Source: a virus
Strand: one strand, 5' to 3'
IMG/VR virus record: IMGVR_UViG_3300030103_004672
Location: 1-64,000 of that record
DNA: 64,000 nt
Positions 1 to 64,000 of this stretch are shown one piece after another. A program made the position numbers and the translations under genes. Numbering within the stretch: position 1 is the first letter of the stretch; each line of letters begins with the position of its first letter. Under the pieces are notes generated by a model, which was given only the letters and a program-made list of their open reading frames with translations, was not told where the DNA came from and made no database searches.

Positions 1-620
1 AAAATATCTTTTTACACGAAGATGTTGTTGACTTCCCTACATCTGCAACAGCTGGATTTAACTTTCCATCATCTCTAACATCTCCTGCTGGAGCTCAGAC
101 GTTTGAATCTAGTCCATCGCTTGCGATAATCGATAGTGGTGCAGATTACTCTAGAAATGTAAAAACTAGTTTTGATACATTTGATCAATACCTATTAGGT
201 AAACAATCTTGTGGATCATATTTGTTTATAAGCTCAGATGATCATGAAAATATACAGGTTTCAGGAGACGCAACTACTTCTAAAAAGACAGTGGAGTTTG
301 GCAGCCAAAATTCACTAAATGTTCCATTGGTTTTCCAATATAGAATGACTGACTATAGTGGAGTTGGAACTGGAGGTTCTGGTAATATCGCAGGTGATAG
401 CACCGGTGCAACTACAAACCTGACTTATGCTAAGAAAATAGGATTTGATGTTTATCCTTCATTGAATGATGTATATCAGTTTGATATCGAGGTTTTTGCT
501 AAGTTCAGATCTGATAACCTAAACACTGATAGCTTCCCATCTGCTACTATTAATAATAGTTTAAATGATCTTGGTTCTACACTAAACTCTTTAGGTGCAG
601 GGTCTTTAAATGATGGTTAA
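1..620 (+). CDS. Partial (5'-truncated) virion structural protein, probably baseplate-associated
   Basis: The frame of the 222..620 ORF is open back to position 3. Ser/Thr/Gly/Asn-rich, and lies upstream of other large structural-type genes. Confidence 0.6.
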   Translation, partial: NIFLHEDVVDFPTSATAGFNFPSSLTSPAGAQTFESSPSLAIIDSGADYSRNVKTSFDTFDQYLLGKQSCGSYLFISSDDHENIQVSGDATTSKKTVEFGSQNSLNVPLVFQYRMTDYSGVGTGGSGNIAGDSTGATTNLTYAKKIGFDVYPSLNDVYQFDIEVFAKFRSDNLNTDSFPSATINNSLNDLGSTLNSLGAGSLNDG

Positions 621-636
621 ACTCAGTAGCACTGTC

Positions 637-645
637 GATAAATAA
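637..645 (+). promoter_or_regulatory. Putative late promoter GATAAATAA
   Basis: Matches the RATAWATAA motif that recurs in intergenic regions before structural genes. Confidence 0.6.
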
Positions 646-660
646 AAAAAATGTGCTTAC

Positions 661-3600
661 ATGGCGGTGCGTCTTCTAGATAAGACATCTTATAATATAC
701 TAAGGACAAATCCTAAGTTAACAACTAATATCAAGATTGTTACTGATCAGGAAAATGTATACTTAGAATCTTTTGATGCTAATGAACAACTTAGCAAAAA
801 GCGGTTTAAGTCATTCAAGGTTGATCCAGACCTTTCGACCTACGACAAGGATTTATATAGATTTTATGCAGATGGAGCGTTTCCATCAAATTTAGCATAC
901 CAAGTAAAAACCATTTTTTCTAGAACTTCAGTACTAGCTAATTACGGAGAACAATACGAGATGTTTTATGCATCTGGAACAAGATCTATAGGGTCTGAAG
1001 TTTACACCCAGGATTTGGGAATGTTAGCTCCTCTTTGGCTAGATGAGCAAATACCAGATTATTTCGTCATATTTAGACTAGACGACCCGGCTGCTGTCAA
1101 TAATCTAGATGCAGCAAATGCACTAGATGGCAAAGACGATGCACAAACTTCAGAAGATTTTACTAAAAATGTTTTAGAGAATTGCACAGCCATAAAAACA
1201 TTTGATCTAACAGTAAATTCACCAATTGGCAGGTATATTAGGAATTACAGATTTCAGAATGGTTTTCCAGAGGCTCCACTTACAGTATCATGGAGAAAGG
1301 ATGAGCCGATATTGTGGAATGGGATATCTCTTAAGAATGGAGGTTTTACAAGCGCCGGTGAATTTTCATACCAAGATTTGGTGACCAAAGACTCTACAAT
1401 ACTAGAGGAAGAGTTTTTTTACACTAAAGGATTTGAGAGAAATAAGGTTGTGTGCGCAAACCTGCTAAACCTAGAGTTCTTATTCTCAGATGACAATGCA
1501 GAAGATTATAGTTTAAACAGATATTTCGGGCTATATGTAAACAGTGAAGAGGAGGGATCTTTTGAATTAGATGGTGAAGCCTTCTATAAAGGAACAGAAT
1601 CATTACAAACACCTAAGATCAAATCTGTAAACGAGGTATCAGACAAATTAAATACAAAACTAGATCTACAAAACCCTAATGGCATTCTTTTATATGTAGA
1701 TCCCACAAGTGTAACAACCACAACAGGACTACCTACTAAAGACAGAGTTGACAGTGTAGATTCTATTTTCTATGTCAAGGACAAAGCGCATAACTTTCAT
1801 ACGATAAAAAAGGGATCTCTATACAAAAAGAATACTCTTAGGCTATTTGATAAAAAAGTAGATATCTCGCAGTTTACTGGCTATAAGATACCTGATACCT
1901 TTGCGGCTGCAAAACTTTTAAAAAACGAAGGAAAGTCTATATTTGAATTTTCTATTGATGGGGATATACCAATTGGATTGACAATAAAGTTCTTTGATGG
2001 AACTGATTTTGTTGGACAGGTATCTGCAGATGATTCAAAAACTAATGGTCCTGGAACTAATTTTGAAAATTTATTTAATCCTGATGGAGAACTTGCTGAT
2101 AAGGCAAGGGCTATCGTTAAGGCTATAAATCTAGGCATATCTAGAAATGAAAGGTTTTTTGAGGCATCATCTTCTGGAAATAAGGTTTATGTCAAGATGC
2201 TATTTTCAGGTGATAGATTTAATAGACACAAAGCCAGCATAAACTTTGACGCATATCCAGATGCTGATATATCTACAATACCAAGTTTAAATGAAGACAA
2301 TTCCTTTACTGCAAATTTCGTAGGCGGAAATAACTTTGAAAATGCAAGGTTAAGAGTAGAAGCTGGAGATCAAGATAGATTTACTCCAGGTAATTATGTA
2401 CAGTCCAAGGGCGGATTTGTTCAAATACAAGACTCAACTGCATATTTAGAGGATCCTATTTTAGATTCTGATAAAAACATAATTGGATATACAGGAAATG
2501 ACAGGTATCGTGTCATAACCCTGAAAGAGCCTGGTGCTAAAGTTTCAACATCAGGACAGGTTGCACTTTACCAAGATTTTAAACCTACATTTGGTAGGTT
2601 CTCGTTCTTTCCAGTAAAAGACTTTGATTTTGACTACTATGCTGAAGAATACAGCGACTTAGGAGAGCTTGATTTTGAACAGTTGCATTACAATGAAGAA
2701 AAGCCTGGTGTGTTACCTGTTCAATATGAAGGAATATCTACAAATCCTGATATACGAGACTTCTATAATAATGGTGGATTTTCAAATCTGTATGGATTAT
2801 TAGGCGAACCGAGCCCAGATGAAAACCTAGATACTAATATAGATTCAGAATATGATCGCCTCCAAGAAAACTTTTTAAAGCAGCAAGCTATAGCTTCAAG
2901 AATTGCACCATTCATAAATAAGTGGGCTTATTATCAAGATGGCCGAAATGTTAGAAACCAACCTTATAGACTTTCTTTGAGCTTGGCATTTGGCTTACAC
3001 GATTTTGCGCCTGGTAAAAGAGAGTTTGGACAAAAGCCAGTGGCATTTTCTCATGAATGGTATTACCTTTCTAAATTTCCATACTATTTTGGAGACAACG
3101 CAATACAAGAATCTTGGAGTTATTTTGATAAAGTACCGACAGATTCTATTGAAATAAACCCACTCCTAAATACTGATTACATACCTGGAACCTTTCAGGA
3201 TATAACACGTAATTATTTTGACGAATACTTTATTGCAGACAAATTTGTTGTTGATAACAAGATTCATATAATTGATAGACAGCTAAGATATGGTAGATTT
3301 AGAGGTGGAGATGCTAATAATTTTGCAGAAACATTTCTTCGGGGTATTAAGATAACTGCAAAACAAAAAGCATCAATAGAAGAGGAAGTAAACTTTAATG
3401 CTAATAAAATAGCTTACGTTAGAGATGGTAGTTTTAATGACTACAAGTTTTCGGCTATGATGGCTGTAAATGTTGCAGATAAAAGCAAGACTCAAATAAA
3501 GTTTATAAAAAATGAAAAATGGAAAACCATAGTGATGGTTGTTTTCCTATCATTTAAAGATTTTTGCCTTAATGCCAATGACCAATCTATTGACAGAACA

Positions 3601-5304
3601 ACTCTATATTCTGCAGAAAATAGGTTTGTGTACAATGAAGATACATGTGAACTTGATTTTAATACATCAAGCGACCTTCAGTTTAAAGATAACACAATGC
3701 AAGGTGCCATAAGTTTCCGTAAATCTGGAACAGGCCAAAACCCAGATCCTAGCAGAATACTAATAGTAGGACAAGAAGATATAAATGGGGTTCCAACGAA
3801 GTTTACAAGAGACATACGAGTTGGTTTAGATGGAAAGTTTACACCTATAAGGTTTACAGTTGATGGTGACATATATGAAATATCTGAGATAACTAGAGTT
3901 TTAACAGATGATAAATTGATATGTGATAAGGTAACTAAAAATGGTAATCCATACTTTGTACCAACGTTCGAGCCTAATAATATAGAACTTCGTAATGCAG
4001 AGTATACAATTATTGGTGGAGGATACAGAGAATATATTAGTTTACTAAGAGAAGTATCGTTTGCTGAAATATTTAGACTAGTCAACGCGGGATCGCCAGA
4101 CATTGAATACGAGACTATCGATGTTAATGGAAATCCTATTAGAAAAGCTAATGGAGAACGGGCACAGACGTTTACAATACAGTTTAGAGCACCTGACGAT
4201 ATTTTAAAATCAAATTACTTATCTGTAGTTCCAGATCCTGACAAGCCTACAATATTTAATTTAGTAGATGTCATTGGATTTAACTTAAGTTTACAACAAT
4301 CCCCTAATGTCACTCCTATAGCTAGGCATTCTGGTAAATATGAGCCTCTTGCAAGACCTGTGATATTTTATCAGGATCCATACATTGATATAGATTTTGA
4401 ACAGCCTACCACTGGAAGTGATACCGGGTCAACTGGTGGTAAAGTAGTGCCTGATGAAGCATATAAGCTAGCAGTGCTTAGCCAAATGCGTTACAAAAAT
4501 ACACAATTTAACCCAGATATTGCATTCTTCGGACAGCTTAGCAGATTCTTTTATCACAAAGTTAATGTAGAAGATCCATCATCAATACTAGAATTGTCTG
4601 ATAATGGAGCATTTCAAAGCCTTTATCCACTCGTGAATGAGGTGGCTATTAACTACAGAGACTTTTACATATTTTCTTCTAACTGGGAACCTGCTTATTT
4701 TAGAAAGAGCATTGATAAGAGTTCAACTGCGTCAATTATTGGAACTAGATCAATGGTAGAGAAGCCTTCATTCTTTGGATCGAAATATTTAAAAATACCA
4801 CAGCAAATAACTCTAGAAACATTTACACCAAGCGTTTTTGATCAAAATGCAATAGCTGATACCGGTCTAGTGAGTGGCACTTATATGTTCAACGAAAACG
4901 AAACGAGCATTGAGTTTTACCTTTTGATACAAAAGAGACTTATTGATGCTTTATTTGAACCGGTTAAAACTACATTTATAAAATACATCAAGCCTGGATT
5001 TAGTTTTGGAGACGAATCAACAATTGATGATGACGTTAGAGCATATATCACTAACAATTTGTTAAAGCTTTACAAGGTAGACGACATTGTATTATACGTA
5101 AAATCAGAAAGGACACAAGTGCCTAATAACTATACTACTGCTGAACTGTCAAATACAGATAAATCACTAGCTAATTTATCACCAACTGGTAATTTTGCAT
5201 CAAAAATACTTAATAATAACCCGTTTGATACAAGGCTAATATATAACAAAAGACTTGGCTTTAGTGAATCATTTGGATTCAGTGTCAGGATAATCAAAAA
5301 ATAA
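661..5304 (+). CDS. Large virion structural protein (baseplate wedge-like), 1547 aa
   Basis: Long ORF, rich in aromatic residues, Asp and Asn, with no enzyme motifs. Late promoter upstream; structural neighbourhood. Confidence 0.5.
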   Translation: MAVRLLDKTSYNILRTNPKLTTNIKIVTDQENVYLESFDANEQLSKKRFKSFKVDPDLSTYDKDLYRFYADGAFPSNLAYQVKTIFSRTSVLANYGEQYEMFYASGTRSIGSEVYTQDLGMLAPLWLDEQIPDYFVIFRLDDPAAVNNLDAANALDGKDDAQTSEDFTKNVLENCTAIKTFDLTVNSPIGRYIRNYRFQNGFPEAPLTVSWRKDEPILWNGISLKNGGFTSAGEFSYQDLVTKDSTILEEEFFYTKGFERNKVVCANLLNLEFLFSDDNAEDYSLNRYFGLYVNSEEEGSFELDGEAFYKGTESLQTPKIKSVNEVSDKLNTKLDLQNPNGILLYVDPTSVTTTTGLPTKDRVDSVDSIFYVKDKAHNFHTIKKGSLYKKNTLRLFDKKVDISQFTGYKIPDTFAAAKLLKNEGKSIFEFSIDGDIPIGLTIKFFDGTDFVGQVSADDSKTNGPGTNFENLFNPDGELADKARAIVKAINLGISRNERFFEASSSGNKVYVKMLFSGDRFNRHKASINFDAYPDADISTIPSLNEDNSFTANFVGGNNFENARLRVEAGDQDRFTPGNYVQSKGGFVQIQDSTAYLEDPILDSDKNIIGYTGNDRYRVITLKEPGAKVSTSGQVALYQDFKPTFGRFSFFPVKDFDFDYYAEEYSDLGELDFEQLHYNEEKPGVLPVQYEGISTNPDIRDFYNNGGFSNLYGLLGEPSPDENLDTNIDSEYDRLQENFLKQQAIASRIAPFINKWAYYQDGRNVRNQPYRLSLSLAFGLHDFAPGKREFGQKPVAFSHEWYYLSKFPYYFGDNAIQESWSYFDKVPTDSIEINPLLNTDYIPGTFQDITRNYFDEYFIADKFVVDNKIHIIDRQLRYGRFRGGDANNFAETFLRGIKITAKQKASIEEEVNFNANKIAYVRDGSFNDYKFSAMMAVNVADKSKTQIKFIKNEKWKTIVMVVFLSFKDFCLNANDQSIDRTTLYSAENRFVYNEDTCELDFNTSSDLQFKDNTMQGAISFRKSGTGQNPDPSRILIVGQEDINGVPTKFTRDIRVGLDGKFTPIRFTVDGDIYEISEITRVLTDDKLICDKVTKNGNPYFVPTFEPNNIELRNAEYTIIGGGYREYISLLREVSFAEIFRLVNAGSPDIEYETIDVNGNPIRKANGERAQTFTIQFRAPDDILKSNYLSVVPDPDKPTIFNLVDVIGFNLSLQQSPNVTPIARHSGKYEPLARPVIFYQDPYIDIDFEQPTTGSDTGSTGGKVVPDEAYKLAVLSQMRYKNTQFNPDIAFFGQLSRFFYHKVNVEDPSSILELSDNGAFQSLYPLVNEVAINYRDFYIFSSNWEPAYFRKSIDKSSTASIIGTRSMVEKPSFFGSKYLKIPQQITLETFTPSVFDQNAIADTGLVSGTYMFNENETSIEFYLLIQKRLIDALFEPVKTTFIKYIKPGFSFGDESTIDDDVRAYITNNLLKLYKVDDIVLYVKSERTQVPNNYTTAELSNTDKSLANLSPTGNFASKILNNNPFDTRLIYNKRLGFSESFGFSVRIIKK

Positions 5305-5309
5305 AAGTA

Positions 5310-7667
5310 ATGGCGATTACAATAAGAGAACTTTTAGCATCGGACACTATCTCCCAGGCTACGGATAAGATTAATTTTAATTTTGACCAATTACTTTTAA
5401 ATGGTGGAGGACCCGTTGGTCCTAGAGGAGTACAAGGACCTGTTGGTCCTATCGGAGGGCGTGGCGTCAGAGGTTCTCAATTCTTTGAAGATCCTGCCGG
5501 ATCTCCTGGCACGAACCCAAATACTTTAATATTTCCAGATGTTTTAGAAGGTGACAATTATTTGCAAGCAAATGGAACTGTTTGGAACTATAATGGCACA
5601 CAATGGATTGCAACTTCAGTAAATTTAACTGGACCGACCGGTCCACAAGGACCTGGTGGTGGATTCCTAAGATTTGGTGGGGCAACACCGGCTAATACTG
5701 GTAGTATAAACGACCAAAACGTAATTTATCCAGAGCCAATGCCTGAAGGTGCAGGCGGGTTAATTCCACCTGGAGCTAGTGCTGCAAATGAAGCAGTGCC
5801 TACACTAATGGTAGGTGGTGTAGTCTCTACAAGTCCTACACGAACAGGTGTCACTTATACAAATAGCCTTATTGGTGATAACATGGCAATGCGAATAGAT
5901 TCTTCTGTTACTTCTATGTTTGTTCACCAGATGGATTCTGCGGCAACATCTATAACTTTTATGGGTGGAAATTCAGGTGATGATTTTGAGCAAACTGATA
6001 TTAGCAAATTAGTTAATATGGGGCTTGAAGCTGACGACAAATTTTTCTTATTAGTTCCAAAAACTCCGACTACAAGAGCAACGCTGAACGATCTGACTGG
6101 ATTAACAATGGCTACAACCGACACAGGTCAAAGATTTAATTCAGGAAAGGACATTATTTTTGATACAGGAACTATTGCAACTAATTATGGAATAGCCGGA
6201 GAGAATAATTTCACAGTAAATGCTAATAGTACAAGTGGCAGTAATCAGCCCCAAATTGTTTTAAATGCATTCTTGCCAGCCAGTCAAGACCTTAGTTCTA
6301 GAATAATACTTGGATCTACTGGATCTGCACTTCCTGATTTTTCTGTACTAGGAGGCAATGCGCAAATAGCCGGATCGTTTATTTTTATGACTGCTAATGT
6401 TTCTAATTTTATAAGAAGCCAGCAAGCAACTACTATAGAGAGTACAAATACAAATGTAAATATAACTGCAAGCAATGGTGCAGCTGACATAGATGCACAA
6501 ACTGTAACTGTAGATTCTACACAAGGCACTACAATAACAAACACTGGGTCTGGTAGCATAACTATTGACAACAATAACGGAAATATTGTACTAGATAGCT
6601 CAGCCATACTTGATTTTAATGGAACTACTTTAGATGTAGATACGACAGCTGGTGCAAATATAACCAACAACGGCAGTGGTGATATAGTATTACAAAATAA
6701 TACTGGTGATATTCTTTTAACAAATAATGGAGCAAGTGGTGATATTACGTTAGATTCAAGAGACTTAAACGTTACCGCATCTAATATTGTTGACATAGAT
6801 GCCGATGCAGTGCAAATTGATTCACAAGCGGATATCGATATAACAACCAATTCTTCAGGAGACATAATCTTAACAAGTGCTAGTGACATTAAATTAGATG
6901 CAACTGCTATTTTAGATTTAGATGCTGCAACAATAGACATAGACTCGTCTGGAACCATAGCTATGAATTCTGTAACTAGTACTATTATCGGAGCTGCAAC
7001 GACTCTTGGCATTACAACAGGTGGTGCCATGACTGCTACGTCTAGCACCACTATTGGATTAACTTCTGGAGATGACTTTACAATAACTAGTTCATCTGGA
7101 AATCTGACCACAACATCTGATGAAGACACTACAATAAACGCCGGCCAGGATCTGACTTTATTCTCTGGAAGATATTTTGCTTTAAATTCATCTGGTGCAA
7201 CAACATCAGATTCCAACAATTTAAGGCACGACATATTAACAGCATACAACGCAATTGGTCAGTTAGGTAGTACGTCATCAAATCTATTACAACATGGTAG
7301 GCACGAATTTACCAGTGCACCGATTCTTGCCCAACCGCGTTTTGTAGGCTATAAGGCTTTATATAATAGAGTAGGTAATTGTATTACTGTTCATGGATTT
7401 TTTCAGATACCTGATGGTCAAGCTTCGGGAGTTTTAACAAATGACTTAGCTGTTCCCATAAGATCTTTATTCAACCCAATAACTAAAGCATATGGAACAG
7501 GCACTATTACAAATTCGTCCCAAAACTTTCTAGGGTCTGTTAGGATAGGCCAAACGAATGATACAGACTACGTACAATTTACATTTTGTCCAATTATTGG
7601 AGATGACTTCACAGGAGGCGGACCATTCAATGTAGAATTTTCATACCAATATATTATGGAAGGGTAA
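5310..7667 (+). CDS. Tail fibre/spike protein with short collagen-like segments and a beta-helix repeat region
   Basis: GPVGPRGVQGPVGPIGGRGVRG and GPTGPQGPG; about 300 aa of short I/V-x-I/L-D/T-S/A/N repeats; C-terminal RVGNxITVHG fibre-tip-like motif. Confidence 0.7.
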   Translation: MAITIRELLASDTISQATDKINFNFDQLLLNGGGPVGPRGVQGPVGPIGGRGVRGSQFFEDPAGSPGTNPNTLIFPDVLEGDNYLQANGTVWNYNGTQWIATSVNLTGPTGPQGPGGGFLRFGGATPANTGSINDQNVIYPEPMPEGAGGLIPPGASAANEAVPTLMVGGVVSTSPTRTGVTYTNSLIGDNMAMRIDSSVTSMFVHQMDSAATSITFMGGNSGDDFEQTDISKLVNMGLEADDKFFLLVPKTPTTRATLNDLTGLTMATTDTGQRFNSGKDIIFDTGTIATNYGIAGENNFTVNANSTSGSNQPQIVLNAFLPASQDLSSRIILGSTGSALPDFSVLGGNAQIAGSFIFMTANVSNFIRSQQATTIESTNTNVNITASNGAADIDAQTVTVDSTQGTTITNTGSGSITIDNNNGNIVLDSSAILDFNGTTLDVDTTAGANITNNGSGDIVLQNNTGDILLTNNGASGDITLDSRDLNVTASNIVDIDADAVQIDSQADIDITTNSSGDIILTSASDIKLDATAILDLDAATIDIDSSGTIAMNSVTSTIIGAATTLGITTGGAMTATSSTTIGLTSGDDFTITSSSGNLTTTSDEDTTINAGQDLTLFSGRYFALNSSGATTSDSNNLRHDILTAYNAIGQLGSTSSNLLQHGRHEFTSAPILAQPRFVGYKALYNRVGNCITVHGFFQIPDGQASGVLTNDLAVPIRSLFNPITKAYGTGTITNSSQNFLGSVRIGQTNDTDYVQFTFCPIIGDDFTGGGPFNVEFSYQYIMEG

Positions 7668-7676
7668 AAATAAATT

Positions 7677-7910
7677 ATGAATCAACAAGAAATAGAATTA
7701 TTAAAAAGTATGCTTGCAGTGTATAACACACTAAATGCAGAGTTTGATAAGATAGAAATGCAACTAAAAGATCTACAAGAAAAAAGAGATAGTTTATTTT
7801 CAAACCTAGAAGAGCTAAGAGTAAATGAAAATAACTTCTTAGCTCAGCTATCTGAAAAATACGGCTCTGATGCAGTTTCTGTAGATAGTCTAGCAAAATT
7901 ATTAACATGA
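7677..7910 (+). CDS. Small coiled-coil protein
   Basis: Heptad pattern; ATGA overlap with the next gene. Confidence 0.6.
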   Translation: MNQQEIELLKSMLAVYNTLNAEFDKIEMQLKDLQEKRDSLFSNLEELRVNENNFLAQLSEKYGSDAVSVDSLAKLLT

Positions 7911-8701
7911 AAAAGATATTTGAAAACTTAACACATCCCAGGGTTTTAACTTCAACTATGCTTTTAGTTGTTGTTGTTTTAATCATGATGAATTTGCAAC
8001 AATGTTATTCATCAAATGATTTAAAGAAGCAACACAAGAAAGAAGTTACTAGGCTTAAAAATAACCAACTAGCATTACAGGATACTATTGTAAACTATAA
8101 GGATGAGAATGGTATGATGAAAGCTTCTATTAGAGGCTACGAACTTAACTTAGATGAATTAGCAGAAGATCTAGAATTTGAAAAGTCTAAGCCGCCTAAG
8201 ACTGTAGTAGAATACAGAACAATAGTACAAGAGAAAATAGTCGAAGTGCCGACGACAATTGTTAAAAATGATACTGTTAAAATTATAGATGGTGTGCAAT
8301 ATGATTCATCAATCGTTATAAATGCAGATACTACATTCGAATCAAGCTCAAGATCTGTAACTGTAACCACGCCGTTTAGACTCGATTCTAATGGAATAGA
8401 CTTTGCATCAAGCACAATTGATTTAGAACAAAATATTTGGCTAAAGGCATCTGTATTGCAAGATCGCAAAACTAGAGAAGTTTGGGTTGATTTAGAAACT
8501 GATTATCCAGGAATCACATTTAATGATGCTAAGGGTGTTTTAGTTATGGAGGATGAAAACCTTAGAAAGTTTAGAATGCAGAATAGAAAAAACTTAGGAT
8601 TTGGGGTTAATGTCGGAGCGTTCTATGATCCATTTAGTAATAAATTTGTGCCAGGCATTGGTATTGGATTAAATTTCAGCCCAAGATGGCTACAATTTTA
8701 A
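7907..8701 (+). CDS. Membrane-anchored protein, spanin-like (N-terminal TM, coiled coil, C-terminal amphipathic beta-hairpin)
   Basis: Hydrophobic MLLVVVVLIMM followed by QQC; C-terminus LGFGVNVGAFY...PGIGIGLNFSPRWLQF. Confidence 0.5.
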   Translation: MKKIFENLTHPRVLTSTMLLVVVVLIMMNLQQCYSSNDLKKQHKKEVTRLKNNQLALQDTIVNYKDENGMMKASIRGYELNLDELAEDLEFEKSKPPKTVVEYRTIVQEKIVEVPTTIVKNDTVKIIDGVQYDSSIVINADTTFESSSRSVTVTTPFRLDSNGIDFASSTIDLEQNIWLKASVLQDRKTREVWVDLETDYPGITFNDAKGVLVMEDENLRKFRMQNRKNLGFGVNVGAFYDPFSNKFVPGIGIGLNFSPRWLQF

Positions 8702-8703
8702 AA

Positions 8704-8712
8704 GATAAATAA
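8704..8712 (+). promoter_or_regulatory. Putative late promoter GATAAATAA
   Basis: Recurrent motif, 4 nt before the ATG. Confidence 0.6.
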
Positions 8713-8716
8713 CCTA

Positions 8717-10126
8717 ATGGAGTCGTCTAGATTTTTTCAATTAACAAATGATATATTAGTAGAATACGTTTATGCTGATCAAAGCAATCCTACAACGTTT
8801 AATACTGCTGATTTTCCCATTGAGATAATGAGGGACTTGCATACTAATGGCTCTTATTTCTTCAATACTGATACTGTTGCTGCAACTATGGGCAACCACA
8901 CAGATATCTCTGCTGTATCAATAAACGCAGCAAGAACCGAATATGTTTCACTCAATACAAGTGTTGGTGTTCCATATAATGATGTTGATCCTAAGCTTAC
9001 TAATAGTAATCAATTACCACAGACCTTTTCACCAGATTTAGATATAGTTTACGAAAGGGTCAAAATACACTTTGCTTCTGGATTTAATTTTGACAATTTT
9101 GATGGAATAGTTTTTGAAATACTTGCTAACAGAAGAGACCAGGTTGTAATTAATCTTGCATCAATAAATTTTTATAGAACAGATACTCCAGGATTTAATC
9201 CAGATCCATTTCTTTTAACAGGTAGGCTCTATACAACATTTATTGAATTTAGAGTTCCAGCTCTATTCAATATGATTAATAACTTCAGATCAAATAATCC
9301 AAATTTGCTTAGTTATAAATTGACGGATGGTAAGGGCTTTGATTCAACTTCACCTATAACTATTAGAGCTGCTGGAATAAACACTACAACTACAGACAAT
9401 AGTTTTGATTTCTATGAAATGCGTGAAATCAATGCATACCCATTTTTGAATAGAGACGTCTTTGATAACTTAAGTGCAAGTGTAGTTGAATCTTCAGCTG
9501 GTGATTATTTTGAACTTACTGGACTAGTAACTAATTCATCTCTTTCTAATTTCATAGCACAGCTGAATACTACCGGTGGAGATTATATTGCAATACATGA
9601 AATAGAAGTAAGTGAGCAAATAGGAACTAGCTTTGTGAAGACTTCAGCTCAGATGTTTACACAACTTTCTGATTTTGATGATCCACAGTTATTTAGACCG
9701 ATCATATTAAATAGTGCAATAGCTGTTTCGTTTGCTATAAATTACACACTTCGTCTTTTTAACAGGGCAGACAGCACACAAATTATTAAGAAGGCACGCT
9801 TAACTTCATTTGATCCTAAGAAATATGGTAGAAGGCTTAATAAGATAAACCTCGGAACTGTTCCGACTGTAGCTAAAGTATACAATCAAATCGAACCCGA
9901 TAATGGCAAACAAATAGTGCTTGGTGGATCTGGTTCAACTGGATTAGCCTCAGACGTATTTGCTGGTAATGTAGTCATAAGAAATAGATACGTAACTACG
10001 TTTAGAGATCGTATTAATGTCGTGGCTTCAATGGCACCTACACAAGTAGAAACTATTACTGAAGAGGACCAAGGCGTTGTACAAAACTCGTTATCAGAAA
10101 CAAATACAAATAATACAACTACTTAA
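8717..10126 (+). CDS. Putative virion structural protein, 469 aa
   Basis: Late promoter upstream; beta-rich composition; structural neighbourhood. Confidence 0.45.
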   Translation: MESSRFFQLTNDILVEYVYADQSNPTTFNTADFPIEIMRDLHTNGSYFFNTDTVAATMGNHTDISAVSINAARTEYVSLNTSVGVPYNDVDPKLTNSNQLPQTFSPDLDIVYERVKIHFASGFNFDNFDGIVFEILANRRDQVVINLASINFYRTDTPGFNPDPFLLTGRLYTTFIEFRVPALFNMINNFRSNNPNLLSYKLTDGKGFDSTSPITIRAAGINTTTTDNSFDFYEMREINAYPFLNRDVFDNLSASVVESSAGDYFELTGLVTNSSLSNFIAQLNTTGGDYIAIHEIEVSEQIGTSFVKTSAQMFTQLSDFDDPQLFRPIILNSAIAVSFAINYTLRLFNRADSTQIIKKARLTSFDPKKYGRRLNKINLGTVPTVAKVYNQIEPDNGKQIVLGGSGSTGLASDVFAGNVVIRNRYVTTFRDRINVVASMAPTQVETITEEDQGVVQNSLSETNTNNTTT

Positions 10127-10948
10127 ATGGCTGAGATTAGAACTAACATACCATTGACTCCTAGACAAGCTGTTACTTATAAAAAGTTAAAAAATTTGTC
10201 AACAGATTCTGAGCCATTGCCACAAGGTGATGGTATTATACGCATTTCTCCTTTTGATGATTACGTTTCTTTCACATTATACGAAAAAAGAGATGGCGAG
10301 AATGTTCCAATTGATTTGTCTAATGTAGGATCTTTATACATTAGCTTTATTGGTGAGAATGATGAAATAAGGATTAAGAACTTTACTAATGCACAGGAGA
10401 TAGACTATGCAGGTGGTCAGGTTGTATTTAGAATTGATACGGAATCAAGCAAACGAATACTAGAATTAGATAACGATAACTTTTATATTTCTTCTGTTTA
10501 TGAAGATCCAAATGGAGATTCAGACGAAAGTGTTCTATATACCGGTAAATTCCTATCAATTACAGATGCGGCAGAGCAATCTCTCACATCTCAAATCAAT
10601 GAATTGAATTTACAATACACAAAAGAGATCGACACTTTACAGACAGAGAATGCTGCGTTGAGAAAGAAGGTAGAAGAGCTATCGCAAACTGTATCACAGC
10701 TAGAATCATCGCTTGGAAATTTAACTTCAGATAATAACCAGTTAGCTAACGAACTTAATGAGTTTGCAAAAAATAGTCCAAACTTCAGGGCTGCTAAGTT
10801 ACAAAAACAGGCTGCACAAAACGTGGCTATAGCTGATCAAAATAGAAAGCAAGCACAAACTGCCGGATTGTTGCAAGAACAGACTAAGGGTAAACCTACG
10901 AAGAAAAGAGCAGAAATTTTATCTAAAGGTCTAGAAAAATATTCATAA
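10127..10948 (+). CDS. Putative structural protein with C-terminal coiled coil
   Basis: Beta-rich N-terminal domain followed by a long heptad region. Confidence 0.45.
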   Translation: MAEIRTNIPLTPRQAVTYKKLKNLSTDSEPLPQGDGIIRISPFDDYVSFTLYEKRDGENVPIDLSNVGSLYISFIGENDEIRIKNFTNAQEIDYAGGQVVFRIDTESSKRILELDNDNFYISSVYEDPNGDSDESVLYTGKFLSITDAAEQSLTSQINELNLQYTKEIDTLQTENAALRKKVEELSQTVSQLESSLGNLTSDNNQLANELNEFAKNSPNFRAAKLQKQAAQNVAIADQNRKQAQTAGLLQEQTKGKPTKKRAEILSKGLEKYS

Positions 10949-10951
10949 TAG

Positions 10952-11509
10952 ATGTTTTTAAGTGCAAGAAATAATCAATTTAAGTTTGATTTGCCAAGAA
11001 ACTTTGTGCCACCAGATCTAGTTAAGAAGTATAAGCCATTTCTGAACAAGATTCCCGGCAGTTTAATTACTGAACCTATTGATGCAATAAATTATGGTAT
11101 TCAGTCTATAAATTTGCCTGGACCTGCCTTTGATCCAGTTTCACAAATAGATTATCCAGGCTTTACTAGAAAATTTAGAAGTGCAGCACCGACACAAGAG
11201 CTGTTTGACAAAACGATGACAATAACAATGCAATCGTTTGATGGCTTTTTAAATTATTGGTTAATGCTTGAGATATTTCAGCATTACTATGGTCTTGGTG
11301 GTAATAGAAATCAATTCTTGCCAGAAGGTACTGGATTACAGATATATGATGGTGAGGGTAACATTTTTGTAACTATTAAACTCAAGGAGATGATCATGTC
11401 AGGTATGTCAGCGCTTGACCTAAACTTTTCATCAAATACTATTGAGTTCCAGACCTTTGACGTAAACTTCTCATATAACATATTTGAAGTTGAAGTTAAT
11501 ATCGCGTAA
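10952..11509 (+). CDS. Tail tube/tail completion family protein (gp3/gp19-like)
   Basis: IQSINLPG and FDVNFSY motifs typical of T4-like tube-fold proteins; 185 aa. Confidence 0.65.
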   Translation: MFLSARNNQFKFDLPRNFVPPDLVKKYKPFLNKIPGSLITEPIDAINYGIQSINLPGPAFDPVSQIDYPGFTRKFRSAAPTQELFDKTMTITMQSFDGFLNYWLMLEIFQHYYGLGGNRNQFLPEGTGLQIYDGEGNIFVTIKLKEMIMSGMSALDLNFSSNTIEFQTFDVNFSYNIFEVEVNIA

Positions 11510-11517
11510 ATATATAA
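11509..11517 (+). promoter_or_regulatory. Putative late promoter AATATATAA
   Basis: Recurrent motif, 3 nt before the ATG. Confidence 0.55.
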
Positions 11518-11520
11518 ACT

Positions 11521-11865
11521 ATGAAAACATTTAAAGATTTTAAACAAGAAGGAACAGATAATCTCTTCGAATCAGCTATGGCAGAGCAACTAACACCAGA
11601 GCAAGAAAAAGCTATTGACGAAGTAGTTGATAGAATCTTAGAGGGTGATGCTAACGGTGAAGATTTAGAAAAGATAATGCAAGAAATAGTTAATGAAGGT
11701 ATTATTGGATCTATATTTGGTGGCCTTACTGGTTTTGCACTTGGAAAAACAATTGGGAAAACAATTGCTAAAGTGCTTGGGATTAATAAGGGGATTTTAT
11801 ATGATATGCTAACAAGTAGACTAGTGGGTGCGGCCTTAGGTTCTGCTATTGGCAAAAAGATATAA
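11521..11865 (+). CDS. Putative internal head protein with capsid-targeting peptide and glycine-zipper C-terminus
   Basis: N-terminus MKTFKDFKQE resembles the T4 internal-protein targeting sequence; VNE|GIIGSIFGGLTGFALG. Confidence 0.55.
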   Translation: MKTFKDFKQEGTDNLFESAMAEQLTPEQEKAIDEVVDRILEGDANGEDLEKIMQEIVNEGIIGSIFGGLTGFALGKTIGKTIAKVLGINKGILYDMLTSRLVGAALGSAIGKKI

Positions 11866-11866
11866 T

Positions 11867-12514
11867 ATGCCACAAACGATAGTCGGAATCGACTTTAGTT
11901 TAAATAGTCCAGGAATCTGTATAAAAGAAGAAGACTATTATACTTTTGTTTCCTTTTTTAATTTTGAGGGTAGATCCTTTGATGACAAACGAATACCAAA
12001 GAGATTTAATAATCATCTTGAATTGCAAAATATAGAAGGTGTGATCACAGTGCCTTATAATAGAGTAGTAAAATCAAAAGATTACATTGAAAGAGAACGG
12101 CAGAAGATAGAAGATGCCCAGTCTATAGCTAATCATATAACATCATTTATTTGGAATTGGACGGGATCATCAGAAATAAAAATCTGTATAGAGGGATTCT
12201 CTTATGGTTCTAAAGGAAACTCTTTTATAGATATGGTCGGCTATAATTGGTTGCTTAGATCAGAAATAGTAAAAAGATTTGGATCAGAGAGTCTTCATAT
12301 TTACACTCCTTCATTAGTTAAAAAAACTGCTGGAAAGGGGAACGCTAATAAAGAGTTTATGTTCGAGTCTTTTAAAAGCAACATATTAGAAGACGATCTT
12401 TTAGCGGACAATAATTTCTTTAAATATACATGTTCTAAGGAGAAATTAGAAAAGCCTTTGGATGACCTAATTGATTCTTATTTTATAGTAAAAACCCACG
12501 AGTTGAGCTCTTAG
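11867..12514 (+). CDS. RuvC-like/RNase H-fold nuclease (putative Holliday junction resolvase)
   Basis: IVGIDFSLNSPG, IEGFSYGS, PSLVKK..GKGNANKE, DDLIDSY. ATG 11867 is preferred over TTG 11849. Confidence 0.75.
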   Translation: MPQTIVGIDFSLNSPGICIKEEDYYTFVSFFNFEGRSFDDKRIPKRFNNHLELQNIEGVITVPYNRVVKSKDYIERERQKIEDAQSIANHITSFIWNWTGSSEIKICIEGFSYGSKGNSFIDMVGYNWLLRSEIVKRFGSESLHIYTPSLVKKTAGKGNANKEFMFESFKSNILEDDLLADNNFFKYTCSKEKLEKPLDDLIDSYFIVKTHELSS

Positions 12515-12566
12515 TACTTAAAGATCTTATCTCAACGGAGAATCAGGTAATAGTTATAATGCACTT

Positions 12567-12866
12567 ATGGAAAAAAGTTTCAAAATAAATGCAATTTGTA
12601 GTAATATTTTTTTAAAAAAAGACAGATTGCCAGCACTTTCTAATTATGTTTATGCATACCAGAAAGAAGCACACCTTTATCCACCATACTCTGGAGAGGT
12701 TCTTTCATTAGGAGAAGATATAGATGACGAAGACCTAGAAGTTGGATGCAGAGTTACATTTAATGATATGGCTGGTGAAGAAATTCAATATGAAGGTGAG
12801 ACATATCTGTTGATAAGATATCATAATGTTACGTCAGTGATTGGTAAAGATGTAAAAATTGCGTAA
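12567..12866 (+). CDS. groES: GroES-like co-chaperonin (copy 1)
   Basis: SGEVLSLG...LEVGCRVTF...GEEIQYEGETYLLIR...VTSVI fits the Cpn10 pattern; 99 aa. Confidence 0.7.
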   Translation: MEKSFKINAICSNIFLKKDRLPALSNYVYAYQKEAHLYPPYSGEVLSLGEDIDDEDLEVGCRVTFNDMAGEEIQYEGETYLLIRYHNVTSVIGKDVKIA

Positions 12867-12891
12867 ACATTTGCCAAACTAGATATATAAT
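12864..12891 (+). promoter_or_regulatory. Putative middle promoter TAAACA-N16-TATAAT, overlapping a late motif GATATATAA (12882-12890)
   Basis: One of 8 copies with identical 16-nt spacing upstream of replication genes. Confidence 0.7.
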
Positions 12892-12914
12892 ATGTGATAT
12901 TAATTATCACGGAA

Positions 12915-13013
12915 GGCATTAAACAGGCAAGTATTTTGGCAATTCCCGGGCAACCAGAAGGCAGGTTTGTTTATGTCTATTTTTAACAATTTAAAAAAGG
13001 CAATAAAATGGCA
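12915..13013 (+). repeat. Periodic GGCA array in the ssb leader
   Basis: GGCA at 12915, 12926, 12938, 12949, 12960, 12999 and 13010. Confidence 0.75.
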
Positions 13014-13928
13014 AACGAATTTGATATTTTTAATCTGTCTGCAAAGGATTTAAAAGCAGACGAAGGGACCAAGAAATCAGGGTCCGATCTCTATACTCCA
13101 AAAGCCGATCAAGGCAAGGATGGAGTTTATCGTGCATTGATACGATTTTTACCAAACTTAAAGAATCCACGCAAACCAATGGTGCGAAAGTACATTTATT
13201 GGTTAGACGATCCTACTACTGGAAAGGGATTCTTCGCAGATTCTCCTTCAACTGTCGGAGAACGATGCCCAGTTCAAGACATGTTTTTTAAACTACGTAA
13301 CTCTGAGTCTGCTGTAGATAAGAAAATGTCTGAAGCACTCAAGCGTCGCGAAGTACATTACGGTTTAGTACAAATTGTAAAGGATCCACAGAATCCTGAT
13401 CTAGAAGGGCAAATCAAGATCTTCAAGTTTGGTTACAAAATCAAAACTAAGATTGACGAGGAGTTAAATCCACAGTTTGACGAACCTACACAAATTTTTG
13501 ATCCATTTGAAGGTAAGAACTTTGAGTTAGTTATTTCTAAGAAAGGCGGATATCCTAGCTATGATAGCTGTAAGTTTCAAGGAACTAAATCAGCAATGAC
13601 TCTTAACGGTGAAACTGTTACCGATACCGATGAATCTAGAAAGGCTATTGTAGATTATCTACAAGCTGGACCAGACCTATCTAATTTCGAATATCAACCA
13701 TGGGACGAAGACTTGAGAGGGCGTGTTATGAATGTTCTATCACAATTCTCATCACCTGGCGAGTCTATTGGTACTCTTACCACACAGACCGCACCTACTA
13801 CAGCTTCCCCAGTTGCAGGCTCAGCCGCCACAAATTCAGCTCCCGAACCGGCACCTGCTGCTGAAGCAAAGCCTGAAGTTAAGGCTAACGATGATTTAGA
13901 TGACTTCTTGAATGGTCTAGACCTCTAA
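13008..13928 (+). CDS. Single-stranded DNA-binding protein (gp32-like)
   Basis: ALIRFLP, CPV, IFDPFEGKNF, YPSYD; acidic C-terminal tail DDLDDFLNGLDL. Confidence 0.9.
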   Translation: MANEFDIFNLSAKDLKADEGTKKSGSDLYTPKADQGKDGVYRALIRFLPNLKNPRKPMVRKYIYWLDDPTTGKGFFADSPSTVGERCPVQDMFFKLRNSESAVDKKMSEALKRREVHYGLVQIVKDPQNPDLEGQIKIFKFGYKIKTKIDEELNPQFDEPTQIFDPFEGKNFELVISKKGGYPSYDSCKFQGTKSAMTLNGETVTDTDESRKAIVDYLQAGPDLSNFEYQPWDEDLRGRVMNVLSQFSSPGESIGTLTTQTAPTTASPVAGSAATNSAPEPAPAAEAKPEVKANDDLDDFLNGLDL

Positions 13929-14986
13929 TGTCAGCTGATTCTAAAATACGAGCCCGGGTAATCGAAAAGGTTACCCGGGTTATTCGTATGAATCATACTG
14001 AATATGAAAAGAAGCAAGCAGTACAAGGTCGGGATAGACTAAATTTTGCTTGTCCATATTGTGGAGATTCTACGAATGATCCTCGAAAGAAAAGAGGAAA
14101 CATATATTGGGCAGATCTATTTTTTCATTGTTACAACTGCAATCAGCATAAGAATGTAGATGAGTTTCTTCGTGATTTCAACGAAAGTCTTGAAGGTGAA
14201 GAACGTGTTACCCTTATAAATTCAATAAAAGAATCAAGAAAGAAGTTTAGTAAGATTGAAAACCTAGACTTTTATCTCTTTGAAAAGCTAGATGAACTAG
14301 CACTTGATTTTAACATAATATCAGATTTCTTTGGTTGCAATCCTATAAACGAAGTCTCTGCTAGGGCATATCCTTACCTAAAATCAAGATTGTTGCATCA
14401 CAAGCTAAACAATTTTGGATATAACCCTAGAACACAAGACTTGTATGTTTTTAATTTCAACAGATCTGGTAAAATTATAGGATTTCAAGTAAGGTCTTTA
14501 TCAGGAAGGGGCCCTAAATATAGGACATATAACATAGAAAAGATTTACGACAGAATCTCTAAGCCACTAAATCTAGATGAAGAAGAGATAGCTGCACTAA
14601 ATAAAATATCTATGATATTTGGCTCAATGGTTTCTAACTTTTCAGATACTCTAACTATCTTTGAAGGACCGATTGATGCAATGTTTATGCGCAACTCCAT
14701 AGGTCTGACTGGTGTTAAGAAAAAGGTCATGGATTTTGGAGAGATACAGAATGTAAGATATTTCTTTGATAGTGATATTGAAGGAAAGCGAAAGATGCTT
14801 GAAAAACTCAGAGAAGGAAAGACTGTCTTCATGTGGAAAAAGTTCTTTGATGATCATAGAATCAATCCAAAGATTGTTAAGGATTTAAACGATTTAGTCA
14901 AATACGAATATAAGTATAAGAAAGGTTGTCTCAAAAACTTAGACGACTATTTTACAAACAACTCATTAGATGCAATATACATATGA
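13928..14986 (+). CDS. DNA primase (gp61-like)
   Basis: Zinc finger CPYCGDS...CYNC; TOPRIM motifs EGPIDAMF and FDSD; KDLND. Confidence 0.9.
   Translation: MSADSKIRARVIEKVTRVIRMNHTEYEKKQAVQGRDRLNFACPYCGDSTNDPRKKRGNIYWADLFFHCYNCNQHKNVDEFLRDFNESLEGEERVTLINSIKESRKKFSKIENLDFYLFEKLDELALDFNIISDFFGCNPINEVSARAYPYLKSRLLHHKLNNFGYNPRTQDLYVFNFNRSGKIIGFQVRSLSGRGPKYRTYNIEKIYDRISKPLNLDEEEIAALNKISMIFGSMVSNFSDTLTIFEGPIDAMFMRNSIGLTGVKKKVMDFGEIQNVRYFFDSDIEGKRKMLEKLREGKTVFMWKKFFDDHRINPKIVKDLNDLVKYEYKYKKGCLKNLDDYFTNNSLDAIYI
13951..13984 (+). terminator. GC-rich hairpin inside the primase 5' end (terminator/attenuator-like)
   Basis: AGCCCGGGTAATC-GAAAA-GGTTACCCGGGTT, a 13-bp stem followed by ATT. Confidence 0.55.
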
Positions 14987-15189
14987 AAAAGTTTAGTGAA
15001 TTTTTGTTAGAGACTAACGATTTTTATAATGAGTTTGAAGCCAGATCTAAAAGGCTTAAATTGTTTGTAGACTTCAAACCATCTGAATACGATCACTCAA
15101 AAAGGAGTATTGAAATAGAGAAACCAAAAAAGAAATTTAAGCCAACAACCTCAACATTTACAAAAAAATCTGATAAAAGCATATTTTAA
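14983..15189 (+). CDS. Small hypothetical protein (68 aa)
   Basis: ATGA overlap with the primase stop; starts MKKFSEFLLE, ends KSIF. Confidence 0.55.
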   Translation: MKKFSEFLLETNDFYNEFEARSKRLKLFVDFKPSEYDHSKRSIEIEKPKKKFKPTTSTFTKKSDKSIF

Positions 15190-15638
15190 TGGCATACGAT
15201 GATCAACAGATAGCAAATGATAACCAACAGTTATCTCAACGTTTAGAAGAAGACCGAGCCCTTTGGGCAGATAGAATAAAAGGAATAGTCAGAGACACTA
15301 AGCAAATGAATAAACTCGCTGATGTCCAGGTTAGCATGCTATCGTTTAGACAGATGCTGATAGACAAAACCGTAGAATTCAAAAATATTTTATATAGAAG
15401 AAAGTCTTCATGGGACAAATACTTCAAGGTAAAATATAGAGAATATTCGATAAATTATGATGTAAAACTTAATTCATCGGAGAAGGCTTCATTTATAAAA
15501 GCAGATCTTAGTGCTTTAAAGACACAGATAAATATGATTGAAACCCATATTGAATATTATGGCGAATGCATAAGGACTTTAGACAATATGGCCTTTGCAA
15601 TACGCAATAGAATAAAACTTAACGAAGACGATTTTTAA
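15189..15638 (+). CDS. uvsY: Recombination mediator, UvsY-like
   Basis: About 150 aa, helical, LDNMAFAIRNRI C-terminus, adjacent to UvsW. Confidence 0.65.
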   Translation: MAYDDQQIANDNQQLSQRLEEDRALWADRIKGIVRDTKQMNKLADVQVSMLSFRQMLIDKTVEFKNILYRRKSSWDKYFKVKYREYSINYDVKLNSSEKASFIKADLSALKTQINMIETHIEYYGECIRTLDNMAFAIRNRIKLNEDDF

Positions 15639-17143
15639 TGCATCTGGAGTTAACTCAAGATAAGAGATTTTTACAAATAAAGGCCTGTACTGAACTGGAA
15701 TACGATCAGTTAAAGTCGAGTCTCACTAAAAGAATTGATGGTTGGAGATTTCATCCGTTAGTTAAAAGACGTGTGTGGGATGGAACTATAACATACGTAA
15801 AGGGAAATAAGATACCGGCCGGACTTTGGAAAGAGGTAATCGATATTTGCCGAGAATATTCATTTGAAGTGAAGCTTGACGGTGTTACAAGAATATTTGA
15901 TACAGATATAAATGAAACCGACTTTGTCGCATGGGTTGATGAATTCTTTGAAGGGCACGAACTTAGTCCTAGAGACTATCAAATAGATGCTGCATATAAG
16001 ATATTAAAATACAGAAGATGTTTAGCCGAACTTGCAACATCAGCAGGTAAGACGCTAATATCATTTATGGTCATTGGATATCTTATGGAGGTGCTAAATA
16101 AACAACGCATTCTGATGGTAGTGCCAAATGTCAGTTTAGTAGTACAAGCAACTGGCGATTTTGAAGAATATAACAATGACAAGCTATCGCTAAGAATCCA
16201 ACAAATTTATTCAGGAGCAAAGCTAAGGAAGAGTTCAAACATAGTTGTAGGAACTTACCAATCTTTGGCAAAAAAGGACAAGGCTTATTTTGAACAGTTT
16301 GATGTAATACTAATCGATGAGACACACAAAGCCAAAGCTGCGTCTATTCAGAAAATTATGGATAAATGTTGGCATTGTGACTATAGGTTTGGCTTAACAG
16401 GAACTGTTCCAAAGAGGGGCACTGTAGACAGATTGACTCTTATGTCGGCAATGGGACCATTAGTATGTCAGGTTAAGGCAAATTACTTGCAGGACGAAGG
16501 CTACATAGCAAATTGTAATGTTGTTCAATATCATTTAGATTATGCATCAGAAGAACAAAAGGAATCTTTTTCCTTCTTATCAAAAAGACCTGAAGACAGA
16601 AAAAACCTTTTTGAGCTTGAGAAAAACTTTATAAACCAAAATGATCTGAGGCTTGATTTCGTTTGCAATAAAATAGCAGAGTGTGAAAATAACTCCTTAG
16701 TGTTATTCCATAGAATTGCATATGGCGAAAAAATATACAAACGCTTAAGAGAAACTACAGATAAAATGGTTTATTATGTAGATGGATCTATTAATGCTGA
16801 GTTAAGAGAAGAATTTAAGTCTAGAATGGAACGAGGAGATGGTGTTATAATTGTAGCCAGTTATGGAACTTTCTCAACAGGTATTTCTATTAAAAAGATT
16901 CACAACATATATTTCACAGAGAGTTTTAAAAGCGAAGTTATCATTAGACAATCTATCGGAAGAGGCTTAAGAAAACACTCAAGTAAGGATACAGTTTACA
17001 TTCATGACTTTATAGATGACTTTAGATATAAAAATGCATCAGACGATTGGATTAACTATATCTTTAGACATGGGATTGAAAGAAGAAAAATATATAAAGA
17101 GGAGAAATTCCCATTTGAAATCAAAAATGTTAGATTATTTTAA
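15638..17143 (+). CDS. uvsW: UvsW-like SF2 DNA helicase
   Basis: PRDYQ, ATSAGKT, DETH, GLTGT, STGISI, QSIGRGLR. Confidence 0.92.
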   Translation: MHLELTQDKRFLQIKACTELEYDQLKSSLTKRIDGWRFHPLVKRRVWDGTITYVKGNKIPAGLWKEVIDICREYSFEVKLDGVTRIFDTDINETDFVAWVDEFFEGHELSPRDYQIDAAYKILKYRRCLAELATSAGKTLISFMVIGYLMEVLNKQRILMVVPNVSLVVQATGDFEEYNNDKLSLRIQQIYSGAKLRKSSNIVVGTYQSLAKKDKAYFEQFDVILIDETHKAKAASIQKIMDKCWHCDYRFGLTGTVPKRGTVDRLTLMSAMGPLVCQVKANYLQDEGYIANCNVVQYHLDYASEEQKESFSFLSKRPEDRKNLFELEKNFINQNDLRLDFVCNKIAECENNSLVLFHRIAYGEKIYKRLRETTDKMVYYVDGSINAELREEFKSRMERGDGVIIVASYGTFSTGISIKKIHNIYFTESFKSEVIIRQSIGRGLRKHSSKDTVYIHDFIDDFRYKNASDDWINYIFRHGIERRKIYKEEKFPFEIKNVRLF

Positions 17144-17146
17144 TCT

Positions 17147-17155
17147 GATATATAA
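17147..17155 (+). promoter_or_regulatory. Putative late promoter GATATATAA
   Basis: Recurrent motif at the head of the internal-protein cluster. Confidence 0.65.
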
Positions 17156-17189
17156 AAATATATTACGAAACTCTAAAAAATAAAGTAAA

Positions 17190-18410
17190 ATGCCACGTAT
17201 TAAGAAATTTTCAGAACTTCTAACAGAGTCTAGATCTACAGACGTACAGGAAGTTGTTAAAAAATTAGGATTTAGTTCTTTAGAAGAAATCAAAAAAGAA
17301 AGAGCAATGCTAGCCAAGCTAGAAGCTTTGCTAAAATCTATTCCCCAGTCAAATCAAATAGCAGAGGATGATGCCGATGAAATTGAAGACGAAGTTGTAA
17401 AAATGGGTACTCCAAAATCTTTAGAAGGTGCTGATGGAGAAAAAGAAGAAGATGGTGAAACAGGTGTCGAGGGTGACGTTGAAGAGGCAGAGGAATCAGA
17501 AGAGGTTGAAGCTGAAGTATCAGTAGAAGAACCTGCTGAGGAAGAAGTTGAAGAAGCTGCCGAAGAAGATGAGGCTGAAGATGAGGCTTCTAAAATTGCC
17601 GATGAGGTTGTAGCTAAAGGCGAACCTAAAGAACAACCAGAAGGTGAGGGTGATGAAGTAGTAACTAAAGATCAGGAAATCGAGACAGAAGTCGAAGAAG
17701 AACCTGCTGATGCTGAAGCTGGCACTGATGTTCCTAAGAAAAGAATTAAGTCGTTTGCAGAATTCGTGGCTGAAAAAGAGGTTACAGTTAATAAGAATGT
17801 AAACTATCACGACGACGAAGAAGAGAAGGAAGATTACGGAATGCCAGTGGCTGCATCCGCTGATCCAATGTCTGAAGGAATGTATGAGGATGATGACGAT
17901 GATGACGATGATGATCACGACGATGATGATCATGAAGATCGCGAAGAGCATGAGGGCAAAGAGGATGAGAAGAAAGGTGAAGAACTAGAAGACGAAGGAG
18001 ATGAGGATGTTGATTCAGAAGATGATGCCGAAAAAGAAGTTCATTACAAAGACGCTGTAAAGGATGACGAAAAGGAAAAAGAAGATCTTGAAAAGGATAT
18101 AGAATACGACGAAGAAGAGGAGGACGATGCTAAAGAGGATGAAGAAAAGAAAAATGAATCTCTAACAGTATCATTTGCTAAATTTGTCGCTGAAGCTTAT
18201 GAAGCAGAAGAAACTGAAGAAGAAGAAGTTGAAGAGGAAGAAGTTGAAGAGGAAGATGCTAAAAACGAAAAATATGACAGAGTCGTATTAGGTGGAAACA
18301 AAGGAGACAAATCTAAAACTCATTCAGGTGAAGATTACGAGGACGAGGATGACAAGAAAGAAGAAGGCGAAGAGCCTTTAGCAGATGAGTCTGAAGTAAA
18401 TGAAAAATAA
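17190..18410 (+). CDS. Extremely acidic putative prohead core/internal protein
   Basis: Long E/D tracts; three targeting-like motifs (IKKFSELLTE, IKSFAEFVAE, VSFAKFVAE). Confidence 0.6.
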   Translation: MPRIKKFSELLTESRSTDVQEVVKKLGFSSLEEIKKERAMLAKLEALLKSIPQSNQIAEDDADEIEDEVVKMGTPKSLEGADGEKEEDGETGVEGDVEEAEESEEVEAEVSVEEPAEEEVEEAAEEDEAEDEASKIADEVVAKGEPKEQPEGEGDEVVTKDQEIETEVEEEPADAEAGTDVPKKRIKSFAEFVAEKEVTVNKNVNYHDDEEEKEDYGMPVAASADPMSEGMYEDDDDDDDDDHDDDDHEDREEHEGKEDEKKGEELEDEGDEDVDSEDDAEKEVHYKDAVKDDEKEKEDLEKDIEYDEEEEDDAKEDEEKKNESLTVSFAKFVAEAYEAEETEEEEVEEEEVEEEDAKNEKYDRVVLGGNKGDKSKTHSGEDYEDEDDKKEEGEEPLADESEVNEK

Positions 18411-18419
18411 AATCTAAAA

Positions 18420-19064
18420 ATGAAAAACCTCAAATCATTTGGTCAATTTTTAAACGAGCAAACATCAACTGAAGGTTTGTCAGAAAGAGCAAAGCCAGTT
18501 AAGAAAAGAGACTGGGACAAAGCTGATGATGAACAAAGAGAAGAATGGCTGCTTCAGGCATTTTCTGATCCAGATGATGCTACGGAATTTATTGAAGTAG
18601 ATTGGAAAGACCTGCCACCGACCGCAACTCAGAATATGGTGATGGAAGGCACTAGAGCCCAGGTTGGATTAATCGATCCTACTGGCCGAATCAGAAGTGT
18701 ATATTTGCATAGTGACGGTGGCCCGGATTCTGCTGGTAAAGTTTTGAAAAACAACTATTCTGATACTACTAAAGTCATCAAGTTATTAGATTTAGGAACT
18801 ATGGGGATTTCAAGCCTTGCACCTTCTATGAGGGGCGGTAAAGGTCATGATTTTTATAATAGAAAGCCTGGAGAGACTGTTTTTTATGGAAGAGACCGGG
18901 GCGAGACAGGAAGACCTATGATGACTCTAGGAAACGAAAAAAAGATGAAACAATTCATGGGCGATGCTCTAGGTGACTCAGATTTTCTTTATCTTTGGGA
19001 TTCTAGAGACGGGCAATGGTTAGTTGCAGATGCAAGAACCAAAAAATTACAACCACTTAAATAA
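18420..19064 (+). CDS. Putative internal protein: targeting propeptide plus a conserved phage domain (GTR...YxHxDG.P...YGRDRGE)
   Basis: N-terminus MKNLKSFGQFLNE; VME|GTR junction at 18648. Confidence 0.55.
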   Translation: MKNLKSFGQFLNEQTSTEGLSERAKPVKKRDWDKADDEQREEWLLQAFSDPDDATEFIEVDWKDLPPTATQNMVMEGTRAQVGLIDPTGRIRSVYLHSDGGPDSAGKVLKNNYSDTTKVIKLLDLGTMGISSLAPSMRGGKGHDFYNRKPGETVFYGRDRGETGRPMMTLGNEKKMKQFMGDALGDSDFLYLWDSRDGQWLVADARTKKLQPLK

Positions 19065-19073
19065 TTTATAAAA

Positions 19074-19292
19074 ATGGCAAGACTATTAGGATTTAACGAT
19101 TTTCTTAATGAAAATGAGAAAATAGAGTCAGAAGCTGATTTTAAAGCATATGCTGAAGAAGTTTTAAAGGCAGCACATCCTGATGATTACGATCAGGAAA
19201 TTGCTGATAAAACAATTGCAGATTTGACACAAAAATACAATGGCGATTACGGTGCAATGATCGGAGCACTTACAAGTGGCCTAGGTAAGTAA
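19074..19292 (+). CDS. Small putative internal head protein
   Basis: N-terminus MARLLGFNDFLNE. Confidence 0.55.
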   Translation: MARLLGFNDFLNENEKIESEADFKAYAEEVLKAAHPDDYDQEIADKTIADLTQKYNGDYGAMIGALTSGLGK

Positions 19293-19297
19293 TACTT

Positions 19298-20569
19298 ATG
19301 AAATACATCCAATTATTTGAAAATTGGCTGGCCTCAAAAAGCCAGCCTTTTTTGTTTGAGGGCGGAGCAGCTGGGCATATGATGCATCCGTTTGACGACA
19401 AGGAATTGACATTTGGCGATTTTAAAAACATGATAGACTATGGTCTACAGGGTCGTCTTGACTTTGAAGAAGAGCCGACAGAAAAAACAGATGGCCAAAA
19501 CGTTTTTGCTACAATCCAAGATGGCAAAGTAAAATTTGCTAGAAATAAGGGAGATCTAAAAAGACCGATGTCTTTAGGTCAATTTACTCAAAAATTTGCA
19601 AACCATCCATCAGAGCAAGTTAGAGACACGTTTACATTTGCCGCAAACGATTTAGCAAGCATGTTAACAAGATTGCCTAAAGATGTGCAAGATAAAGTTT
19701 TTAACAACGGTAAGGATTTTATGAATATGGAGTTAATATATTCACTAAATCCAAATGTTATTAATTACGATAAGGACGTAATAGAATTTCACGGCATTAA
19801 GAAGACTGATGGAAATGGAAATATAATTGGTGAAGATACTAAGGCAGCTAGTGAAATAGCACAAATACTAAAAAGACTAGAAGCCAATGTAGGTAAAACA
19901 TTTTCTGTGATTCCACCAACTAGAATTAAGTTGATGAAAGATGTAAATTATGCAGCTAACAAAGCTGACTTGGTAAACAGAGTTGAATCATTAAGAAAAA
20001 AATATAACCTAAAAGACACAGATCCTGTTTCTAAATACCATGAGCAATGGTGGATGGATCTAATAAATAAAGACTTTCCAGATTTAGACGATGATGTTAA
20101 ATTAGGTTTAATGCAAAGGTGGGCATATGGTGACAAGAAATCTTTGGACATGAGATCCCTGAAATCTAGGGTATCTCCTGTAGACTTTGAAGCAATTAAA
20201 AATTTAGATAAAACTGATTTGCGAAGAAAGCAAAAAGAAAACATCGGCCCGTTTGAAGATATTTTTCTAAACCTAGGTGCTCGAATAATCTCTAATGCTG
20301 AAGATTTCTTAACAGCGAATCCAACTGAAGAAGCAAAAAGGCTCAGATCATCTATTAGTGCTGCCGCTAAAAATCTCAGAAAGGGTGGCAGTGAGCAGCA
20401 AATTGCAAGATTAGAAGATGAGCTAGCTAGGTTAGAAAAGTTAGGAGGCATAGAAATGGTTTATCCTACAGAAGGAATTGTTTTTAAATACAAAGGTAAA
20501 ACATATAAGCTTACTGGAAGCTTTGCGGCTATAAACCAATTATTAGGAATACTAAGATACGGAAGGTAA
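19298..20569 (+). CDS. ATP-dependent ligase/RNA-ligase-like nucleotidyltransferase (DUF6267-like)
   Basis: GGAAGHMMH; motif I EKTDG; motif IV EGIVFK; motif V YKLTG. Confidence 0.7.
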   Translation: MKYIQLFENWLASKSQPFLFEGGAAGHMMHPFDDKELTFGDFKNMIDYGLQGRLDFEEEPTEKTDGQNVFATIQDGKVKFARNKGDLKRPMSLGQFTQKFANHPSEQVRDTFTFAANDLASMLTRLPKDVQDKVFNNGKDFMNMELIYSLNPNVINYDKDVIEFHGIKKTDGNGNIIGEDTKAASEIAQILKRLEANVGKTFSVIPPTRIKLMKDVNYAANKADLVNRVESLRKKYNLKDTDPVSKYHEQWWMDLINKDFPDLDDDVKLGLMQRWAYGDKKSLDMRSLKSRVSPVDFEAIKNLDKTDLRRKQKENIGPFEDIFLNLGARIISNAEDFLTANPTEEAKRLRSSISAAAKNLRKGGSEQQIARLEDELARLEKLGGIEMVYPTEGIVFKYKGKTYKLTGSFAAINQLLGILRYGR

Positions 20570-20577
20570 ATAAATAA
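20569..20577 (+). promoter_or_regulatory. Putative late promoter AATAAATAA
   Basis: Recurrent motif, 4 nt before the ATG. Confidence 0.5.
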
Positions 20578-20581
20578 AGTA

Positions 20582-23410
20582 ATGAAAGAATTAAATCAAG
20601 TTTATAAGGATAAAGGTCGTGAATTTGTTAATAATCTTTTAGATGATTATCTTATCGTTACCGAAAAATTGTCAGGATCTAGTTTCTCTTTTGAAAGAGA
20701 TGGTTTTGACTTAGTATTCTATAAGGGCAATGGTGCAAGACGAATCAATCAGGTCGATAGAACTATGATGATGTACTACGAAGGCCCTATTAATTATTTA
20801 GAAAGGGCAACTGCTGATATCCTTGTAACATTACCTGAAAACTGGATTTTCTGCTTTCAGTATTTTGTGCATAATGAACCAGGAGTTGTAAAATACGACG
20901 AACTACCAAAAAATAATTTAGTACTAACACATATTTTAGTCAAGGGGCTTGGTGGCAAAATTGCTAAAGTTATAGATGACCCTAGAGTAATAAACGATTG
21001 GGCTAATGTTTTAGATGTAACTGCAATTAGGCCATTTTTCATGGGGAGACTAAGTGAAGAACAAAAGAAAAAGGTAAGAGAGTTTGTAGCTTTGCCAGTA
21101 GATGATCAGGAGGCTGCGTTTGGAACTGATTCATTTGTACAATACTTATTAAGCATTTTAGACAACGATGTAAATAGAACTACATTACAGACAAGTCTAA
21201 GAAAACCAATTGATTCATTAGTATTCAAATTCGTTAAGCCAGGAGGAGAGACTGCGTTCTCTGCAAAGGTTGTAGATCCATACACTAGGCACATAATGAA
21301 GAGCAAAGCTCCTGTTGATCTAAAAAGAATGCCAAAGGATATAAATGAAATATTATTATTAGATTTCTTAGCGTTTGTAGAAGAGCGAGGCATAAAGTCT
21401 GCAGATGTAATGAGCTCAGAGCCTGATAAGAGATATGTTGAGCTTATCTCCTCATTATTCAATGATTATGTAAAAAATCGTGGTGAATCTATTAAGGATA
21501 TGGATTTTGAGAAAGCTGATTTTGCGAAAGGTGATGAATTTAACTTAAACATTGATGCAATAAACAATGAAGACACTAAAAAATTAGTTAACTCAAATGA
21601 TGCATATGGGTCTCTGTACAAGATACTGCTAGGATCACTTAGGAAACATCGAAAGAAGCCAGGAAGTGTAATGACTCCAACTGTTGTTAAAGATTTTAAT
21701 AGCATGGTTGATAAGATCCAAAATATAACAGGTAAGGTTAAACAGGATGATACAATTAAAACTTTCAGCGATTATTTAGGTTTAAAGGCAATAGATGAGT
21801 CTGACAAAAAGCCGATTGATGAAATGATCATGGAGGAGTATATTAGTTCTTATGATGAATTTATAACAGAAGCGTTGAGAGTTCCTCATAAGGAACAGGG
21901 CAAAAAGCCAGTGAATGTATTTGTTGGCAGGTTCCAGCCTTTTACAAATGGCCACGTCAAGGTTTTTGAAGCTCTCCATAGAAAGAATGGATTGCCTGTA
22001 GTTGTAATGACTGTCAGAAGCGGTAAGGTTGATGATAGAAGACCTTTTTCTGAACAAGACCAGCAGGCATTATTCGCTAAACTCCAAAGACAGTATCCAT
22101 TTCTAGAAGCAATGCATATTCTGCCAAATGCTGCTATCGATTCAGTATTTGCATCAGTTAGACCAGCATACGAGCCAGTCTTATGGGGATATGGCACAGA
22201 TAGAAAAGCATCATATGAAGGCATGATCAATAAGCCTACATACAGAGAACAGCTTGGAGTAACAGATGAGTTTAAAGGTTATGAAATACCAAGATCAGGG
22301 CAGGCTGTATCTGCAACACAGGTAAGAGATGCGATAAAACGAGATGATGAGAAAATGTACAGAAAGCTAACACCAAAAAGCTTACATGATTCATACCAAT
22401 ACTTAAAAACTATATTAACACCAGTTTTAGCAGAAGAAGCTGAAGAAGATTTTGATGCTGAAGTTAGAGTTATAAACGAGGGCACTGAGAGAAATTATAT
22501 GGTTTTAGCCCAATCTTCAAGAAAGGAAGATAAAGATAAACTATATAATATGATCAACAAGGATCTTTTTGGTGGTAAGGCTCCATTCCAGAGAATCTCT
22601 CTTAAAAACTTTAGCAATGGAACAATATCTCAGGTTGATAGGCTTCTAAAGTCAAATCCGTCTGCAGCAACTAAATTGTGCAATCTAGGGGCAGATGTAA
22701 CTGGAATTGGGCGTGGTGAAATTATGCTTGCATACATAGTAGAAAACTGCGGAATCGGTGGAGGCTCACAAGATATTGATTTAACTCTTTACAACCAAAG
22801 AGGAGGGGTTCTTGACCAGTCGGAGCTAAAAGAGGCACGCCTAGGAAAGGACGGATATTTCTCTGACTGGAGAACTGGTGCAAAGCATAGGCCATATGTA
22901 AACGCTGCAAAAGACGATTTACAGGCATTGTACAAAGCACTAAAGGATGTTCTACCTGAACTAGATCCTAAAACGCCGGTTGGTGCGGACATTCAATCAA
23001 AAATGGCAAGAGGCGAAGGTGCTGCATTTATAAAGCTTGTTAGAGACATGGACCCTGTGGAAGTTGCTGCCCCGCTGAGATTCGAAGTACAAGTCACACC
23101 TGACGGTGAGCTTGTAATTTCTAAGGAAGGTGGAGACACTTTGGGAGACTTATCAAACAAGGCAACCCTAAACAGTTTAAAACAGTTATTATCCGGTCAA
23201 AACAAACAGAGCTATAAGTCTTTTAAAGATATTGAGGCTGAGCTCGCAGCTGGCTTTGGATCTATAATTGAAAAATTTGTTTTTGTCCAAACTGACAGTG
23301 CAAAGAGATTTAAAGGCGTATACTTTAAAAACAACTTATCGTCTGATCCTAATGAAACAAAGATCGTTAGTTTAACAGGTGGCACGGTTAAGGTTAAAGT
23401 TAAAGCATAA
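20582..23410 (+). CDS. Multidomain protein: degenerate ligase-like domain, HIGH-family (cytidylyltransferase/NMNAT-like) nucleotidyltransferase, and PD-(D/E)xK-like domain
   Basis: TEKLSG and DSLVFK; GRFQPFTNGH and VSATQVR; GRGE...DIDL...ELKE. Confidence 0.65.
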   Translation: MKELNQVYKDKGREFVNNLLDDYLIVTEKLSGSSFSFERDGFDLVFYKGNGARRINQVDRTMMMYYEGPINYLERATADILVTLPENWIFCFQYFVHNEPGVVKYDELPKNNLVLTHILVKGLGGKIAKVIDDPRVINDWANVLDVTAIRPFFMGRLSEEQKKKVREFVALPVDDQEAAFGTDSFVQYLLSILDNDVNRTTLQTSLRKPIDSLVFKFVKPGGETAFSAKVVDPYTRHIMKSKAPVDLKRMPKDINEILLLDFLAFVEERGIKSADVMSSEPDKRYVELISSLFNDYVKNRGESIKDMDFEKADFAKGDEFNLNIDAINNEDTKKLVNSNDAYGSLYKILLGSLRKHRKKPGSVMTPTVVKDFNSMVDKIQNITGKVKQDDTIKTFSDYLGLKAIDESDKKPIDEMIMEEYISSYDEFITEALRVPHKEQGKKPVNVFVGRFQPFTNGHVKVFEALHRKNGLPVVVMTVRSGKVDDRRPFSEQDQQALFAKLQRQYPFLEAMHILPNAAIDSVFASVRPAYEPVLWGYGTDRKASYEGMINKPTYREQLGVTDEFKGYEIPRSGQAVSATQVRDAIKRDDEKMYRKLTPKSLHDSYQYLKTILTPVLAEEAEEDFDAEVRVINEGTERNYMVLAQSSRKEDKDKLYNMINKDLFGGKAPFQRISLKNFSNGTISQVDRLLKSNPSAATKLCNLGADVTGIGRGEIMLAYIVENCGIGGGSQDIDLTLYNQRGGVLDQSELKEARLGKDGYFSDWRTGAKHRPYVNAAKDDLQALYKALKDVLPELDPKTPVGADIQSKMARGEGAAFIKLVRDMDPVEVAAPLRFEVQVTPDGELVISKEGGDTLGDLSNKATLNSLKQLLSGQNKQSYKSFKDIEAELAAGFGSIIEKFVFVQTDSAKRFKGVYFKNNLSSDPNETKIVSLTGGTVKVKVKA

Positions 23411-23422
23411 AAAAATATTACC

Positions 23423-23737
23423 ATGAAGCATATTCTAGAAATGAATGATTTTTTGAATGAAAAAAGAGTAGTTGTTAAGAGAAGATATACTGAAAAACAT
23501 CCCGCAAGGCAAGTTTCTACTGCGGCTAGAATCAGAAATACTGTTTTAGAAGCAATTGCAGACGGCGTAATCACAGAAGAAGAGCTAAAAACTATTTTAT
23601 CACAGTTAGAAGCAAACTCACGATGGCTGAGTAGGAATACTAATTTATTTAATATAGATGAAGACGAAACAGGTGTGAAGAGATTTACATTATCACCTTA
23701 TGGACACCGTGTTAGAACTAGAACAATAGAGTCGTAA
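23423..23737 (+). CDS. Putative internal protein with a possible winged-helix domain
   Basis: N-terminus MKHILEMNDFLNE; wing-like FTLSPYG ending. Confidence 0.5.
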   Translation: MKHILEMNDFLNEKRVVVKRRYTEKHPARQVSTAARIRNTVLEAIADGVITEEELKTILSQLEANSRWLSRNTNLFNIDEDETGVKRFTLSPYGHRVRTRTIES

Positions 23738-23738
23738 A

Positions 23739-24140
23739 ATGCCAGCACTTTCTAAAACACAGCAAAGACTGATGGGAACTGCTTATGCAGTCAAGAATGG
23801 AGATCTAGACCTTAAGTCTGTTGATGCAGAGTACAGGGACAAAATCAAGGATCTTGTTGATGGCATGACGTTGAAGCAACTAAAAGATTTTGCAGAAACC
23901 AAACATGAAGGATTACCAGAAGTAAAAGAAACTGTAGCTCATTTAAACCCTAACATGAATGTCCAAAGCATGGGTGAACCTTCTGTACCAGGTAACCCAG
24001 GGCTAATGAATGACTTTGTGTCTCAACAAACTGGAAGTGGCGACCTACTTTCGACAAAAGATGTTAAAAAAGTTAAGAAAAAGAAAAAGAAAAAGAGCTG
24101 GTTAATGACTTTTGAGCAGTTTAACAATAAAAACATATAG
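23739..24140 (+). CDS. DUF3008-like protein
   Basis: MPALSKTQQRLMG...MTLKQLKDFAETKHEGLP; poly-Lys near the C-terminus. Confidence 0.65.
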   Translation: MPALSKTQQRLMGTAYAVKNGDLDLKSVDAEYRDKIKDLVDGMTLKQLKDFAETKHEGLPEVKETVAHLNPNMNVQSMGEPSVPGNPGLMNDFVSQQTGSGDLLSTKDVKKVKKKKKKKSWLMTFEQFNNKNI

Positions 24141-24142
24141 AG

Positions 24143-25264
24143 ATGGCAATTAAATCTAAATTCGAGATTAAAAACTTATTTCAAACTGGCGGTGTATTAA
24201 CATCATCAAGCATGAACGAGTTAATTGATGCTAGTTATAATCCTACTATAATTGCCGGTGATAATATAACAATTTCAACAATAAACACACCCGGTGGGTC
24301 AGAGATTACTATAAATTCAACTGGCGGTGGCGGCGGTGGAGGTCAAATGACCCCTGCTGAAGTTAGAGCAGCAGTTGAAGCTGCTGATAATTCAAATGTG
24401 TTTACAGATGCAAACCTCACAAAGCTTAATGGTATTGAAGCATTAGCGGATGTGACAGATGTAGCAAATGTTACAACAGCATTAAATAGCATCTCGGTTA
24501 CTGAGCTAAATGATGTAACTGCTGCAGGGTCGGGATCAATAATCACAACAGGCGAGAGGACAAAATTATCGGGTATTGACACTGGCGCAAATAACTATTC
24601 GTTCGATATAAGCGTAGACAGTGGAACCGCAGAGACTATAGATAATAACGATACTGTAGATTTCATTTCTGGAAACGGTATAACAATAAGTAACTCGGGA
24701 GCAGATGTTACTGTAAAAACCGTGTCAGACACTCATCAGAGGTATACGGCTGGAAACGAAGACTTGGTATTTCTAACTCACCAAGACTTTAATATGGTAA
24801 GTATAACAACAGCAGCAGGTAGTGGATTTCCTTCTACTTATGATGACGGCCCGGTGCAACGAAATAATACTGATATTAGTTCACTACTTTTTTCTGGAGG
24901 TGAAGAAGATGTTTTGTATGCTAGTTACGTGATACCGGCAGGTTTTAATGTAACTAGAGTTGGTGTATTTGGAAACAACCCTGAGAACAGTGCTACATTT
25001 ATGGTAAAAACCTCAAACGTTATAGGTTCAGGTGCGGATAATGCATTTGAAGCAAATAAGCAAGTTTTAACATCAACCCCTACTACATTTGCGGCATTCA
25101 AGGCAGCAGCGTACCAAACTGGTGCGGAAGAGTCTACAGTGCCATCTGCTCCATTTCCAACCAACCCGACTGAAACTACTATCAAAGGCAACTATATAAA
25201 TATTCAGGTCTATAATCCTGGCAGAATTTTTGGAGCTGTTATTCACTTAACTAGAATTACATAG
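24143..25264 (+). CDS. Tail fibre-like structural protein
   Basis: AGDNITI, poly-Gly hinge, and TKLNGIEALADVTD / TKLSGIDTGANNY fibre repeats. Confidence 0.6.
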   Translation: MAIKSKFEIKNLFQTGGVLTSSSMNELIDASYNPTIIAGDNITISTINTPGGSEITINSTGGGGGGGQMTPAEVRAAVEAADNSNVFTDANLTKLNGIEALADVTDVANVTTALNSISVTELNDVTAAGSGSIITTGERTKLSGIDTGANNYSFDISVDSGTAETIDNNDTVDFISGNGITISNSGADVTVKTVSDTHQRYTAGNEDLVFLTHQDFNMVSITTAAGSGFPSTYDDGPVQRNNTDISSLLFSGGEEDVLYASYVIPAGFNVTRVGVFGNNPENSATFMVKTSNVIGSGADNAFEANKQVLTSTPTTFAAFKAAAYQTGAEESTVPSAPFPTNPTETTIKGNYINIQVYNPGRIFGAVIHLTRIT

Positions 25265-25267
25265 TAA

Positions 25268-25906
25268 ATGTTAAAATATACTAACGACGAATTAGGTAAG
25301 AGTATCCTGATCGACTCGAATGGTGAACAAGTAATGATGGAATGGGAAAAGCCATACATGGAAGCATGTATTGATTTTCTTGAACCAAAAGGAGATGTTT
25401 TAGAGATAGGATTTGGTATGGGTTATTCTGCTACTCAGATTCAAAAACATACCCCTAAGTCATACACTATTGTAGAGTGTGATCCTGTTGTGATTGAAAA
25501 ATGTAAAGAATGGGCTAAACAATATGATAATGTAACTATCATAGAAGCCCGATGGCAAGAAGTAATTACAACTGATAGATTAGGTAAATATGACGAAGTA
25601 TTCTTTGATGATTTTCCTAACGATATTGAATACAAATCCGAATTAGAGTATTACAACGTAAATACAAGATTCCATCTTTTTATTGACTTCTTACGAATGC
25701 ATCATCTAAAGCCTAACGCCAAAATATCTGGATATCTTTGCAAAGGTGAGAGCATGCAAAAAAACAAATATTGGAAGCATAAGTATATCGATAATAATGC
25801 CTGGGACTACAAAGAGAAAATTATTGATATCGAGGTGAGTAAAATACAAAAGTATCATAATTCTGTAAATAAAGCAGTGATACCTCTCTTAACATACAAA
25901 TTGTAG
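25268..25906 (+). CDS. Class I SAM-dependent methyltransferase (GAMT/RMT2-like)
   Basis: VMMEWEKPYM, VLEIGFGMG, IVECDP, YDEVFFD. Confidence 0.8.
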   Translation: MLKYTNDELGKSILIDSNGEQVMMEWEKPYMEACIDFLEPKGDVLEIGFGMGYSATQIQKHTPKSYTIVECDPVVIEKCKEWAKQYDNVTIIEARWQEVITTDRLGKYDEVFFDDFPNDIEYKSELEYYNVNTRFHLFIDFLRMHHLKPNAKISGYLCKGESMQKNKYWKHKYIDNNAWDYKEKIIDIEVSKIQKYHNSVNKAVIPLLTYKL

Positions 25907-25934
25907 TAAACATTATCGAATGCCAGTGTATAAA
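25907..25934 (+). promoter_or_regulatory. Putative middle promoter TAAACA-N16-TATAAA
   Basis: Conserved bipartite motif. Confidence 0.7.
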
Positions 25935-25944
25935 AAGTAAAACA

Positions 25945-26409
25945 ATGGCAAATACAGATAATAAATGTGCTAATCTAGAAGTACAAGATCATCACAAACA
26001 TGCCGAAGATACATTTGGTTTAATTTATGACAAACAGCGAGAGCTCCAAGAAAGGTTAGGGTTTGATTTCTCTAATTATACTCTTAAGGACGTTGCTGAT
26101 TTTTGGTTTGTTAACAAACATGCTTTAGATGATGAAATGGGCGAAATGTTCGATGCACTTGGTGGTGTAAATGACGGTATAGCTAATGCAGCATGGAAGT
26201 ATTGGAAGAAAGATAATTCGAAGGCATCAAAAATGTCTGTTAAAGATCTTTCAGAAGCTGACCGCCTTGAGTTATATTATGAATGGATTGACGGTTTGCA
26301 TTTCTACATGAACTTTGCGATTGCACTAGGCATGACAAGCAAAGACATCGTAAATTTATACATGGCAAAGAATGCAGAAAATTTTGACAGACAAGAAAGA
26401 GGTTATTAA
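25945..26409 (+). CDS. All-alpha dNTP pyrophosphatase (dimeric dUTPase/gp56-like)
   Basis: Q.ELQ, DEMGE, WKYWK, EWIDGLHF, YMAKNAENFDRQERGY. Confidence 0.85.
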   Translation: MANTDNKCANLEVQDHHKHAEDTFGLIYDKQRELQERLGFDFSNYTLKDVADFWFVNKHALDDEMGEMFDALGGVNDGIANAAWKYWKKDNSKASKMSVKDLSEADRLELYYEWIDGLHFYMNFAIALGMTSKDIVNLYMAKNAENFDRQERGY

Positions 26410-26412
26410 TAT

Positions 26413-27816
26413 ATGCTATTAGATGTTTCGCAGGAAGACGGTAACTTGATCGTATCGTACTATAATTTTGAAGGTAAGACTAGATTTAAACATTACGAAT
26501 TAACATCAAAGGATTTGTACAATTGGTATCCATGTGATGCAAGTGATAAAAGAGCAGATCTTAAGATGAAGAACTGGGATGGTACACCAGTTAGAAAGGG
26601 TCGTACAAAGCATCTTAATAAGTATCGTGTTATTGAATACTTAGAGAACATACCTGAGCAAGATAAGAAGACTATATTCGGATATGATTTTCCTAAGACA
26701 TATTTTATTGATATCGAAGTTGAAGTAACTGATAGTTTCCCAGAACCTGAAAAGGCTGAGAATGCTATTACAGCTATTTGTATAGTAACGCCTGCAAATC
26801 AATGTGTAGTTCTCGCAACACGAGACATTCCAAAGGAGCAATATGGTGCTATTGAAAACCAGATAAATGAACACTTCAAAAGCACTGGTGAGACATTTAC
26901 ATTTGACATGAAATGTTTTAAGTCTGAATACGACATGCTATACACATTTCTTAAGTCATTTGTAAGAAAGTTCCCTATGATGACTGGTTGGAACTTTGTT
27001 AAGTTTGACTGGGCTTACATAGTAAATAGAGCAAAAAAGCTTGGGATAGATGCTTCAATAGCTTCACCCCTTGACAGGTTATTCAGCAACAATAATTATC
27101 CGTCACACGTTGGTGTTATGGATTACATGGAGATATATTCTAAGTGGGACAGAACTGTAAGTATCAAAGATGATCTTAAACTCGATACTGCTGGAGCTGC
27201 TGTACTAGGAATTAAGAAGATAAAGTATGATGGCACACTGCAGGATCTGTACGAGAAAGAATACTCAAAATACATATTTTACAATGCTGTAGATACGGCT
27301 CTAGTACAACTAATCCATAAGAAGATTAAGACGATGGATATTGCGTTGACAATATCACATATGAGTAGGATTAGTATATTTAAAGCTGCCTCACCTGTTG
27401 CAATTACAGAATCTTTGTTATGTAAAGAATTCTTAAAGCAAAACAGAGTTATGGCAACTCTTGATGAGAAGAATACAAAAAGCAGACAGTATGAAGGTGC
27501 ATTTGTAAAACAACCAATAACAGGCATGCATAACTCTGTTGCATGTTTTGACTTTGCATCACTTTATCCATCAATCATGAGACAGATGAATGTCTCTCCT
27601 GAAAGTTTTGTAAAGAAGGTAGACCCTAAACATACGTCTGATGAAATGGCTGATGATAGAATAGTTGCTATAAATGGAGTCGTTTATAAGTCTGAGGAAT
27701 CAATTCTAAAAAGGATTCTTGCAGATCTATATGGTCAGCGTAAAGAATATAAAAAGAAATCTTTCGAATTGCAGCAAAAAGCTTATGACCTCGAAAAAAC
27801 CTTACCAAAAACATAA
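26413..27816 (+). CDS. Family B DNA polymerase, N-terminal fragment (3'-5' exonuclease plus motif A)
   Basis: ExoI DIEVE, ExoII GWNFVKFD, ExoIII YNAVD, YEGAFV, DFASLYPSI; ends in the first fingers helix. Confidence 0.92.
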   Translation: MLLDVSQEDGNLIVSYYNFEGKTRFKHYELTSKDLYNWYPCDASDKRADLKMKNWDGTPVRKGRTKHLNKYRVIEYLENIPEQDKKTIFGYDFPKTYFIDIEVEVTDSFPEPEKAENAITAICIVTPANQCVVLATRDIPKEQYGAIENQINEHFKSTGETFTFDMKCFKSEYDMLYTFLKSFVRKFPMMTGWNFVKFDWAYIVNRAKKLGIDASIASPLDRLFSNNNYPSHVGVMDYMEIYSKWDRTVSIKDDLKLDTAGAAVLGIKKIKYDGTLQDLYEKEYSKYIFYNAVDTALVQLIHKKIKTMDIALTISHMSRISIFKAASPVAITESLLCKEFLKQNRVMATLDEKNTKSRQYEGAFVKQPITGMHNSVACFDFASLYPSIMRQMNVSPESFVKKVDPKHTSDEMADDRIVAINGVVYKSEESILKRILADLYGQRKEYKKKSFELQQKAYDLEKTLPKT

Positions 27817-27844
27817 TTTTACCTTTTACTATCATCTTTAACCT

Positions 27845-27853
27845 GATAGATAA
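27845..27853 (+). promoter_or_regulatory. Possible late-type promoter variant GATAGATAA
   Basis: One mismatch to the recurrent motif; intergenic, before nrdB. Confidence 0.35.
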
Positions 27854-27882
27854 AACTCACAATCAAAAAGAATCACTAATTA

Positions 27883-28884
27883 ATGAGCATACCTAAACTA
27901 TTTGAAGAAAGAATACCGTTCAAGCCATTTGAATTTCAGGAGTATTATACTGACGGTTGGCTAGCCCAGGCACAAGCCTTTTGGTTACATACCGAGATTG
28001 CAATGCAATCTGATATAAAAGACTGGAATGAGAATCTTAGTCCAGAAGAGAAGAATCTTGTGGGCAACATCTTATTAGGATTTGCTCAAACAGAATGCGC
28101 CGTTAGCGATTATTGGACAACCATGGTTACTAAATGGTTTCCAAAGCATGAAATTAAGCAGATGGCAATGATGTTTGGTTCACAGGAAACCATACATGCA
28201 ACTGCCTATTCATACTTAAACGAAACTTTAGGTCTAGAAGATTTCGAGGCATTTTTGCACGAGCCTTCAATTGCAGATAGATTTGAATTGTTGGTTGCAA
28301 CTAAGGCTGACTACACTCATGAAGATCTAGCAATCAGCGAAGAGGCTAGAATCGATGTTGCAAAATCACTCGCAATATTCTCTGCATTTGCTGAAGGCGT
28401 TTCACTGTACTCGTCATTTGCTGTGCTTTACTCTTTTCAGATGCGAAATTTATTAAAAGGTATCGGACAACAGATGAAGTGGTCAGTACGTGACGAGAGT
28501 CTTCATTCAAAAATGGGATGCAAACTATTCAACCATATGTGCACCGAATATCCTGAATTAAGAAGTGAAGTACGTATTAAGGTAGAACAAGCAGCTGCCT
28601 TGATGGTCGAAATGGAGCACAAGTATATAGACAAAATATTTGAATCTGGCGATCTTGAAAATTTAACTGCTAGCGACCTCAAAAATTTTATTTCTAGAAG
28701 AGCAAATGAAAAATTAGTTGAGCTAGGATATGAATCTATTTTTAATTATGACGCAGAAAGTGCGGATAATCTTAATTGGTTCTATCATTTAACAGGAGGT
28801 TTAACACACACTGACTTCTTTGCAATTCGACCTACTGACTATTCTAAGGCTGGAGAGGGCGATGATTGGGATAATGTTTGGTAA
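27883..28884 (+). CDS. nrdB: Ribonucleotide reductase class I beta subunit
   Basis: FWLHTE, ETIHATAY, EGVSLYSSF, RDESLH, DFFA. Confidence 0.95.
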   Translation: MSIPKLFEERIPFKPFEFQEYYTDGWLAQAQAFWLHTEIAMQSDIKDWNENLSPEEKNLVGNILLGFAQTECAVSDYWTTMVTKWFPKHEIKQMAMMFGSQETIHATAYSYLNETLGLEDFEAFLHEPSIADRFELLVATKADYTHEDLAISEEARIDVAKSLAIFSAFAEGVSLYSSFAVLYSFQMRNLLKGIGQQMKWSVRDESLHSKMGCKLFNHMCTEYPELRSEVRIKVEQAAALMVEMEHKYIDKIFESGDLENLTASDLKNFISRRANEKLVELGYESIFNYDAESADNLNWFYHLTGGLTHTDFFAIRPTDYSKAGEGDDWDNVW

Positions 28885-28899
28885 AAAATATATTTAATA

Positions 28900-30684
28900 A
28901 TGAATACTGTAGATATTTTAGCCCATCAGTTAGGATGGGAGAGGGGAGTAGACTACCCAGAGTGGGGTCATACTGATGTTTATTTGGCGACAATATCGAA
29001 GGGTTATTGTTATCAAAATGAAACACCTAGGGATGCATATTGGAGAGTTGCTACAACAATTTCAAAAAGGTTAAAAAAACCGGAGTTAGCCGATAAGTTC
29101 TTTAACTATATCTGGAATGGTTGGCTTTGTCTTGCATCACCAGTTTTATCAAACACTGGAACAGAAAGGGGCTTGCCAATTTCATGCTTTGGAATAGACG
29201 TTGGAGACAGCATCCATGAAATAGGCACTAAGAATCTAGAACTGATGTTGCTTGCTAAGTATGGTGGTGGGGTCGGAATTGGCCATAACCAGATCAGACC
29301 AGCAGGATCAGAGATAACTAATAATGGAACAAGTGACGGTATAGTACCTTTCATTAAGATCAATGACTCTACTATACTAGCTACAAACCAGGGAACAGTT
29401 AGGCGAGGTGCAGCTAGCTCAAACATTAACATTGATCATGAGGACTTTTGGGAATGGCTAGAGATAAGAGAGCCTAAGGGTGATATTAATAGACAATGCC
29501 TGAACATGAACCAGTGCGTGATTATTGGTGATAAGTTTATGAGAAAACTTCAGGAAGGAGATCGTGATGCCAGAGAAAGGTACTTAGCAGTTATCAAAAA
29601 GCGCAGGCAAACTGGGCAGCCCTATATAATGTATAGAGGTAATGTCAACAAGCAGAATCCAGAAGCATATAAAAATAACGGCTTGAAAGTATTCATGACT
29701 AATATATGTAGCGAAATTGTCCTACATACCGATGAAAGCCACTCTTTTGTGTGTTGTTTATCGTCGCTGAATCTTGCGAAATATGATGAGTGGAAAAACA
29801 CAAATTTAATTTATGACTCAACAGTTTTTTTAGACGGTGTATTAGAAGAGTTCATACAGCGTGCTAAGAACTTAAAGGGCTTTGAGAATGCAGTCAGATT
29901 TGCAGAAAAGGGAAGAGCCTTAGGTCTAGGGGTTTTAGGATGGCATACTTATTTGCAACAGCGAGGCATACCATTTGACTCATTGGCCGCACAGTTTGAA
30001 ACTAGGAATATATTTAGCCAACTCAAAATAGAGAGTGAGAGAGCAAGTAGAGATTTAGCTGAGGAATATGGAGAACCATTGTGGTGCAGAGATACAGGTT
30101 TTAGAAATACACATCTTAGAGCCGTTGCGCCAACAGTGTCAAACTCAAAGTTATCTGGTGGCATTTCAGCAGGCATTGAACCAATTCCAGCGAACGTGTT
30201 CACAGATCAGTCTGCGAAGGGAACATTTATAAGAAAAAATCCAATATTAGAAACTGTATTAGATAGAATCGGCTATAATAATGAATCTGCATGGAATAAA
30301 ATCATGGCAGATGGTGGGTCTGTACAAGACCTACAAATTTTAGATGACTGGTGCTATTTGAGAGGTCGACTGGTTAGAACAGATGAGGTAACAGATCAAG
30401 AAAAATCTGAAATTTATCCAGCAAAAGACGTGTTTAAGACGTTTAAAGAGGTCAATCAGCTAGAACTTATAAGACAAGCAGGCATCAGGCAGCAATATAT
30501 AGATCAAGCAGTTTCTCTAAACCTGGCATTCCCAAAGGCCGCCACACCTAAGTGGATACTGGATTGCCACCTAGAAGCATGGAAACTTGGTGTAAAAACT
30601 TTATACTATATGAGAACGGAATCAGTCCTTAGAGGAGACATCGCAGCAGCTGCTATGTCAGATTGCCTACACTGCGACGGCTGA
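28900..30684 (+). CDS. nrdA: Ribonucleotide reductase class I alpha subunit (short; no ATP cone evident)
   Basis: PISCF, GGGVG, TNICSEI, APTVS, KTLYY; C-terminal CLHC. Confidence 0.95.
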   Translation: MNTVDILAHQLGWERGVDYPEWGHTDVYLATISKGYCYQNETPRDAYWRVATTISKRLKKPELADKFFNYIWNGWLCLASPVLSNTGTERGLPISCFGIDVGDSIHEIGTKNLELMLLAKYGGGVGIGHNQIRPAGSEITNNGTSDGIVPFIKINDSTILATNQGTVRRGAASSNINIDHEDFWEWLEIREPKGDINRQCLNMNQCVIIGDKFMRKLQEGDRDARERYLAVIKKRRQTGQPYIMYRGNVNKQNPEAYKNNGLKVFMTNICSEIVLHTDESHSFVCCLSSLNLAKYDEWKNTNLIYDSTVFLDGVLEEFIQRAKNLKGFENAVRFAEKGRALGLGVLGWHTYLQQRGIPFDSLAAQFETRNIFSQLKIESERASRDLAEEYGEPLWCRDTGFRNTHLRAVAPTVSNSKLSGGISAGIEPIPANVFTDQSAKGTFIRKNPILETVLDRIGYNNESAWNKIMADGGSVQDLQILDDWCYLRGRLVRTDEVTDQEKSEIYPAKDVFKTFKEVNQLELIRQAGIRQQYIDQAVSLNLAFPKAATPKWILDCHLEAWKLGVKTLYYMRTESVLRGDIAAAAMSDCLHCDG

Positions 30685-30699
30685 TAATTATATTAATTA

Positions 30700-31452
30700 G
30701 TGGATAATTTAAACATTTATATAGTAGGACCATGTAGTGTGGAAAGTAGCTTTATTTTTGGATGCGTTGCAGAGAAAATGACTAGCGCGATACCAGACGA
30801 TAAGAACTGGTATTTAAAAGGAAGCTTTGACAAAGCGAACAGAACTAGTGTCGAAGCGCCTAGAGGTCCTGGAATTTATGATTCTATTGATATTTTTGAA
30901 GATATTAAAGAAAAATTCACAAATATTAAAATCACTACCGATATCCACGAGCCCTGGCAGGCTGAAAAATTGAGGCACATTGTTGATATGATCCAAGTTC
31001 CAGCATTTTTATGCAGACAAACTGATTTGATAAGAGAATGTGCACATAATTTTGATGTGATAAATGTAAAGAAAGGCCAATGGATGGATCCTGGATCAAT
31101 GCGACATGTGGTTGAGAAGATACGTTATTATAATGAAGATGCAAAGGTATACATCACAGAACGTGGCACTCAGTTTGGATACGACAGGGTCATAGTAGAC
31201 TATAGAGCTGTTGATATCATGAAGGAATTTTGCGATGGTGTCATATTGGATTGTACACATTCAACTCAACAGTTAGGGCAGGGAACTACTGGTGGTAATA
31301 GAAATCTTGCAAAGGCATATGTTAAAACTGCAAGAGAATTTGGTTATGATGGAATTTTTGCAGAAACACATCCAGCTCCAGATACTGCAATTTCTGATAA
31401 GGATAGCCAAATAGACTTAGAGTGGATGGCTAGCGTGATAAATACTATATGA
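30700..31452 (+). CDS. kdsA: 3-deoxy-D-manno-octulosonate 8-phosphate synthase
   Basis: GPCSVES, SFDKANRTS, PAFLCRQTDL, NVKKGQ, DCTHS, ETHP. Confidence 0.9.
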   Translation: MDNLNIYIVGPCSVESSFIFGCVAEKMTSAIPDDKNWYLKGSFDKANRTSVEAPRGPGIYDSIDIFEDIKEKFTNIKITTDIHEPWQAEKLRHIVDMIQVPAFLCRQTDLIRECAHNFDVINVKKGQWMDPGSMRHVVEKIRYYNEDAKVYITERGTQFGYDRVIVDYRAVDIMKEFCDGVILDCTHSTQQLGQGTTGGNRNLAKAYVKTAREFGYDGIFAETHPAPDTAISDKDSQIDLEWMASVINTI

Positions 31453-31898
31453 AATATTCAAGATCCGCAGGACTGGCAATCATATACAAAGGGACAGTAT
31501 TAATGGGGCATCCTAGTAATGGATCTTGGGTTGGTAGATATAGTATTCCAAAAGGTCACGTTGAAGATAGCGAATCGATTTTAGAGGCTGCGATTAGAGA
31601 GACAAAGGAAGAGGTTGGCATATCAGTTCCACTTGAAATGATTGACAAAACCCCTTACAGAGTTTACAGAATAGGTAAGCACAGCATTAAAACAGTTTTT
31701 TATTATATAGTAAAAATTGACGATCTTGGGCAAATCGGACTAGATACGATAAAGGTACCAAAAGAACAGCTTCAGATAGAGGAAATCGACTGGGCTGGAT
31801 TTATAACATACAAAGAAGCTAAGCTTAGATCATCTAGGTATCAATTAGCACTGATAGATAACTTACTTAATTTAGGATTATTAAACCCAACTTTATAA
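31449..31898 (+). CDS. Nudix hydrolase
   Basis: Nudix box PKGHVEDSESILEAAIRETKEEVG. Confidence 0.9.
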   Translation: MKYSRSAGLAIIYKGTVLMGHPSNGSWVGRYSIPKGHVEDSESILEAAIRETKEEVGISVPLEMIDKTPYRVYRIGKHSIKTVFYYIVKIDDLGQIGLDTIKVPKEQLQIEEIDWAGFITYKEAKLRSSRYQLALIDNLLNLGLLNPTL

Positions 31899-31907
31899 AA
31901 AAATATT

Positions 31908-32087
31908 ATGATGGAAAAATTTGAAAACATTGAGACTTTGATTGAATCAGCAAGAGTAGAGGCTGAAAAATTCTATCAGAAAGGAAACAAAACAGCTGGC
32001 ACTAGATTAAGAAAACTCATGCAGGATTTAAAGAACGCTGCACAAGAAGTTAGAGTAGAAGTACAAGAGACTAAGGCTAACCTATAA
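31908..32087 (+). CDS. Histone H1-like protein, Hc1 family (59 aa; not in the ORF track)
   Basis: Translated by hand: MMEKFENIETLIESARVEAEKFYQKGNKTAGTRLRKLMQDLKNAAQEVRVEVQETKANL; KF..KGNK.AGTR.RK signature. Confidence 0.85.
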   Translation: MMEKFENIETLIESARVEAEKFYQKGNKTAGTRLRKLMQDLKNAAQEVRVEVQETKANL

Positions 32088-32112
32088 ACAAGTAGGATCT
32101 TTTTCGTATAAT
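32085..32112 (+). promoter_or_regulatory. Putative middle promoter TAAACA-N16-TATAAT
   Basis: Conserved bipartite motif, 4 nt before ATG 32117. Confidence 0.7.
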
Positions 32113-32116
32113 ATTT

Positions 32117-33199
32117 ATGGAAAAGCATACGCAGCTAAAGTACTTAACAGACTACATTAGTGATAAATCTACAAGTATAGCAATCGCTGCGCTTGTAGGT
32201 AAACTAAGTCCAAAGGCGAGTTCACACAAATCAGGTTGGGCATACCACTTAGCAAACCAGTGCCATAATGCCGGTTACGAAAACGTCACAGTAGTAACAG
32301 ATACTACCACAAATTGGGATGATTTCGATGTCGTGCTAATTGAGCATGGGATGGAGTTCAAGGGCACTTTTAATATTTTCGGTGGTGCAAATGATGATCT
32401 TTATTATCAAATAACACGGATCTTTAGTTCTGCTAAGATGTTCAGCCTTCATCATGATATGCCTTGCATAGGTTCTTTGATAGAAAAAAGGCTGCATACT
32501 GGAAGCGACTTATTCAAGACGCTAGAAAGAAAAATTGAAGAGGTTAAAAAGATTTGTGCAAACAATATTACCAGAATTGATTGCATCGAAAAAACCGACA
32601 AGCTATGTTTTGGTGACAGCCACTCATTTAGCCAATACACACCAGGATATATGACTAGTCGCCACGACGGTCTAACTATGCACGGTGCATTAAAACGAGG
32701 TCTAGACACATATGTCTATCCTTGGATAAAGTCTCTAAGAATATACCTTGGAAATATCGACGTTAGGCATCATCTTATGCGACAGCATAATCCAGAAATG
32801 GCTGTTGATAAATTACTAGCTCAATATGAAGATGGTCTTATGAAGCTACAAGAATCAGGAGTTGTGGATATAGAAGTTGTGCACACTTTACCAATAGAAA
32901 ACGAGAGTAGAGCTTTGCCAAAAACTGGATACTACAAAGGTACTCCATTTACTGGAACATGGGAAGAACGAACTGATTTGGTAAAGCAAATTAATAAAGG
33001 TATTGATAAAATGTGTGAAAGAAATGGTTGGAGTTCTTATAAGCATCCTGAGGTATTTTATAACCATATAGGTGAACTTCCGTTTGACGTTATGGAAAAG
33101 CCAAAATCAGTACATATCGCTCGAGAATACTATAGATGGGATTTAGTAAACAATCGTAAAAACAAAAAGCTGATCAAGCAATCGATGTCTTTGTTTTAA
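32117..33199 (+). CDS. Putative DNA-modifying enzyme: beta-glucosyltransferase-like N-domain fused to an SGNH/GDSL domain
   Basis: N-domain IAI...DDFDVVLI...FNIFGG...LHHD; SGNH blocks FGDSHS, LGNID and KSVH; ends QSMSLF. Confidence 0.55.
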   Translation: MEKHTQLKYLTDYISDKSTSIAIAALVGKLSPKASSHKSGWAYHLANQCHNAGYENVTVVTDTTTNWDDFDVVLIEHGMEFKGTFNIFGGANDDLYYQITRIFSSAKMFSLHHDMPCIGSLIEKRLHTGSDLFKTLERKIEEVKKICANNITRIDCIEKTDKLCFGDSHSFSQYTPGYMTSRHDGLTMHGALKRGLDTYVYPWIKSLRIYLGNIDVRHHLMRQHNPEMAVDKLLAQYEDGLMKLQESGVVDIEVVHTLPIENESRALPKTGYYKGTPFTGTWEERTDLVKQINKGIDKMCERNGWSSYKHPEVFYNHIGELPFDVMEKPKSVHIAREYYRWDLVNNRKNKKLIKQSMSLF

Positions 33200-33203
33200 A
33201 ATT

Positions 33204-34406
33204 ATGGAAATAAAAACAACCAAATACTACGACGAATATTTGAGGTATTTTAATTTAGCAAAGAGGCAACAGGATTCGAGCAATCTCGGACATGTGCCAC
33301 ACGCAGATTCAGATCTAGATGATGAACTAATGCATCACATTGAACTATACGATGTGGTAGAGAGAAAATATGCCGGGTTTTCACAGATTGTTAACGATTG
33401 TTTTTACGGATGGTCAGAAGATCACCCGTATTGGTCAAGAATGAATGCAGGTCTTTATACAACTCAAAGAAAGCAGGTTGCAACGAACTGGACTGGCAAG
33501 CAAAATCATTTTGATCTGGCAGAATGGCTTTATGTTTTTATACTTCATAGAGTCACAGGATCTGCTATTAACTATGCAACTAAGCCAAGTGGCTATCATA
33601 ACACCCTTCTATTTGATTTATGGCAATCTGATACTATAGAACAAATGTGCAAACAGGTTAAGGAGGCAACAAAATCTTTTTACACATCTGTTGGCTATCA
33701 GTTTCCAGCATTCCCAAAGCCACCTGCGCCAAAATCAAATGCTGATTTTAGCTTTAGCACAAAGAGAGAATACGTGTATAAAAGAGGCGGCGATTACTTT
33801 CTATGTGAGTTCGCACCTAGACTTGCAAGGGATATGGCGCATTTTCTTGAGCAGGGTGGCAAAAAGGATCTTAGAGAGCTTGGAGAATGGATGTTTAAAT
33901 GGAATAAGGACAATGGACTAAGAGCTTACAAATTTCAATATGCAGCTGTTATTGCCGATGTTGCAGATTGGTTTCCACAATATATCAATAGGGAATCTAT
34001 GTTTTTCTATGGAACAAACGCGGTAGAGTGCATTGGTTATCTAGCAGATCCAATAAATGGCAAGGGCAAAAAATCAGAGCCTTTTTTAGATGCAGTCATG
34101 ACAAGAATTTATGAAGATACTGGATCACTACCATATAATGCCGAGGATGTTGCATGTGACTTTATTCGTTGGATAGAAAATTACATGAGACCAGGTGCGG
34201 ATTATAAGCATATCAACATGGACACTCTTTGGAACTCATCTACAATAATTGATCATCCGTTTGGTAGACAGAGGGCAATGCTTGAGTTAGGGCTATTAGA
34301 ATCTTTCAATGGAATGACCAATCACCCATCTGATGACAAAGTTATAAAAGCAGCTGGTATTGATGTAGATGAGTACAAAAAACGTGTTTCGAAACTTTAT
34401 AATTAA
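33204..34406 (+). CDS. Amino acid:DNA transferase / aGPT-PPase-like protein (HhH DNA-glycosylase fold)
   Basis: FQYAAVIAD, YGTNAVECI and AEDVACDFIRW resemble the F...D, GPGA..GL and E..LCE..KY motifs of that family; adjacent to a PLP enzyme. Confidence 0.6.
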   Translation: MEIKTTKYYDEYLRYFNLAKRQQDSSNLGHVPHADSDLDDELMHHIELYDVVERKYAGFSQIVNDCFYGWSEDHPYWSRMNAGLYTTQRKQVATNWTGKQNHFDLAEWLYVFILHRVTGSAINYATKPSGYHNTLLFDLWQSDTIEQMCKQVKEATKSFYTSVGYQFPAFPKPPAPKSNADFSFSTKREYVYKRGGDYFLCEFAPRLARDMAHFLEQGGKKDLRELGEWMFKWNKDNGLRAYKFQYAAVIADVADWFPQYINRESMFFYGTNAVECIGYLADPINGKGKKSEPFLDAVMTRIYEDTGSLPYNAEDVACDFIRWIENYMRPGADYKHINMDTLWNSSTIIDHPFGRQRAMLELGLLESFNGMTNHPSDDKVIKAAGIDVDEYKKRVSKLYN

Positions 34407-34410
34407 GATT

Positions 34411-35298
34411 ATGCCACATAACAAACATACAGATAGTCTATCTAATCAAGATCTAAATCTAATGATGCCTAATCGTGAAGCATGGCTTGATTTAGCTGGA
34501 GATTGGGAAGATCCATTTGATGCTCCTACAATTATTGAACATGATGGCTTTAAAGTCGTTAGAGAAGATATGATGGGATTTGGATCAAAGTGTAGATTTG
34601 GAGACATCTTAGTACAAAAGGCAGCTTCAGATACTCTTGTATATGTACAGCCTCGATACGGATTTGCAGGTATATCGCTTGCATATCTTGCCAAAAAGTA
34701 CAATAAAAAATTAGTATTATTTAGTCCTAGCCAAAAACAAATATCAGATCACCAGGCAATATGTATAGAAAGAGGAGCTACAATGAAATTTAGAAGAATT
34801 GCAGCAATGCCAAATCTAAATAAAATAGCCGCAGATTGGGCTAAAGATAATGGTGCATTTTTCATTCCACTCGGATTAAGACATCCGTTAGTAACTGCAG
34901 CTGCCGTAAAAGTTGCATATGATTTAGCAGAGAACAATGGCTATCCAGAAGAAGTTTGGTCTGCAATATCAACAGGTGTGCTTCAACGATCTTTACAAAT
35001 AGCGTGGCCAGATTCTAAATTCAATGCAGTTGCAGTTGCTAGAAATATAAAAAGAGGTGAAAGGGGAAAGGCAAAGATGTGGTCACATCCAAAAGCATTT
35101 AACCAAAACGTGGATCAAAAATACTATCCTCCATTTCCTTCTGCGCTGAACTATGATGCAAAGGCTTGGGAATTTATGAAAAGAAATGGATCTCCTGGCG
35201 CTTGGTTTTGGAATGTTGGGGGTGATCCTAAACCTGAATTCGATGAAACAAAAGACAAAACTGATTCACAGAGGGAATGGGGAGAAATAAGAGATTAA
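34411..35298 (+). CDS. Fold-type II PLP-dependent enzyme (ACC deaminase/D-cysteine desulfhydrase-like; phage DNA-hypermodification type)
   Basis: VRED, GSKCRF (PLP lysine), AISTG, YDAKAW, WNVG. ATG 34411 is preferred. Confidence 0.8.
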   Translation: MPHNKHTDSLSNQDLNLMMPNREAWLDLAGDWEDPFDAPTIIEHDGFKVVREDMMGFGSKCRFGDILVQKAASDTLVYVQPRYGFAGISLAYLAKKYNKKLVLFSPSQKQISDHQAICIERGATMKFRRIAAMPNLNKIAADWAKDNGAFFIPLGLRHPLVTAAAVKVAYDLAENNGYPEEVWSAISTGVLQRSLQIAWPDSKFNAVAVARNIKRGERGKAKMWSHPKAFNQNVDQKYYPPFPSALNYDAKAWEFMKRNGSPGAWFWNVGGDPKPEFDETKDKTDSQREWGEIRD

Positions 35299-35323
35299 AC
35301 AATTAACAAAAAATTAGTAAAAT
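35296..35323 (+). promoter_or_regulatory. Putative middle promoter TAAACA-N16-TAAAAT
   Basis: Conserved bipartite motif. Confidence 0.65.
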
Positions 35324-35339
35324 AACTAAAAATAAAAAA

Positions 35340-36101
35340 ATGGCAAGTACAGTATCACTTAATAAAATTAACGGGTATGAATTTCAATCATACGTCAAAA
35401 AACTATTATCAATTGACAAATTTATTTTCATCAAAATAGGAAATGAAACCACAACTTCTTCAGTATACCTACCTGAACGAGATGCTGTTAAATTGGCAAA
35501 CATTCCTACTTCTGACCTATTTGATTTTGATCAAGAGCTTGATGGTGATATAAAAGTTAGTTTTTACAATGGATCTAAAGTAGTAGATGCAATTTCACAC
35601 TTTAAAGGTGAAGTAACTGGTGATGTTGTCTATGATAATATAGATGATGCTAATCTTGCAGCAGACTTTGTGATTCAAAATGACAAACTTAAAATTAATC
35701 TAGCTTGCGCAGATCCAAGTTTATCATTTATGGAAATGAACAAAGAGGAGATGTCGAGAGCATTTGGTGTTGAGAACAAGTTATTTGAGTTTGACCTTTT
35801 AACTGTTGATGCGGATAGAATTAAATCACTATTTAATCTAGAGAAGGAAGAAGATGTATTTTCTTTCTCAATTAGTGAACGAGGAGTTAATGTAGTTGGT
35901 GCAGCTTATGATGCAGTCATTGCTACTAAGTTTGCAGGAGATGTTCCTGTAGGCACTAAGGTCACTGCATATAAAAAGTATTTCAATTTGTTAGACAAAG
36001 AAAACTATAAAGTGATTGTTTGTGAAAACAAAATTGTATTTAAATCAATGGATACAGACACTCTACTCACAGTTGCTGTAGCTGTAGTAGATGAGGACTA
36101 A
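35340..36101 (+). CDS. DNA polymerase sliding clamp (gp45/PCNA-like)
   Basis: About 250 aa, acidic, two-domain alpha/beta pattern, ADPS linker, ENYKVIV; replication context. Confidence 0.6.
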   Translation: MASTVSLNKINGYEFQSYVKKLLSIDKFIFIKIGNETTTSSVYLPERDAVKLANIPTSDLFDFDQELDGDIKVSFYNGSKVVDAISHFKGEVTGDVVYDNIDDANLAADFVIQNDKLKINLACADPSLSFMEMNKEEMSRAFGVENKLFEFDLLTVDADRIKSLFNLEKEEDVFSFSISERGVNVVGAAYDAVIATKFAGDVPVGTKVTAYKKYFNLLDKENYKVIVCENKIVFKSMDTDTLLTVAVAVVDED

Positions 36102-36150
36102 GTTTCAATTTTGAATATACTTGTTATATTTAATTTGTATATGTTATCTG

Positions 36151-36176
36151 AATGGCCTGCTTTGCGGGCCATTTTT
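36151..36176 (+). terminator. Rho-independent terminator
   Basis: AATGGCCTGC-TTT-GCGGGCCATT followed by a T-run. Confidence 0.8.
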
Positions 36177-36203
36177 ATTAAATATAATGTATAGTGCGTT
36201 TTT

Positions 36204-36212
36204 GATATATAA
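36204..36212 (+). promoter_or_regulatory. Putative late promoter GATATATAA for the HNH gene
   Basis: Recurrent motif, 3 nt before the ATG. Confidence 0.6.
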
Positions 36213-36215
36213 AGT

Positions 36216-37025
36216 ATGAATCACAAGAAAATACATGACTTAATAATCAAAAGGGCAAAAGAGAGAACTTTAGAAGGCTACTCCGAAAAACACCACATTA
36301 TACCAAAATGCCTAGGCGGAACTGATGATCAAGATAATCTAGTACATCTAACAGCAAGGGAGCATTTTATCATACACAAACTACTATGTGAGATCTACCC
36401 AAATGAATCAAAACTCCATTGGGCTGCATTTATGATGGCAACTGCACGAGGCAAACACATGGACAACCGAGATTACCGAATAGGCTCTAGAGAATATGAA
36501 AGGCTTAGAGAATCTTTAGAGATTAGTGACGAGACTAGGCGAAAATCAGGTATTGCAAACATTGGTAACAAGTATAGACTAGGAAAAAAACATTCTGACG
36601 AAAGCAAAAAAAAGATGAGCCAGGCAGCTATGGGAAATACAAATTCGAGAGGCTATAAACACACTGAAGAAGCAAGAAAAAATATGAGTAAGGCTGCGAA
36701 GGCAAGAGATCGTAAACCACACTCTGGGGAAACTAAGCAAAAAATGAGTGATGCCTGGAAATTAAAAAAGGAACAGGGCTACGAGTCACCGATGAAAGGT
36801 ATAAAGAGGCCTGAAGAAGTAAAGAAGAAAATATCTGCTTCTAAAACTGGTGTTAAGCGTGGCAAGTTCTCGCAAGAATGGCTTGATAACATGTCAAAAT
36901 CTCTAAAGGGAAAAGCGAAGGGCAAAATATGGATTAACAACGGTGTAAAGGGTAGCATGATACTCCCAGATGAGCCAATTCCAGAAGGCTGGACACGTGG
37001 CATGCTTAGAAGAAAACAAAATTGA
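36216..37025 (+). mobile_element. Free-standing HNH homing endonuclease with NUMOD3 repeats (MobE-like)
   Basis: EKHHIIPKCLGG...NLVHLTAREHFIIH; repeated H(S/T)xEx(K/R)xxMS motifs. Confidence 0.9.
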
Positions 37026-37040
37026 TAATTTAGTTATAAT
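37013..37040 (+). promoter_or_regulatory. Putative middle promoter AAAACA-N16-TATAAT for polymerase fragment B
   Basis: Upstream box lies inside the 3' end of the HNH gene; ATG is 5 nt after TATAAT. Confidence 0.6.
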
Positions 37041-37045
37041 ATTCA

Positions 37046-38182
37046 ATGGATCGAAAATTAGAAAAAAAGTACGAAGAGTTAGCAGAGCTTAAAAAATTAG
37101 CAGGCGAGTATTATAACTACGAACAAGGAATCAAGCTCATGCTTAATTCGATCTACGGTGCATTTGGAAATCCATACTTTTATTTCTTCAATGTTGACAT
37201 AGCAGAAACTATCACACTTCAGGGTAAAGATGCTATTCTTTACACAGAAGAATTAGTAAACAAATACTTTAGAGAATTTTGGCATTTAGATACGGATGCA
37301 CACAATAAGATGGGTATCACCGTTACTGGAAAGATCAAGCAACCTGTAGGAATCTATATTGACACTGATTCAATTTACATGAAATTTGAAGAAGTTATCA
37401 AAAACTCAGACTGGGAAGGTGATTCTAAAACTTTTATACTTAATTTATACAAGCATAGATTAGGAGAATACATTGAACGCATTCTACAAAAATATGCTGA
37501 TGACAACAACGCCGAAAACTTCTTAAGCTTCGAACTAGAAAGCATTGCAAAGAATGCTATCTGGTTAGCTAAAAAGAAATACATGCAAAATATAGTTTGG
37601 AAAGATCCTGACTTACATTATGATGATCTTACTAAGATCAGCGCTAAGGGATTTGAAATTATTCAATCATCTACTCCGATATTTGCAAGGCAGAAGTTAA
37701 AAGACTTATTAAAATACATCTTTTCTGTTGAAGAGCTTAGCATGAAGGATTTTGCAGGTCGTCTTAAAGAAATAAAGCGTGAGTTCAAGCTTGCAAACGT
37801 TGAAAATATAAGTTTTGCAAAAAAGGTAAACAATTATCAAAGGTATGTTCTAAACGACATAGATAGATTTGAGATTACTAAAGGATGCCCTATCGGTGTA
37901 AGAAGTGCAGGATATCATAATTACTTGCTAAATAATTCAAATGCAAAAATGAAATACAAACCGCTTGGTAATGGCGAAAAGTTAAAAATGTATTTTTCTA
38001 CAGATAGGCACTGTGATGTATTTGCATATGCACCTGGTGATTATCCTTATGAATTTGCACCTGAAATAGATTACGATGTGCAATTTGAGAAAACTATATT
38101 AGATCCAATAAATCGGGTTATTAAGGCGATGGGATTCAAGCCATTTGATCGTAACTTGATTTATGCAGTGTCTTTATTCTAA
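37046..38182 (+). CDS. Family B DNA polymerase, C-terminal fragment (motifs B and C, thumb)
   Basis: KLMLNSIYG, YIDTDS, KKKY, KGFEIIQSSTP; ends AVSLF. Confidence 0.92.
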   Translation: MDRKLEKKYEELAELKKLAGEYYNYEQGIKLMLNSIYGAFGNPYFYFFNVDIAETITLQGKDAILYTEELVNKYFREFWHLDTDAHNKMGITVTGKIKQPVGIYIDTDSIYMKFEEVIKNSDWEGDSKTFILNLYKHRLGEYIERILQKYADDNNAENFLSFELESIAKNAIWLAKKKYMQNIVWKDPDLHYDDLTKISAKGFEIIQSSTPIFARQKLKDLLKYIFSVEELSMKDFAGRLKEIKREFKLANVENISFAKKVNNYQRYVLNDIDRFEITKGCPIGVRSAGYHNYLLNNSNAKMKYKPLGNGEKLKMYFSTDRHCDVFAYAPGDYPYEFAPEIDYDVQFEKTILDPINRVIKAMGFKPFDRNLIYAVSLF

Positions 38183-38207
38183 ACATTTTGATCAATTGCC
38201 ATATAAA
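38180..38207 (+). promoter_or_regulatory. Putative middle promoter TAAACA-N16-TATAAA
   Basis: Conserved bipartite motif. Confidence 0.7.
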
Positions 38208-38222
38208 AAATAAACTTTTAAA

Positions 38223-39416
38223 ATGGCAACAAAAACATTCTCGTTTGATGATCTAAATAAGGAAATGAGTAAAATCTCTCAATATGGAGATACGCTTGAT
38301 AAGTCAACAATTTCATCAATTGATCATTTCATACCCACTGGTAATTTTCATCTAAACGCATGCCTTACAGGTTCACTATTTGGAGGGTTTCCAAATAATC
38401 GAGCAGTTGCTCTAGCAGGACCTTCTGGAACTGGTAAGACTTTTTTGGTTTTAAATGCGATCAAACAGGCTCAAGATTTAGGTTATTCAATCATATTCTA
38501 TGATTCAGAGAATGCTGTAGATAAGGAATTAGTAGAAAAGTTTAACATTGATACTTCAAAATTTAGATATGAGCCATGTAATACTGTTCAAGAGTTTAGA
38601 AAATCTGTAACTGCAGTTGCTGATAACCTTATTGAAATGAAAAATAAGGGATTTGAGTTACCTAAAGTTATGATCATATTAGATTCGGCAGGTAATTTAG
38701 CAACACAAAAAGAAATTGATGATGCTAAGTCCGGCAGTGACAAAGCTGACATGACACGTGCAAAACTACTGAAATCAACTTTCAGAATCCTAATGACAAA
38801 ACTTGGTATTTGTCAAATACCTTTCTTGTTTACAAACCACACTTATCAGACCCAAGACTTATTCTCTAAGACTGTTGGGGGCGGTGGAACTGGGCCTGAG
38901 TACGCAGCTTCTATTATTTTGTTCTTAGGAAAGGCAAAACTAAAAGAAGGTACTGAGCAAACTGGAATTGTTGTGACCGCAAAGCCGAACAAAAATAGAT
39001 TTGCCAAGCCACTTCCAATCAAATTCCACATCTCTTTTAATAAGGGCATGAATCCATATGTTGGCCTTGAAGAATATATTAGTTGGGATCTTTGCGGAAT
39101 AGAAAGGGGTAGATTTATAACAGAATCCCAGTTTAAAAAGTTAAATTCAACGCAGCAGGATGAATGCAGAAAGCATGAGTACGAAGATTCAGGAAAGACT
39201 AAGATTGTTTACTTCCAACCATCTCAAACCGCTAGAAAACTTTGTGTGAAACATCTTAATGACACCGTTGATCTTAATGAACTATTTACACCTAGAGTTA
39301 TTACTAGTGACGTGCTTCAGTCTATCGAGCCAATTATAAATGAGAAATTTTCTTATGGTACTGAAGATCTAAATGCAGCAGATCTGTCTATTATGTTAGA
39401 AGGAGACGATGTTTGA
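38223..39416 (+). CDS. uvsX: UvsX/RecA-like recombinase
   Basis: GPSGTGKT, YDSE, LDSAGNL, DMTRAK, NHTY, GGG.GPEY. Confidence 0.92.
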   Translation: MATKTFSFDDLNKEMSKISQYGDTLDKSTISSIDHFIPTGNFHLNACLTGSLFGGFPNNRAVALAGPSGTGKTFLVLNAIKQAQDLGYSIIFYDSENAVDKELVEKFNIDTSKFRYEPCNTVQEFRKSVTAVADNLIEMKNKGFELPKVMIILDSAGNLATQKEIDDAKSGSDKADMTRAKLLKSTFRILMTKLGICQIPFLFTNHTYQTQDLFSKTVGGGGTGPEYAASIILFLGKAKLKEGTEQTGIVVTAKPNKNRFAKPLPIKFHISFNKGMNPYVGLEEYISWDLCGIERGRFITESQFKKLNSTQQDECRKHEYEDSGKTKIVYFQPSQTARKLCVKHLNDTVDLNELFTPRVITSDVLQSIEPIINEKFSYGTEDLNAADLSIMLEGDDV

Positions 39417-39708
39417 TAGACGAATCGATACAGGCAAGTTAAAAGTCAAATACGTTTTAGGCAATCACGCAGCGATGCCTAATTACCCTGATGGTGAGGA
39501 CATCATATTTGAAATTATACGAGAACTATGTTCAAAGCCTAACAAGAAAACTAAGTTTACTGATGTTTCAATTTCTAAAAAGTTTGGTATAAGTATTGAT
39601 GAAGTCAACAATAAACTTCTAAAATTTGTTCATGAGAATATAATAGAAATGGTTGGCAACACTCGTACTAAAATAACTTATGATTTTAAATCAAACCCAT
39701 ATTCTTAA
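39409..39708 (+). CDS. Hypothetical protein, possibly winged-helix
   Basis: Overlaps the uvsX stop; HTH-like ISKKFGISIDEVNNKL. Confidence 0.5.
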   Translation: MFDRRIDTGKLKVKYVLGNHAAMPNYPDGEDIIFEIIRELCSKPNKKTKFTDVSISKKFGISIDEVNNKLLKFVHENIIEMVGNTRTKITYDFKSNPYS

Positions 39709-39710
39709 TC

Positions 39711-40997
39711 ATGCGCAGTAGTATAGATCACGAAAAAATATTTTTTAATTACTTTTTAGAAAAGCCTACATATTTAAAGTCAGTTGGCAAAAACTTCTTT
39801 AAAAATCAAGATTTAGATTTTGTTGTAAATCTATGTAAAGACTTCTTTATTAAGTTTGGTGAAGCCCCTTCAAAGGATCAGGTAAAGGCTCTTGTCAAAG
39901 ACGTTGAGTCTGAGGTATCTGATGATATGATAGATTCTATATTTAATGTGTCTGTCAAGGAATACGATCACGAATGGCTTAAAAGAACTGCAGAGGCTTG
40001 GGTAAAATGGAACCATTTTGACAAGCAAATTGTAAGAACTATTGAATACATTAAGACTGTTGACGTTTCGCCTGAGAACGTAGAAGACGTCGTAGGTCGT
40101 GCCATAAACATGATTTCAACTGACGGTTCGTTGACATTTGATGCTGATGTAGGATTAGATTTCTTTAATCCTGAAGATCACATACAAAGAACAACTAAGA
40201 AATTAGAGACTGGCTGGAATTTTATAGATAACATCTCAGGAGGTGGTTACGATCCAAAGTCATTAATTGTATATGCAGGTGAACAGAACGTCGGTAAGTC
40301 TATTTGGTTGGCTAATGATGCAGCTAACTTTGTACGCATGGGCCATAATGTAGTTTTCGTTACTGCTGAAATGTCTGCTCAAAAAGTATTAAAGAGAATC
40401 GGATCGAATCTACTGAATGTGAAAATGATGGATTATGATCAGAAGTCTGTCAACAGAGACTTCATGAAGAGAAAGCTTGAAAAGGTATCTCGTGGTATTC
40501 TACCACCTGGTAAACTCTTTGTTAAGGAATTTCCAACATCACAAGGAACTGTACTAGATATTGAAGCGTATCTAAAAACTTTAGAAGAATCTCAAGATCA
40601 TAAGGTAAATGTTGTTATTGTTGACTATATAAATATATTAGCCAACTACCGAAATCCTAATACAGAGAATACTTACATGAAAATAAAGCAGATTGCTGAA
40701 GATTTACGTGCACTTGCAGTTAAAAGAGACATGTTAATTATTTCGGCGACTCAAATAAATCGTGGCGCCTGGGACTCGAGTGAAGTAAAGATGGAGAACA
40801 TTGCTGAATCAGCAGGTCTGGCGCATACTGTTGATGTTATGTACGCACTGATCCAGGATTCAATGATGCATGCAGGCAGAGAATATTGGCTTAAAGTTTT
40901 AAAAATAAGAGATGGCCAAGGCAAGGGAAGTAGATGTCGATTTAATATCGACTACGACTACATGAGACTTACAGAGACTGGTGATATAACACAATAG
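39711..40997 (+). CDS. Replicative DnaB-like helicase (gp41)
   Basis: GEQNVGKS, TAEMS, VKEFPT, VDYINI, SATQINR, AESAGL. Confidence 0.92.
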   Translation: MRSSIDHEKIFFNYFLEKPTYLKSVGKNFFKNQDLDFVVNLCKDFFIKFGEAPSKDQVKALVKDVESEVSDDMIDSIFNVSVKEYDHEWLKRTAEAWVKWNHFDKQIVRTIEYIKTVDVSPENVEDVVGRAINMISTDGSLTFDADVGLDFFNPEDHIQRTTKKLETGWNFIDNISGGGYDPKSLIVYAGEQNVGKSIWLANDAANFVRMGHNVVFVTAEMSAQKVLKRIGSNLLNVKMMDYDQKSVNRDFMKRKLEKVSRGILPPGKLFVKEFPTSQGTVLDIEAYLKTLEESQDHKVNVVIVDYINILANYRNPNTENTYMKIKQIAEDLRALAVKRDMLIISATQINRGAWDSSEVKMENIAESAGLAHTVDVMYALIQDSMMHAGREYWLKVLKIRDGQGKGSRCRFNIDYDYMRLTETGDITQ

Positions 40998-41002
40998 AAA
41001 TT

Positions 41003-41437
41003 ATGAATAGAGATAAAATATTTAACAATACTTACGGAGAGCAAGATCTAAGTGATTCTAAAATAGAATTTAAGGTTGCACCTAGTTACGAGACAGATCT
41101 AGATCCTGATGACCAGATGCACTACAACATATTGTTCAAAAAAATAGATGCTTTAATAGAGGACTCAGAATTCAGCCAGCTTAGTAAAGTCACACCTGAT
41201 GGTGTTGTTAAAAAGCTTAACAAAGTACAAATCAACAAAGTATTTCTATACGTTATCGAACATTTAGGTACTTCTTATTCAAGGATAGATCTATTTAGTG
41301 TGATTTCTGACTACTTTGATGTATTTCCAAATAAGTTTTATAATTCATTGTCTAACAAATTTAAAGATGAATTGATACTAGAGCTTGATAAGAAGTACGA
41401 TATTCTTAAGAAGAAAAAAATTAATAAACTCTTTTAA
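41003..41437 (+). CDS. Hypothetical protein, possibly a gp33-like late-transcription coactivator
   Basis: Helical C-terminal half is reminiscent of gp33; ends KINKLF. Confidence 0.35.
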   Translation: MNRDKIFNNTYGEQDLSDSKIEFKVAPSYETDLDPDDQMHYNILFKKIDALIEDSEFSQLSKVTPDGVVKKLNKVQINKVFLYVIEHLGTSYSRIDLFSVISDYFDVFPNKFYNSLSNKFKDELILELDKKYDILKKKKINKLF

Positions 41438-42540
41438 TGAAAAGGGTTTGGATGATATCCGACACGCATCTCGGCTGTCGGTCTAACTCAGTCATGTGGC
41501 TGAATTTAATCGAGGACTACTTTTTTAATTTTTTTATACCTTTAGTTAAAAAGGAATATAAAAAAGGCGATGTACTATTCCATCTTGGTGATGTCTTCGA
41601 TAACAGGCAAAGCCTAAACTTAGCAGCACAAAACCTTGGTATAAGAGTTTTTGAAGAACTTGGTAAAATATTTCCCGAAGTGCATATTATCGTTGGGAAT
41701 CATGATATCATGAGAAAAAACTCAAATGATATTTCTTCGGTTGACTGTCTAAAATATATTCCGAATGTAAATGTGCATAAGGAGCCAAAAATTATTAGTC
41801 GTAACTCAAATGCAAACTGTGTGCTCATGCCATGGAGGCGTAACTCAGATCATGAAAAGGAAACTCTTGCTAAAATAGCTAAAAAGCTAAAAGGAGATAA
41901 AAAGTCATTCTTGTTCTGTCACTCAGAAACACAAGGCGTGCAGACAAGCCCTAGTAAAAGGCATTTACATGATGGCGGTAATTCAGTTGAAGTGTTTAAA
42001 GGATATCATAGAGTTTATTCTGGACATATCCACTATAGACAAGAAAAGAAAAACTTTACACTAGTTGGAAATCCTTATCACATGACAAGATCAGATAGGG
42101 ATAATACTAAAGGCATATACCTTTTAGATCTAGAGACAGGTGATCATACCTTTTTTGAAAACAAATATTCTCCAAAGTTCACTAGATATTATATGAATGA
42201 TTTATTTGAGAGAAGAATGGCTGACATCAAATCAGAAATAGAAAATAATTTCGTTGACATATTCGTTCCTTCAAACGCTCTAGGCAAATACAATATAAAC
42301 CAGTTTATGACCTACTTAGATGGTCACGCTAGAAAATTAGAGCCAAGAATTTATGATGAGGAAAATCCCATAGAATGCCAAGATGATAACATTTCAGATT
42401 TTAAAGGTGAATTAGACATATTTAAGATAGCTCAAGATTACGTTAATGGTCTGGATTATGACGAAGAACTAAAACAAAAGTTAGTGAATTCCATAAAAGA
42501 GTTATATTTAGAGACAACCACACCATCGTATGCGCATTAA
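41437..42540 (+). CDS. Recombination endonuclease subunit (gp47/Mre11-like)
   Basis: SDTHLG, GDVFD, GNHD, SGHIH. Confidence 0.92.
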   Translation: MKRVWMISDTHLGCRSNSVMWLNLIEDYFFNFFIPLVKKEYKKGDVLFHLGDVFDNRQSLNLAAQNLGIRVFEELGKIFPEVHIIVGNHDIMRKNSNDISSVDCLKYIPNVNVHKEPKIISRNSNANCVLMPWRRNSDHEKETLAKIAKKLKGDKKSFLFCHSETQGVQTSPSKRHLHDGGNSVEVFKGYHRVYSGHIHYRQEKKNFTLVGNPYHMTRSDRDNTKGIYLLDLETGDHTFFENKYSPKFTRYYMNDLFERRMADIKSEIENNFVDIFVPSNALGKYNINQFMTYLDGHARKLEPRIYDEENPIECQDDNISDFKGELDIFKIAQDYVNGLDYDEELKQKLVNSIKELYLETTTPSYAH

Positions 42541-44197
42541 ATCACTGCAATTTAAGAACTTCGCAAGCTACGGTAACCGAATACAGAACATTGAATTTGA
42601 AAAGGGTAAAGGCGACCTTTACTTAGTTCTTGGTAACAATGGCGTAGGAAAAAGCACTCTTGCTAGAGTGATGACATATTTATGCTATGGAAGAGTTGAA
42701 GGTGTAAACCTCAGAGATCTTCCAAACAGAGTTAATAGTGGCCTGTGGGGAAAAATACATCTCGAAAGCAAAGGTAAGCACATAGAAATAGAAAGAGGAA
42801 TAGCACCTAGTATTTTCAATGTAAAAATAAATGGCGAAGAATACGATGTTGCAGGTAAAAGCAACATGCAGGATTTTCTGGAAACTGAGATGTATGAAAT
42901 CCCTTACCATGTATTTAAGAATGTAATCATATTGTCAGTTAATGATTTTAAATCATTCATTACGATGTCTCCGCATGATAAAAAGATGATCGTCGATAGA
43001 ATATTTGGATTTTCTGTGATAAACGATATGCGTGAGATTGTAAAACAAAAGCGCAGAGAGATTATTGATGAAATAAGAACGTTTGATGATGAAATAAGAA
43101 CGCTAGACGATTCTATTAGATCTGTGGCTAATCAGCTTGAAAAACTTGAAAAAGAAAATGAAGCTAAGAATAAAGCAGAAATAAAAATACTAAAGGAAAA
43201 GCTCATCAAACTTGGCGAGAGCAAGAAAAAGCTAGTAGAAGCAAATAATAAGATAAAGGATCAAATATCTAAAGTTGATAAAGAGCTTAAGGAAGAATCA
43301 TCTTTAGCATACGACATTAAGTCAAAAATACGAGGCATTCAAACTGGTCTTAAATTATATGAACAGAAGGCATGCCCTACATGTAGTGCACCTTTGGATT
43401 CCGATTTCCATACAAACCTAAAGCAAGATAAATTAGATCAGGCAGAAGACCTTAAAGAATCTTTTAAAGCTGCAAGCGAAAATGTAACTTCGCTAGAATC
43501 TAAGATGTCAAAGCTGAGGGAGCAGAATAGAGAGATTATATCACGAGCTAGTAACTTGGATGCATCAGTTAATCAATTAAAAGAGGAACTAGTAAAGTTA
43601 GCTAAGCGCGAATCAAATGACTCAGACCATTTAAAAACCCTAGTTAAGCAGTTTGGGGATAGGCTAAAATCTAAAAAAGATTCTAAGAATAAAATAGAGG
43701 GTGAAGACTATTATTTGACTATTTTGGAGAATATGATGGGCGACGATGGTATTAAGAATATGGCAATTAGATCAGTCTTGCCTTCTCTAAACAACAATGT
43801 AACTCTGATGGCAAAGGAAATGGGAATTCCATTTGGTATCAGGTTTGATGAAAAATTTAATTGCACTCTACATCATCTAGGAGAAGAAATAAGCCCAAAG
43901 ACTTTATCAACAGGTGAGAAAAAGAAGGTTGATTTCGTAGTGATCATGTCACTGATAAAAATGATAAAGATTAGATTCCCTAGCCTAAATATTTTATTCC
44001 TAGATGAAATCTTCTCAAGTATAGACGCTGATGGAGTTTACCATATCGTTAGCATTTTACACAATACCATACAGGAGATTGGTTTAAATACATTTGTAAT
44101 TAATCATACTGTACTACCTAGCGAATACTTTGATAAAAAATTAGAGATAAGTAAGGATGCAGGTTTTAGTGAGTTCAACATTGAAACAATAGGCTGA
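42530..44197 (+). CDS. Recombination ATPase subunit (gp46/Rad50-like)
   Basis: GNNGVGKS, zinc hook CPTC, LSTGE, LFLDE, long coiled coil. Confidence 0.92.
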   Translation: MRIKSLQFKNFASYGNRIQNIEFEKGKGDLYLVLGNNGVGKSTLARVMTYLCYGRVEGVNLRDLPNRVNSGLWGKIHLESKGKHIEIERGIAPSIFNVKINGEEYDVAGKSNMQDFLETEMYEIPYHVFKNVIILSVNDFKSFITMSPHDKKMIVDRIFGFSVINDMREIVKQKRREIIDEIRTFDDEIRTLDDSIRSVANQLEKLEKENEAKNKAEIKILKEKLIKLGESKKKLVEANNKIKDQISKVDKELKEESSLAYDIKSKIRGIQTGLKLYEQKACPTCSAPLDSDFHTNLKQDKLDQAEDLKESFKAASENVTSLESKMSKLREQNREIISRASNLDASVNQLKEELVKLAKRESNDSDHLKTLVKQFGDRLKSKKDSKNKIEGEDYYLTILENMMGDDGIKNMAIRSVLPSLNNNVTLMAKEMGIPFGIRFDEKFNCTLHHLGEEISPKTLSTGEKKKVDFVVIMSLIKMIKIRFPSLNILFLDEIFSSIDADGVYHIVSILHNTIQEIGLNTFVINHTVLPSEYFDKKLEISKDAGFSEFNIETIG

Positions 44198-44204
44198 TAT
44201 ATAA
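44196..44204 (+). promoter_or_regulatory. Putative late promoter GATATATAA
   Basis: Recurrent motif. Confidence 0.65.
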
Positions 44205-44237
44205 TTCAGCGCAACTTTGTGCAAATTTTTAGTTAAT

Positions 44238-45440
44238 ATGTCAGCATACAATCAGGAATTTAATAAAGACAACGTAGTTCTTAGGTATATTATTGTTGCC
44301 TTGCTTGCTGAACTAAGAGAAAAGGTATTTTATTACAATCAGCTTGATGAGGACACTACTCAGAAAGTACAAGTTCCTTTTTATTATTCAGTTACAGGAA
44401 ACGAGAGGTTGTTGTTAGATGTTTTTAAGTTTGGAACTGCTGAAAACGACGAAGCGATAGGTGATTATGATGTTGTGCCAAGGGGAGTGATTCAACTAAC
44501 AGGAGTTTCTATTGATTCAGGCTCACTAACTAATAAGTTTACAAGAGCAAGTTTTGTTAGAAATATTGGTGGATATTTAAAAACTCTTATGTTGGATACA
44601 GCATACATTCCATTAGTAATGACATTTGATACAACTGTGGTTTGTTCGTCTAATCTTGAAATGCTTAAGGTTACAGAATCTTTGATGAGTAGAATGTATA
44701 AAACAACCAGATTTCAGGTTGATTTAGGCATGTTTAGAGTTGAAGCATCTGTTGGTTTACCTGAGGACTATTCACAAAATAAACTTTTTGAGTATGGCCT
44801 CTCTGATAAAAAGGAGTTTACTGTGACATTTGCACTAGAAGTTAAATCGTTCCTTCCTGTATTTGACGGAGGATTCTTAATGAAAGAAATAGATGTTTTA
44901 GCAGAAGAGGCGATTGATAAAGCTATAGCTGAACATGAAGCTGCTGTTCAAGCGGCACGAGGCACTGGGCTAGTTCCTGGTGTCGGGGCAGGTACTGTAG
45001 ATAACGGAACTCCAAATCCGTCACCTAGTAATATAGAATCTACACAGGCTAATGACGATGGCACCTACACAATAACATTTAAAGATGGAACAACAACTGT
45101 CACAGATGATTTGAGAACCGTTTCTCCTACTGCAACTGGAGACGGCGCATTTCCAGAAATACCACTAAGTATTGGCCAAGTTGGAGTTTTAAGAAATGGT
45201 ACAATAGAATTTATAGGTGGGTCTATGACGGAAATGCAATCGAGCGTTGAGCCTATTAAGAAATTTTCACCGCAGTCAACAGTATCTGGAGATTCAAATT
45301 CTGCATTTGTAGATCCTGATAGTATTAATGAGCCTAATTTCTCAAGCAACACGGTGACTACAAATCAGCCAGCGCCAGAGCAGAAAGATAGTAAAGTATA
45401 TAGAAATGCTTCAAATGAAGATAACAACAGTAATACATAA
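44238..45440 (+). CDS. Tail sheath stabiliser/terminator (gp15-like) with a C-terminal extension
   Basis: VQVPFYY, PRGVIQLTG, IPLVMTF. ATG 44238 is preferred over TTG 44217. Confidence 0.65.
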   Translation: MSAYNQEFNKDNVVLRYIIVALLAELREKVFYYNQLDEDTTQKVQVPFYYSVTGNERLLLDVFKFGTAENDEAIGDYDVVPRGVIQLTGVSIDSGSLTNKFTRASFVRNIGGYLKTLMLDTAYIPLVMTFDTTVVCSSNLEMLKVTESLMSRMYKTTRFQVDLGMFRVEASVGLPEDYSQNKLFEYGLSDKKEFTVTFALEVKSFLPVFDGGFLMKEIDVLAEEAIDKAIAEHEAAVQAARGTGLVPGVGAGTVDNGTPNPSPSNIESTQANDDGTYTITFKDGTTTVTDDLRTVSPTATGDGAFPEIPLSIGQVGVLRNGTIEFIGGSMTEMQSSVEPIKKFSPQSTVSGDSNSAFVDPDSINEPNFSSNTVTTNQPAPEQKDSKVYRNASNEDNNSNT

Positions 45441-45472
45441 TACATTTTTTATGATGTTACTTTTTTATTGAT

Positions 45473-45481
45473 GATATATAA
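45473..45481 (+). promoter_or_regulatory. Putative late promoter GATATATAA
   Basis: Recurrent motif. Confidence 0.65.
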
Positions 45482-45498
45482 AACAAATTAGATTATAG

Positions 45499-47346
45499 AT
45501 GTCGAAGATTAACGAAGGACAGACCCAAGTTTATATGAATGGGATGGTAACACCACAAGTTGGTGTTGATACAAGTGCAGCTTATCTCAATACGCCTCCA
45601 CAGCAATTGATGGATTTAGCTTACGAATTTTTTAAAAGCGGTAAATCAGAATCACAAGTTCTTGCAATTTTAGTAGGAATGGGTACTCCACAACAGTTAG
45701 CATACTCGGCAATTCAACATTATAAAATGGAAACAATGCAAAATAACCCAACAGTAGCAGAAAATACTAATCAAAAAAATAATTCAACGATGAACTTCAC
45801 ACTTACTGGTCTATATGAAATGGTAGTTAAAACCTTAGATAGCTTAAAAGAAATGTCTAGCGACAACTCTAGAGTTTCCTTTTCAGTTAAAGCCGCAACA
45901 GAAATATTGGAAAATGTAACAAGACAATTCCCAGTTAAATTCAATTCTCTTGGAGTAGATGGCCTTACAGAGGAAGTTGAGGCTACAGTGAATCCTTCAC
46001 TTAAATTTATGATAGCCAAAAATATACACAATCAGATTTCAGCATATAATTGGATCGATCCAGTGTTAGAATTAAAAGGTTTTATCGAAGAATGCTATAA
46101 CGAAAGAAAGTGGGCATTTAGAATTGCAGAGTCTGTATCTAACATGACCAGAAAAGACGGAATGTATGCTAAGCTAGGAGAAGAAATGGGTGCATTATTA
46201 AATGAATCAGAGCAAGTTATCTTTTCAAAGATGCCATTGATATCTTATTCAAACCCTTGGTCTCCAGAAGCTAAGAAATTAGTTGCTGAAATGAAGGAAG
46301 CTAAGAAAGAAAGCACTCCACAATCTGGAGCAACACCATACCGACTATTTACGCCAATGATTACCGAAGGCGAGTCTATGATATTCAGACTGCACGGAAA
46401 GGATTACAAGATGACTGATGGTTCTATCGAAGAAACAAAGGTTACAGATAACAGATACAACGTCATTGCAATGACTTTAGCTGAGGCTAATCATTCCGGA
46501 GACTCAATTGTATTCTTCGGTGATAATGGAAAATCATTAGAATTTAATATTAATGAAGGGACTATCATGTTAGGAAATATGGATATTTCTAACCATAGCT
46601 CGATTGAAATTCAAGAAGCACTTATTGCTACTAAATTCTATGGATTTAGAGATCAGTGGAAGATCAACAACCTTTGCACATTATTTGAAAATATAGGAAT
46701 GGTAACTGAAATGGATAACTTCCTTAATTTAACATCAGAGCAATTTCTACATGTATACTTAACTATGTTGAGCCTCCCTTTGAAAGAGGGTGTTTATGTA
46801 AATAAAGTAAATCACTCAATGGGCCTCAATGAAATGAAGTTTTTTGAGTCTGCAACTGATGCATTAAATGAAGCAAAGGATTTTATTGGATACGATGCTA
46901 CCACATATCTTTCTGAGAAGCTACAAAAAGAGAATAACGAGAAAGCTATTGTTGAAGCTAAAAGATCTAAGATCAACGAAGAAATCGATTTTCTAGAAGA
47001 AAAAAGAAAGGAGATCGAAGATGCTATGTCCAGAATTGGAGAAGACGAGTCTTTAAAAGAAGCCTTAGAGTTAATCAGCACTGAAATTGCTAAAAAGGAA
47101 AAAGAACTTTCAGGAACTTATACAACTGAGAAGATCAAAAACATTAATCAATATCTAAATGATGGTTATGTCGAGGCTACTGTTGCCAAGAATATACCAG
47201 GTTTAAGAAAAGGCGAGGCAATTTTAGTAAATGCAGAAGAATATTCTAGCCTTGGCGATGAAGATTTGATTGATACAATTATCGTTAAAAGCGGAAACAC
47301 TAAAATGGTAAAAAGAGGTGATTTAGAGATTAGTCTATCTAAGTAA
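45499..47346 (+). CDS. Putative head-associated/prohead core protein, 615 aa
   Basis: Late promoter upstream; many hydrophobic-x-E sites; C-terminal coiled coil. Confidence 0.4.
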   Translation: MSKINEGQTQVYMNGMVTPQVGVDTSAAYLNTPPQQLMDLAYEFFKSGKSESQVLAILVGMGTPQQLAYSAIQHYKMETMQNNPTVAENTNQKNNSTMNFTLTGLYEMVVKTLDSLKEMSSDNSRVSFSVKAATEILENVTRQFPVKFNSLGVDGLTEEVEATVNPSLKFMIAKNIHNQISAYNWIDPVLELKGFIEECYNERKWAFRIAESVSNMTRKDGMYAKLGEEMGALLNESEQVIFSKMPLISYSNPWSPEAKKLVAEMKEAKKESTPQSGATPYRLFTPMITEGESMIFRLHGKDYKMTDGSIEETKVTDNRYNVIAMTLAEANHSGDSIVFFGDNGKSLEFNINEGTIMLGNMDISNHSSIEIQEALIATKFYGFRDQWKINNLCTLFENIGMVTEMDNFLNLTSEQFLHVYLTMLSLPLKEGVYVNKVNHSMGLNEMKFFESATDALNEAKDFIGYDATTYLSEKLQKENNEKAIVEAKRSKINEEIDFLEEKRKEIEDAMSRIGEDESLKEALELISTEIAKKEKELSGTYTTEKIKNINQYLNDGYVEATVAKNIPGLRKGEAILVNAEEYSSLGDEDLIDTIIVKSGNTKMVKRGDLEISLSK

Positions 47347-47362
47347 GTATATTGTTTGCCAA

Positions 47363-47399
47363 TAAACCATTGGCTTTTATTTCATATAATAATAAATAA
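47363..47399 (+). promoter_or_regulatory. Tandem middle (TAAACC-N16-TATAAT) and late-like (AATAAATAA) promoter motifs
   Basis: Motifs at 47363-47390 and 47391-47399. Confidence 0.6.
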
Positions 47400-47404
47400 G
47401 CAAT

Positions 47405-47770
47405 ATGCCTAGAAAAAGAAAATATCTAAATAATAGAGACCTCTTAGAAGAGATCAAAAAATCAAGAGAGCAGGACGAGCTCACCCCTAAGGCATTAAAA
47501 ATGCTTATGATGTTAGCTGAGAGATCTTCTAACCGATTACAATATAGAGATCCAGACGATAAGCAAGATTGTATAGCTTATGCTTACATGGATTTATACA
47601 GATACTGGAGAAACTTTGATCCTGCTAGAAGTAGTAATGCATTCGCATATTTTACAGAAGTAGCAAAGAGAGGATTTGCTAAAGGCTGGAATGCTTTGCA
47701 TCCTAAAAAATACCATGGCACGGTTTCAATAAATGGAAGCGCAGATTCCGACGGGATTTACACTATTTAA
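47405..47770 (+). CDS. Late-transcription sigma factor (gp55-like)
   Basis: YLNNRDLL and NFDPARSSNAFAYFT motifs. Confidence 0.85.
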   Translation: MPRKRKYLNNRDLLEEIKKSREQDELTPKALKMLMMLAERSSNRLQYRDPDDKQDCIAYAYMDLYRYWRNFDPARSSNAFAYFTEVAKRGFAKGWNALHPKKYHGTVSINGSADSDGIYTI

Positions 47771-48246
47771 TGAGCATCAAAAAAGTAAAACCTACTGTAA
47801 AGTCCGGTTTTAAACAAGGATATTACAAACCTGTTAACATTGAAAAATATGTTGGTGCATTTCCAATAATTTACAGAAGCAGCTGGGAAAGAAAGTTTTG
47901 CCACTGGTGTGATCATAATGAAGATGTTATATCTTGGATGTCCGAGCCCTTTTCAATTAAATATTTTAATCTACTAGATAAACGATTTCATAACTATTTT
48001 CCAGACTTTTTTATAACAATGAAAAATGGTGACGAACAAACAAATTATGTAGTTGAAATAAAGCCAAAGTCGCAGTTGGTAAAACCAAAACCTCCATCGC
48101 GTAAATCAAAAAAGGCAGTTGAAAACTATAAATATAGTTACGAAATGTACGTTAAAAATCTTTGCAAGACAGATGCATTGAATAAAGAGGCACAACGTAG
48201 AAATTATAAGGTCATGCTGTTAACAGAAGATTCAAAGATATTTTAA
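47770..48246 (+). CDS. Head completion nuclease (gp4-like, TnsA fold)
   Basis: IYRSSWE, W.SE, YFPDF, VEIKP. Confidence 0.88.
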   Translation: MSIKKVKPTVKSGFKQGYYKPVNIEKYVGAFPIIYRSSWERKFCHWCDHNEDVISWMSEPFSIKYFNLLDKRFHNYFPDFFITMKNGDEQTNYVVEIKPKSQLVKPKPPSRKSKKAVENYKYSYEMYVKNLCKTDALNKEAQRRNYKVMLLTEDSKIF

Positions 48247-48833
48247 TGGCACAACTAGATGGAACATTTAGGCTTGAACTAGATTATGCGCTTAGTTCAA
48301 ATGGTGGTGCGAAAAAAGCATCAAAATTTTCACAAGAAGAAATAGAATTACTAAAAGCAAGTAGTAGAGGATTCTTAGAGCCTGGGAAAATGTATGCATT
48401 TGAATATGATACAGACTTAGAACCGGAATACGACGAATATCCAATAGTTATCGGTTTAGGTTATTATAAACAAAAAAATACAGACAATCAGCTTGGTATA
48501 AATTTACATTACATGCCATACGACGTGAGGCTACCATTTATAGAACTTATTATAAAGTCGATGCAATCACACATAGAACAAGAGCTAGATAAAAGTTTCG
48601 GTGATGGCGAAGCACAGAATCCATATCCGCAATTTACATGGGACAACGTAAAGAAGGCCTATGGATCAAAATACAATCTTTCATATTGTGTTCGACAGTA
48701 CAGAATGAAACAAATCGAGAATATTAAAGTATTAGGTTATGAAGATTGGTATTTAGGTACCTTAAATGACGAGGATAATTTTTCAGGAACTAATATGAGA
48801 ATGGTTCAAAACAATTATTACAAGAATATATAA
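48246..48833 (+). CDS. DNA end protector (gp2-like)
   Basis: PGKMYAFEY, YD.YP, GINLHYMP, VRQY. Confidence 0.8.
   Translation: MAQLDGTFRLELDYALSSNGGAKKASKFSQEEIELLKASSRGFLEPGKMYAFEYDTDLEPEYDEYPIVIGLGYYKQKNTDNQLGINLHYMPYDVRLPFIELIIKSMQSHIEQELDKSFGDGEAQNPYPQFTWDNVKKAYGSKYNLSYCVRQYRMKQIENIKVLGYEDWYLGTLNDEDNFSGTNMRMVQNNYYKNI
48825..48833 (+). promoter_or_regulatory. Putative late promoter AATATATAA
   Basis: Recurrent motif before the portal gene. Confidence 0.55.
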
Positions 48834-48850
48834 AACAACTATAAGTAGAA

Positions 48851-50497
48851 ATGGCCGGCTTTACAAACAGAAAAGGACCCTTAACTAATACTAATCCCGT
48901 TAGAAAGTTACTCAAGGATTTATCAAATCTTGGGATGGCTTATGACGATATGATTTTGCGGAATTCAAGAGCTATTGGTTTTGCTGAAAATCAAATGGGC
49001 TATACGATGAATCCCATGGGATCTGATGCAGATGACATGTACGGTTTTTTTGCAGGTCTTTCCCTAACAGATACATCATTGAAGAAGAACATCAGTTTCT
49101 TCGATAAAAACTATGCTAAGAAAAGAGAACAGCTTAGAACATTCGCCGTTCAGGATGAAATAGAAGACATCTTAGATGTTATATGCGACGAGTGTATTGT
49201 ATTTGATGAGTCTAATTATATGGCTTATGCAGATTATCATGGTGAAATTTCTAAAGCTATCGAAGAGGAAATCTCTGACACATATAATAACATTTACAAT
49301 TATTTTGGTTTTAATGATGCTGTATCGCCTTGGAACTATTTTAGAAAATGGTTAGTTGATGGCTACCTTGCATTTGAAATAATCTACAATGACAGGCAGA
49401 CTGAGATTATTGGTTTTAAAGAACTAGATCCTGTGTCTCTATTACCGGTCGTTGATACAGAAACCGGTCAAAAGATGTGGATCCAGTATAAGGACCAGGG
49501 TCCTAAGGAGAGAAAGCTTTATGACACGCAAATTATTTACCTGTCTTATTCTTCTGTTAATTCTCCACAGAGAATATCTTATGTTGAAAGGCTGATTAGA
49601 GCATTTAATATGTTACGCATTATGGAGACCACAAGAATCATATGGTCTGTTACTAATGCTTCCTACAAAACACAATTTATAATACCAGTTGGTGGTAAAT
49701 CTAAGACGAGAGCAAAACAATCACTTGCACAACTCATGAATTCCTACAGAGAAGTTGTTGAATTTGATCATAACTCAGGTGAATTACAAACCAATGGTAA
49801 GCCAATGATGGCATTTAATAAAGAATATTGGTTACCAAGCAAGGACGGGGAAGTTCCAGAAATTTCTACAATAGGTGGAGATGGTCCTGATTTAGGGGAC
49901 ACGGAATCTCTTAAATACTTTTCTGATAAGCTGAAATTAGCATCAAAAATACCATTTTCTAGATTCGATAGAGAGGCTGCAAGTACCTACAGCATGGATG
50001 CAAGTGGTATGATGCGAGACGAGATTAAGTTCTCAAAGTTTGTTGATAGGTTAAGATCTATATGGCAAGAGGTTTTAATTAAACCACTGTATATTCAATT
50101 ATGTATGAATCACCCTGAATTGAATGACGATGTGGCGTTTAAGGCAGGTCTTGCACTCAAATTCGTTAAGGATAATGTATTTGAAGAAATGAAGGAAATG
50201 GAGCTTCAAAATAGAAGAATAGATTTCATTGGTAACATGAAAACACAATTGAGCGTAACTGATGAAAACATGAATGAAATTCCATATTTTGATCTAGGAT
50301 GGTTAATAAGTAAATATGGTGGATTCACTAGAGATGACCTGAAAGCAAATAGTCGAGCTAAGCGTAGAGAGGAGCTTGAAAAAGAAGGTTATAGAGAAGA
50401 AGACATCGAAAAGATTCTATTAGGAGCCGATAAATCTAAATTTAAGGCTACAAAAACCGAAGAAGATCCATTGGGTGGCTTAGGCGGCGGAATATAA
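48851..50497 (+). CDS. Portal protein (gp20-like)
   Basis: FRKWLVDG, NMLRIME, EYWLP, KIPFSRF, RDEIKFSKFV. Confidence 0.92.
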   Translation: MAGFTNRKGPLTNTNPVRKLLKDLSNLGMAYDDMILRNSRAIGFAENQMGYTMNPMGSDADDMYGFFAGLSLTDTSLKKNISFFDKNYAKKREQLRTFAVQDEIEDILDVICDECIVFDESNYMAYADYHGEISKAIEEEISDTYNNIYNYFGFNDAVSPWNYFRKWLVDGYLAFEIIYNDRQTEIIGFKELDPVSLLPVVDTETGQKMWIQYKDQGPKERKLYDTQIIYLSYSSVNSPQRISYVERLIRAFNMLRIMETTRIIWSVTNASYKTQFIIPVGGKSKTRAKQSLAQLMNSYREVVEFDHNSGELQTNGKPMMAFNKEYWLPSKDGEVPEISTIGGDGPDLGDTESLKYFSDKLKLASKIPFSRFDREAASTYSMDASGMMRDEIKFSKFVDRLRSIWQEVLIKPLYIQLCMNHPELNDDVAFKAGLALKFVKDNVFEEMKEMELQNRRIDFIGNMKTQLSVTDENMNEIPYFDLGWLISKYGGFTRDDLKANSRAKRREELEKEGYREEDIEKILLGADKSKFKATKTEEDPLGGLGGGI

Positions 50498-50520
50498 TAT
50501 AAAAAATATAGTATCACTTT

Positions 50521-50529
50521 AATATATAA
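50521..50529 (+). promoter_or_regulatory. Putative late promoter AATATATAA
   Basis: Recurrent motif. Confidence 0.55.
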
Positions 50530-50543
50530 AAAAACCTTGACAG

Positions 50544-52214
50544 ATGTCTAAAAATTTATTAATCATAGAAAGATCGAGCACCGTACTCAATACGCAGAAG
50601 GAGACGGATGGTTCGGTAATACTCGAAGGAGTCTTTACACAAATAGGAGTAAAGAACAAGAATAACAGAATTTACGAAGAAGAGGAAGTTCTACCTCATA
50701 TTAATGAGCTAAAAGAGAAGGTTGCTAGTAAAAAATTATTAGGCGAACTTGATCATCCAAAGGATTTTGATATTAGCTTATCAAATGTATCTCACGTTAT
50801 CGAGGATCTAAGATATGATGAAAACAAAAAACAAGTTTTAGGTCGAATTAAATTATTGAACACATCTAAAGGTAAAGAAGCAAAGGCGCTAATAGAAGAC
50901 GGTATTCCATTACACATCTCTAGCAGGGCTGCTGGAACTGTAGGTGATGATGGTCGAGTAAAAATTAAAAAATTCTTTACATATGACTTAGTCGCTGATC
51001 CTGGTTTTGAAAACGCAGAATTAGCAAGAGTTAACGAATCATTTGGATTTGATGCAGATGACTCTTTATACATCTATGAAGTTAATGAACAGATAAATAA
51101 ACCAAATAAAAAATCAGAAGAAATGGCTCAAGAACAATATGTAACTGTTGAGGACTTTAACAAGTATACTGAATACTTAAAAAATGAAATTGAGAGAGTA
51201 AAAGAAACAGCTAACGATGATCAGTCTGCTACAATTCAAAAACTAGTTGAGTATTCTGAGCATATCGCTGAGAAAGTAAATCAGGTTACTGATTATGTTG
51301 AGTATGTAGCTGAAAATGTCGATAAGAGCATTTCATATACTGACTACTTAGCAGAAAATATGAACAATATTAAGGAATACACAGATTATTTAGCTGAACA
51401 GTTAGATACAGGTATTCAATATTCTGAGCATGTTGCTGAAAAGACAGATCAGTCTATCGAATATGCTAATTACCTAGGAGAAAGCTTAGAGAAAGGAATT
51501 GCATATAGCGAGTACATTGCTGAGAAACTCGATAAGAGCATTGCCTATTCTGAGTACTTGAAAGAGAATGTCGAAAAGAGCATTACTTATACTGAGTATG
51601 TTGCTGAAGAAGTAAACAACGAATACGGAAAGATTTTAGCTGAAAATGCTAAAGATACAGCTGATGGTAAAATTGTTGTAGAGTCTGACGATTCTTACAA
51701 AGCTAACATTAGTGAAAAACTAACAGCTCTTGTTGAGAAGGCTGAATCTAAGAGCAATCACAACTTGTTCTTCATGAATTTCTTAACTGAAAAGAAAAGA
51801 AATGAGTTCGGTGCATTAAACAATGAAAAGCAAGATAAGATTGTAGAGCAAATGAATTCAAACCGTTGCATGTCTACCATAGACGCTGAGAGAATTTGGG
51901 ATTCTTGCTTTGTTACTGAATCTAATAAATTAGATGTTGTAGATAGCATGCCAGAGAAATACCGCGCAAAATGGGAATCATTGAGTGAAGGTAAGAAAAA
52001 CCAGATTCTAGCCGAGTCACAGTTCAGAAGCTTAGATACTCAATATGCTATCGATAACTTCTGGGCAACTAGAGATCTTCGCGATACTAAAGTTGAGTTA
52101 GAAAAAATCAACGAATCTAAAGTTGCTGGTGAGGATGTAGAAAATCCATATGCAGTAAATGAAGATTTCAAGAATGACTTAGTTAACAGACTAAGATTCA
52201 ACTTAGGAAGATAA
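50544..52214 (+). CDS. Prohead protease (gp21-like) fused to a scaffold (gp22-like) region
   Basis: NNRIY, GELDHP, ISSRAAG, DLVADPGF; C-terminal acidic coiled coil. Confidence 0.88.
   Translation: MSKNLLIIERSSTVLNTQKETDGSVILEGVFTQIGVKNKNNRIYEEEEVLPHINELKEKVASKKLLGELDHPKDFDISLSNVSHVIEDLRYDENKKQVLGRIKLLNTSKGKEAKALIEDGIPLHISSRAAGTVGDDGRVKIKKFFTYDLVADPGFENAELARVNESFGFDADDSLYIYEVNEQINKPNKKSEEMAQEQYVTVEDFNKYTEYLKNEIERVKETANDDQSATIQKLVEYSEHIAEKVNQVTDYVEYVAENVDKSISYTDYLAENMNNIKEYTDYLAEQLDTGIQYSEHVAEKTDQSIEYANYLGESLEKGIAYSEYIAEKLDKSIAYSEYLKENVEKSITYTEYVAEEVNNEYGKILAENAKDTADGKIVVESDDSYKANISEKLTALVEKAESKSNHNLFFMNFLTEKKRNEFGALNNEKQDKIVEQMNSNRCMSTIDAERIWDSCFVTESNKLDVVDSMPEKYRAKWESLSEGKKNQILAESQFRSLDTQYAIDNFWATRDLRDTKVELEKINESKVAGEDVENPYAVNEDFKNDLVNRLRFNLGR
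51092..51100 (+). promoter_or_regulatory. Internal late promoter GATAAATAA upstream of the in-frame ATG at 51123
   Basis: Exact late motif followed by an A-rich leader, at the protease/scaffold boundary. Confidence 0.55.
51249..51626 (+). repeat. About nine tandem 14-aa repeats in the scaffold region
   Basis: Consensus xY(S/T)(E/D)Y(L/I/V)AExxDKSI. Confidence 0.8.
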
Positions 52215-52239
52215 TAGTTATTTAATCAATTATTTTTGT

Positions 52240-52265
52240 AGGGGCCAAGTTTTGGCCCCTTTTTT
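52240..52265 (+). terminator. Rho-independent terminator
   Basis: AGGGGCCAA-GTT-TTGGCCCCT followed by a T-run. Confidence 0.85.
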
Positions 52266-52298
52266 ATATTATATTATAAAAATCGAATATATCGACAT

Positions 52299-52307
52299 GA
52301 TATATAA
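52299..52307 (+). promoter_or_regulatory. Putative late promoter GATATATAA for the major capsid gene
   Basis: Recurrent motif immediately after a terminator. Confidence 0.7.
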
Positions 52308-52380
52308 TACGTATCCAAGGACTAAGAAGCAAAAAGTCAGGATAGTAAATCTTAATTAAAAATTAAAAAACATAAAAATT

Positions 52381-54117
52381 ATGTACGCAAATCGTCTTAT
52401 TAATGAGGCTGAGGTTCAAAAGACTTGGACACCTATCATTTCAGAGGCTACTGGTATCGAGGACAAAAGCAAACTTGCTTGGATGTCTAAGTATTGCCAC
52501 TACCATAACTTGAATGAGAGTGTTTATAACACTGTGCACCTCAACCCTAACATGAACCTTCAAGGTATGAATGCGCCAGCTTTCCCAAATGACCCAACTA
52601 CCTTGAATGCATTCCCAGGCCAAGTAACTGGTTCTGGTGACAAACCTTTCTCTTTGCTTCCACTTGCTATGCAGGTTGCTGCTCAGACTGTAGGTCTTGA
52701 CTTAGTACCTGTTGTGCCAATGCAAGGTCCTATGGGAGTATTAACTTACCTGGACTTCGTATACGGTGGTGGTAGAATTCAAGATGCTGGTGGAAAAGCA
52801 ACTGATTCTGCACCATTGATGATCAAATTCGCTTTTGATAACTTACAAGGTGCTGCTTTAGTAGAAAACGACCTAGTATACGCATCTTCTGCCGCGCTTA
52901 CTACAACTGTTGCTCCTTACGAATTAACATTCATTGGATTATCAAGAATTGATGGTAAATCTATTTTCCGTGTAAGAGGTAACGATGACGCCACTGCAAC
53001 TACTGCTGGTGTTTACCAACAAGGTGAAGTAGGTTATGAGCCTATCTATGATGCAATTGCTAATAACGTAGACTTCTACGATGCTGCTGCCGCACAAGCT
53101 GGTGATGTAAAAGGTACAGTTGACGGAAATGTTGAGTTAGTAAAAGCTTTAGAAGATCATATCCCAGGTTTCTCAGGTTCTGCATTTGAAGCAAACAACC
53201 CAGTTGGATCTGCTCCTACTTTCGGTGTTGAGAATATCGGTGGTGTTGACCCATACCAAAGAGGTGTTGGTGAAGCTACTCCTGATAACAACTTAGGTCT
53301 TTCTTTATTCAACAAGTCAGTTGCTGCTATGACTTACCAAGTTGCAGCTGCTGTTACTCGTGAGCAAGTACAAGATCTTAAGCAATTCGGAATCGATGCA
53401 GTTGCTCAAGTAGAGGCTGTACTTGTTAATGAATTGACTCAGTCAATCAACAAGTTAATCCTTGATCGTATCTTCAAGCTTGGTGTAACTAACGCATTCC
53501 AAGTATCTCAAGTCAATGGAACAGTTCTTTCTGCTCACTTTGACCTAACTGGAGGTGTTGGTACTACAATTGCTCTCGGCCAAGATAACACTGGTACTGC
53601 TCGTTCAGTAACTGTTGATAGTGTTAACGTTGCTGGCGGTGGAGAAACTCAGGGTACTCTACAGCGTAGAATCTTAACTAAGATCTTAGCTGCTACAAAC
53701 CTTATCGCTGTACGTGGACGTCGTGGTCCAGCTACTTTCGCTGTAACTAGCGGAAAGATGGCCACTGCTATCCAAGACGTTGCAGGTTTCGTACCTTACC
53801 CACTATCAAATACAGTTAACCAAGCTGGTGGATCACTCTACCCAATTGGTGCTGTTGCTGGTGTAACTATCTACGTTGATCCAAACCGTGATTTTGATGA
53901 TAACAAGATTGCTGTTGGACGTAAAGGAGATGGAAACTCACCAGGATTGGTATTCATGCCTTACTTAATGGCTGAATCAGTTGAGACAATCGCTGAAGGA
54001 ACTATGGCTCCTAAAATTGCGGTTAAATCACGTTTCGCTCTTGTTGAGGCTGGTTTCCACCCACAAACTATGTACTACACTTTAGACTTCGTGTTGACAG
54101 GTGTTGACTTGATCTAA
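52381..54117 (+). CDS. Major capsid protein (gp23-like)
   Basis: DLVPVVPMQGP, EQVQDLK, RGRRG, IYVDP, VFMPY, KSRFAL; follows the portal and protease genes. Confidence 0.93.
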   Translation: MYANRLINEAEVQKTWTPIISEATGIEDKSKLAWMSKYCHYHNLNESVYNTVHLNPNMNLQGMNAPAFPNDPTTLNAFPGQVTGSGDKPFSLLPLAMQVAAQTVGLDLVPVVPMQGPMGVLTYLDFVYGGGRIQDAGGKATDSAPLMIKFAFDNLQGAALVENDLVYASSAALTTTVAPYELTFIGLSRIDGKSIFRVRGNDDATATTAGVYQQGEVGYEPIYDAIANNVDFYDAAAAQAGDVKGTVDGNVELVKALEDHIPGFSGSAFEANNPVGSAPTFGVENIGGVDPYQRGVGEATPDNNLGLSLFNKSVAAMTYQVAAAVTREQVQDLKQFGIDAVAQVEAVLVNELTQSINKLILDRIFKLGVTNAFQVSQVNGTVLSAHFDLTGGVGTTIALGQDNTGTARSVTVDSVNVAGGGETQGTLQRRILTKILAATNLIAVRGRRGPATFAVTSGKMATAIQDVAGFVPYPLSNTVNQAGGSLYPIGAVAGVTIYVDPNRDFDDNKIAVGRKGDGNSPGLVFMPYLMAESVETIAEGTMAPKIAVKSRFALVEAGFHPQTMYYTLDFVLTGVDLI

Positions 54118-54140
54118 TCATAGTCAAAGTACTTTGTTTT

Positions 54141-54167
54141 AAAGGGGCTCATATGAGCCCCTTTTTT
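54141..54167 (+). terminator. Rho-independent terminator (palindromic)
   Basis: AAAGGGGCTC-ATAT-GAGCCCCTTT followed by a T-run. Confidence 0.88.
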
Positions 54168-54171
54168 ATTT

Positions 54172-54180
54172 GATATATAA
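54172..54180 (+). promoter_or_regulatory. Putative late promoter GATATATAA
   Basis: Recurrent motif. Confidence 0.65.
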
Positions 54181-54200
54181 AATAACAAAAAAATAATCAA

Positions 54201-55211
54201 ATGATTTTTTCTTACGACACCTTTAATAGAATCAACGAATCTGTAGAAAGAGTTGAAAAAAATGGATTAGTAGAAGAAGGCCTGCTTGCCGCTATTAAAT
54301 TTCCAATTAAATTTACTAAAATTAAAAATAATGCCAAGAAATATCTAAAGGCTAAAATGAAGCACATGTCTGTAGAGGTTGCATTGGCTAAAAAGAAAGC
54401 AAATACCAACTGGGCTGACCTTCCACCAGAAAAGAAAGAAGTGGTAAAATTGGCTGCAGATGCTAAAAAGAGAGCAATTGACCTAGAAATGAAGTCTATT
54501 ACAGACAGGATTGCTAAATTGGCTTCTAGTCCTATGTTACAGGATTATGCAGCTTATAAGAAAGGGGAAGCAGATTTAGAGGCTGCACTAGAGCTCCAAA
54601 AAAATATGGAGAGTGAAGCTGACCAAATATTAATTCAAAAGAGAATTAAAAATCTTCAGACTAAACAGGCTGAAAGAAAGGCTGAACTAGAAACAAAACC
54701 TGATCCGGAAGAAGATAAAGGTGGTAAAAGTGATCAGAAGGCGGACGAAACGCCGTCAAGAGCTGAACAAGATGCTGAGGCTGAAAGGGAAAAGGAGAAG
54801 GCTGCAGAGGATAAAAAGAAACAGGCTTTAGAAGATGCTAAAAATAAGATTGCTGACGCTAAAGCTGCATATGATAAGGTTAAGGATGGTGATGATGAAA
54901 GAGCAAAGTTTGACGCACAGATAACGTTTAAGCAAGCACAGCAGGAGAAAGCAAAGATAGAGGGAAATACCGAACTATACCAAGCACTAGCTAAGGATCA
55001 AGGAGATATCCTAAAGAAAATTGACAATCTAGATAAAAATAAAGATCCCAAGGTAAAAAAGCATGAAGATAAGATTAAGGAATACGAAGAAGCAATTGAT
55101 GTCTTAAAAGACAAGACAGACAAAAAATCAAAAGGAGATCTTCAAATAATACAGTCTGCATTGAAATCCGAAAAAGAAAAATTAGCTAAGGCTAAAGAAG
55201 AATCAAAATAA
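54201..55211 (+). CDS. Lys/Ala/Glu-rich coiled-coil protein, putative internal head protein
   Basis: Targeting-like N-terminus MIFSYDTFNRINE; late promoter upstream. Confidence 0.5.
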   Translation: MIFSYDTFNRINESVERVEKNGLVEEGLLAAIKFPIKFTKIKNNAKKYLKAKMKHMSVEVALAKKKANTNWADLPPEKKEVVKLAADAKKRAIDLEMKSITDRIAKLASSPMLQDYAAYKKGEADLEAALELQKNMESEADQILIQKRIKNLQTKQAERKAELETKPDPEEDKGGKSDQKADETPSRAEQDAEAEREKEKAAEDKKKQALEDAKNKIADAKAAYDKVKDGDDERAKFDAQITFKQAQQEKAKIEGNTELYQALAKDQGDILKKIDNLDKNKDPKVKKHEDKIKEYEEAIDVLKDKTDKKSKGDLQIIQSALKSEKEKLAKAKEESK

Positions 55212-55217
55212 TTAATT

Positions 55218-55352
55218 ATGGCAACAGGTAGATTTATTTCAACGTCAGCGCGACAACAAGGACAAACTAAAAACAATAATAAGAAGCGAACTAGCTCAAC
55301 TAAAAGAAATAACAAGAGTAAATCTAAGCTTAGCGGCAAGAAATATCTATAG
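55218..55352 (+). CDS. Small basic peptide (44 aa; not in the ORF track)
   Basis: MATGRFISTSARQQGQTKNNNKKRTSSTKRNNKSKSKLSGKKYL fills the gap between genes; its stop overlaps the next start. Confidence 0.55.
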   Translation: MATGRFISTSARQQGQTKNNNKKRTSSTKRNNKSKSKLSGKKYL

Positions 55353-55846
55353 TGTATAAGGTTAGAGCCATAAATTTTGGATGGTACAGGCGTAAGCATG
55401 GTATTCTTCTAGAGAACCTGCCTCCTGCAAAACAGAAGCTAATTAAAAATAATGATTTTTTTAAATGGCTCGATGCAGATACACAAGCTATTGAAGTTAT
55501 TTTTAAGCTAGAGGATAATAATGACATGATGAAAGTATTTCATCAACAAGTCTGGAATCCATTTACTGAACAAATATCTACAAAAAAAGAATTAGATCAG
55601 TCTGCTAAGACGGTTGAATGGTCATGTGCAATTTGCAAGACTGACATACTTTGCAAATCAAGTTATACAAGAAAAGTAGAAAACTTCGTATGCGATAAAT
55701 GCTCGGAAGTCCATAATTCAAAAAATAAGATAGTTGATCAACGAATTATTGATTCATCAAATGAATTTACTGAACACTGCAGAAGCTTGCTAAAAAAAGA
55801 ACAAAAAGAGTTCATAAAATATGCTAGAAAGACTGCTAAATCATAG
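55352..55846 (+). CDS. Zinc-ribbon protein
   Basis: CAIC and CDKC pairs. Confidence 0.6.
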   Translation: MYKVRAINFGWYRRKHGILLENLPPAKQKLIKNNDFFKWLDADTQAIEVIFKLEDNNDMMKVFHQQVWNPFTEQISTKKELDQSAKTVEWSCAICKTDILCKSSYTRKVENFVCDKCSEVHNSKNKIVDQRIIDSSNEFTEHCRSLLKKEQKEFIKYARKTAKS

Positions 55847-56647
55847 TTTTAAACCTTGATCTAATGTAATCTTTGGAAAGCAATCTAAAAGGCTTTTCGG
55901 ATTTGTATTGTAAACCTTTATTTTTTTATTTTTTAAGGCACTTGCTATATGTGGAAATGCAGGAATGAACTGTATTTGGTAGGTTGAGTTTTTGGTTTTT
56001 CTTGTTGGGTATCCGTCATGAAAATGCGATTCATGATCGTTTGTTACCATGTCAAATCCTAGTAGAACAATCTTGGATGCACCGAGATGATATGCAAGAT
56101 TTATTGCAGCATAGCCACTATTATTACCATGTGCGATTGCATCTGAATTTTCTTCAAGCCCAAACTTGTTTCCTTTCCTTAAAACTGTAACACTATCGTT
56201 ATAATTACGATTCCTGCCTATTGTAAACTTTAATCCATTAAAATTGTCAATATCATTTTGATACCAATTGTAAACCCTAGAATCAGTCCAATACAAAACA
56301 GAAGCAAATGGTACGCTATAAAATGCTTTGTTTATAGCTATAGTTTTTTTAAGTTTAAGCGAGTCAAAATCAAATGACTTTAATGATGGACCACCGCCCA
56401 CGATATAAATAGTTTCTCCCCTAAACACAGGATCTACCTTGCCAAATTTTATATTAGGCATACCTAAAGTCCTAGTTTTATTTCTAGGCATCTTAGTGGG
56501 TTCTATCCTGGTTTTTGTTGATTTTATCCGACGAGATATAGTGACGTCATCGCGTGGTTCGCCTATTCTTGATCTTACCACTTTGGTTTTTAGTGATGGT
56601 GAATTTGCAGGAGTTTTTATCTTACGTAAACTTCGCCTTCTTTGCAT
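55841..56647 (-). CDS. Maf/DUF115-like (CstII/WaaZ-fold) putative glycosyltransferase with a basic N-terminal tail
   Basis: IVGGGPSL, IAIN, NSGYAAINLAYHLGASKIVLLGFDM. Start is probably at 56647. Confidence 0.7.
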   Translation of the reverse strand: MQRRRSLRKIKTPANSPSLKTKVVRSRIGEPRDDVTISRRIKSTKTRIEPTKMPRNKTRTLGMPNIKFGKVDPVFRGETIYIVGGGPSLKSFDFDSLKLKKTIAINKAFYSVPFASVLYWTDSRVYNWYQNDIDNFNGLKFTIGRNRNYNDSVTVLRKGNKFGLEENSDAIAHGNNSGYAAINLAYHLGASKIVLLGFDMVTNDHESHFHDGYPTRKTKNSTYQIQFIPAFPHIASALKNKKIKVYNTNPKSLLDCFPKITLDQGLKL

Positions 56648-56663
56648 AATACAGTATCTATTG

Positions 56664-56691
56664 TAAACAAATTGATAGCTAATGATATAAT
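56664..56691 (+). promoter_or_regulatory. Putative middle promoter TAAACA-N16-TATAAT
   Basis: Conserved bipartite motif. Confidence 0.7.
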
Positions 56692-56717
56692 TTATATACA
56701 TTTCTACAATATTTCAA

Positions 56718-57680
56718 ATGAAAAATATAAGTTCAATACTACTTACTGAAAAATATAGGCCCAAGAATTTAGATGATTTAATAGTACCTGAAAGGCTTAA
56801 CAATAAACTTAACAAAGGAATCTATCAACATTTGCTGCTATATGGATCTCCAGGAACTGGTAAGACTAGCGCTGCTAAGGCATTGGTGAAACACTTTAGT
56901 CATCCATACCTTTATATTAACGCTTCAACCGATACTAGCATAGATGTCGTCAGAACAAGAATCACGGATTTTTGTGCTAACAGGTCAGTGATGGATGCAT
57001 CTAACAAAATGAAAATAATTCTACTAGATGAGATCGATGGCGTATCTGATCAGTTCTTTAAAGCATTAAGAGCGACTATGGATCAGTTTTCGGCCAATGC
57101 CCGCTTTGTTGCAACATGCAACTATATAAACAAGGTACCAGATCCTATTCAGTCTAGGTTCGAACTAATAGACTTCGATTTTACAAAAGAGGAGGAGGCT
57201 GAAATCATGAAGTCATACATTATACGTGTCCTTAACATTTGTAAAGATGAAGGGATTAAGATCGATAAGTATGCGGCTGTAGAGCTTGTAAAAAGAAAAT
57301 TCCCAGATTTAAGAACAATACTTAATATGCTTCAGGGATTTAAGTCACAGGGTGATGATATGATCACTGTTGAAGATATTAAAAAGTTCAACTCTATATA
57401 CAAGGATGTGTTTGATTTAGTTATTGACAATACAGATCCTGTTAAAAATTATCAATATATGGTGTCTAATTACTCAAACAGGGTTGATGATGTTTTATCA
57501 TCTCTTGGTAGTGAGTTTATAGAATACATTCAGCAGGAGTTTAGTTCATACATTTCACTTATACCACAAATAGTTGTATGTGTCGCTAAGTACCAATCAC
57601 AACGTCAATTTGTTGTTGACCCGGTAGTGTCTATGTTAGCTTGTATTTATGAACTGCAATCAATAATTAACGAAGCATAA
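56718..57680 (+). CDS. Clamp loader large subunit (gp44/RFC-like)
   Basis: EKYRPK, GSPGTGKT, INAS, LDEID, IQSRF, PDLR. Confidence 0.92.
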   Translation: MKNISSILLTEKYRPKNLDDLIVPERLNNKLNKGIYQHLLLYGSPGTGKTSAAKALVKHFSHPYLYINASTDTSIDVVRTRITDFCANRSVMDASNKMKIILLDEIDGVSDQFFKALRATMDQFSANARFVATCNYINKVPDPIQSRFELIDFDFTKEEEAEIMKSYIIRVLNICKDEGIKIDKYAAVELVKRKFPDLRTILNMLQGFKSQGDDMITVEDIKKFNSIYKDVFDLVIDNTDPVKNYQYMVSNYSNRVDDVLSSLGSEFIEYIQQEFSSYISLIPQIVVCVAKYQSQRQFVVDPVVSMLACIYELQSIINEA

Positions 57681-57717
57681 ATTTTATTTTTAACAAAAAA
57701 AGTGTTATATTAAGTAT

Positions 57718-58926
57718 ATGGCAAATAACAGATACACATTATTAATAGACGGAAATTACTTTTTATTTAGAACCTTGTTTGTAAATCCAAGTTCTAGATC
57801 TGGTGAATTATTAGCAGATGAAAACTCTATTGCAGTCTTTGTTAGAAAACTAGCAACAGACCTTACTTATCAAATAAGACTATTCGATGGACTTATTGGC
57901 AATATAGTATGGGCACAGGATTCTAAATCATGGCGAAAGCCATTCCATCCTGAATTAGATTATAAGGGTAGTAGAAAGAAAAACAATAAAGTCAATTGGG
58001 ACAATTTTCAAAAGGCTTCTGAATCATTTACAAAGATTCTCGCACAATATGGAGTTAGTATTTCAAAAGCTGCAGGTGCAGAAGGAGATGACCTAGTATG
58101 GGCATGGTCTGAGAGACTAATAAATGACGGTACATCTTCTATAATTTTTTCAGGGGACAGAGACTTAATGCAATTGATCCAGAGAAGTGGCGACAACCAT
58201 ATCTTATTTTACAGCCCAACTCACAAAAACTTGTCTGTTCCCATAGGTTTCAATAACTGGATTAGTCATAAGGAAGATGACGAAGGCGTTGACATATTTA
58301 ACATGTCATCTATAAGTGAAAACCAAACTAAGCAAAAGCTAGAGTCGGTTATCAAGAAGAAAAAGATTGATCCCTCTGAATTAAATGTAGAAATATTTAA
58401 ACTTAACAAAGTTTTAACAGGTGACGCTGGTGACAATGTTCCGCCAGTCTATACAAAAATTGTTGCGGGCAAGGACGGTAAGGAGCGCAAGTATGGTGTG
58501 AGCGATAAGAAGGCTTCTAAAATTTGTATTGAATATGCAAAAAAATACAATGATTTGTCAATATCAAATCTTTTAACTGACGATGCCTGCACTTATATGG
58601 CTAACACTATTATTAAGAACTTAAATATACAAGACAAAACGCAGGAAGATATCATAGAATCAATTAAGCTTAATTGCAAGTTGATGATACTGTCAACTGA
58701 TTTAGTTCCATCGGAAGTATTAGAAGCAATGGAAGACGATATTAGCAACAATATAAATAATAAAACAGACTTATCTAAGTTTAAAAATATGAAATCTCTA
58801 TTAGCTAATAGCGATTTTGTTACAAAGGATTTAGAAATGGCACAATCGTCATCATTCTTAAAAGATGCAGGAGACAGCGATATGTCATTTATTACAGATG
58901 CTAAACAAAATCAAAGTTTGTTCTAA
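57718..58926 (+). CDS. rnh: RNase H / 5'-3' flap exonuclease
   Basis: LIDGN, YKGSR, EGDD, SGDRDL.QL, GDAGDNVP; ends QNQSLF. Confidence 0.88.
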   Translation: MANNRYTLLIDGNYFLFRTLFVNPSSRSGELLADENSIAVFVRKLATDLTYQIRLFDGLIGNIVWAQDSKSWRKPFHPELDYKGSRKKNNKVNWDNFQKASESFTKILAQYGVSISKAAGAEGDDLVWAWSERLINDGTSSIIFSGDRDLMQLIQRSGDNHILFYSPTHKNLSVPIGFNNWISHKEDDEGVDIFNMSSISENQTKQKLESVIKKKKIDPSELNVEIFKLNKVLTGDAGDNVPPVYTKIVAGKDGKERKYGVSDKKASKICIEYAKKYNDLSISNLLTDDACTYMANTIIKNLNIQDKTQEDIIESIKLNCKLMILSTDLVPSEVLEAMEDDISNNINNKTDLSKFKNMKSLLANSDFVTKDLEMAQSSSFLKDAGDSDMSFITDAKQNQSLF

Positions 58927-58933
58927 AATATAC

Positions 58934-59353
58934 ATGAAGCTATTTGACTACATATCAAAACTATTTGGATCGTCTGATCTCGAGTGGGAGAAAATAAAAG
59001 ACTATGACAAGTCTAAGAATTCATTTATGACTCAAAGATTTATGAGTATTAAATATCCTATTCAAGCTAATATGTTCAATGGCTTAAAAACTAACCCTGT
59101 AGGCATTGCAAATAGCTGGAGATTGGTTGCTTCAAAATTTAACCGAACGCCTTCATGGATCTATACCAAGGTTAAAAAGGCTTCGACAAAGACTAAAGAT
59201 AATTGGTCACCTAACCCTGAAGCTCTTAAAATGTATTTAAAGCTTAATGAAATTGGTACTAGAGAATTTGAGTTAGCTTTAAAGATGGAACCTACAACCG
59301 TTAAAGCATCGATAAATAAGTTAGAAAAACAGATGCATGTCAATGCTAATTAA
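58934..59353 (+). CDS. Clamp loader small subunit (gp62-like)
   Basis: MKLFDYI...FMTQRFMS...WIY pattern; near gp44. ATG 58934 is preferred. Confidence 0.55.
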   Translation: MKLFDYISKLFGSSDLEWEKIKDYDKSKNSFMTQRFMSIKYPIQANMFNGLKTNPVGIANSWRLVASKFNRTPSWIYTKVKKASTKTKDNWSPNPEALKMYLKLNEIGTREFELALKMEPTTVKASINKLEKQMHVNAN

Positions 59354-60002
59354 TACTTCGGAATTTAGTATACCAACAAGAATACATTTTACTCTCTTTA
59401 GATATGATCATACAGATTCGATTTTAATATCTAGAGTTAAGAGTACTTGCCATAATTATTCTAGAGATAAGGATTCAGATCATTTCATAGTAAGAGCATC
59501 ACACCTAAAAAATGCCATAGAGACTTCCAGTAGGCTTAGTCATATAGCAAAGTCTGGTGAAGGTGGTGACTTTAAGTCTCTAAAGCTTAATTCAGTAATT
59601 TTTATATGGAAGATACTTAATAGTATGTCTAATCTAAGACTTGTGTCTTTTAACGTATCAAAAGATAAAAACTACACCAGATTGTTTAAGCATGAAGGCA
59701 AGGACGTTTTTGGTTTTAACTTTAAGATCCAAGAAGGATTTATGGATCTTCCAAGAGTTTTATCAAGAAAAAACTTAGACAGATTCAATATGAAATTGAT
59801 AGAGATGGGTCTAATGAAAAATTCATTTTTATCTAGATCTCCATTTTTTCAAATGGATGCAAGTCTATTCTTTGAGGCTCTTGCGTTGGCACAGATGGAC
59901 CATGATGATCCAGAACTTGCATTGGTTTTAGAAAGTATTGATCCTCAGCTCGAAGAAGATAACCCAGTACTACTTGTTAAAACTGACTATTCAGCTTATT
60001 AA
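59337..60002 (+). CDS. Hypothetical protein
   Basis: 221-aa ORF in the operon; no recognised motif. Confidence 0.55.
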   Translation: MSMLINTSEFSIPTRIHFTLFRYDHTDSILISRVKSTCHNYSRDKDSDHFIVRASHLKNAIETSSRLSHIAKSGEGGDFKSLKLNSVIFIWKILNSMSNLRLVSFNVSKDKNYTRLFKHEGKDVFGFNFKIQEGFMDLPRVLSRKNLDRFNMKLIEMGLMKNSFLSRSPFFQMDASLFFEALALAQMDHDDPELALVLESIDPQLEEDNPVLLVKTDYSAY

Positions 60003-60011
60003 GATATATAA
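60003..60011 (+). promoter_or_regulatory. Putative late promoter GATATATAA
   Basis: Recurrent motif. Confidence 0.65.
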
Positions 60012-60037
60012 AAGGCAAGTAATTCACTCAATGTCTA

Positions 60038-61981
60038 ATGGCTGTAAACGGAACCACTACAAATGAAAATGGCGATGCCATTCTAATATCGCTTCAAGAA
60101 CCTTATAAAAATGTTGTTGAAGTTGTATCATTTACTGATGAAGTAGAAGGAGAGTCCACAGATTGTTTCTATACAAAACAATTCAGATGGGGAACCGATG
60201 GAGTTGCATATTCTGATTATGTAGACTTAACAAACGAAAACCTAGCAGCTTTACTATTAAATCCTGAGGAACCTTTCTGGATTCAATACAAATATACACA
60301 AGTTGGTGATTGCACTTTAGAGTTTAAATCAATTGCACTAGAAATAGTAACAGATGGCGGTGTGATCTGTAGAGTACCGCAGGTTGAGTGCTGCGATAGT
60401 CAGTCTATGTCAGGTGCACAAAACCTTGTAGTCGATTGCTGTGAATCTACATGGAATCCTTACGATTTGTCAAGAGCAAGTCAGATGTACAATCAATTGT
60501 CTTCTGTAGCTTCTCAGATATTCGGATTTTGTGTTAAATACTTTAAAACACAGGCTGATCAAAGATCAAAAGATGTTATATTAAAGGAATATTCATTATT
60601 TGATGTTATTGACACTGCAGAGGTCAAGCTGATGATTCCCGATAATGCATTTCCGACAAGGGAATTGCAATTTAACCCTTTAATGATTGACTACCCAGTC
60701 CAATTTGAAGTGCATATTGTAAAATCAGAGTTCGAGAAAGTTTTCGGGGCAGGAGCAAAACCTGAGATGCGAGATTATCTTTATTTTGAGCAATATCTTA
60801 ATAAGGTTTATGAAGTAGATGCAATAGCAGAGCCAGATGACTTCTTATATGCAGGATCTTATTGGCGGGTTAGTTTAGTACAATATCAGCAGAGAACGGC
60901 AGTACAATATCCAGATAAAAACATAGAAGCTGTAAAAGATGCTATTGTTACGTCAGTTGAAGAAGAATTTGGGGAAGAGCGAGAAAAAGAATTTAAGGAT
61001 GTACGCAAGCCTAAGCTTTATAACACAATCGGTAACCAAGATAACGATTACGTAAGGCGGATTCTTGATAAACAACTTATTATAAAACAGGAAAACGTTT
61101 ACAATTTCTATACAATAATCTCTAAATACCATTATAAGCTGAGCTCAATGAAAAAGGGTGAAGAGGCAGTAGAGTACCGATTTACAGATGGTTGGACTGC
61201 AGAACAAAATAGGGCATTCACAGGATGGATAAGGCCAACATATATAAACCAAATAGGAAGCAACGTACTAATAACGGCAGTTTCAGATATCGGTGGCCGA
61301 GCTGCATTGAGTACAAATGGTTTGCCACAGCCTGCAAATAGAAAGGTAGTAGCTGGTGATTTCTTGCGAATAACTGGCACAAATTCATATAATGGTATTC
61401 AGGAAATATTGTCGATTTCAGGTAATACAGTGATACTGAATACCCCATTTGTAGATGCTACTATAAACCCAAATGCTAAATTTAAGAAAGAAGGCGGAAG
61501 CAGATTTTTTGTTTACGAGTCAAATGACCAAGAATATTTTTCATTAATACAAACCGTAGGTGCTTTCATAGTAAACATAAATGATACTAAATATGAGTTT
61601 GATATGCCATTCCAGTTTCTTGCTAATAATTTTTATTCATATGTCATAAATCTTAACAATAAAGCTAGGCAATTAAGTTTATTTGTTTACGAAACTCAAA
61701 TGAACGTGACACAACCAAATGCGGGTTCTACAGGTGAACTTAAAAAGGTGTACGAAAACACCATTACGATTAGTCCTGTAGCAGTGCCTAGCGGACATTC
61801 TTGGAGGTTATTAGCTTCTGATGTTGACTTTACAAACAATAGAATATGGAATACTCCAATAGAAATAGAAGAACAGAATTTAGTATTGAGCCAATATGTG
61901 GTTAATGACACAAGTTTAGCTTTATTAATTGACAATGCATCTCCAAGGCTATTAGTTCCACGCACTAATAATCCAAGATAA
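60038..61981 (+). CDS. Neck protein (gp14-like) with N- and C-terminal extra domains
   Basis: Central GFCVKYF...FEVHIVK..F...FG...P...DYLYF...KVYEV pattern. Confidence 0.6.
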   Translation: MAVNGTTTNENGDAILISLQEPYKNVVEVVSFTDEVEGESTDCFYTKQFRWGTDGVAYSDYVDLTNENLAALLLNPEEPFWIQYKYTQVGDCTLEFKSIALEIVTDGGVICRVPQVECCDSQSMSGAQNLVVDCCESTWNPYDLSRASQMYNQLSSVASQIFGFCVKYFKTQADQRSKDVILKEYSLFDVIDTAEVKLMIPDNAFPTRELQFNPLMIDYPVQFEVHIVKSEFEKVFGAGAKPEMRDYLYFEQYLNKVYEVDAIAEPDDFLYAGSYWRVSLVQYQQRTAVQYPDKNIEAVKDAIVTSVEEEFGEEREKEFKDVRKPKLYNTIGNQDNDYVRRILDKQLIIKQENVYNFYTIISKYHYKLSSMKKGEEAVEYRFTDGWTAEQNRAFTGWIRPTYINQIGSNVLITAVSDIGGRAALSTNGLPQPANRKVVAGDFLRITGTNSYNGIQEILSISGNTVILNTPFVDATINPNAKFKKEGGSRFFVYESNDQEYFSLIQTVGAFIVNINDTKYEFDMPFQFLANNFYSYVINLNNKARQLSLFVYETQMNVTQPNAGSTGELKKVYENTITISPVAVPSGHSWRLLASDVDFTNNRIWNTPIEIEEQNLVLSQYVVNDTSLALLIDNASPRLLVPRTNNPR

Positions 61982-61988
61982 TATATAA
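61980..61988 (+). promoter_or_regulatory. Putative late promoter AATATATAA
   Basis: Recurrent motif before the terminase operon. Confidence 0.55.
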
Positions 61989-62003
61989 TATAAATAAAGA
62001 TAC

Positions 62004-62606
62004 ATGGAAGAATCTAAGAAAAATCTTAGAGAGAGCCTAGATGATATATTAGGCTCAGATTTACCAGATGAAGTTCCTGGACTTTCCGATGCTCCAGATT
62101 TAAGGCCCGTTAGAAAGACTAGCATAAATGTCGGTCTAGAACGCGCTAAGAAAAAGGCTACAAAAGTAATGGACTCACTCTTAAAATTTTATTTGAGTGA
62201 AGAAATTATCGAAGAACAGGAGTACATTAAGGCTAAAAGCGAACTTGATAAGTACGCATTGACTTCGTTAATAAGACAGATGGAAAATAGCGAAAAGGCT
62301 ATAACTACATTGATGGCAACTATTGATGAGGGTGATGTTTCGCCTAGAATGTTTGAAGTTCTTAGTGATTTGCAAAGAACTATGCTAGATATAATTAAGA
62401 GCCAAACAATGTACATGGTTGCAATTGAAGAGAACGCTAAAAAAATATCTAGAGATCTAGATGTTTATCATGGAACTAGTAACAAAAAACTTAAAGGCGA
62501 ATCCGGTGTGAAATCAAGGGGAACTAAGGATTTAATGAAAGCTTTACAAAATTCAATAAACGAAGAAAATATACAAGATGTCGATTCAAGTGAAGATGAA
62601 GAATAA
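62004..62606 (+). CDS. Terminase small subunit (gp16-like)
   Basis: SPRMFEV resembles the gp16 PRAYEV motif; GTKDLMKAL; upstream of gp17. Confidence 0.7.
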   Translation: MEESKKNLRESLDDILGSDLPDEVPGLSDAPDLRPVRKTSINVGLERAKKKATKVMDSLLKFYLSEEIIEEQEYIKAKSELDKYALTSLIRQMENSEKAITTLMATIDEGDVSPRMFEVLSDLQRTMLDIIKSQTMYMVAIEENAKKISRDLDVYHGTSNKKLKGESGVKSRGTKDLMKALQNSINEENIQDVDSSEDEE

Positions 62607-62868
62607 ATTTATTCTTATCAAAGATTTAGATGAAGATGGATTAACCGAAACCGAATCTGGTTTGTTTGTTCCAAAGGATAAATTAGAAGTAGGTAGAACT
62701 GCAATAGTATTAGCAGCCGGAGATTGTGATAAAGTTAAAAAAGGTGATATAGTCTATAAAATAAAAGGCAACGGAACGCCTATTATTCTGAATGATATTA
62801 AAATGGAGATGATTCATATAGACTTTATATTAGGTGTTATAGAAAATGGCGAAACCGCAACCACATAG
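62596..62868 (+). CDS. groES: GroES-like co-chaperonin (copy 2)
   Basis: ETESGLFVP mobile loop, VLAAG, VKKGDIV, ILGVIE. Confidence 0.75.
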   Translation: MKNKFILIKDLDEDGLTETESGLFVPKDKLEVGRTAIVLAAGDCDKVKKGDIVYKIKGNGTPIILNDIKMEMIHIDFILGVIENGETATT

Positions 62869-64000
62869 TGCAGGATTTGACTTCAGTGTAGATGCTGCAG
62901 AAAGTAATTTTTCTTGGTCAACTGAAAAAGTTAACCAATTGATGATTGCTTTAGATGAGGGCTATAAACCAAAAGCACACCCCTTTCATAGTGGTGATCC
63001 AAATCTCAGAAAGGGTAACATTGTATTTAATTATACAGATAAGGAAATTAAGGAAATACGAAAGTGTGCTACTGATATAGTTTATTTTGCAAATACCTAT
63101 TGTACTGTAATGACAGATGAGGGCTTGAAGTCTATAACACTAAGACCTTATCAGGAAGAAATGCTAGAGCAATTTCAAAACGAAAGGTTCAATGTATGCT
63201 TAGCAAGCCGACAGGTAGGAAAAACTATATGTTCATCAATTTTTGTTGCATGGTACTCACTTTTTAATTTTGATAAAAACGCATTAGTTCTTTCAAATAA
63301 AGGTGCAACCACAAGAGAGATTATTGATAAGGGTAAAACTATCTTAACCCACTTGCCTTTCTTTCTTAAACCTGGTGTGATAAAATGGGACGTATTTAGT
63401 TCAAAATTTGATAATGGTTGCAGAATTATTGGACAAACAACTACTAAGAAGGCTGCTATCGGTTTTACGATCCATCTTCTATTTATGGATGAGTTTGCAC
63501 ATATTCCAAATCAGTTTGTTGATACTTTTTATGAGAACGTTTATCCAACAATTTCGGCATCCACGACATCAAAGGTTATTATAACAAGCACACCAAACGG
63601 ATTTAATAAGTTTTACGATATTTACAATGGCGCTTCATCAGGACTGAATGAGTATACACCATTTAGAGTGGATTGGTGGGATGTCCCAGGACGTGATGAG
63701 GCATGGATGCAGCAAGAAGTTTCAAACCTTGGAAGCGAGGAGGCTTTTAACCGCCAATACGGAAATCAGTTTATAGCATCATCGTCTTTATTATTAAGTC
63801 CAGATAGTATTAAAAAACTTGGACAAAATAGAAAAGAATTCGTTTTTAGAGACATTCCAGAGTTTGAAGGAGAAGGTATAGATTACCAAGGTCTAGTTTG
63901 GGATCCTGATTTTGATATTGATGATGCATCTGATGAGCTGAACTATTACATGTTTTCAGTTGATATTGCAGAGGGAGCAGGCGGAGATTATTCAGTTATC
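62846..64000 (+). CDS. Terminase large subunit (gp17-like), 3'-truncated by the window edge
   Basis: Translated by hand from ATG 62846: LRPYQ, SRQVGKT, LFMDEFAH, ITSTPNG, VDIAEGAGGDYS. Confidence 0.93.
   Translation, partial: MAKPQPHSAGFDFSVDAAESNFSWSTEKVNQLMIALDEGYKPKAHPFHSGDPNLRKGNIVFNYTDKEIKEIRKCATDIVYFANTYCTVMTDEGLKSITLRPYQEEMLEQFQNERFNVCLASRQVGKTICSSIFVAWYSLFNFDKNALVLSNKGATTREIIDKGKTILTHLPFFLKPGVIKWDVFSSKFDNGCRIIGQTTTKKAAIGFTIHLLFMDEFAHIPNQFVDTFYENVYPTISASTTSKVIITSTPNGFNKFYDIYNGASSGLNEYTPFRVDWWDVPGRDEAWMQQEVSNLGSEEAFNRQYGNQFIASSSLLLSPDSIKKLGQNRKEFVFRDIPEFEGEGIDYQGLVWDPDFDIDDASDELNYYMFSVDIAEGAGGDYSVI

What the first reader, a model, noticed from the sequence alone, without database searches (positions are those of the whole stretch)
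32085..35298. Candidate new replication-coupled DNA hypermodification pathway (three-gene cassette)
Seen: three tightly packed genes (4-nt gaps) behind a replication-class promoter, directly upstream of the sliding clamp and between the polymerase halves. They encode (1) a BGT-like/SGNH fusion, (2) an aGPT-PPase / amino acid:DNA transferase-like protein and (3) a fold-type II PLP enzyme. Known: in ViI- and M6-type phages, 5-hmdU in DNA is activated by a kinase, substituted with an amino acid by the transferase, and decarboxylated by a PLP enzyme. No kinase is visible in this window, and an SGNH enzyme is not part of those pathways as I know them. Inference: the fusion protein either activates the hydroxymethyl group by acylation in place of phosphorylation, or acylates/deacylates the amine product, giving an undescribed modified base.
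Basis: partly seen in the sequence, partly recalled or inferred. Interest (0 to 1): 0.9.

Follow-up and report, generated by a model that had tools for sequence, protein, structure and literature searches.

The report
Phage cytosine hypermodification three-gene cassette
An uncultured marine T4-like phage carries three conserved genes, distant relatives of enzymes that decorate thymine in other phages' DNA, that travel with the hydroxymethylcytosine pathway instead and probably build an undescribed modified cytosine.

Summary
The three genes exist as described: 32117-33199 (g1), 33204-34406 (g2) and 34411-35298 (g3), with 4-nt gaps, behind a recurring promoter-like motif and between the two DNA polymerase halves.

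- **g3** belongs to the PHROG of phage M6 gp52, the PLP decarboxylase that acts on DNA. It keeps the PLP lysine.
- **g2** is a divergent member of the aGPT-Pplase/HMUDK_hel superfamily. It keeps that family's Glu-x3-Cys motif but passes no Pfam threshold.
- **g1** is weakly GDSL/SGNH-like. Its BGT-like N-domain is not established.

g1 and g2 occur fused in other phages. The trio is present in 50 of 50 related loci with enough flank. In 14 divergent loci it is followed directly by a thymidylate-synthase homologue.

All 26 such neighbours, and this genome's own copy, carry the residues reported for cytosine hydroxymethylation. No 5-hmdU-type DNA kinase was found.

My reading is a post-replicative, kinase-less 5-hydroxymethylcytosine hypermodification pathway. 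The chemistry is inferred, not shown.

I found no paper describing it. Earlier reports of this scan reached the same reading on other genomes.

New here: cultured Aeromonas phages (44RR2.8t, 31) carry a g1-HMUDK_hel fusion, which gives a laboratory test system.

The parts
32085..32112 (+). promoter-like site TAAACA-16-TATAAT, 4 nt before the g1 start
   Evidence: The same pattern occurs 5 times in the window against 0.39 expected, including just before ORF 35340 and just before the gene at 56718.
32117..33199 (+). g1: 360-aa protein of phrog_13881. The C-terminal half is GDSL/SGNH-like (GDSHS, GNID, a late invariant His). The fold of the N-terminal half (SHK..W, FN.FGG) is not established. Proposed to act on the 5-hydroxymethyl group of cytosine in DNA.
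   Evidence: - phrog_13881 at 2.1e-61.
- 733 homologues.
- Invariant residues.
- Lipase_GDSL weak hits in 13 of 38 family members, best E 0.0044; none in g1 itself.
- Atlas GDSL cluster at rank 22, score 0.91.
- Fused to g2-type or PF18723-type domains in other phages.
33204..34406 (+). g2: 400-aa divergent member of the aGPT-Pplase/HMUDK_hel superfamily. Glu314-x3-Cys318 are invariant. Proposed base-flipping transferase acting on (activated) 5hmC.
   Evidence: - No Pfam or PHROG match.
- 932 homologues and 142 clusters at 50% identity.
- Invariant E314 and C318.
- Atlas neighbour clusters carry PF18723 in 11-36% of members.
- hhalign score 32.3 against the M6 gp55 family. The positive control scored 29.6, the negatives 13-18.6, and the highest of 20 shuffles was 25.6.
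34411..35298 (+). g3: 295-aa fold-type II PLP enzyme of the M6 gp52 family (phrog_7093). Proposed to tailor, most likely decarboxylate, an amino-acid adduct on DNA.
   Evidence: - phrog_7093 at 6.7e-37; M6 gp52 matches the same PHROG at 2.2e-159.
- PALP 20.3 bits, below the cut-off.
- The Ser-Lys-x-Arg lysine is conserved in 9 of 9 aligned sequences, and the C-terminal PFP..YD.KAW..FWN.G block is shared with gp52.
- The lysine aligns with the PLP lysine region of cysteine synthases.
25945..26409 (+). dUTPase_2 (all-alpha NTP pyrophosphatase) gene just before polymerase half A. Candidate dCTPase of the pathway. In relatives it directly follows g3.
   Evidence: Pfam PF08761 at 6.4e-10. A homologue lies within 3 kb downstream of g3 in 51 related loci. 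The dCTPase role is inferred.

Best explanation
The three genes form a post-replicative hypermodification cassette for 5-hydroxymethylcytosine (5hmC) in the phage's own DNA. It parallels the thymidine hypermodification pathways of phages M6 and ViI but has no DNA kinase.

Shown or well supported:
- The genome encodes a thymidylate-synthase homologue with the residues reported for a dCMP hydroxymethylase.
- It also encodes an NTP pyrophosphatase and NMP-kinase-like genes, so 5hmC is probably incorporated during replication.

Inferred:
1. g1 binds 5hmC in DNA and, through its SGNH-like domain, esterifies the hydroxymethyl group. Acylation is my preferred guess. This gives a leaving group, the role that phosphorylation plays in the thymidine pathways.
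2. g2 works with g1, and is fused to it in other phages. It flips the base, attacks C6 with Cys318 (Glu314 assisting, as in the Pplase2 enzymes), expels the leaving group and adds a nucleophile, probably an amino acid.
3. g3, a PLP enzyme of the M6 gp52 family, then decarboxylates or otherwise trims the adduct.

The product would be an aminoalkyl-type 5-substituted cytosine that protects the DNA from host nucleases.
For: **Substrate**
- The genome's TS homologue (genome 77839-78708) best matches CMP and dCMP hydroxymethylases in the PDB (MilA 4.5e-27, T4 gp42 2.6e-17).
- It falls far below all thymidylate-synthase equivalog cut-offs.
- It has Asp at the ThyA-N177 position (PTD, like T4 RND; M6 dUMP hydroxymethylase has Asn), Asp at the L143 position (DFVC) and keeps D169 (RSND).
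- Lee 2026 (PMC13326640, sections 24 and 28 read) gives these as the marks of cytosine specificity, hydroxymethylation and non-5hoC chemistry.

**Linkage**
- All 26 TS homologues next to g1-containing clusters have the same Asp and RSND.
- 14 divergent loci have the order g1-g2-g3-TS.
- The 7 of these loci (6 of the 14, plus L146) whose ORFs I listed run DUF6378-like ORF, g1, g2, g3, TS, small MazG-like ORF. They hold no kinase-sized Walker-A ORF.

**Conservation**
- The trio is in 65 of 80 related loci. The 15 exceptions are all cut short.
- It is in 50 of 50 loci with at least 1.5 kb upstream and 4 kb downstream.

**g1-g2 coupling**
- They are fused in 7 proteins.
- Of 80 divergent g1 loci, 16 have a g2-type partner and 55 a PF18723-type partner. 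The other 9 are truncated.
- 53 of 53 loci with at least 4.5 kb downstream have a partner.
- The PF18723 partners score 35-51 bits against a cut-off of 25.

**g2 family**
- Glu-x3-Cys is shared with M6 gp51 and gp55.
- Mutating the Cys or the nearby Glu abolishes AADT activity (PMC8989533 passages).
- The Cys is catalytic and the Glu binds metal (PMC13458397 passages).

**g3 family**
- A g3-like domain lies inside a gene annotated 'DNA modification methylase' in Erythrobacter phages.

**Position**
- The cassette lies among replication genes, behind the promoter motif shared with neighbouring replication genes.
- Thomas 2018 (PMC6024577 passages) describes the polymerase-uvsX region as the plastic site of hmC-modification genes in T4-like phages.
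Against: - No chemistry was observed, and the DNA may carry plain 5hmC.
- g2 matches no Pfam model itself. My profile-profile score is modest (probability 14.9%).
- g2 is closer to PF18723 than to the proven transferase clade. The PF18723 protein of M6 (gp55) was dispensable in the in vitro reconstitution (PMC8989533 passages). So g2 could be a helper rather than a transferase.
- The SGNH assignment of g1 rests on weak hits in relatives only. Block III reads GNID rather than GxND, and no Asp sits 3 residues before the His.
- The BGT likeness is 48 columns at probability 4%.
- No acyl donor can be named.
- Two NMP-kinase-like genes sit beside the TS homologue. They showed no detectable similarity to T4 or M6 sequences, so a DNA-kinase role for one of them is not excluded.
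- The record is only about 32% complete.
- Many g1 cassettes use other accessory genes (inositol-1-phosphate synthase, FkbM methyltransferase, UDP-galactopyranose mutase). These look like small-molecule donor synthesis. g3 could likewise make a donor rather than act on DNA.
Confidence: 0.6

Rival explanations
1. g1 alone is the modifying enzyme. It puts a final group (acyl or other) on 5hmC, as glucosyltransferases do. g2 is only a DNA-binding, base-presenting helper, and g3 synthesises or trims the small-molecule donor off DNA.
For: - g1 is the constant element across cassettes whose accessory genes differ and look like donor synthesis.
- M6 gp55, the nearest characterised relative of g2, was dispensable in vitro.
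- Phage 25 has g1 beside a UDP-galactopyranose mutase. The hel2, HMUDK_hel and g2 models found no partner among the three phage 25 ORFs tested there (p227nc, ORF225c, p225nc).
Against: - g2 keeps the Glu-x3-Cys motif invariant in 43 of 43 sequences, which a passive helper need not do.
- g3 belongs to the family of an enzyme shown to act on DNA.
- A g3-like domain lies within a gene annotated as a DNA methylase.
Confidence: 0.2
2. The enzymes act on free nucleotides (hydroxymethyl-dCMP or its triphosphate) before replication, not on DNA.
For: - The cassette neighbours nucleotide-pool genes: RNR, a dUTPase_2 protein, and TS in relatives.
- It is expressed from a promoter class shared with replication genes.
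Against: - The characterised relatives of g2 and g3 act on DNA with a flipped base (PMC8989533 and PMC13458397 passages).
- A polymerase would have to accept a bulky dNTP.
Confidence: 0.08
3. The cassette targets 5-hydroxymethyluracil/thymine, as in M6 and ViI.
For: The closest characterised homologues of g2 and g3 work on 5-hmdU-derived bases.
Against: - None of the 26 neighbouring TS homologues has the uracil-type Asn.
- The genome's own TS is cytosine-type.
- No 5-hmdU kinase was found.
Confidence: 0.04
4. The three genes are not a DNA-modification system. They would be auxiliary metabolic or cell-envelope genes that happen to sit in a plastic region.
For: - None of the three passes a curated family threshold.
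- KdsA-like and Nudix genes lie just upstream.
Against: - Linkage to TS homologues and NTP pyrophosphatases holds across very different phage backbones.
- g1 is fused to Pplase-type domains.
- g3 is kin to M6 gp52.
- The KdsA and Nudix genes do not travel with the trio in relatives.
Confidence: 0.05

Closest known systems
Thymidine hypermodification pathways of Pseudomonas phage M6 and Salmonella phage ViI (5-HMUDK kinase, aGPT-Pplase2 = amino acid:DNA transferase, aGPT-Pplase1/HMUDK_hel paralogue, PLP decarboxylase; Lee et al. 2021, PMC8989533)
   Same: - A TS-family hydroxymethylase supplies a 5-hydroxymethyl pyrimidine.
- There is a Pplase-superfamily protein with the Glu-x3-Cys motif.
- There is a PLP enzyme of the same PHROG as M6 gp52.
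- In relatives, two Pplase paralogues occur side by side (g2 and 'X').
- The genes cluster near replication genes.
   Different: - The base is cytosine, not uracil.
- There is no P-loop DNA kinase.
- An SGNH-like protein (g1) occupies the kinase's place and is the partner fused to the helical domain.
- g2 passes neither the PF18723 nor the PF18724 threshold.
- No radical-SAM, FAD or acetyltransferase tailoring genes are present.
T4 5hmC pathway (gp42 dCMP hydroxymethylase, gp56 dCTPase, gp1 dNMP kinase, alpha/beta-glucosyltransferases)
   Same: - A cytosine-type hydroxymethylase is present.
- An NTP pyrophosphatase and NMP-kinase-like genes are present.
- The decorating genes sit in the polymerase-uvsX region, where T4 keeps beta-gt.
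   Different: - No glucosyltransferase is present (PF09198 not found).
- The decoration is predicted to be non-sugar and made by three unrelated enzymes.
Aeromonas phages 44RR2.8t and 31 ORF233c (phrog_17781), and phage 25 ORF225c
   Same: - These are g1 homologues (33% identity over 89% of g1).
- In 44RR-type phages g1 is fused to a PF18723-type domain.
- Both phages checked (44RR2.8t and 25) have hydroxymethylase-type gp42 homologues and no BGT.
   Different: - They have no g3.
- The partner domain is the canonical PF18723 clade, not the g2 clade.
- The neighbours are a sodium:solute symporter (44RR) or a UDP-galactopyranose mutase (phage 25).
RB69/DLP3 arabinosyl-5-hydroxycytosine pathway (Lee et al. 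2026, PMC13326640)
   Same: A TS homologue with cytosine-specific Asp feeds a post-replicative decoration encoded near the polymerase.
   Different: Those TS homologues carry Asn at the D169 position and make 5-hydroxycytosine. Here D169 is kept (RSND). The decoration there is by glycosyltransferases.

Membership tests
Amino acid:DNA transferase, PF18724 (aGPT-Pplase2) | Match to the Pfam model above its cut-off (26.2 bits) | tested here: not met
   g2 has no match at E <= 0.1, and none in the genome at E <= 10. One of 66 relatives matched at E 0.00099. M6 gp51 as control scores 159.6 bits.
Amino acid:DNA transferase, PF18724 (aGPT-Pplase2) | Catalytic Cys with a Glu four residues before it | tested here: met
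   E314 and C318 are invariant in 43 of 43 g2 relatives and at least 90% conserved in 66 more distant ones. The spacing is the same in M6 gp51. Their role comes from PMC8989533 and PMC13458397 passages.
Amino acid:DNA transferase, PF18724 (aGPT-Pplase2) | Works downstream of a 5-hmdU DNA kinase (PF18748) encoded nearby | tested here: not met
   PF18748 gave only a 10.7-bit P-loop hit in an unrelated gene. The 7 compact loci listed hold no kinase-sized Walker-A ORF.
Amino acid:DNA transferase, PF18724 (aGPT-Pplase2) | Helix-hairpin-helix, glycosylase-like fold | not testable with these tools
The Atlas holds no model. A profile search of PDB sequences found nothing at E <= 10.
HMUDK_hel, PF18723 (aGPT-Pplase1) | Match to the Pfam model above its cut-off (25 bits) | tested here: not met
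   g2 has no match. One of 43 relatives matched at E 0.01, and likewise one of the 66 more distant relatives.
HMUDK_hel, PF18723 (aGPT-Pplase1) | Profile-level collinear similarity to bona fide members | tested here: inconclusive
   - hhalign of A1 against a 22-sequence M6 gp55 family alignment: score 32.3, E 0.0018, 263 columns, probability 14.9%.
- Two true PF18723 groups against each other score 29.6.
- Reversed or unrelated profiles score 13-18.6.
- None of 20 column shuffles reached 32.3 (highest 25.6).
- Atlas neighbour clusters carry PF18723 in 11-36% of members.
SGNH/GDSL hydrolase-acyltransferase fold (g1 C-terminal half) | Match to PF00657 or PF13472 | tested here: inconclusive
   g1 itself has none. 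Thirteen of 38 family members hit PF00657 at E <= 1 (best 0.0044), and one hits PF13472 at 0.025. It is the only family hit by more than two members. An Atlas GDSL cluster sits at rank 22, score 0.91.
SGNH/GDSL hydrolase-acyltransferase fold (g1 C-terminal half) | Blocks I (GDS), II (G), III (GxND) and V (DxxH); block definitions recalled | tested here: inconclusive
   G166-D167-S168 and H333 are invariant, and G212-N213-I214-D215 is invariant. But block III reads GNID, not GxND. No Asp sits 3 residues before H333; E327 is invariant instead.
T4 beta-glucosyltransferase, PF09198 (g1 N-terminal half) | Match to the Pfam model or to T4 BGT | tested here: not met
   - PF09198 is not found in the genome at E <= 10.
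- It hits 0 of 38 family members at E <= 1 and 1 of 66 fused relatives at E 0.078.
- hhalign against T4 BGT aligns 48 columns, E 0.0099, probability 4.2%.
- BLASTP gives E 0.40.
- A PDB profile search found nothing.
Fold-type II PLP enzymes / M6 gp52 family (g3) | Family model match and the PLP-binding lysine | tested here: met
   - phrog_7093 at 6.7e-37, the PHROG of M6 gp52.
- Ser-Lys-x-Arg is conserved in 9 of 9 sequences.
- Pfam PALP gives only 20.3 bits against a cut-off of 35.
- The best PDB hits are cysteine synthases at E 0.1.
T4-type dCMP hydroxymethylase (genome's TS homologue, outside the window) | Asp at ThyA N177, an acidic residue at L143, and Asp kept at D169 (criteria from PMC13326640 sections 24 and 28) | tested here: met
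   PTD, DFVC and RSND. The best PDB matches are CMP and dCMP hydroxymethylases. Activity was not tested.

The most novel reading that the evidence does not exclude
An SGNH-fold enzyme acylates the hydroxymethyl group of 5hmC in duplex DNA. It thereby replaces the nucleobase kinase as the activating step. A new clade of Pplase-type Cys enzymes then swaps the ester for an amino acid, which a PLP enzyme decarboxylates. The product would be an undescribed aminoalkyl-substituted cytosine, common in marine T4-like phages. The same g1-Pplase core, with other accessory genes (inositol-phosphate synthase, galactofuranose genes), would make a whole family of unknown cytosine adducts, including in cultured Aeromonas phages.
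Probability: 0.3. Interest if true: 0.9.

Novelty: new variant of a known kind. Interest (0 to 1): 0.8.

Why it matters
All post-replicative hypermodifications built with Pplase-type enzymes that I found in print start from 5-hydroxymethyluracil and need a DNA kinase. This cassette would carry that chemistry over to cytosine and replace the kinase with an esterase-fold enzyme. That would mean a new way to activate a nucleobase in DNA and a new natural base.

The genes are abundant. g2 has 932 homologues and g1 has 733 in metagenome protein sets. So a sizeable share of marine T4-like phage DNA may carry a base that sequencing and restriction-based methods misread.

The finding also bears on an old open point. 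Petrov et al. 2010 (PMC2993671, passages read) noted that Aeromonas phages 44RR, 31 and 25 have genes 42 and 56 but no glucosyltransferase, and that it was not yet known whether phages of this kind carry other modifications of their hmC. 44RR, 31 and 25 encode g1 homologues, fused to a PF18723 domain in 44RR and 31. The core pair can therefore be tested in a cultured system.

Tried and rejected
**Structure and gene context**
I used the search for related loci instead.

**Sequence-level searches that found nothing**
- Profile searches of PDB sequences with g2 and g1.
- Megablast and tblastn of the cassette and of g2 against 50,697 phage records.
- tblastn of a compact-module g2 against the same records.
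- NCBIfam for g1, g2 and g3.

**Single-sequence comparisons, uninformative**
- hhalign of A1 against M6 gp51, gp55 and 44RR ORF233c.
- BLASTP of g3 against M6 gp52 found only the C-terminal block (E 0.007).

**Readings considered and set aside**
- A metallophosphoesterase reading of g1 (GDxH ... GNxD). I set it aside because motif spacing fits poorly, no such Pfam family appeared among 38 members, and GDSL appeared 13 times.
- A 5-hydroxycytosine pathway. I rejected it on the D169 criterion.
- One of the two NMP-kinase-like proteins as a DNA kinase. I found no similarity to M6 gp54 or to anything in T4, 44RR or M6. This remains unresolved.

**Literature**
- Searches for a description of this cassette listed no such paper.
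- Iyer et al. 2013, which defined the aGPT-Pplase families, is not held. I know it only through Lee 2021.
- I did not ask for supplementary files. The supplementary alignments and contig lists of Lee 2021 and Lee 2026 could contain related contigs.

Full report
**What is there.** The window is the first 64 kb of an 88.7-kb IMG/VR record of a T4-like phage, estimated about 32% complete.

- Three co-oriented ORFs lie at 32117-33199 (g1, 360 aa), 33204-34406 (g2, 400 aa) and 34411-35298 (g3, 295 aa). The longer reading of g3 from 34369 overlaps g2.
- All 7 aligned relatives of g3 begin at the position of 34411. Both gaps are therefore 4 nt.
- TAAACA-16 nt-TATAAT lies at 32085-32112.
- The pattern TAAACA-N15-17-TAWAAT occurs 5 times in the window, all on the + strand, against 0.39 expected. 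None of 100 shuffles reached 5.
- Besides the g1 copy, copies lie just before ORF 35340 and just before the gene at 56718 (ORF positions). I take that gene for a clamp loader from its N-terminus as recalled; no call tested it.
- The cassette lies between the two halves of a family-B polymerase.
- The ORF after g3 was called a sliding clamp. It has no Pfam, PHROG or T4 gp45 similarity, so that label rests on position only.

**g3.**
- Pfam PALP scores only 20.3 bits against a cut-off of 35.
- g3 matches phrog_7093 at 6.7e-37.
- M6 gp52 matches the same PHROG at 2.2e-159. Lee et al. 2021 list gp52 as the PLP-dependent decarboxylase of the M6 thymidine pathway (PMC8989533, passages).
- The Ser-Lys-x-Arg lysine and a C-terminal block are shared by all 9 aligned sequences, gp52 included.
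- In phmmer against PDB sequences the lysine region aligns with that of cysteine synthases, at E 0.1 only.
- In Erythrobacter phages a g3-like stretch lies inside a gene annotated 'DNA modification methylase'.

**g2.**
- There is no Pfam, PHROG or NCBIfam match, no PDB match with a 43-sequence profile, and no match in 50,697 phage records.
- The protein is nevertheless common. It has 932 homologues at E <= 0.001 among 2268 candidates and 142 clusters at 50% identity in 1.84 billion representatives.
- Evidence for the aGPT-Pplase/HMUDK_hel superfamily:
  - Atlas neighbour clusters carry PF18723 in 11-14% of members. One carries PF18723 in 36% and PF18724 in 12%.
  - One of 43 relatives hits PF18723 at E 0.01. 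Among 66 more distant relatives, one hits PF18724 at 0.00099 and one hits PF18723 at 0.01.
  - A local hhalign of the g2 alignment against a 22-sequence alignment of the M6 gp55 family gives a collinear 263-column alignment, score 32.3, E 0.0018, probability 14.9%.
- Controls for the hhalign result:
  - Two groups that both pass the PF18723 cut-off score 29.6 against each other.
  - Reversed and unrelated profiles score 13-18.6.
  - Twenty column shuffles reach at most 25.6.
- E314 and C318 are invariant in 43 of 43 sequences. M6 gp51 and gp55 have the same Glu-x3-Cys spacing.
- Lee 2021 report loss of activity on mutating the Cys or the nearby Glu. The 2026 dapT paper names the Cys as catalytic and the Glu as a metal ligand (PMC13458397, passages).
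- I therefore file g2 as a new clade of this superfamily, not as a member of either Pfam family.

**g1.**
- g1 matches phrog_13881 at 2.1e-61 and the first 335 positions of the 795-position phrog_17781. It has 733 homologues.
- Invariant residues across 38 diverse members include H37, G90, R125, G166-D167-S168-H169, T187, Y210, G212-N213-I214-D215, R217, H219, R265, P268, R285, E327, H333 and Y339.
- g1 itself matches no GDSL or BGT model.
- Thirteen of 38 family members hit PF00657 at E <= 1 (best 0.0044). No other family recurs in more than two members.
- The Atlas lists a GDSL cluster at rank 22.
- The BGT likeness is confined to about 48 columns around a D-Y-D...N-F-F-G-G stretch (probability 4.2%). 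I regard it as unproven.

**Coupling and conservation.**
- Seven proteins fuse a g1-like half to a g2-like half.
- Among the 80 best of 587 related IMG/VR stretches, 65 have all three genes. The 15 exceptions are cut short. All 50 loci with enough flank have the trio.
- The order is g1-g2-g3 in 58 loci and g2-g3-g1 in 7. g3 follows g2 directly in 24. These loci are close relatives (67-80% identity in g2).
- Where there is an insert between g2 and g3, it holds a 325-377-aa paralogue of g2 (E 3e-7 to 6e-6 against the g2 model). Sometimes a LOG-family gene is there too.
- A second scan, seeded with the fused proteins, gave 80 divergent g1 loci (the best 80 of 298):
  - 16 have a g2-type gene.
  - 55 have a gene 1.7-3.4 kb downstream that belongs to PF18723 proper. 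The three I scanned score 35.4, 43.1 and 50.6 bits against a cut-off of 25.
  - 9 end less than 2.6 kb after g1.
  - All 53 loci with at least 4.5 kb downstream have a partner.
- g1 thus always travels with a Pplase-type protein. In the thymidine systems that is the position of the P-loop kinase. Pfam names PF18723 the helical domain of that kinase.

**Which base.**
- The record's TS homologue lies at genome 77839-78708, outside the window. It best matches CMP and dCMP hydroxymethylases. It has Asp at the N177 and L143 positions and keeps D169.
- Lee et al. 2026 (PMC13326640, abstract and sections 24 and 28 read) give N177D as cytosine-specifying and an acidic L143 as hydroxymethylating. They give D169N as diagnostic of 5-hydroxycytosine synthases.
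- Of the 16 g2-type loci, 15 have g3 and 14 have a TS homologue directly after it. Twelve further loci have a TS homologue within about 1 kb upstream of g1.
- All 26 of these TS homologues show RSND and the cytosine-type Asp. M6 dUMP hydroxymethylase shows Asn.
- The 7 compact loci whose ORFs I listed run: DUF6378-like ORF, g1, g2, g3, TS, a roughly 100-aa MazG-like ORF. The last label is from sequence appearance only. None holds a kinase-sized Walker-A ORF.
- In the close relatives g3 is followed by the dUTPase_2 gene and polymerase half A.
- No PF18748 kinase is present in this record.
- Two NMP-kinase-like genes and an ATP-grasp gene flank the TS homologue. Their roles are open.

**Mechanism.** The steps I infer are given under Best explanation. 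None is shown.
- The strongest points are the substrate (5hmC) and the functional unit (g1 with g2, plus g3).
- The weakest are the chemistry of g1 and whether g2 transfers a group or only presents the base. M6 gp55, of the nearer clade, was dispensable in vitro.

**Cultured relatives.**
- Aeromonas phage 44RR2.8t ORF233c (795 aa) is a g1 homologue fused to a PF18723-type domain. The fusion scores 5e-92 against my model of that clade, and Pfam gives E 0.0036.
- Nineteen cultured Aeromonas phage records carry this domain.
- Phage 25 has a stand-alone g1 homologue beside a UDP-galactopyranose mutase.
- Both phages have hydroxymethylase-type gp42 homologues, no BGT and no g3.
- Petrov et al. 2010 (PMC2993671, passages) record that 44RR, 31 and 25 have genes 42 and 56 but no glucosyltransferase genes. 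Of phages of this kind (they name RB69 and JS98) they say it is not yet known whether other hmC modifications exist.

**Novelty.**
- Six literature searches listed no paper on this cassette. The SGNH term had zero occurrences in the listed 5hmC-phage papers.
- The scan itself has met the same cassette on other genomes, and its follow-up reports reached the same general reading. I saw these only after my own analysis.
- It is a new variant of a known kind of system, differing in the base, in the activating partner and in the Pplase clade.

Noticed in passing
window 30700-32087: Just upstream of g1 lie a KDO8P/DAHP-synthase-family gene (PF00793, 2.6e-41), a Nudix hydrolase and a 59-aa Hc1 histone-H1-like protein (PF07432, 3.6e-22). 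tblastn with these three proteins found no match in any of the 80 related loci. A chlamydial-type histone-like protein in a phage is unusual.
   Followed up: partly
L175:9099-12646 and about 55 similar loci (e.g. L143, L164, L184, L186, L194): An alternative cassette runs g1, myo-inositol-1-phosphate synthase (PF01658, 80 bits), a small 132-aa ORF, an FkbM methyltransferase, a PF18723 protein, dUTPase_2 and the polymerase. It suggests a cyclitol-derived cytosine adduct.
   Followed up: partly
L053:11143-13423; L020:10351-11025: Some close relatives add a GT2 glycosyltransferase plus a UDP-galactopyranose mutase after g3, or a LOG/SLOG-family gene between g2 and g3. The island is combinatorial.
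   Followed up: no
L014:9212-10300, L020:9206-10339, L053:9224-10276, L029:3861-4838: A 325-377-aa paralogue of g2 sits between g2 and g3 in 41 of 65 related trios (gaps of 0.7-1.8 kb). It is absent from this window.
   Followed up: partly
L085:3393-4916 (Aeromonas phage 44RR2.8t): A sodium:solute symporter gene (PF00474, 6.2e-53) lies directly upstream of the g1-PF18723 fusion gene. It may import the donor molecule.
   Followed up: no
window 35340-36101: The ORF at the expected sliding-clamp position has no Pfam, PHROG or T4 gp45 similarity. It is conserved at 31-38% in related loci.
   Followed up: partly
window 26413-27816, 36216-37025, 37046-38182: The DNA polymerase is split into two genes 9.2 kb apart. 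An HNH-type endonuclease-like ORF lies just before the second half. In most related loci polymerase half A follows the cassette, not precedes it.
   Followed up: no
genome 76769-79680 (L003:270-3181): A guanylate-kinase-like gene, a dTMP-kinase-like gene (only the P-loop matches), the dCMP-hydroxymethylase-type TS homologue and an ATP-grasp gene lie in a row. The ATP-grasp enzyme could add a further amide-linked group.
   Followed up: partly
alignment A3 (one of P0133-P0262): One distant g2 relative carries a Carb_kinase/NAD(P)H-hydrate dehydratase domain (2.7e-34). I did not identify which protein, or whether it is a true fusion.
   Followed up: no
L207 (Erythrobacter phage vB_EliS_R6L gp1): A g3-like PLP domain (34% identity over 87% of g3) lies inside a roughly 810-aa gene annotated 'DNA modification methylase'.
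   Followed up: no

Follow-up and report, generated by a model that had tools for sequence, protein, structure and literature searches.

Hypermodification of DNA is a main counter-defence of phages against restriction and CRISPR, and it is also a source of DNA-labelling enzymes. In T4, the beta-glucosyltransferase (BGT) gene b-gt lies directly after gene 42; the NFFGG loop of the enzyme takes part in base flipping, and Asp100 is the catalytic base. Among the cytosine hypermodifications, those described in the available text of PMC13326640 are glycosylations. The phages 44RR, 31, and 25 of Aeromonas carry genes 42 and 56 but lack a glucosyltransferase, and any further modification is given as unknown in the available part of PMC2993671.

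Amino acid and polyamine chemistry has been described on thymidine, where a kinase acts first (PMC8989533 and PMC5889632, available text). In the thymidine systems of M6, ViI, SP10, and PhiW-14, a thymidylate-synthase homolog leads to a hydroxymethylpyrimidine, on which post-replicative steps follow (same sources). These systems combine the kinase 5-HMUDK, an aG/PT-PPlase serving as amino acid:DNA transferase, and a PLP decarboxylase. The available text of PMC8989533 describes M6 gp52 as a pyridoxal phosphate (PLP) decarboxylase acting on DNA, and in that of PMC5889632, M6 gp55 is tabulated as a paralog of aG/PT-PPlase, with SP10 gp186 given as a fusion of a kinase and an aG/PT-PPlase.

The locus compared here with these systems lies in a viral window of 64,000 nucleotides (positions 1 to 64,000 of IMG/VR record IMGVR_UViG_3300030103_004672), on a contig that CheckV rates as only 32% complete. 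The gene under study, ORF360, and its parts are as follows.

32117..33199, + strand: ORF360, 360 amino acids; PHROGs phrog_13881 and phrog_17781; no Pfam family
32168..32584, + strand: N-terminal domain (roughly residues 18-156), a homolog of the acceptor domain at the N-terminus of T4 BGT
32222..32227, + strand: the pair S36-H37 in the N-terminal domain, nearly invariant, no BGT counterpart noted
32372..32386, + strand: NIFGG motif, N86-G90, aligned with BGT N70-F-F-G73-G74
32585..33163, + strand: SGNH-fold domain, about residues 157-349
32612..32623, + strand: GDSH, G166-H169, SGNH block I; Ser168 is presumed to be the nucleophile
32750..32773, + strand: GNIDVRHH, G212-H219, SGNH block III region and Arg/His cluster
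33107..33115, + strand: SVH, S331-H333, with the block V His and a Ser at the place of the canonical Asp

ORF360 is a member of a large phage family without a name. Its PHROG matches had E values of 2.1e-61 and 6.1e-55, and the Pfam search with it returned nothing at E <= 0.09. The family comprises 402 clusters at 50% identity, with at least 595 loci in IMG/VR and further homologs in cultured Aeromonas and Tenacibaculum phages, the latter including PTm1. An earlier reading of the window from its letters only, here called the sequence-only reading, had placed an open reading frame at 32117..33199 and described it as an apparent chimera of a BGT base-flipping domain and an SGNH catalytic domain. 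The gene is there as described, on the + strand, and all the residue strings quoted for it occur in the translation. Taken as a recent join, the word chimera does not hold, as both halves co-occur throughout the family; an assembly chimera was likewise rejected, because hundreds of independent contigs match ORF360 over its full length. Residue conservation was counted in an alignment of 119 family sequences, and the full-length AF2 model of ORF360 had a pLDDT of 96.8. A promoter-like site at 32085-32112 was the top-scoring one near ORF360, in a scan that as a whole was no better than shuffles (31 sites versus 24.1 +/- 4.4 in shuffled sequence).

The N-terminal domain is homologous to the acceptor domain of BGT. 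With hhalign, the family profile (A1) matched a 37-sequence BGT family profile with a probability of 97.1% and an E value of 5.3e-11 over 101 columns, placing ORF360 residues 18-125 on BGT residues 1-115; controls with reversed profiles and unrelated families gave E values of 0.16 to 0.57 and probabilities of at most 0.4%. Against the single T4 BGT sequence, the same profile gave a probability of 78.6% and an E value of 1.7e-5 (residues 19-111 on 1-97), and NIFGG fell on NFFGG. Among 48,161 PDB representatives searched with VIA, the best match of the N-domain model (pLDDT 96.4) was T4 BGT itself, 1c3j_A, with a Z score of 6.6 and an rmsd of 3.2 over 105 aligned residues, model residues 19-156 lying on chain residues 1-137. 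The structural match alone is marginal: the runner-up had a Z score of 5.8, and 0 chains reached Z 8. The BGT-like domain proposed by the sequence-only reading is thus borne out by the profiles and, weakly, by the top structural match; the T4 BGT strings that it had quoted agree with the T4 gene in NC_000866.

Other searches did not show the BGT match. Pairwise BLASTP of ORF360 against T4 BGT was not significant (E 0.40), and phmmer and profile hmmsearch with ORF360 and A1 against PDB sequences gave nothing meaningful. Foldseek with the N-domain model returned nothing from the PDB at E <= 1e-3, with BGT unlisted and CheY and flavodoxin near 1e-2; from BFVD, it returned only ORF360-family members at that threshold, and a 351-residue entry ranked seventh (E 0.034). 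The named clusters of the ESM Atlas held no usable match.

The homology with BGT covers about 100 N-terminal residues, including an N-x-F-G-G motif common to both. BGT residues N70, G73, and G74 are invariant across the 37 BGT sequences, and in the ORF360 family the motif has N86 in 111/119, F88 in 89/119, G89 in 99/119, and G90 in 107/119 sequences. The pair S36-H37 is found in 112/119 and 116/119 sequences, respectively. The equivalence between D114 and the catalytic Asp100 of BGT, also part of the sequence-only reading, failed: position 114 is not conserved (P 41, D 28, E 19, K 9; n = 119) and is acidic in 47 of the 119 sequences, and Asp stands at position 112 in 50/119 and at position 117 in 73/119. 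The Thr99-Asp100 pair is invariant in the 37 BGT sequences; it lies opposite a gap in the hhalign alignment and has no conserved counterpart in the ORF360 family. Furthermore, the hhalign match stops at BGT residue 115-118, and the nucleotide-sugar C-terminal domain of BGT, with its invariant G188, R191, R269, and E272, is absent from ORF360, which has an SGNH domain instead. The BGT model PF09198, which finds T4 at 1e-99, gave no match for ORF360 at E <= 0.1 or on the contig at E <= 1, and among 14 relatives one fused protein scored E 0.078. No glycosyltransferase stood among the 50 listed structural matches of the full ORF360 model. Lacking the UDP-glucose domain, T99-D100, and a PF09198 match, ORF360 is therefore not a glycosyltransferase of the BGT family.

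The C-terminal half has the SGNH fold. The best Foldseek match of the full model was 3p94 (E 2.2e-6), one of 65 matches at E <= 1e-3, and the best VIA match was 2hsj_A (Z 14.4, rmsd 2.9, 171 residues aligned), at the head of 70 chains with Z >= 8 in a list filled by SGNH proteins. The structural matches, at Z scores of 10 to 14, included sialate O-acetylesterase (6njc and 7pzg), platelet-activating factor (PAF) acetylhydrolase (1bwp), and the O-acyltransferases PatB (7tjb, Z 11.5) and OatA (6vjp, Z 10.5). The top SGNH matches were carbohydrate esterases, namely, sialate O-acetylesterase and acetyl-xylan esterases; a substrate that is a small molecule or a sugar would fit such matches just as well. 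At the sequence level, ORF360 matched no SGNH Pfam model and no PDB chain. Fold searches, which the sequence-only reading had proposed as its check, gave BGT 1c3j_A as the best VIA match for the N-terminal half and SGNH proteins for the full model, and the architecture that it had described, an SGNH domain in place of the UDP-glucose domain of BGT, is upheld by fold and profiles together.

As in the SGNH/GDSL enzymes, the block I Ser of ORF360 follows the first strand; a putative block III Asn region and a putative block V His are present as well. GDSH follows strand E162-166 of the model and is almost without exception conserved (G166 in 117/119, D167 in 119/119, S168 in 118/119, and H169 in 119/119 sequences). 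In the block III region, G212 is found in 115/119, N213 in 102/119 (with Ser in 13), I214 in 112/119, and D215 in 119/119 sequences; the block reads F-G-N-I-D, in only tentative register with the canonical G-x-N-D. The cluster that follows is conserved to a similar degree (R217 in 119/119, H218 in 111/119, and H219 in 116/119). Block V differs from that of the described enzymes: S331 (112/119) stands two residues before H333 (117/119), S-x-H, in place of an Asp three residues before the His, D-x-x-H. Judging from the alignment, the invariant E327 (119/119), four residues upstream of SVH, could substitute for the missing Asp. ORF360 differs from SGNH/GDSL enzymes, in addition, in its extra invariant residues H169, D215, R217, H218, H219, R222, E261, R265, R285, and E327 and in being fused to an N-terminal domain of DNA-glucosyltransferase type. 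A resemblance of GDSH...GNID to metallophosphoesterase motifs was considered and dropped, since the fold matches consistently point to SGNH. No description of an SGNH domain and a DNA-glucosyltransferase-type N-domain in one protein was found in the papers searched, and "SGNH," "GDSL," and "esterase" each have 0 occurrences in the text of PMC8989533.

The genes that accompany ORF360 resemble those of the thymidine systems in part. The following lie on the contig, the last of them beyond the window.

33204..34406, + strand: ORF400, a partner protein with an invariant Cys318, starting 5 nt after the ORF360 stop
34369..35298, + strand: ORF309, a PLP-dependent member of the M6 gp52 enzyme family; phrog_7093, E 7.7e-37
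25945..26409, + strand: MazG-type NTP pyrophosphohydrolase; phrog_173, E 2.9e-21
77839-78708: thymidylate-synthase homolog; PF00303, 88.5 bits

ORF309 brings the M6 gp52-family PLP enzyme of thymidine hypermodification into the ORF360 cassette. M6 gp52 itself falls in the same PHROG (phrog_7093, E 2.2e-159); direct BLASTP between the two proteins was weak (E 0.008 over 36 residues), and the PALP match of ORF309 (E 4.2e-4) was below the cut-off. An in-frame ATG at 34411 would start ORF309 5 nt after the ORF400 stop. Among 80 related IMG/VR loci in which neighbours were counted, an ORF309 homolog lay downstream in 44 and ORF400 directly downstream of the ORF360 homolog in 61.

ORF400 is itself tied to ORF360 by fusion: it shares homology with the stretch 410-722 of P0128, a fusion protein (E 3e-36), and in six representative proteins an ORF360-like half is joined to an ORF400-like half. 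It had no Pfam, PHROG, or phage-database match. A Pfam search with 14 ORF400 members found no relevant family at E <= 0.01, and PDB sequences gave no match except a TPR-like artefact. Furthermore, hhalign gave probabilities of 0.4% against M6 gp51, 0.2% against a 20-sequence HMUDK_hel set, for which hmmsearch also returned nothing significant, and 0.2% against the inositol-phosphate-synthase-like neighbour. ORF400 is thus not detectably an aG/PT-PPlase, which sets this locus apart from the thymidine systems; a hint of a link to aG/PT-PPlase or HMUDK_hel comes from language-model neighbours alone, PF18723 being present on 11-36% of members in the clusters nearest to ORF400. Complex prediction for ORF360 with ORF400 (score 0.00, mark 0.32) was uninformative for or against contact.

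Relatives of ORF360 are also fused or adjacent to an HMUDK_hel domain, the aG/PT-PPlase-like domain of M6 gp55 type. In P0134, an ORF360-like part is joined to an FkbM methyltransferase and an HMUDK_hel domain (PF18723, 43.1 bits; cut-off, 25). The 795-amino-acid proteins of the Aeromonas 44RR/31 type combine an ORF360-like part with a half corresponding to the HMUDK_hel protein that stands alone at other loci (phrog_17781 positions 376-779, E 7.4e-91). HMUDK_hel belongs to the M6 gp55 family (E 1.4e-57); the aG/PT-PPlase families were reportedly defined by Iyer et al. in 2013. Set beside the kinase fusion of SP10 gp186, the ORF360 family thus has the BGT-N/SGNH module in the place that the kinase holds there. 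No HMUDK_hel protein was found on the ORF360 contig, which is 32% complete.

The Aeromonas family members, all annotated as hypothetical, are ORF233c of phages 31 and 44RR2.8t (795 amino acids) and ORF225c of phage 25 (348 amino acids). ORF233c of 44RR is 33% identical to ORF360 over residues 20-341, and the ORF360 N-domain model matched the phage 31 protein with a TM score of 0.78 (E 2e-8). The 44RR/31 type ends in an HMUDK_hel-like half, whereas ORF400 is separate in the ORF360 locus, and ORF225c of phage 25 matches ORF360 by sequence in the SGNH half only. In 44RR and 25, gene 42 is present, PF09198 has no match (T4, 1e-99), and ORF360 homologs are present.

The thymidylate-synthase homologs near ORF360 are of cytosine type and not, as in the thymidine systems, of uracil type. 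The Asp found at the T4 gp42-type position, where the M6 dUMP hydroxymethylase has Asn, was present in 16/16 neighbouring homologs and in the contig copy. The contig copy was nearest to CMP/dCMP hydroxymethylases (5jnh, E 4.5e-27; T4 1b49, E 2.6e-17), with ThyA matching at E 5e-13 or weaker. A 5-hydroxy-dCMP synthase of RB69 type is an equally plausible identity for it; MilA likewise tops the structural matches of that enzyme (PMC13326640, available text). An ORF360 homolog lay just downstream of a cytosine-type thymidylate-synthase homolog in 15 of the 80 loci, much as b-gt follows gene 42 in T4. In a second clade of 18 loci, a thymidylate-synthase homolog directly upstream (15/18), a dUTPase-like gene (16/18), an inositol-1-phosphate synthase (18/18), a HAD-like small protein (17/18), and an HMUDK_hel protein (17/18) recur. 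In addition, 38/80 loci had a MazG homolog no more than 10 kb away from the ORF360 homolog; the MazG-type protein is possibly a dCTPase that would exclude canonical dCTP.

No convincing 5-HMUDK kinase was found in the genomes searched, which would be a further difference from the thymidine systems. The profile of the M6 gp54 kinase family, phrog_800, scored 137.5 bits with M6 and 15-17 bits with 44RR, 25, and a complete 293-kb relative (best, 16.8), and it had no match on the ORF360 contig (32% complete). It is a generic P-loop profile that responds in 14/14 control genomes, and the absence of 5-HMUDK is for that reason weak evidence. The BGT-N/SGNH protein, for its part, has no counterpart in the published pathways.

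These gene neighbours suggest that ORF360 helps build an undescribed cytosine modification, and on balance ORF360 probably serves as an enzyme in a phage pathway by which cytosine of 5-hydroxymethyl type is modified once it has been incorporated into DNA, using SGNH acyl chemistry together with partner proteins. The proposal of the sequence-only reading, a base-flipping DNA acyltransferase or esterase, is strengthened in its DNA base modification part by the HMUDK_hel and ORF400 fusions and the PLP and thymidylate-synthase neighbours, and in its architecture; its catalytic Asp is the part that fell. Under this proposal, the N-terminal domain, sharing an ancestor with the DNA- and hmC-binding acceptor domain of BGT, would present the modified base, and the SGNH domain that replaces the UDP-glucose domain would perform acyl (ester) chemistry on the 5-CH2OH group through its Ser-His pair. 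The partners would be ORF400 and the PLP enzyme ORF309 in the ORF360 lineage and, elsewhere, the aG/PT-PPlase-like HMUDK_hel protein with inositol-phosphate synthase and HAD phosphatase. In the preferred mechanism, a thioester donor would acylate the SGNH Ser, which would pass the acyl group to the hydroxymethyl oxygen; the acyl ester would then be the leaving group, as is, in thymidine hypermodification, the phosphate added by the P-loop kinase 5-HMUDK, after which the partner protein would substitute a nucleophile and tailoring enzymes would complete the base. The homology of both domains, the conserved Ser and His, and the gene fusions and neighbourhoods are observed here, and we infer from there that the substrate is DNA, that the chemistry is acyl chemistry, what the donor is, and how the steps are ordered. 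With the BGT catalytic Asp unconserved, handling of a flipped base by the N-domain is conjectural, and the replacement of the block V Asp by Ser331 speaks against the proposal. The many invariant Asp, His, and Arg residues around Ser168 (D167, H169, D215, R217, H218, H219, R222, R265, and R285) would be compatible, too, with binding of phosphate or metal in place of acyl chemistry.

The more specific proposal, O-acylation of the 5-hmC hydroxymethyl group in DNA by the SGNH domain, is a tentative and clearly less probable one. An ester as leaving group would give a kinase-independent and ATP-independent route to cytosine hypermodifications, and ORF360 would be the first DNA O-acyltransferase, its ester taking the leaving-group role of the phosphate. 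Action on hmC DNA would open a second family of cytosine modifications. The products would be derived from amino acids in the ORF400/PLP clade, to which the window belongs, and from inositol in the clade with inositol-phosphate synthase and HAD phosphatase. The family would then explain the fate of hmC in 44RR, 31, and 25, and the question left by Petrov et al. 2010, how these phages use hmC without glucosyltransferases, would become testable. ORF360 would, moreover, clearly exemplify how a GT-B enzyme can keep its acceptor domain and exchange its donor domain for an unrelated catalytic fold.

A rather unlikely alternative is that ORF360 acts on a small molecule, as an esterase or acyltransferase preparing or trimming the group to be attached, such as a derivative of a sugar, inositol, or an amino acid, with the BGT-like domain binding a small acceptor. 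The carbohydrate esterases at the top of the SGNH matches are in its favour, as are the makers of phosphorylated sugars in the second clade (the inositol-1-phosphate synthase and HAD-like genes), a KDO8P-synthase-like gene two genes upstream of ORF360, and the sodium:solute symporter gene that adjoins the homolog in 44RR. However, just one N-domain relative came up in profile and structure searches alike, and its acceptor is DNA, and the recurrent fusions are with HMUDK_hel domains and ORF400 and not with sugar-nucleotide enzymes. KDO8P synthase, Nudix, and Hc1, tried as members of the system, were rejected, each occurring in 0/80 related loci.

In a second, less probable alternative, ORF360 works late on DNA as a tailoring esterase that, instead of activating hmC, removes a protecting acyl or aminoacyl ester from a modification already in place or proofreads mis-modified bases. 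By their match titles, most characterised SGNH proteins are hydrolases, and the conserved Ser-His pair and the DNA-pathway context fit such an esterase as they fit the preferred enzyme of cytosine modification. Against it, the ORF360 homolog is the most constant member of the cassette, whereas the tailoring genes vary by clade (a PLP enzyme in one, and in the other an inositol-phosphate synthase, a HAD protein, and a methyltransferase), and the ORF360-like part is fused to a putative transferase module; constancy and fusion together are more in keeping with a core step than with a finishing step that varies.

A role in the host envelope without any part in DNA, such as O-acetylation or deacetylation of lipopolysaccharide, capsule, or peptidoglycan, is very improbable: the peptidoglycan O-acetyltransferases and esterases PatB, OatA, and Ape1 are among the fold matches, and the window holds, besides the KDO8P-synthase-like gene, a protein with a cytidylyltransferase-like domain and an MptE-like protein matching phrog_4603 (described as alpha-2,3-sialyltransferase), but such genes are not conserved beside the family, ORF360 lies amid replication and nucleotide-metabolism genes, and its fusions and neighbours are DNA-modification modules. 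Just as improbable is a noncatalytic scaffold binding DNA or other nucleic acid through its SGNH fold, as in the OSK domain of Oskar (5a4a, Z 11.1 among the SGNH-fold matches) and in keeping with the many conserved Arg and His residues of the domain, since the near-invariance of Ser168 and His333, together with the invariant D167, H169, D215, R217, and E327, forms an active-site pattern.

The protein that the sequence-only reading had singled out on the plus strand, a 360-residue product with a BGT-like N-terminal domain (BGT, T4 beta-glucosyltransferase; gene b-gt, Pfam PF09198, PDB 1c3j) and an SGNH C-terminal domain, was present with the translation as quoted. This gene, ORF360, is followed by a partner gene and a PLP-dependent enzyme gene:

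32117-33199, plus strand, ORF360, 360 aa, phrog_13881 / phrog_17781
33204-34406, ORF400, downstream partner protein, starting 5 nt past ORF360
34369 or 34411 to 35298, ORF309, PLP-dependent enzyme, next after ORF400

ORF360 was assigned to no Pfam family (top match below threshold, E = 0.092), and over its whole length it matched two PHROGs of unknown function, phrog_13881 (E = 2.1e-61) and phrog_17781 (E = 6.1e-55). The family comprised 733 proteins at E <= 1e-3 (2377 candidates, 90% clusters). Clustering at 50% identity left 402 representatives, and 186 of them matched at E <= 1e-30. IMG/VR contributed at least 595 loci, and homologs also occurred in 43 deposited phage records, 38 of them from Aeromonas, 3 from Tenacibaculum, and 2 from Stenotrophomonas, all labelled hypothetical.

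The proposed SGNH half was borne out by the AlphaFold2 model built from a 119-sequence alignment (pLDDT 96.8, pTM 0.93), in which fold searches placed residues ~157-349 in the SGNH fold. The top Foldseek match was the GDSL-like lipase 3p94 (E = 2.2e-6; 65 matches at E <= 1e-3), and the best of 48,161 chains in a structural search was 2hsj_A (Z 14.4, rmsd 2.9, 171 aligned), followed by SGNH esterases; two O-acetyltransferases, PatB (Z 11.5) and OatA (Z 10.5), were also among the matches. The motifs GDSH, GNID, and SVH, which had been read as SGNH blocks, showed the strongest conservation in the family: G166 (117/119), D167 (119/119), S168 (118/119), and H169 (119/119); G212 (115/119), N213 (102/119), and D215 (119/119); and S331 (112/119) and H333 (117/119). 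The canonical SGNH block V is D-x-x-H; in the ORF360 family it was S-x-H, with E327 invariant in the 119 sequences, and the triad, judged from these residues, is atypical. ORF360 is a member of the SGNH superfamily by fold and block I, yet it lies outside every sequence model.

The by-eye alignment of the N-terminal domain (~18-156) to BGT held under profile comparison, in the same register and with NIFGG on NFFGG. Pairwise BLASTP of ORF360 against the real T4 b-gt product was not significant (E = 0.40); the ORF360 family profile matched the single T4 BGT sequence with a probability of 78.6% (E = 1.7e-5) and a profile of 37 BGT relatives with a probability of 97.1% (E = 5.3e-11; 101 columns, residues 18-125 on BGT 1-115), while reversed profiles and two unrelated families, used as controls for the latter, gave E values of 0.16-0.57. 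N86 (111/119) and G89-G90 paired with the BGT-invariant residues N70, G73, and G74. For the N-terminal domain modelled alone (pLDDT 96.4), the best of the 48,161 chains was T4 BGT itself (1c3j_A; Z 6.6, 105 residues aligned at rmsd 3.2, residues 19-156 of the model matching 1-137 of the chain), by a thin margin over the runner-up (Z 5.8), with T4 alpha-glucosyltransferase at rank 9 (Z 5.5); Foldseek returned no PDB match at E <= 1e-3 for this model. Because of this thin margin and the empty Foldseek search, the homology to BGT rests mainly on the profiles. The suggested counterpart of the BGT catalytic Asp was lost on comparison: position 114 was acidic in only 47 of 119 sequences, hhalign set T99-D100 opposite a gap, and these BGT-invariant residues had no conserved partner in the ORF360 family. 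The BGT match also ended where the second BGT domain would start. On these two grounds ORF360 is not a glucosyltransferase; the acceptor-side domain is kept and the catalytic domain is different. Relative to the BGT family, it resembles an acceptor-domain relative, but one without the donor domain, T99-D100, or a Pfam match.

Gene neighborhoods were surveyed at 80 IMG/VR loci by phmmer on stop-to-stop ORFs. In the 62 loci nearest the window, ORF400 lay directly downstream in 61, the remaining locus stopping within the gene, and ORF309 was found in 44. No family was assigned to ORF400 by Pfam, PHROG, and phage-database searches. P0128, a fused relative of 740 aa, has an ORF360-like N-terminal half followed by a half homologous to ORF400 (27% identity, 353 residues, E = 3e-36), and six such fusions were aligned. 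None of the profile methods tried linked ORF400 to the aG/PT-PPlases; language-model neighbors alone hint at a relationship. ORF309 matched phrog_7093 (E = 7.7e-37), as did gp52 of Pseudomonas phage M6 (E = 2.2e-159), which PMC8989533 describes as a PLP-dependent decarboxylase acting on modified thymine in DNA. The second clade, 18 loci with 40-44% identity, had another equally fixed cassette, in this order:

thymidylate-synthase homolog (15/18)
DUF6378
dUTPase-like (16)
ORF360-like
myo-inositol-1-phosphate synthase, PF01658 (18)
FkbM methyltransferase (6)
small HAD-like protein with FDIDGV (17)
HMUDK_hel protein, Pfam PF18723, aG/PT-PPlase-like domain (17)

At two such loci, L080 (9998-14843) and L075 (9992-14309), the inositol-phosphate synthase and small HAD-like genes lay between the ORF360-like and HMUDK_hel genes, and the L080 type additionally had an FkbM methyltransferase, a C5 cytosine DNA methylase, and an NAD-dependent epimerase/dehydratase. 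This cassette suggests an inositol-bearing DNA base, of which we know of no description. Fusions also joined ORF360-like and HMUDK_hel domains: P0134 consisted of an FkbM methyltransferase, HMUDK_hel (43.1 bits; cut-off 25), and an ORF360-like domain, and the C-terminal half of a 795-aa protein of Aeromonas phages 44RR and 31 equaled stand-alone HMUDK_hel proteins elsewhere (E = 7.4e-91), its own Pfam match being under the cut-off at 17.2 bits. The M6 HMUDK_hel protein was gp55 (E = 1.4e-57). In PMC5889632, gp55 is tabulated among the aG/PT-PPlase paralogs, adjoining the kinase gp54; the entry for SP10 gp186 is a fusion of kinase and aG/PT-PPlase. The glycine-transfer step in vitro works without gp55, according to PMC8989533.

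DUF6378 (PF19905, ~93 aa) directly preceded the ORF360 homolog in 75 of the 80 loci (L008-L087); the PHROGs it matched are labelled "phosphofructokinase," a label that seems untrustworthy. It was not found on the contig, the longer record from which the window comes, where a gene for a 59-aa Hc1 histone-H1-like protein (31908-32087; PF07432, E = 3.6e-22) occupies the same spot just upstream of ORF360. Preceding the Hc1-like gene were a KDO8P-synthase-like gene (30700-31452; DAHP_synth_1, E = 2.6e-41) and a Nudix hydrolase gene (31449-31898). Homologs of the KDO8P-synthase-like, Nudix, and Hc1 genes occurred within 10 kb of an ORF360 homolog in 0 of the 80 loci.

One residue of thymidylate-synthase homologs decides between cytosine and uracil; it is Asp in T4 gp42 and Asn in the M6 dUMP hydroxymethylase. 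All 16 thymidylate-synthase homologs near ORF360 homologs, and the contig copy (77839-78708), had the cytosine-type Asp there. The closest matches of the contig homolog were MilA, a CMP hydroxymethylase (E = 4.5e-27), and the dCMP hydroxymethylase of T4 (E = 2.6e-17), with thymidylate synthases behind. It lies in a nucleotide cluster (76769-79680 of the contig, beyond the window), flanked by genes of the guanylate-kinase-like, thymidylate-kinase-like, and ATP-grasp types, and the ATP-grasp enzyme might add a group at the nucleotide level. Since a table of PMC13326640 also has MilA as the top structural hit for the 5-hydroxy-dCMP synthases of RB69 and DLP3, the modified base could be 5-hoC instead of 5-hmC.

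The cultured T4-like phages with the ORF360 family were 44RR, 31, and 25. Gene 42 was carried by 44RR and 25, in neither of which PF09198 had a match (T4 scores 1e-99). In 44RR2.8t (stretch L001, 4393-5916), the gene for the 795-aa homolog, ORF233c, directly follows one whose annotation is sodium:solute (glucose-type) symporter, an uncommon gene in phages. Petrov et al. (2010; PMC2993671) attribute genes 42 and 56, but no glucosyltransferase genes, to phages 44RR, 31, and 25, and call further hmC modification there unknown.

All cassettes shared a constant pair, ORF360 with either ORF400 or the HMUDK_hel protein; the variable genes were the PLP enzyme in one clade and the inositol-phosphate synthase, HAD, and methyltransferase genes in the other. 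In thymidine pathways from the literature, a kinase and an aG/PT-PPlase, in some cases fused, form the constant pair, with the kinase converting the hydroxyl to a leaving group. No convincing homolog of that kinase, the P-loop DNA kinase 5-HMUDK, was found in 44RR, 25, a complete 293-kb relative, or the contig (best 16.8 bits, where M6 scored 137.5; the profile used is that of a generic P-loop). Alongside the observed domain homologies, Ser-His conservation, fusions, and neighborhoods, we lean slightly toward ORF360 being an enzyme that acts on hm-type cytosine in DNA within a hypermodification pathway. The N-terminal domain would bind DNA and, in the manner of BGT, present a 5-substituted cytosine, on whose 5-CH2OH the SGNH domain would carry out ester chemistry. 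Because the constant pairs run parallel and no convincing 5-HMUDK was found, the preferred reading is that ORF360 O-acylates hmC as the activating step; the partner would then substitute a nucleophile at the activated hmC, here an amino acid, which the PLP enzyme would trim afterwards, and in the second clade inositol. This acyl-activation scheme is tentative and, on balance, rather doubtful.

The marginal structural match of the N-terminal domain, the loss of the BGT catalytic Asp, and the atypical SGNH triad count against an action on hmC in DNA. A small-molecule substrate is in play, the nearest SGNH structures being carbohydrate esterases. Phosphate or metal binding would also suit the site, which is rich in Arg, His, and Asp; R217, H218, H219, R222, E261, R265, and R285 around the SGNH blocks were invariant or nearly so in the 119 sequences. 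Among the papers that the literature searches listed, none described an SGNH or GDSL protein in phage DNA hypermodification, and the terms SGNH, GDSL, and esterase have 0 occurrences in PMC8989533. Action of ORF360 on hmC in DNA would represent post-replicative pyrimidine hypermodification in which cytosine is the target and the enzyme architecture is new.

The window is a fragment of the genome of a large phage that is a distant relative of T4: its PHROG matches included gp41-, gp43-, UvsX-, and gp46/47-like proteins, a portal protein, and a major capsid protein. The last (52381-54117) was nearest to that of the 462-kb uncultured phage LR756500.1 (55.8% identity) and shared 35% identity with those of Prevotella Lak megaphages. 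This likeness fits a jumbo genome, about one-third of which would be the contig (88,677 bases; CheckV completeness ~32%). The gp43-like family B DNA polymerase was split into an N-terminal gene (26413-27816) and a C-terminal gene (37046-38182) ~9.2 kb apart, separated by RNR genes, the ORF360 cassette, and, just ahead of the second half, a homing endonuclease gene (36216-37025); gene 43 is likewise split in 44RR. In addition, a 942-aa protein (20582-23410) contained a cytidylyltransferase-like segment (PF01467, E = 7.6e-5), and the only sizeable minus-strand gene (55841-56701) was MptE-like and matched phrog_4603 ("alpha-2,3-sialyltransferase"; E = 7.9e-41); together with the KDO8P-synthase-like gene, these are hints of nonulosonic/ulosonic acid chemistry. 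Outside the window, at contig 84706-86762, a PhoH-like gene directly precedes genes for a PAS-domain histidine kinase (540 aa) and a response-regulator receiver protein (145 aa).
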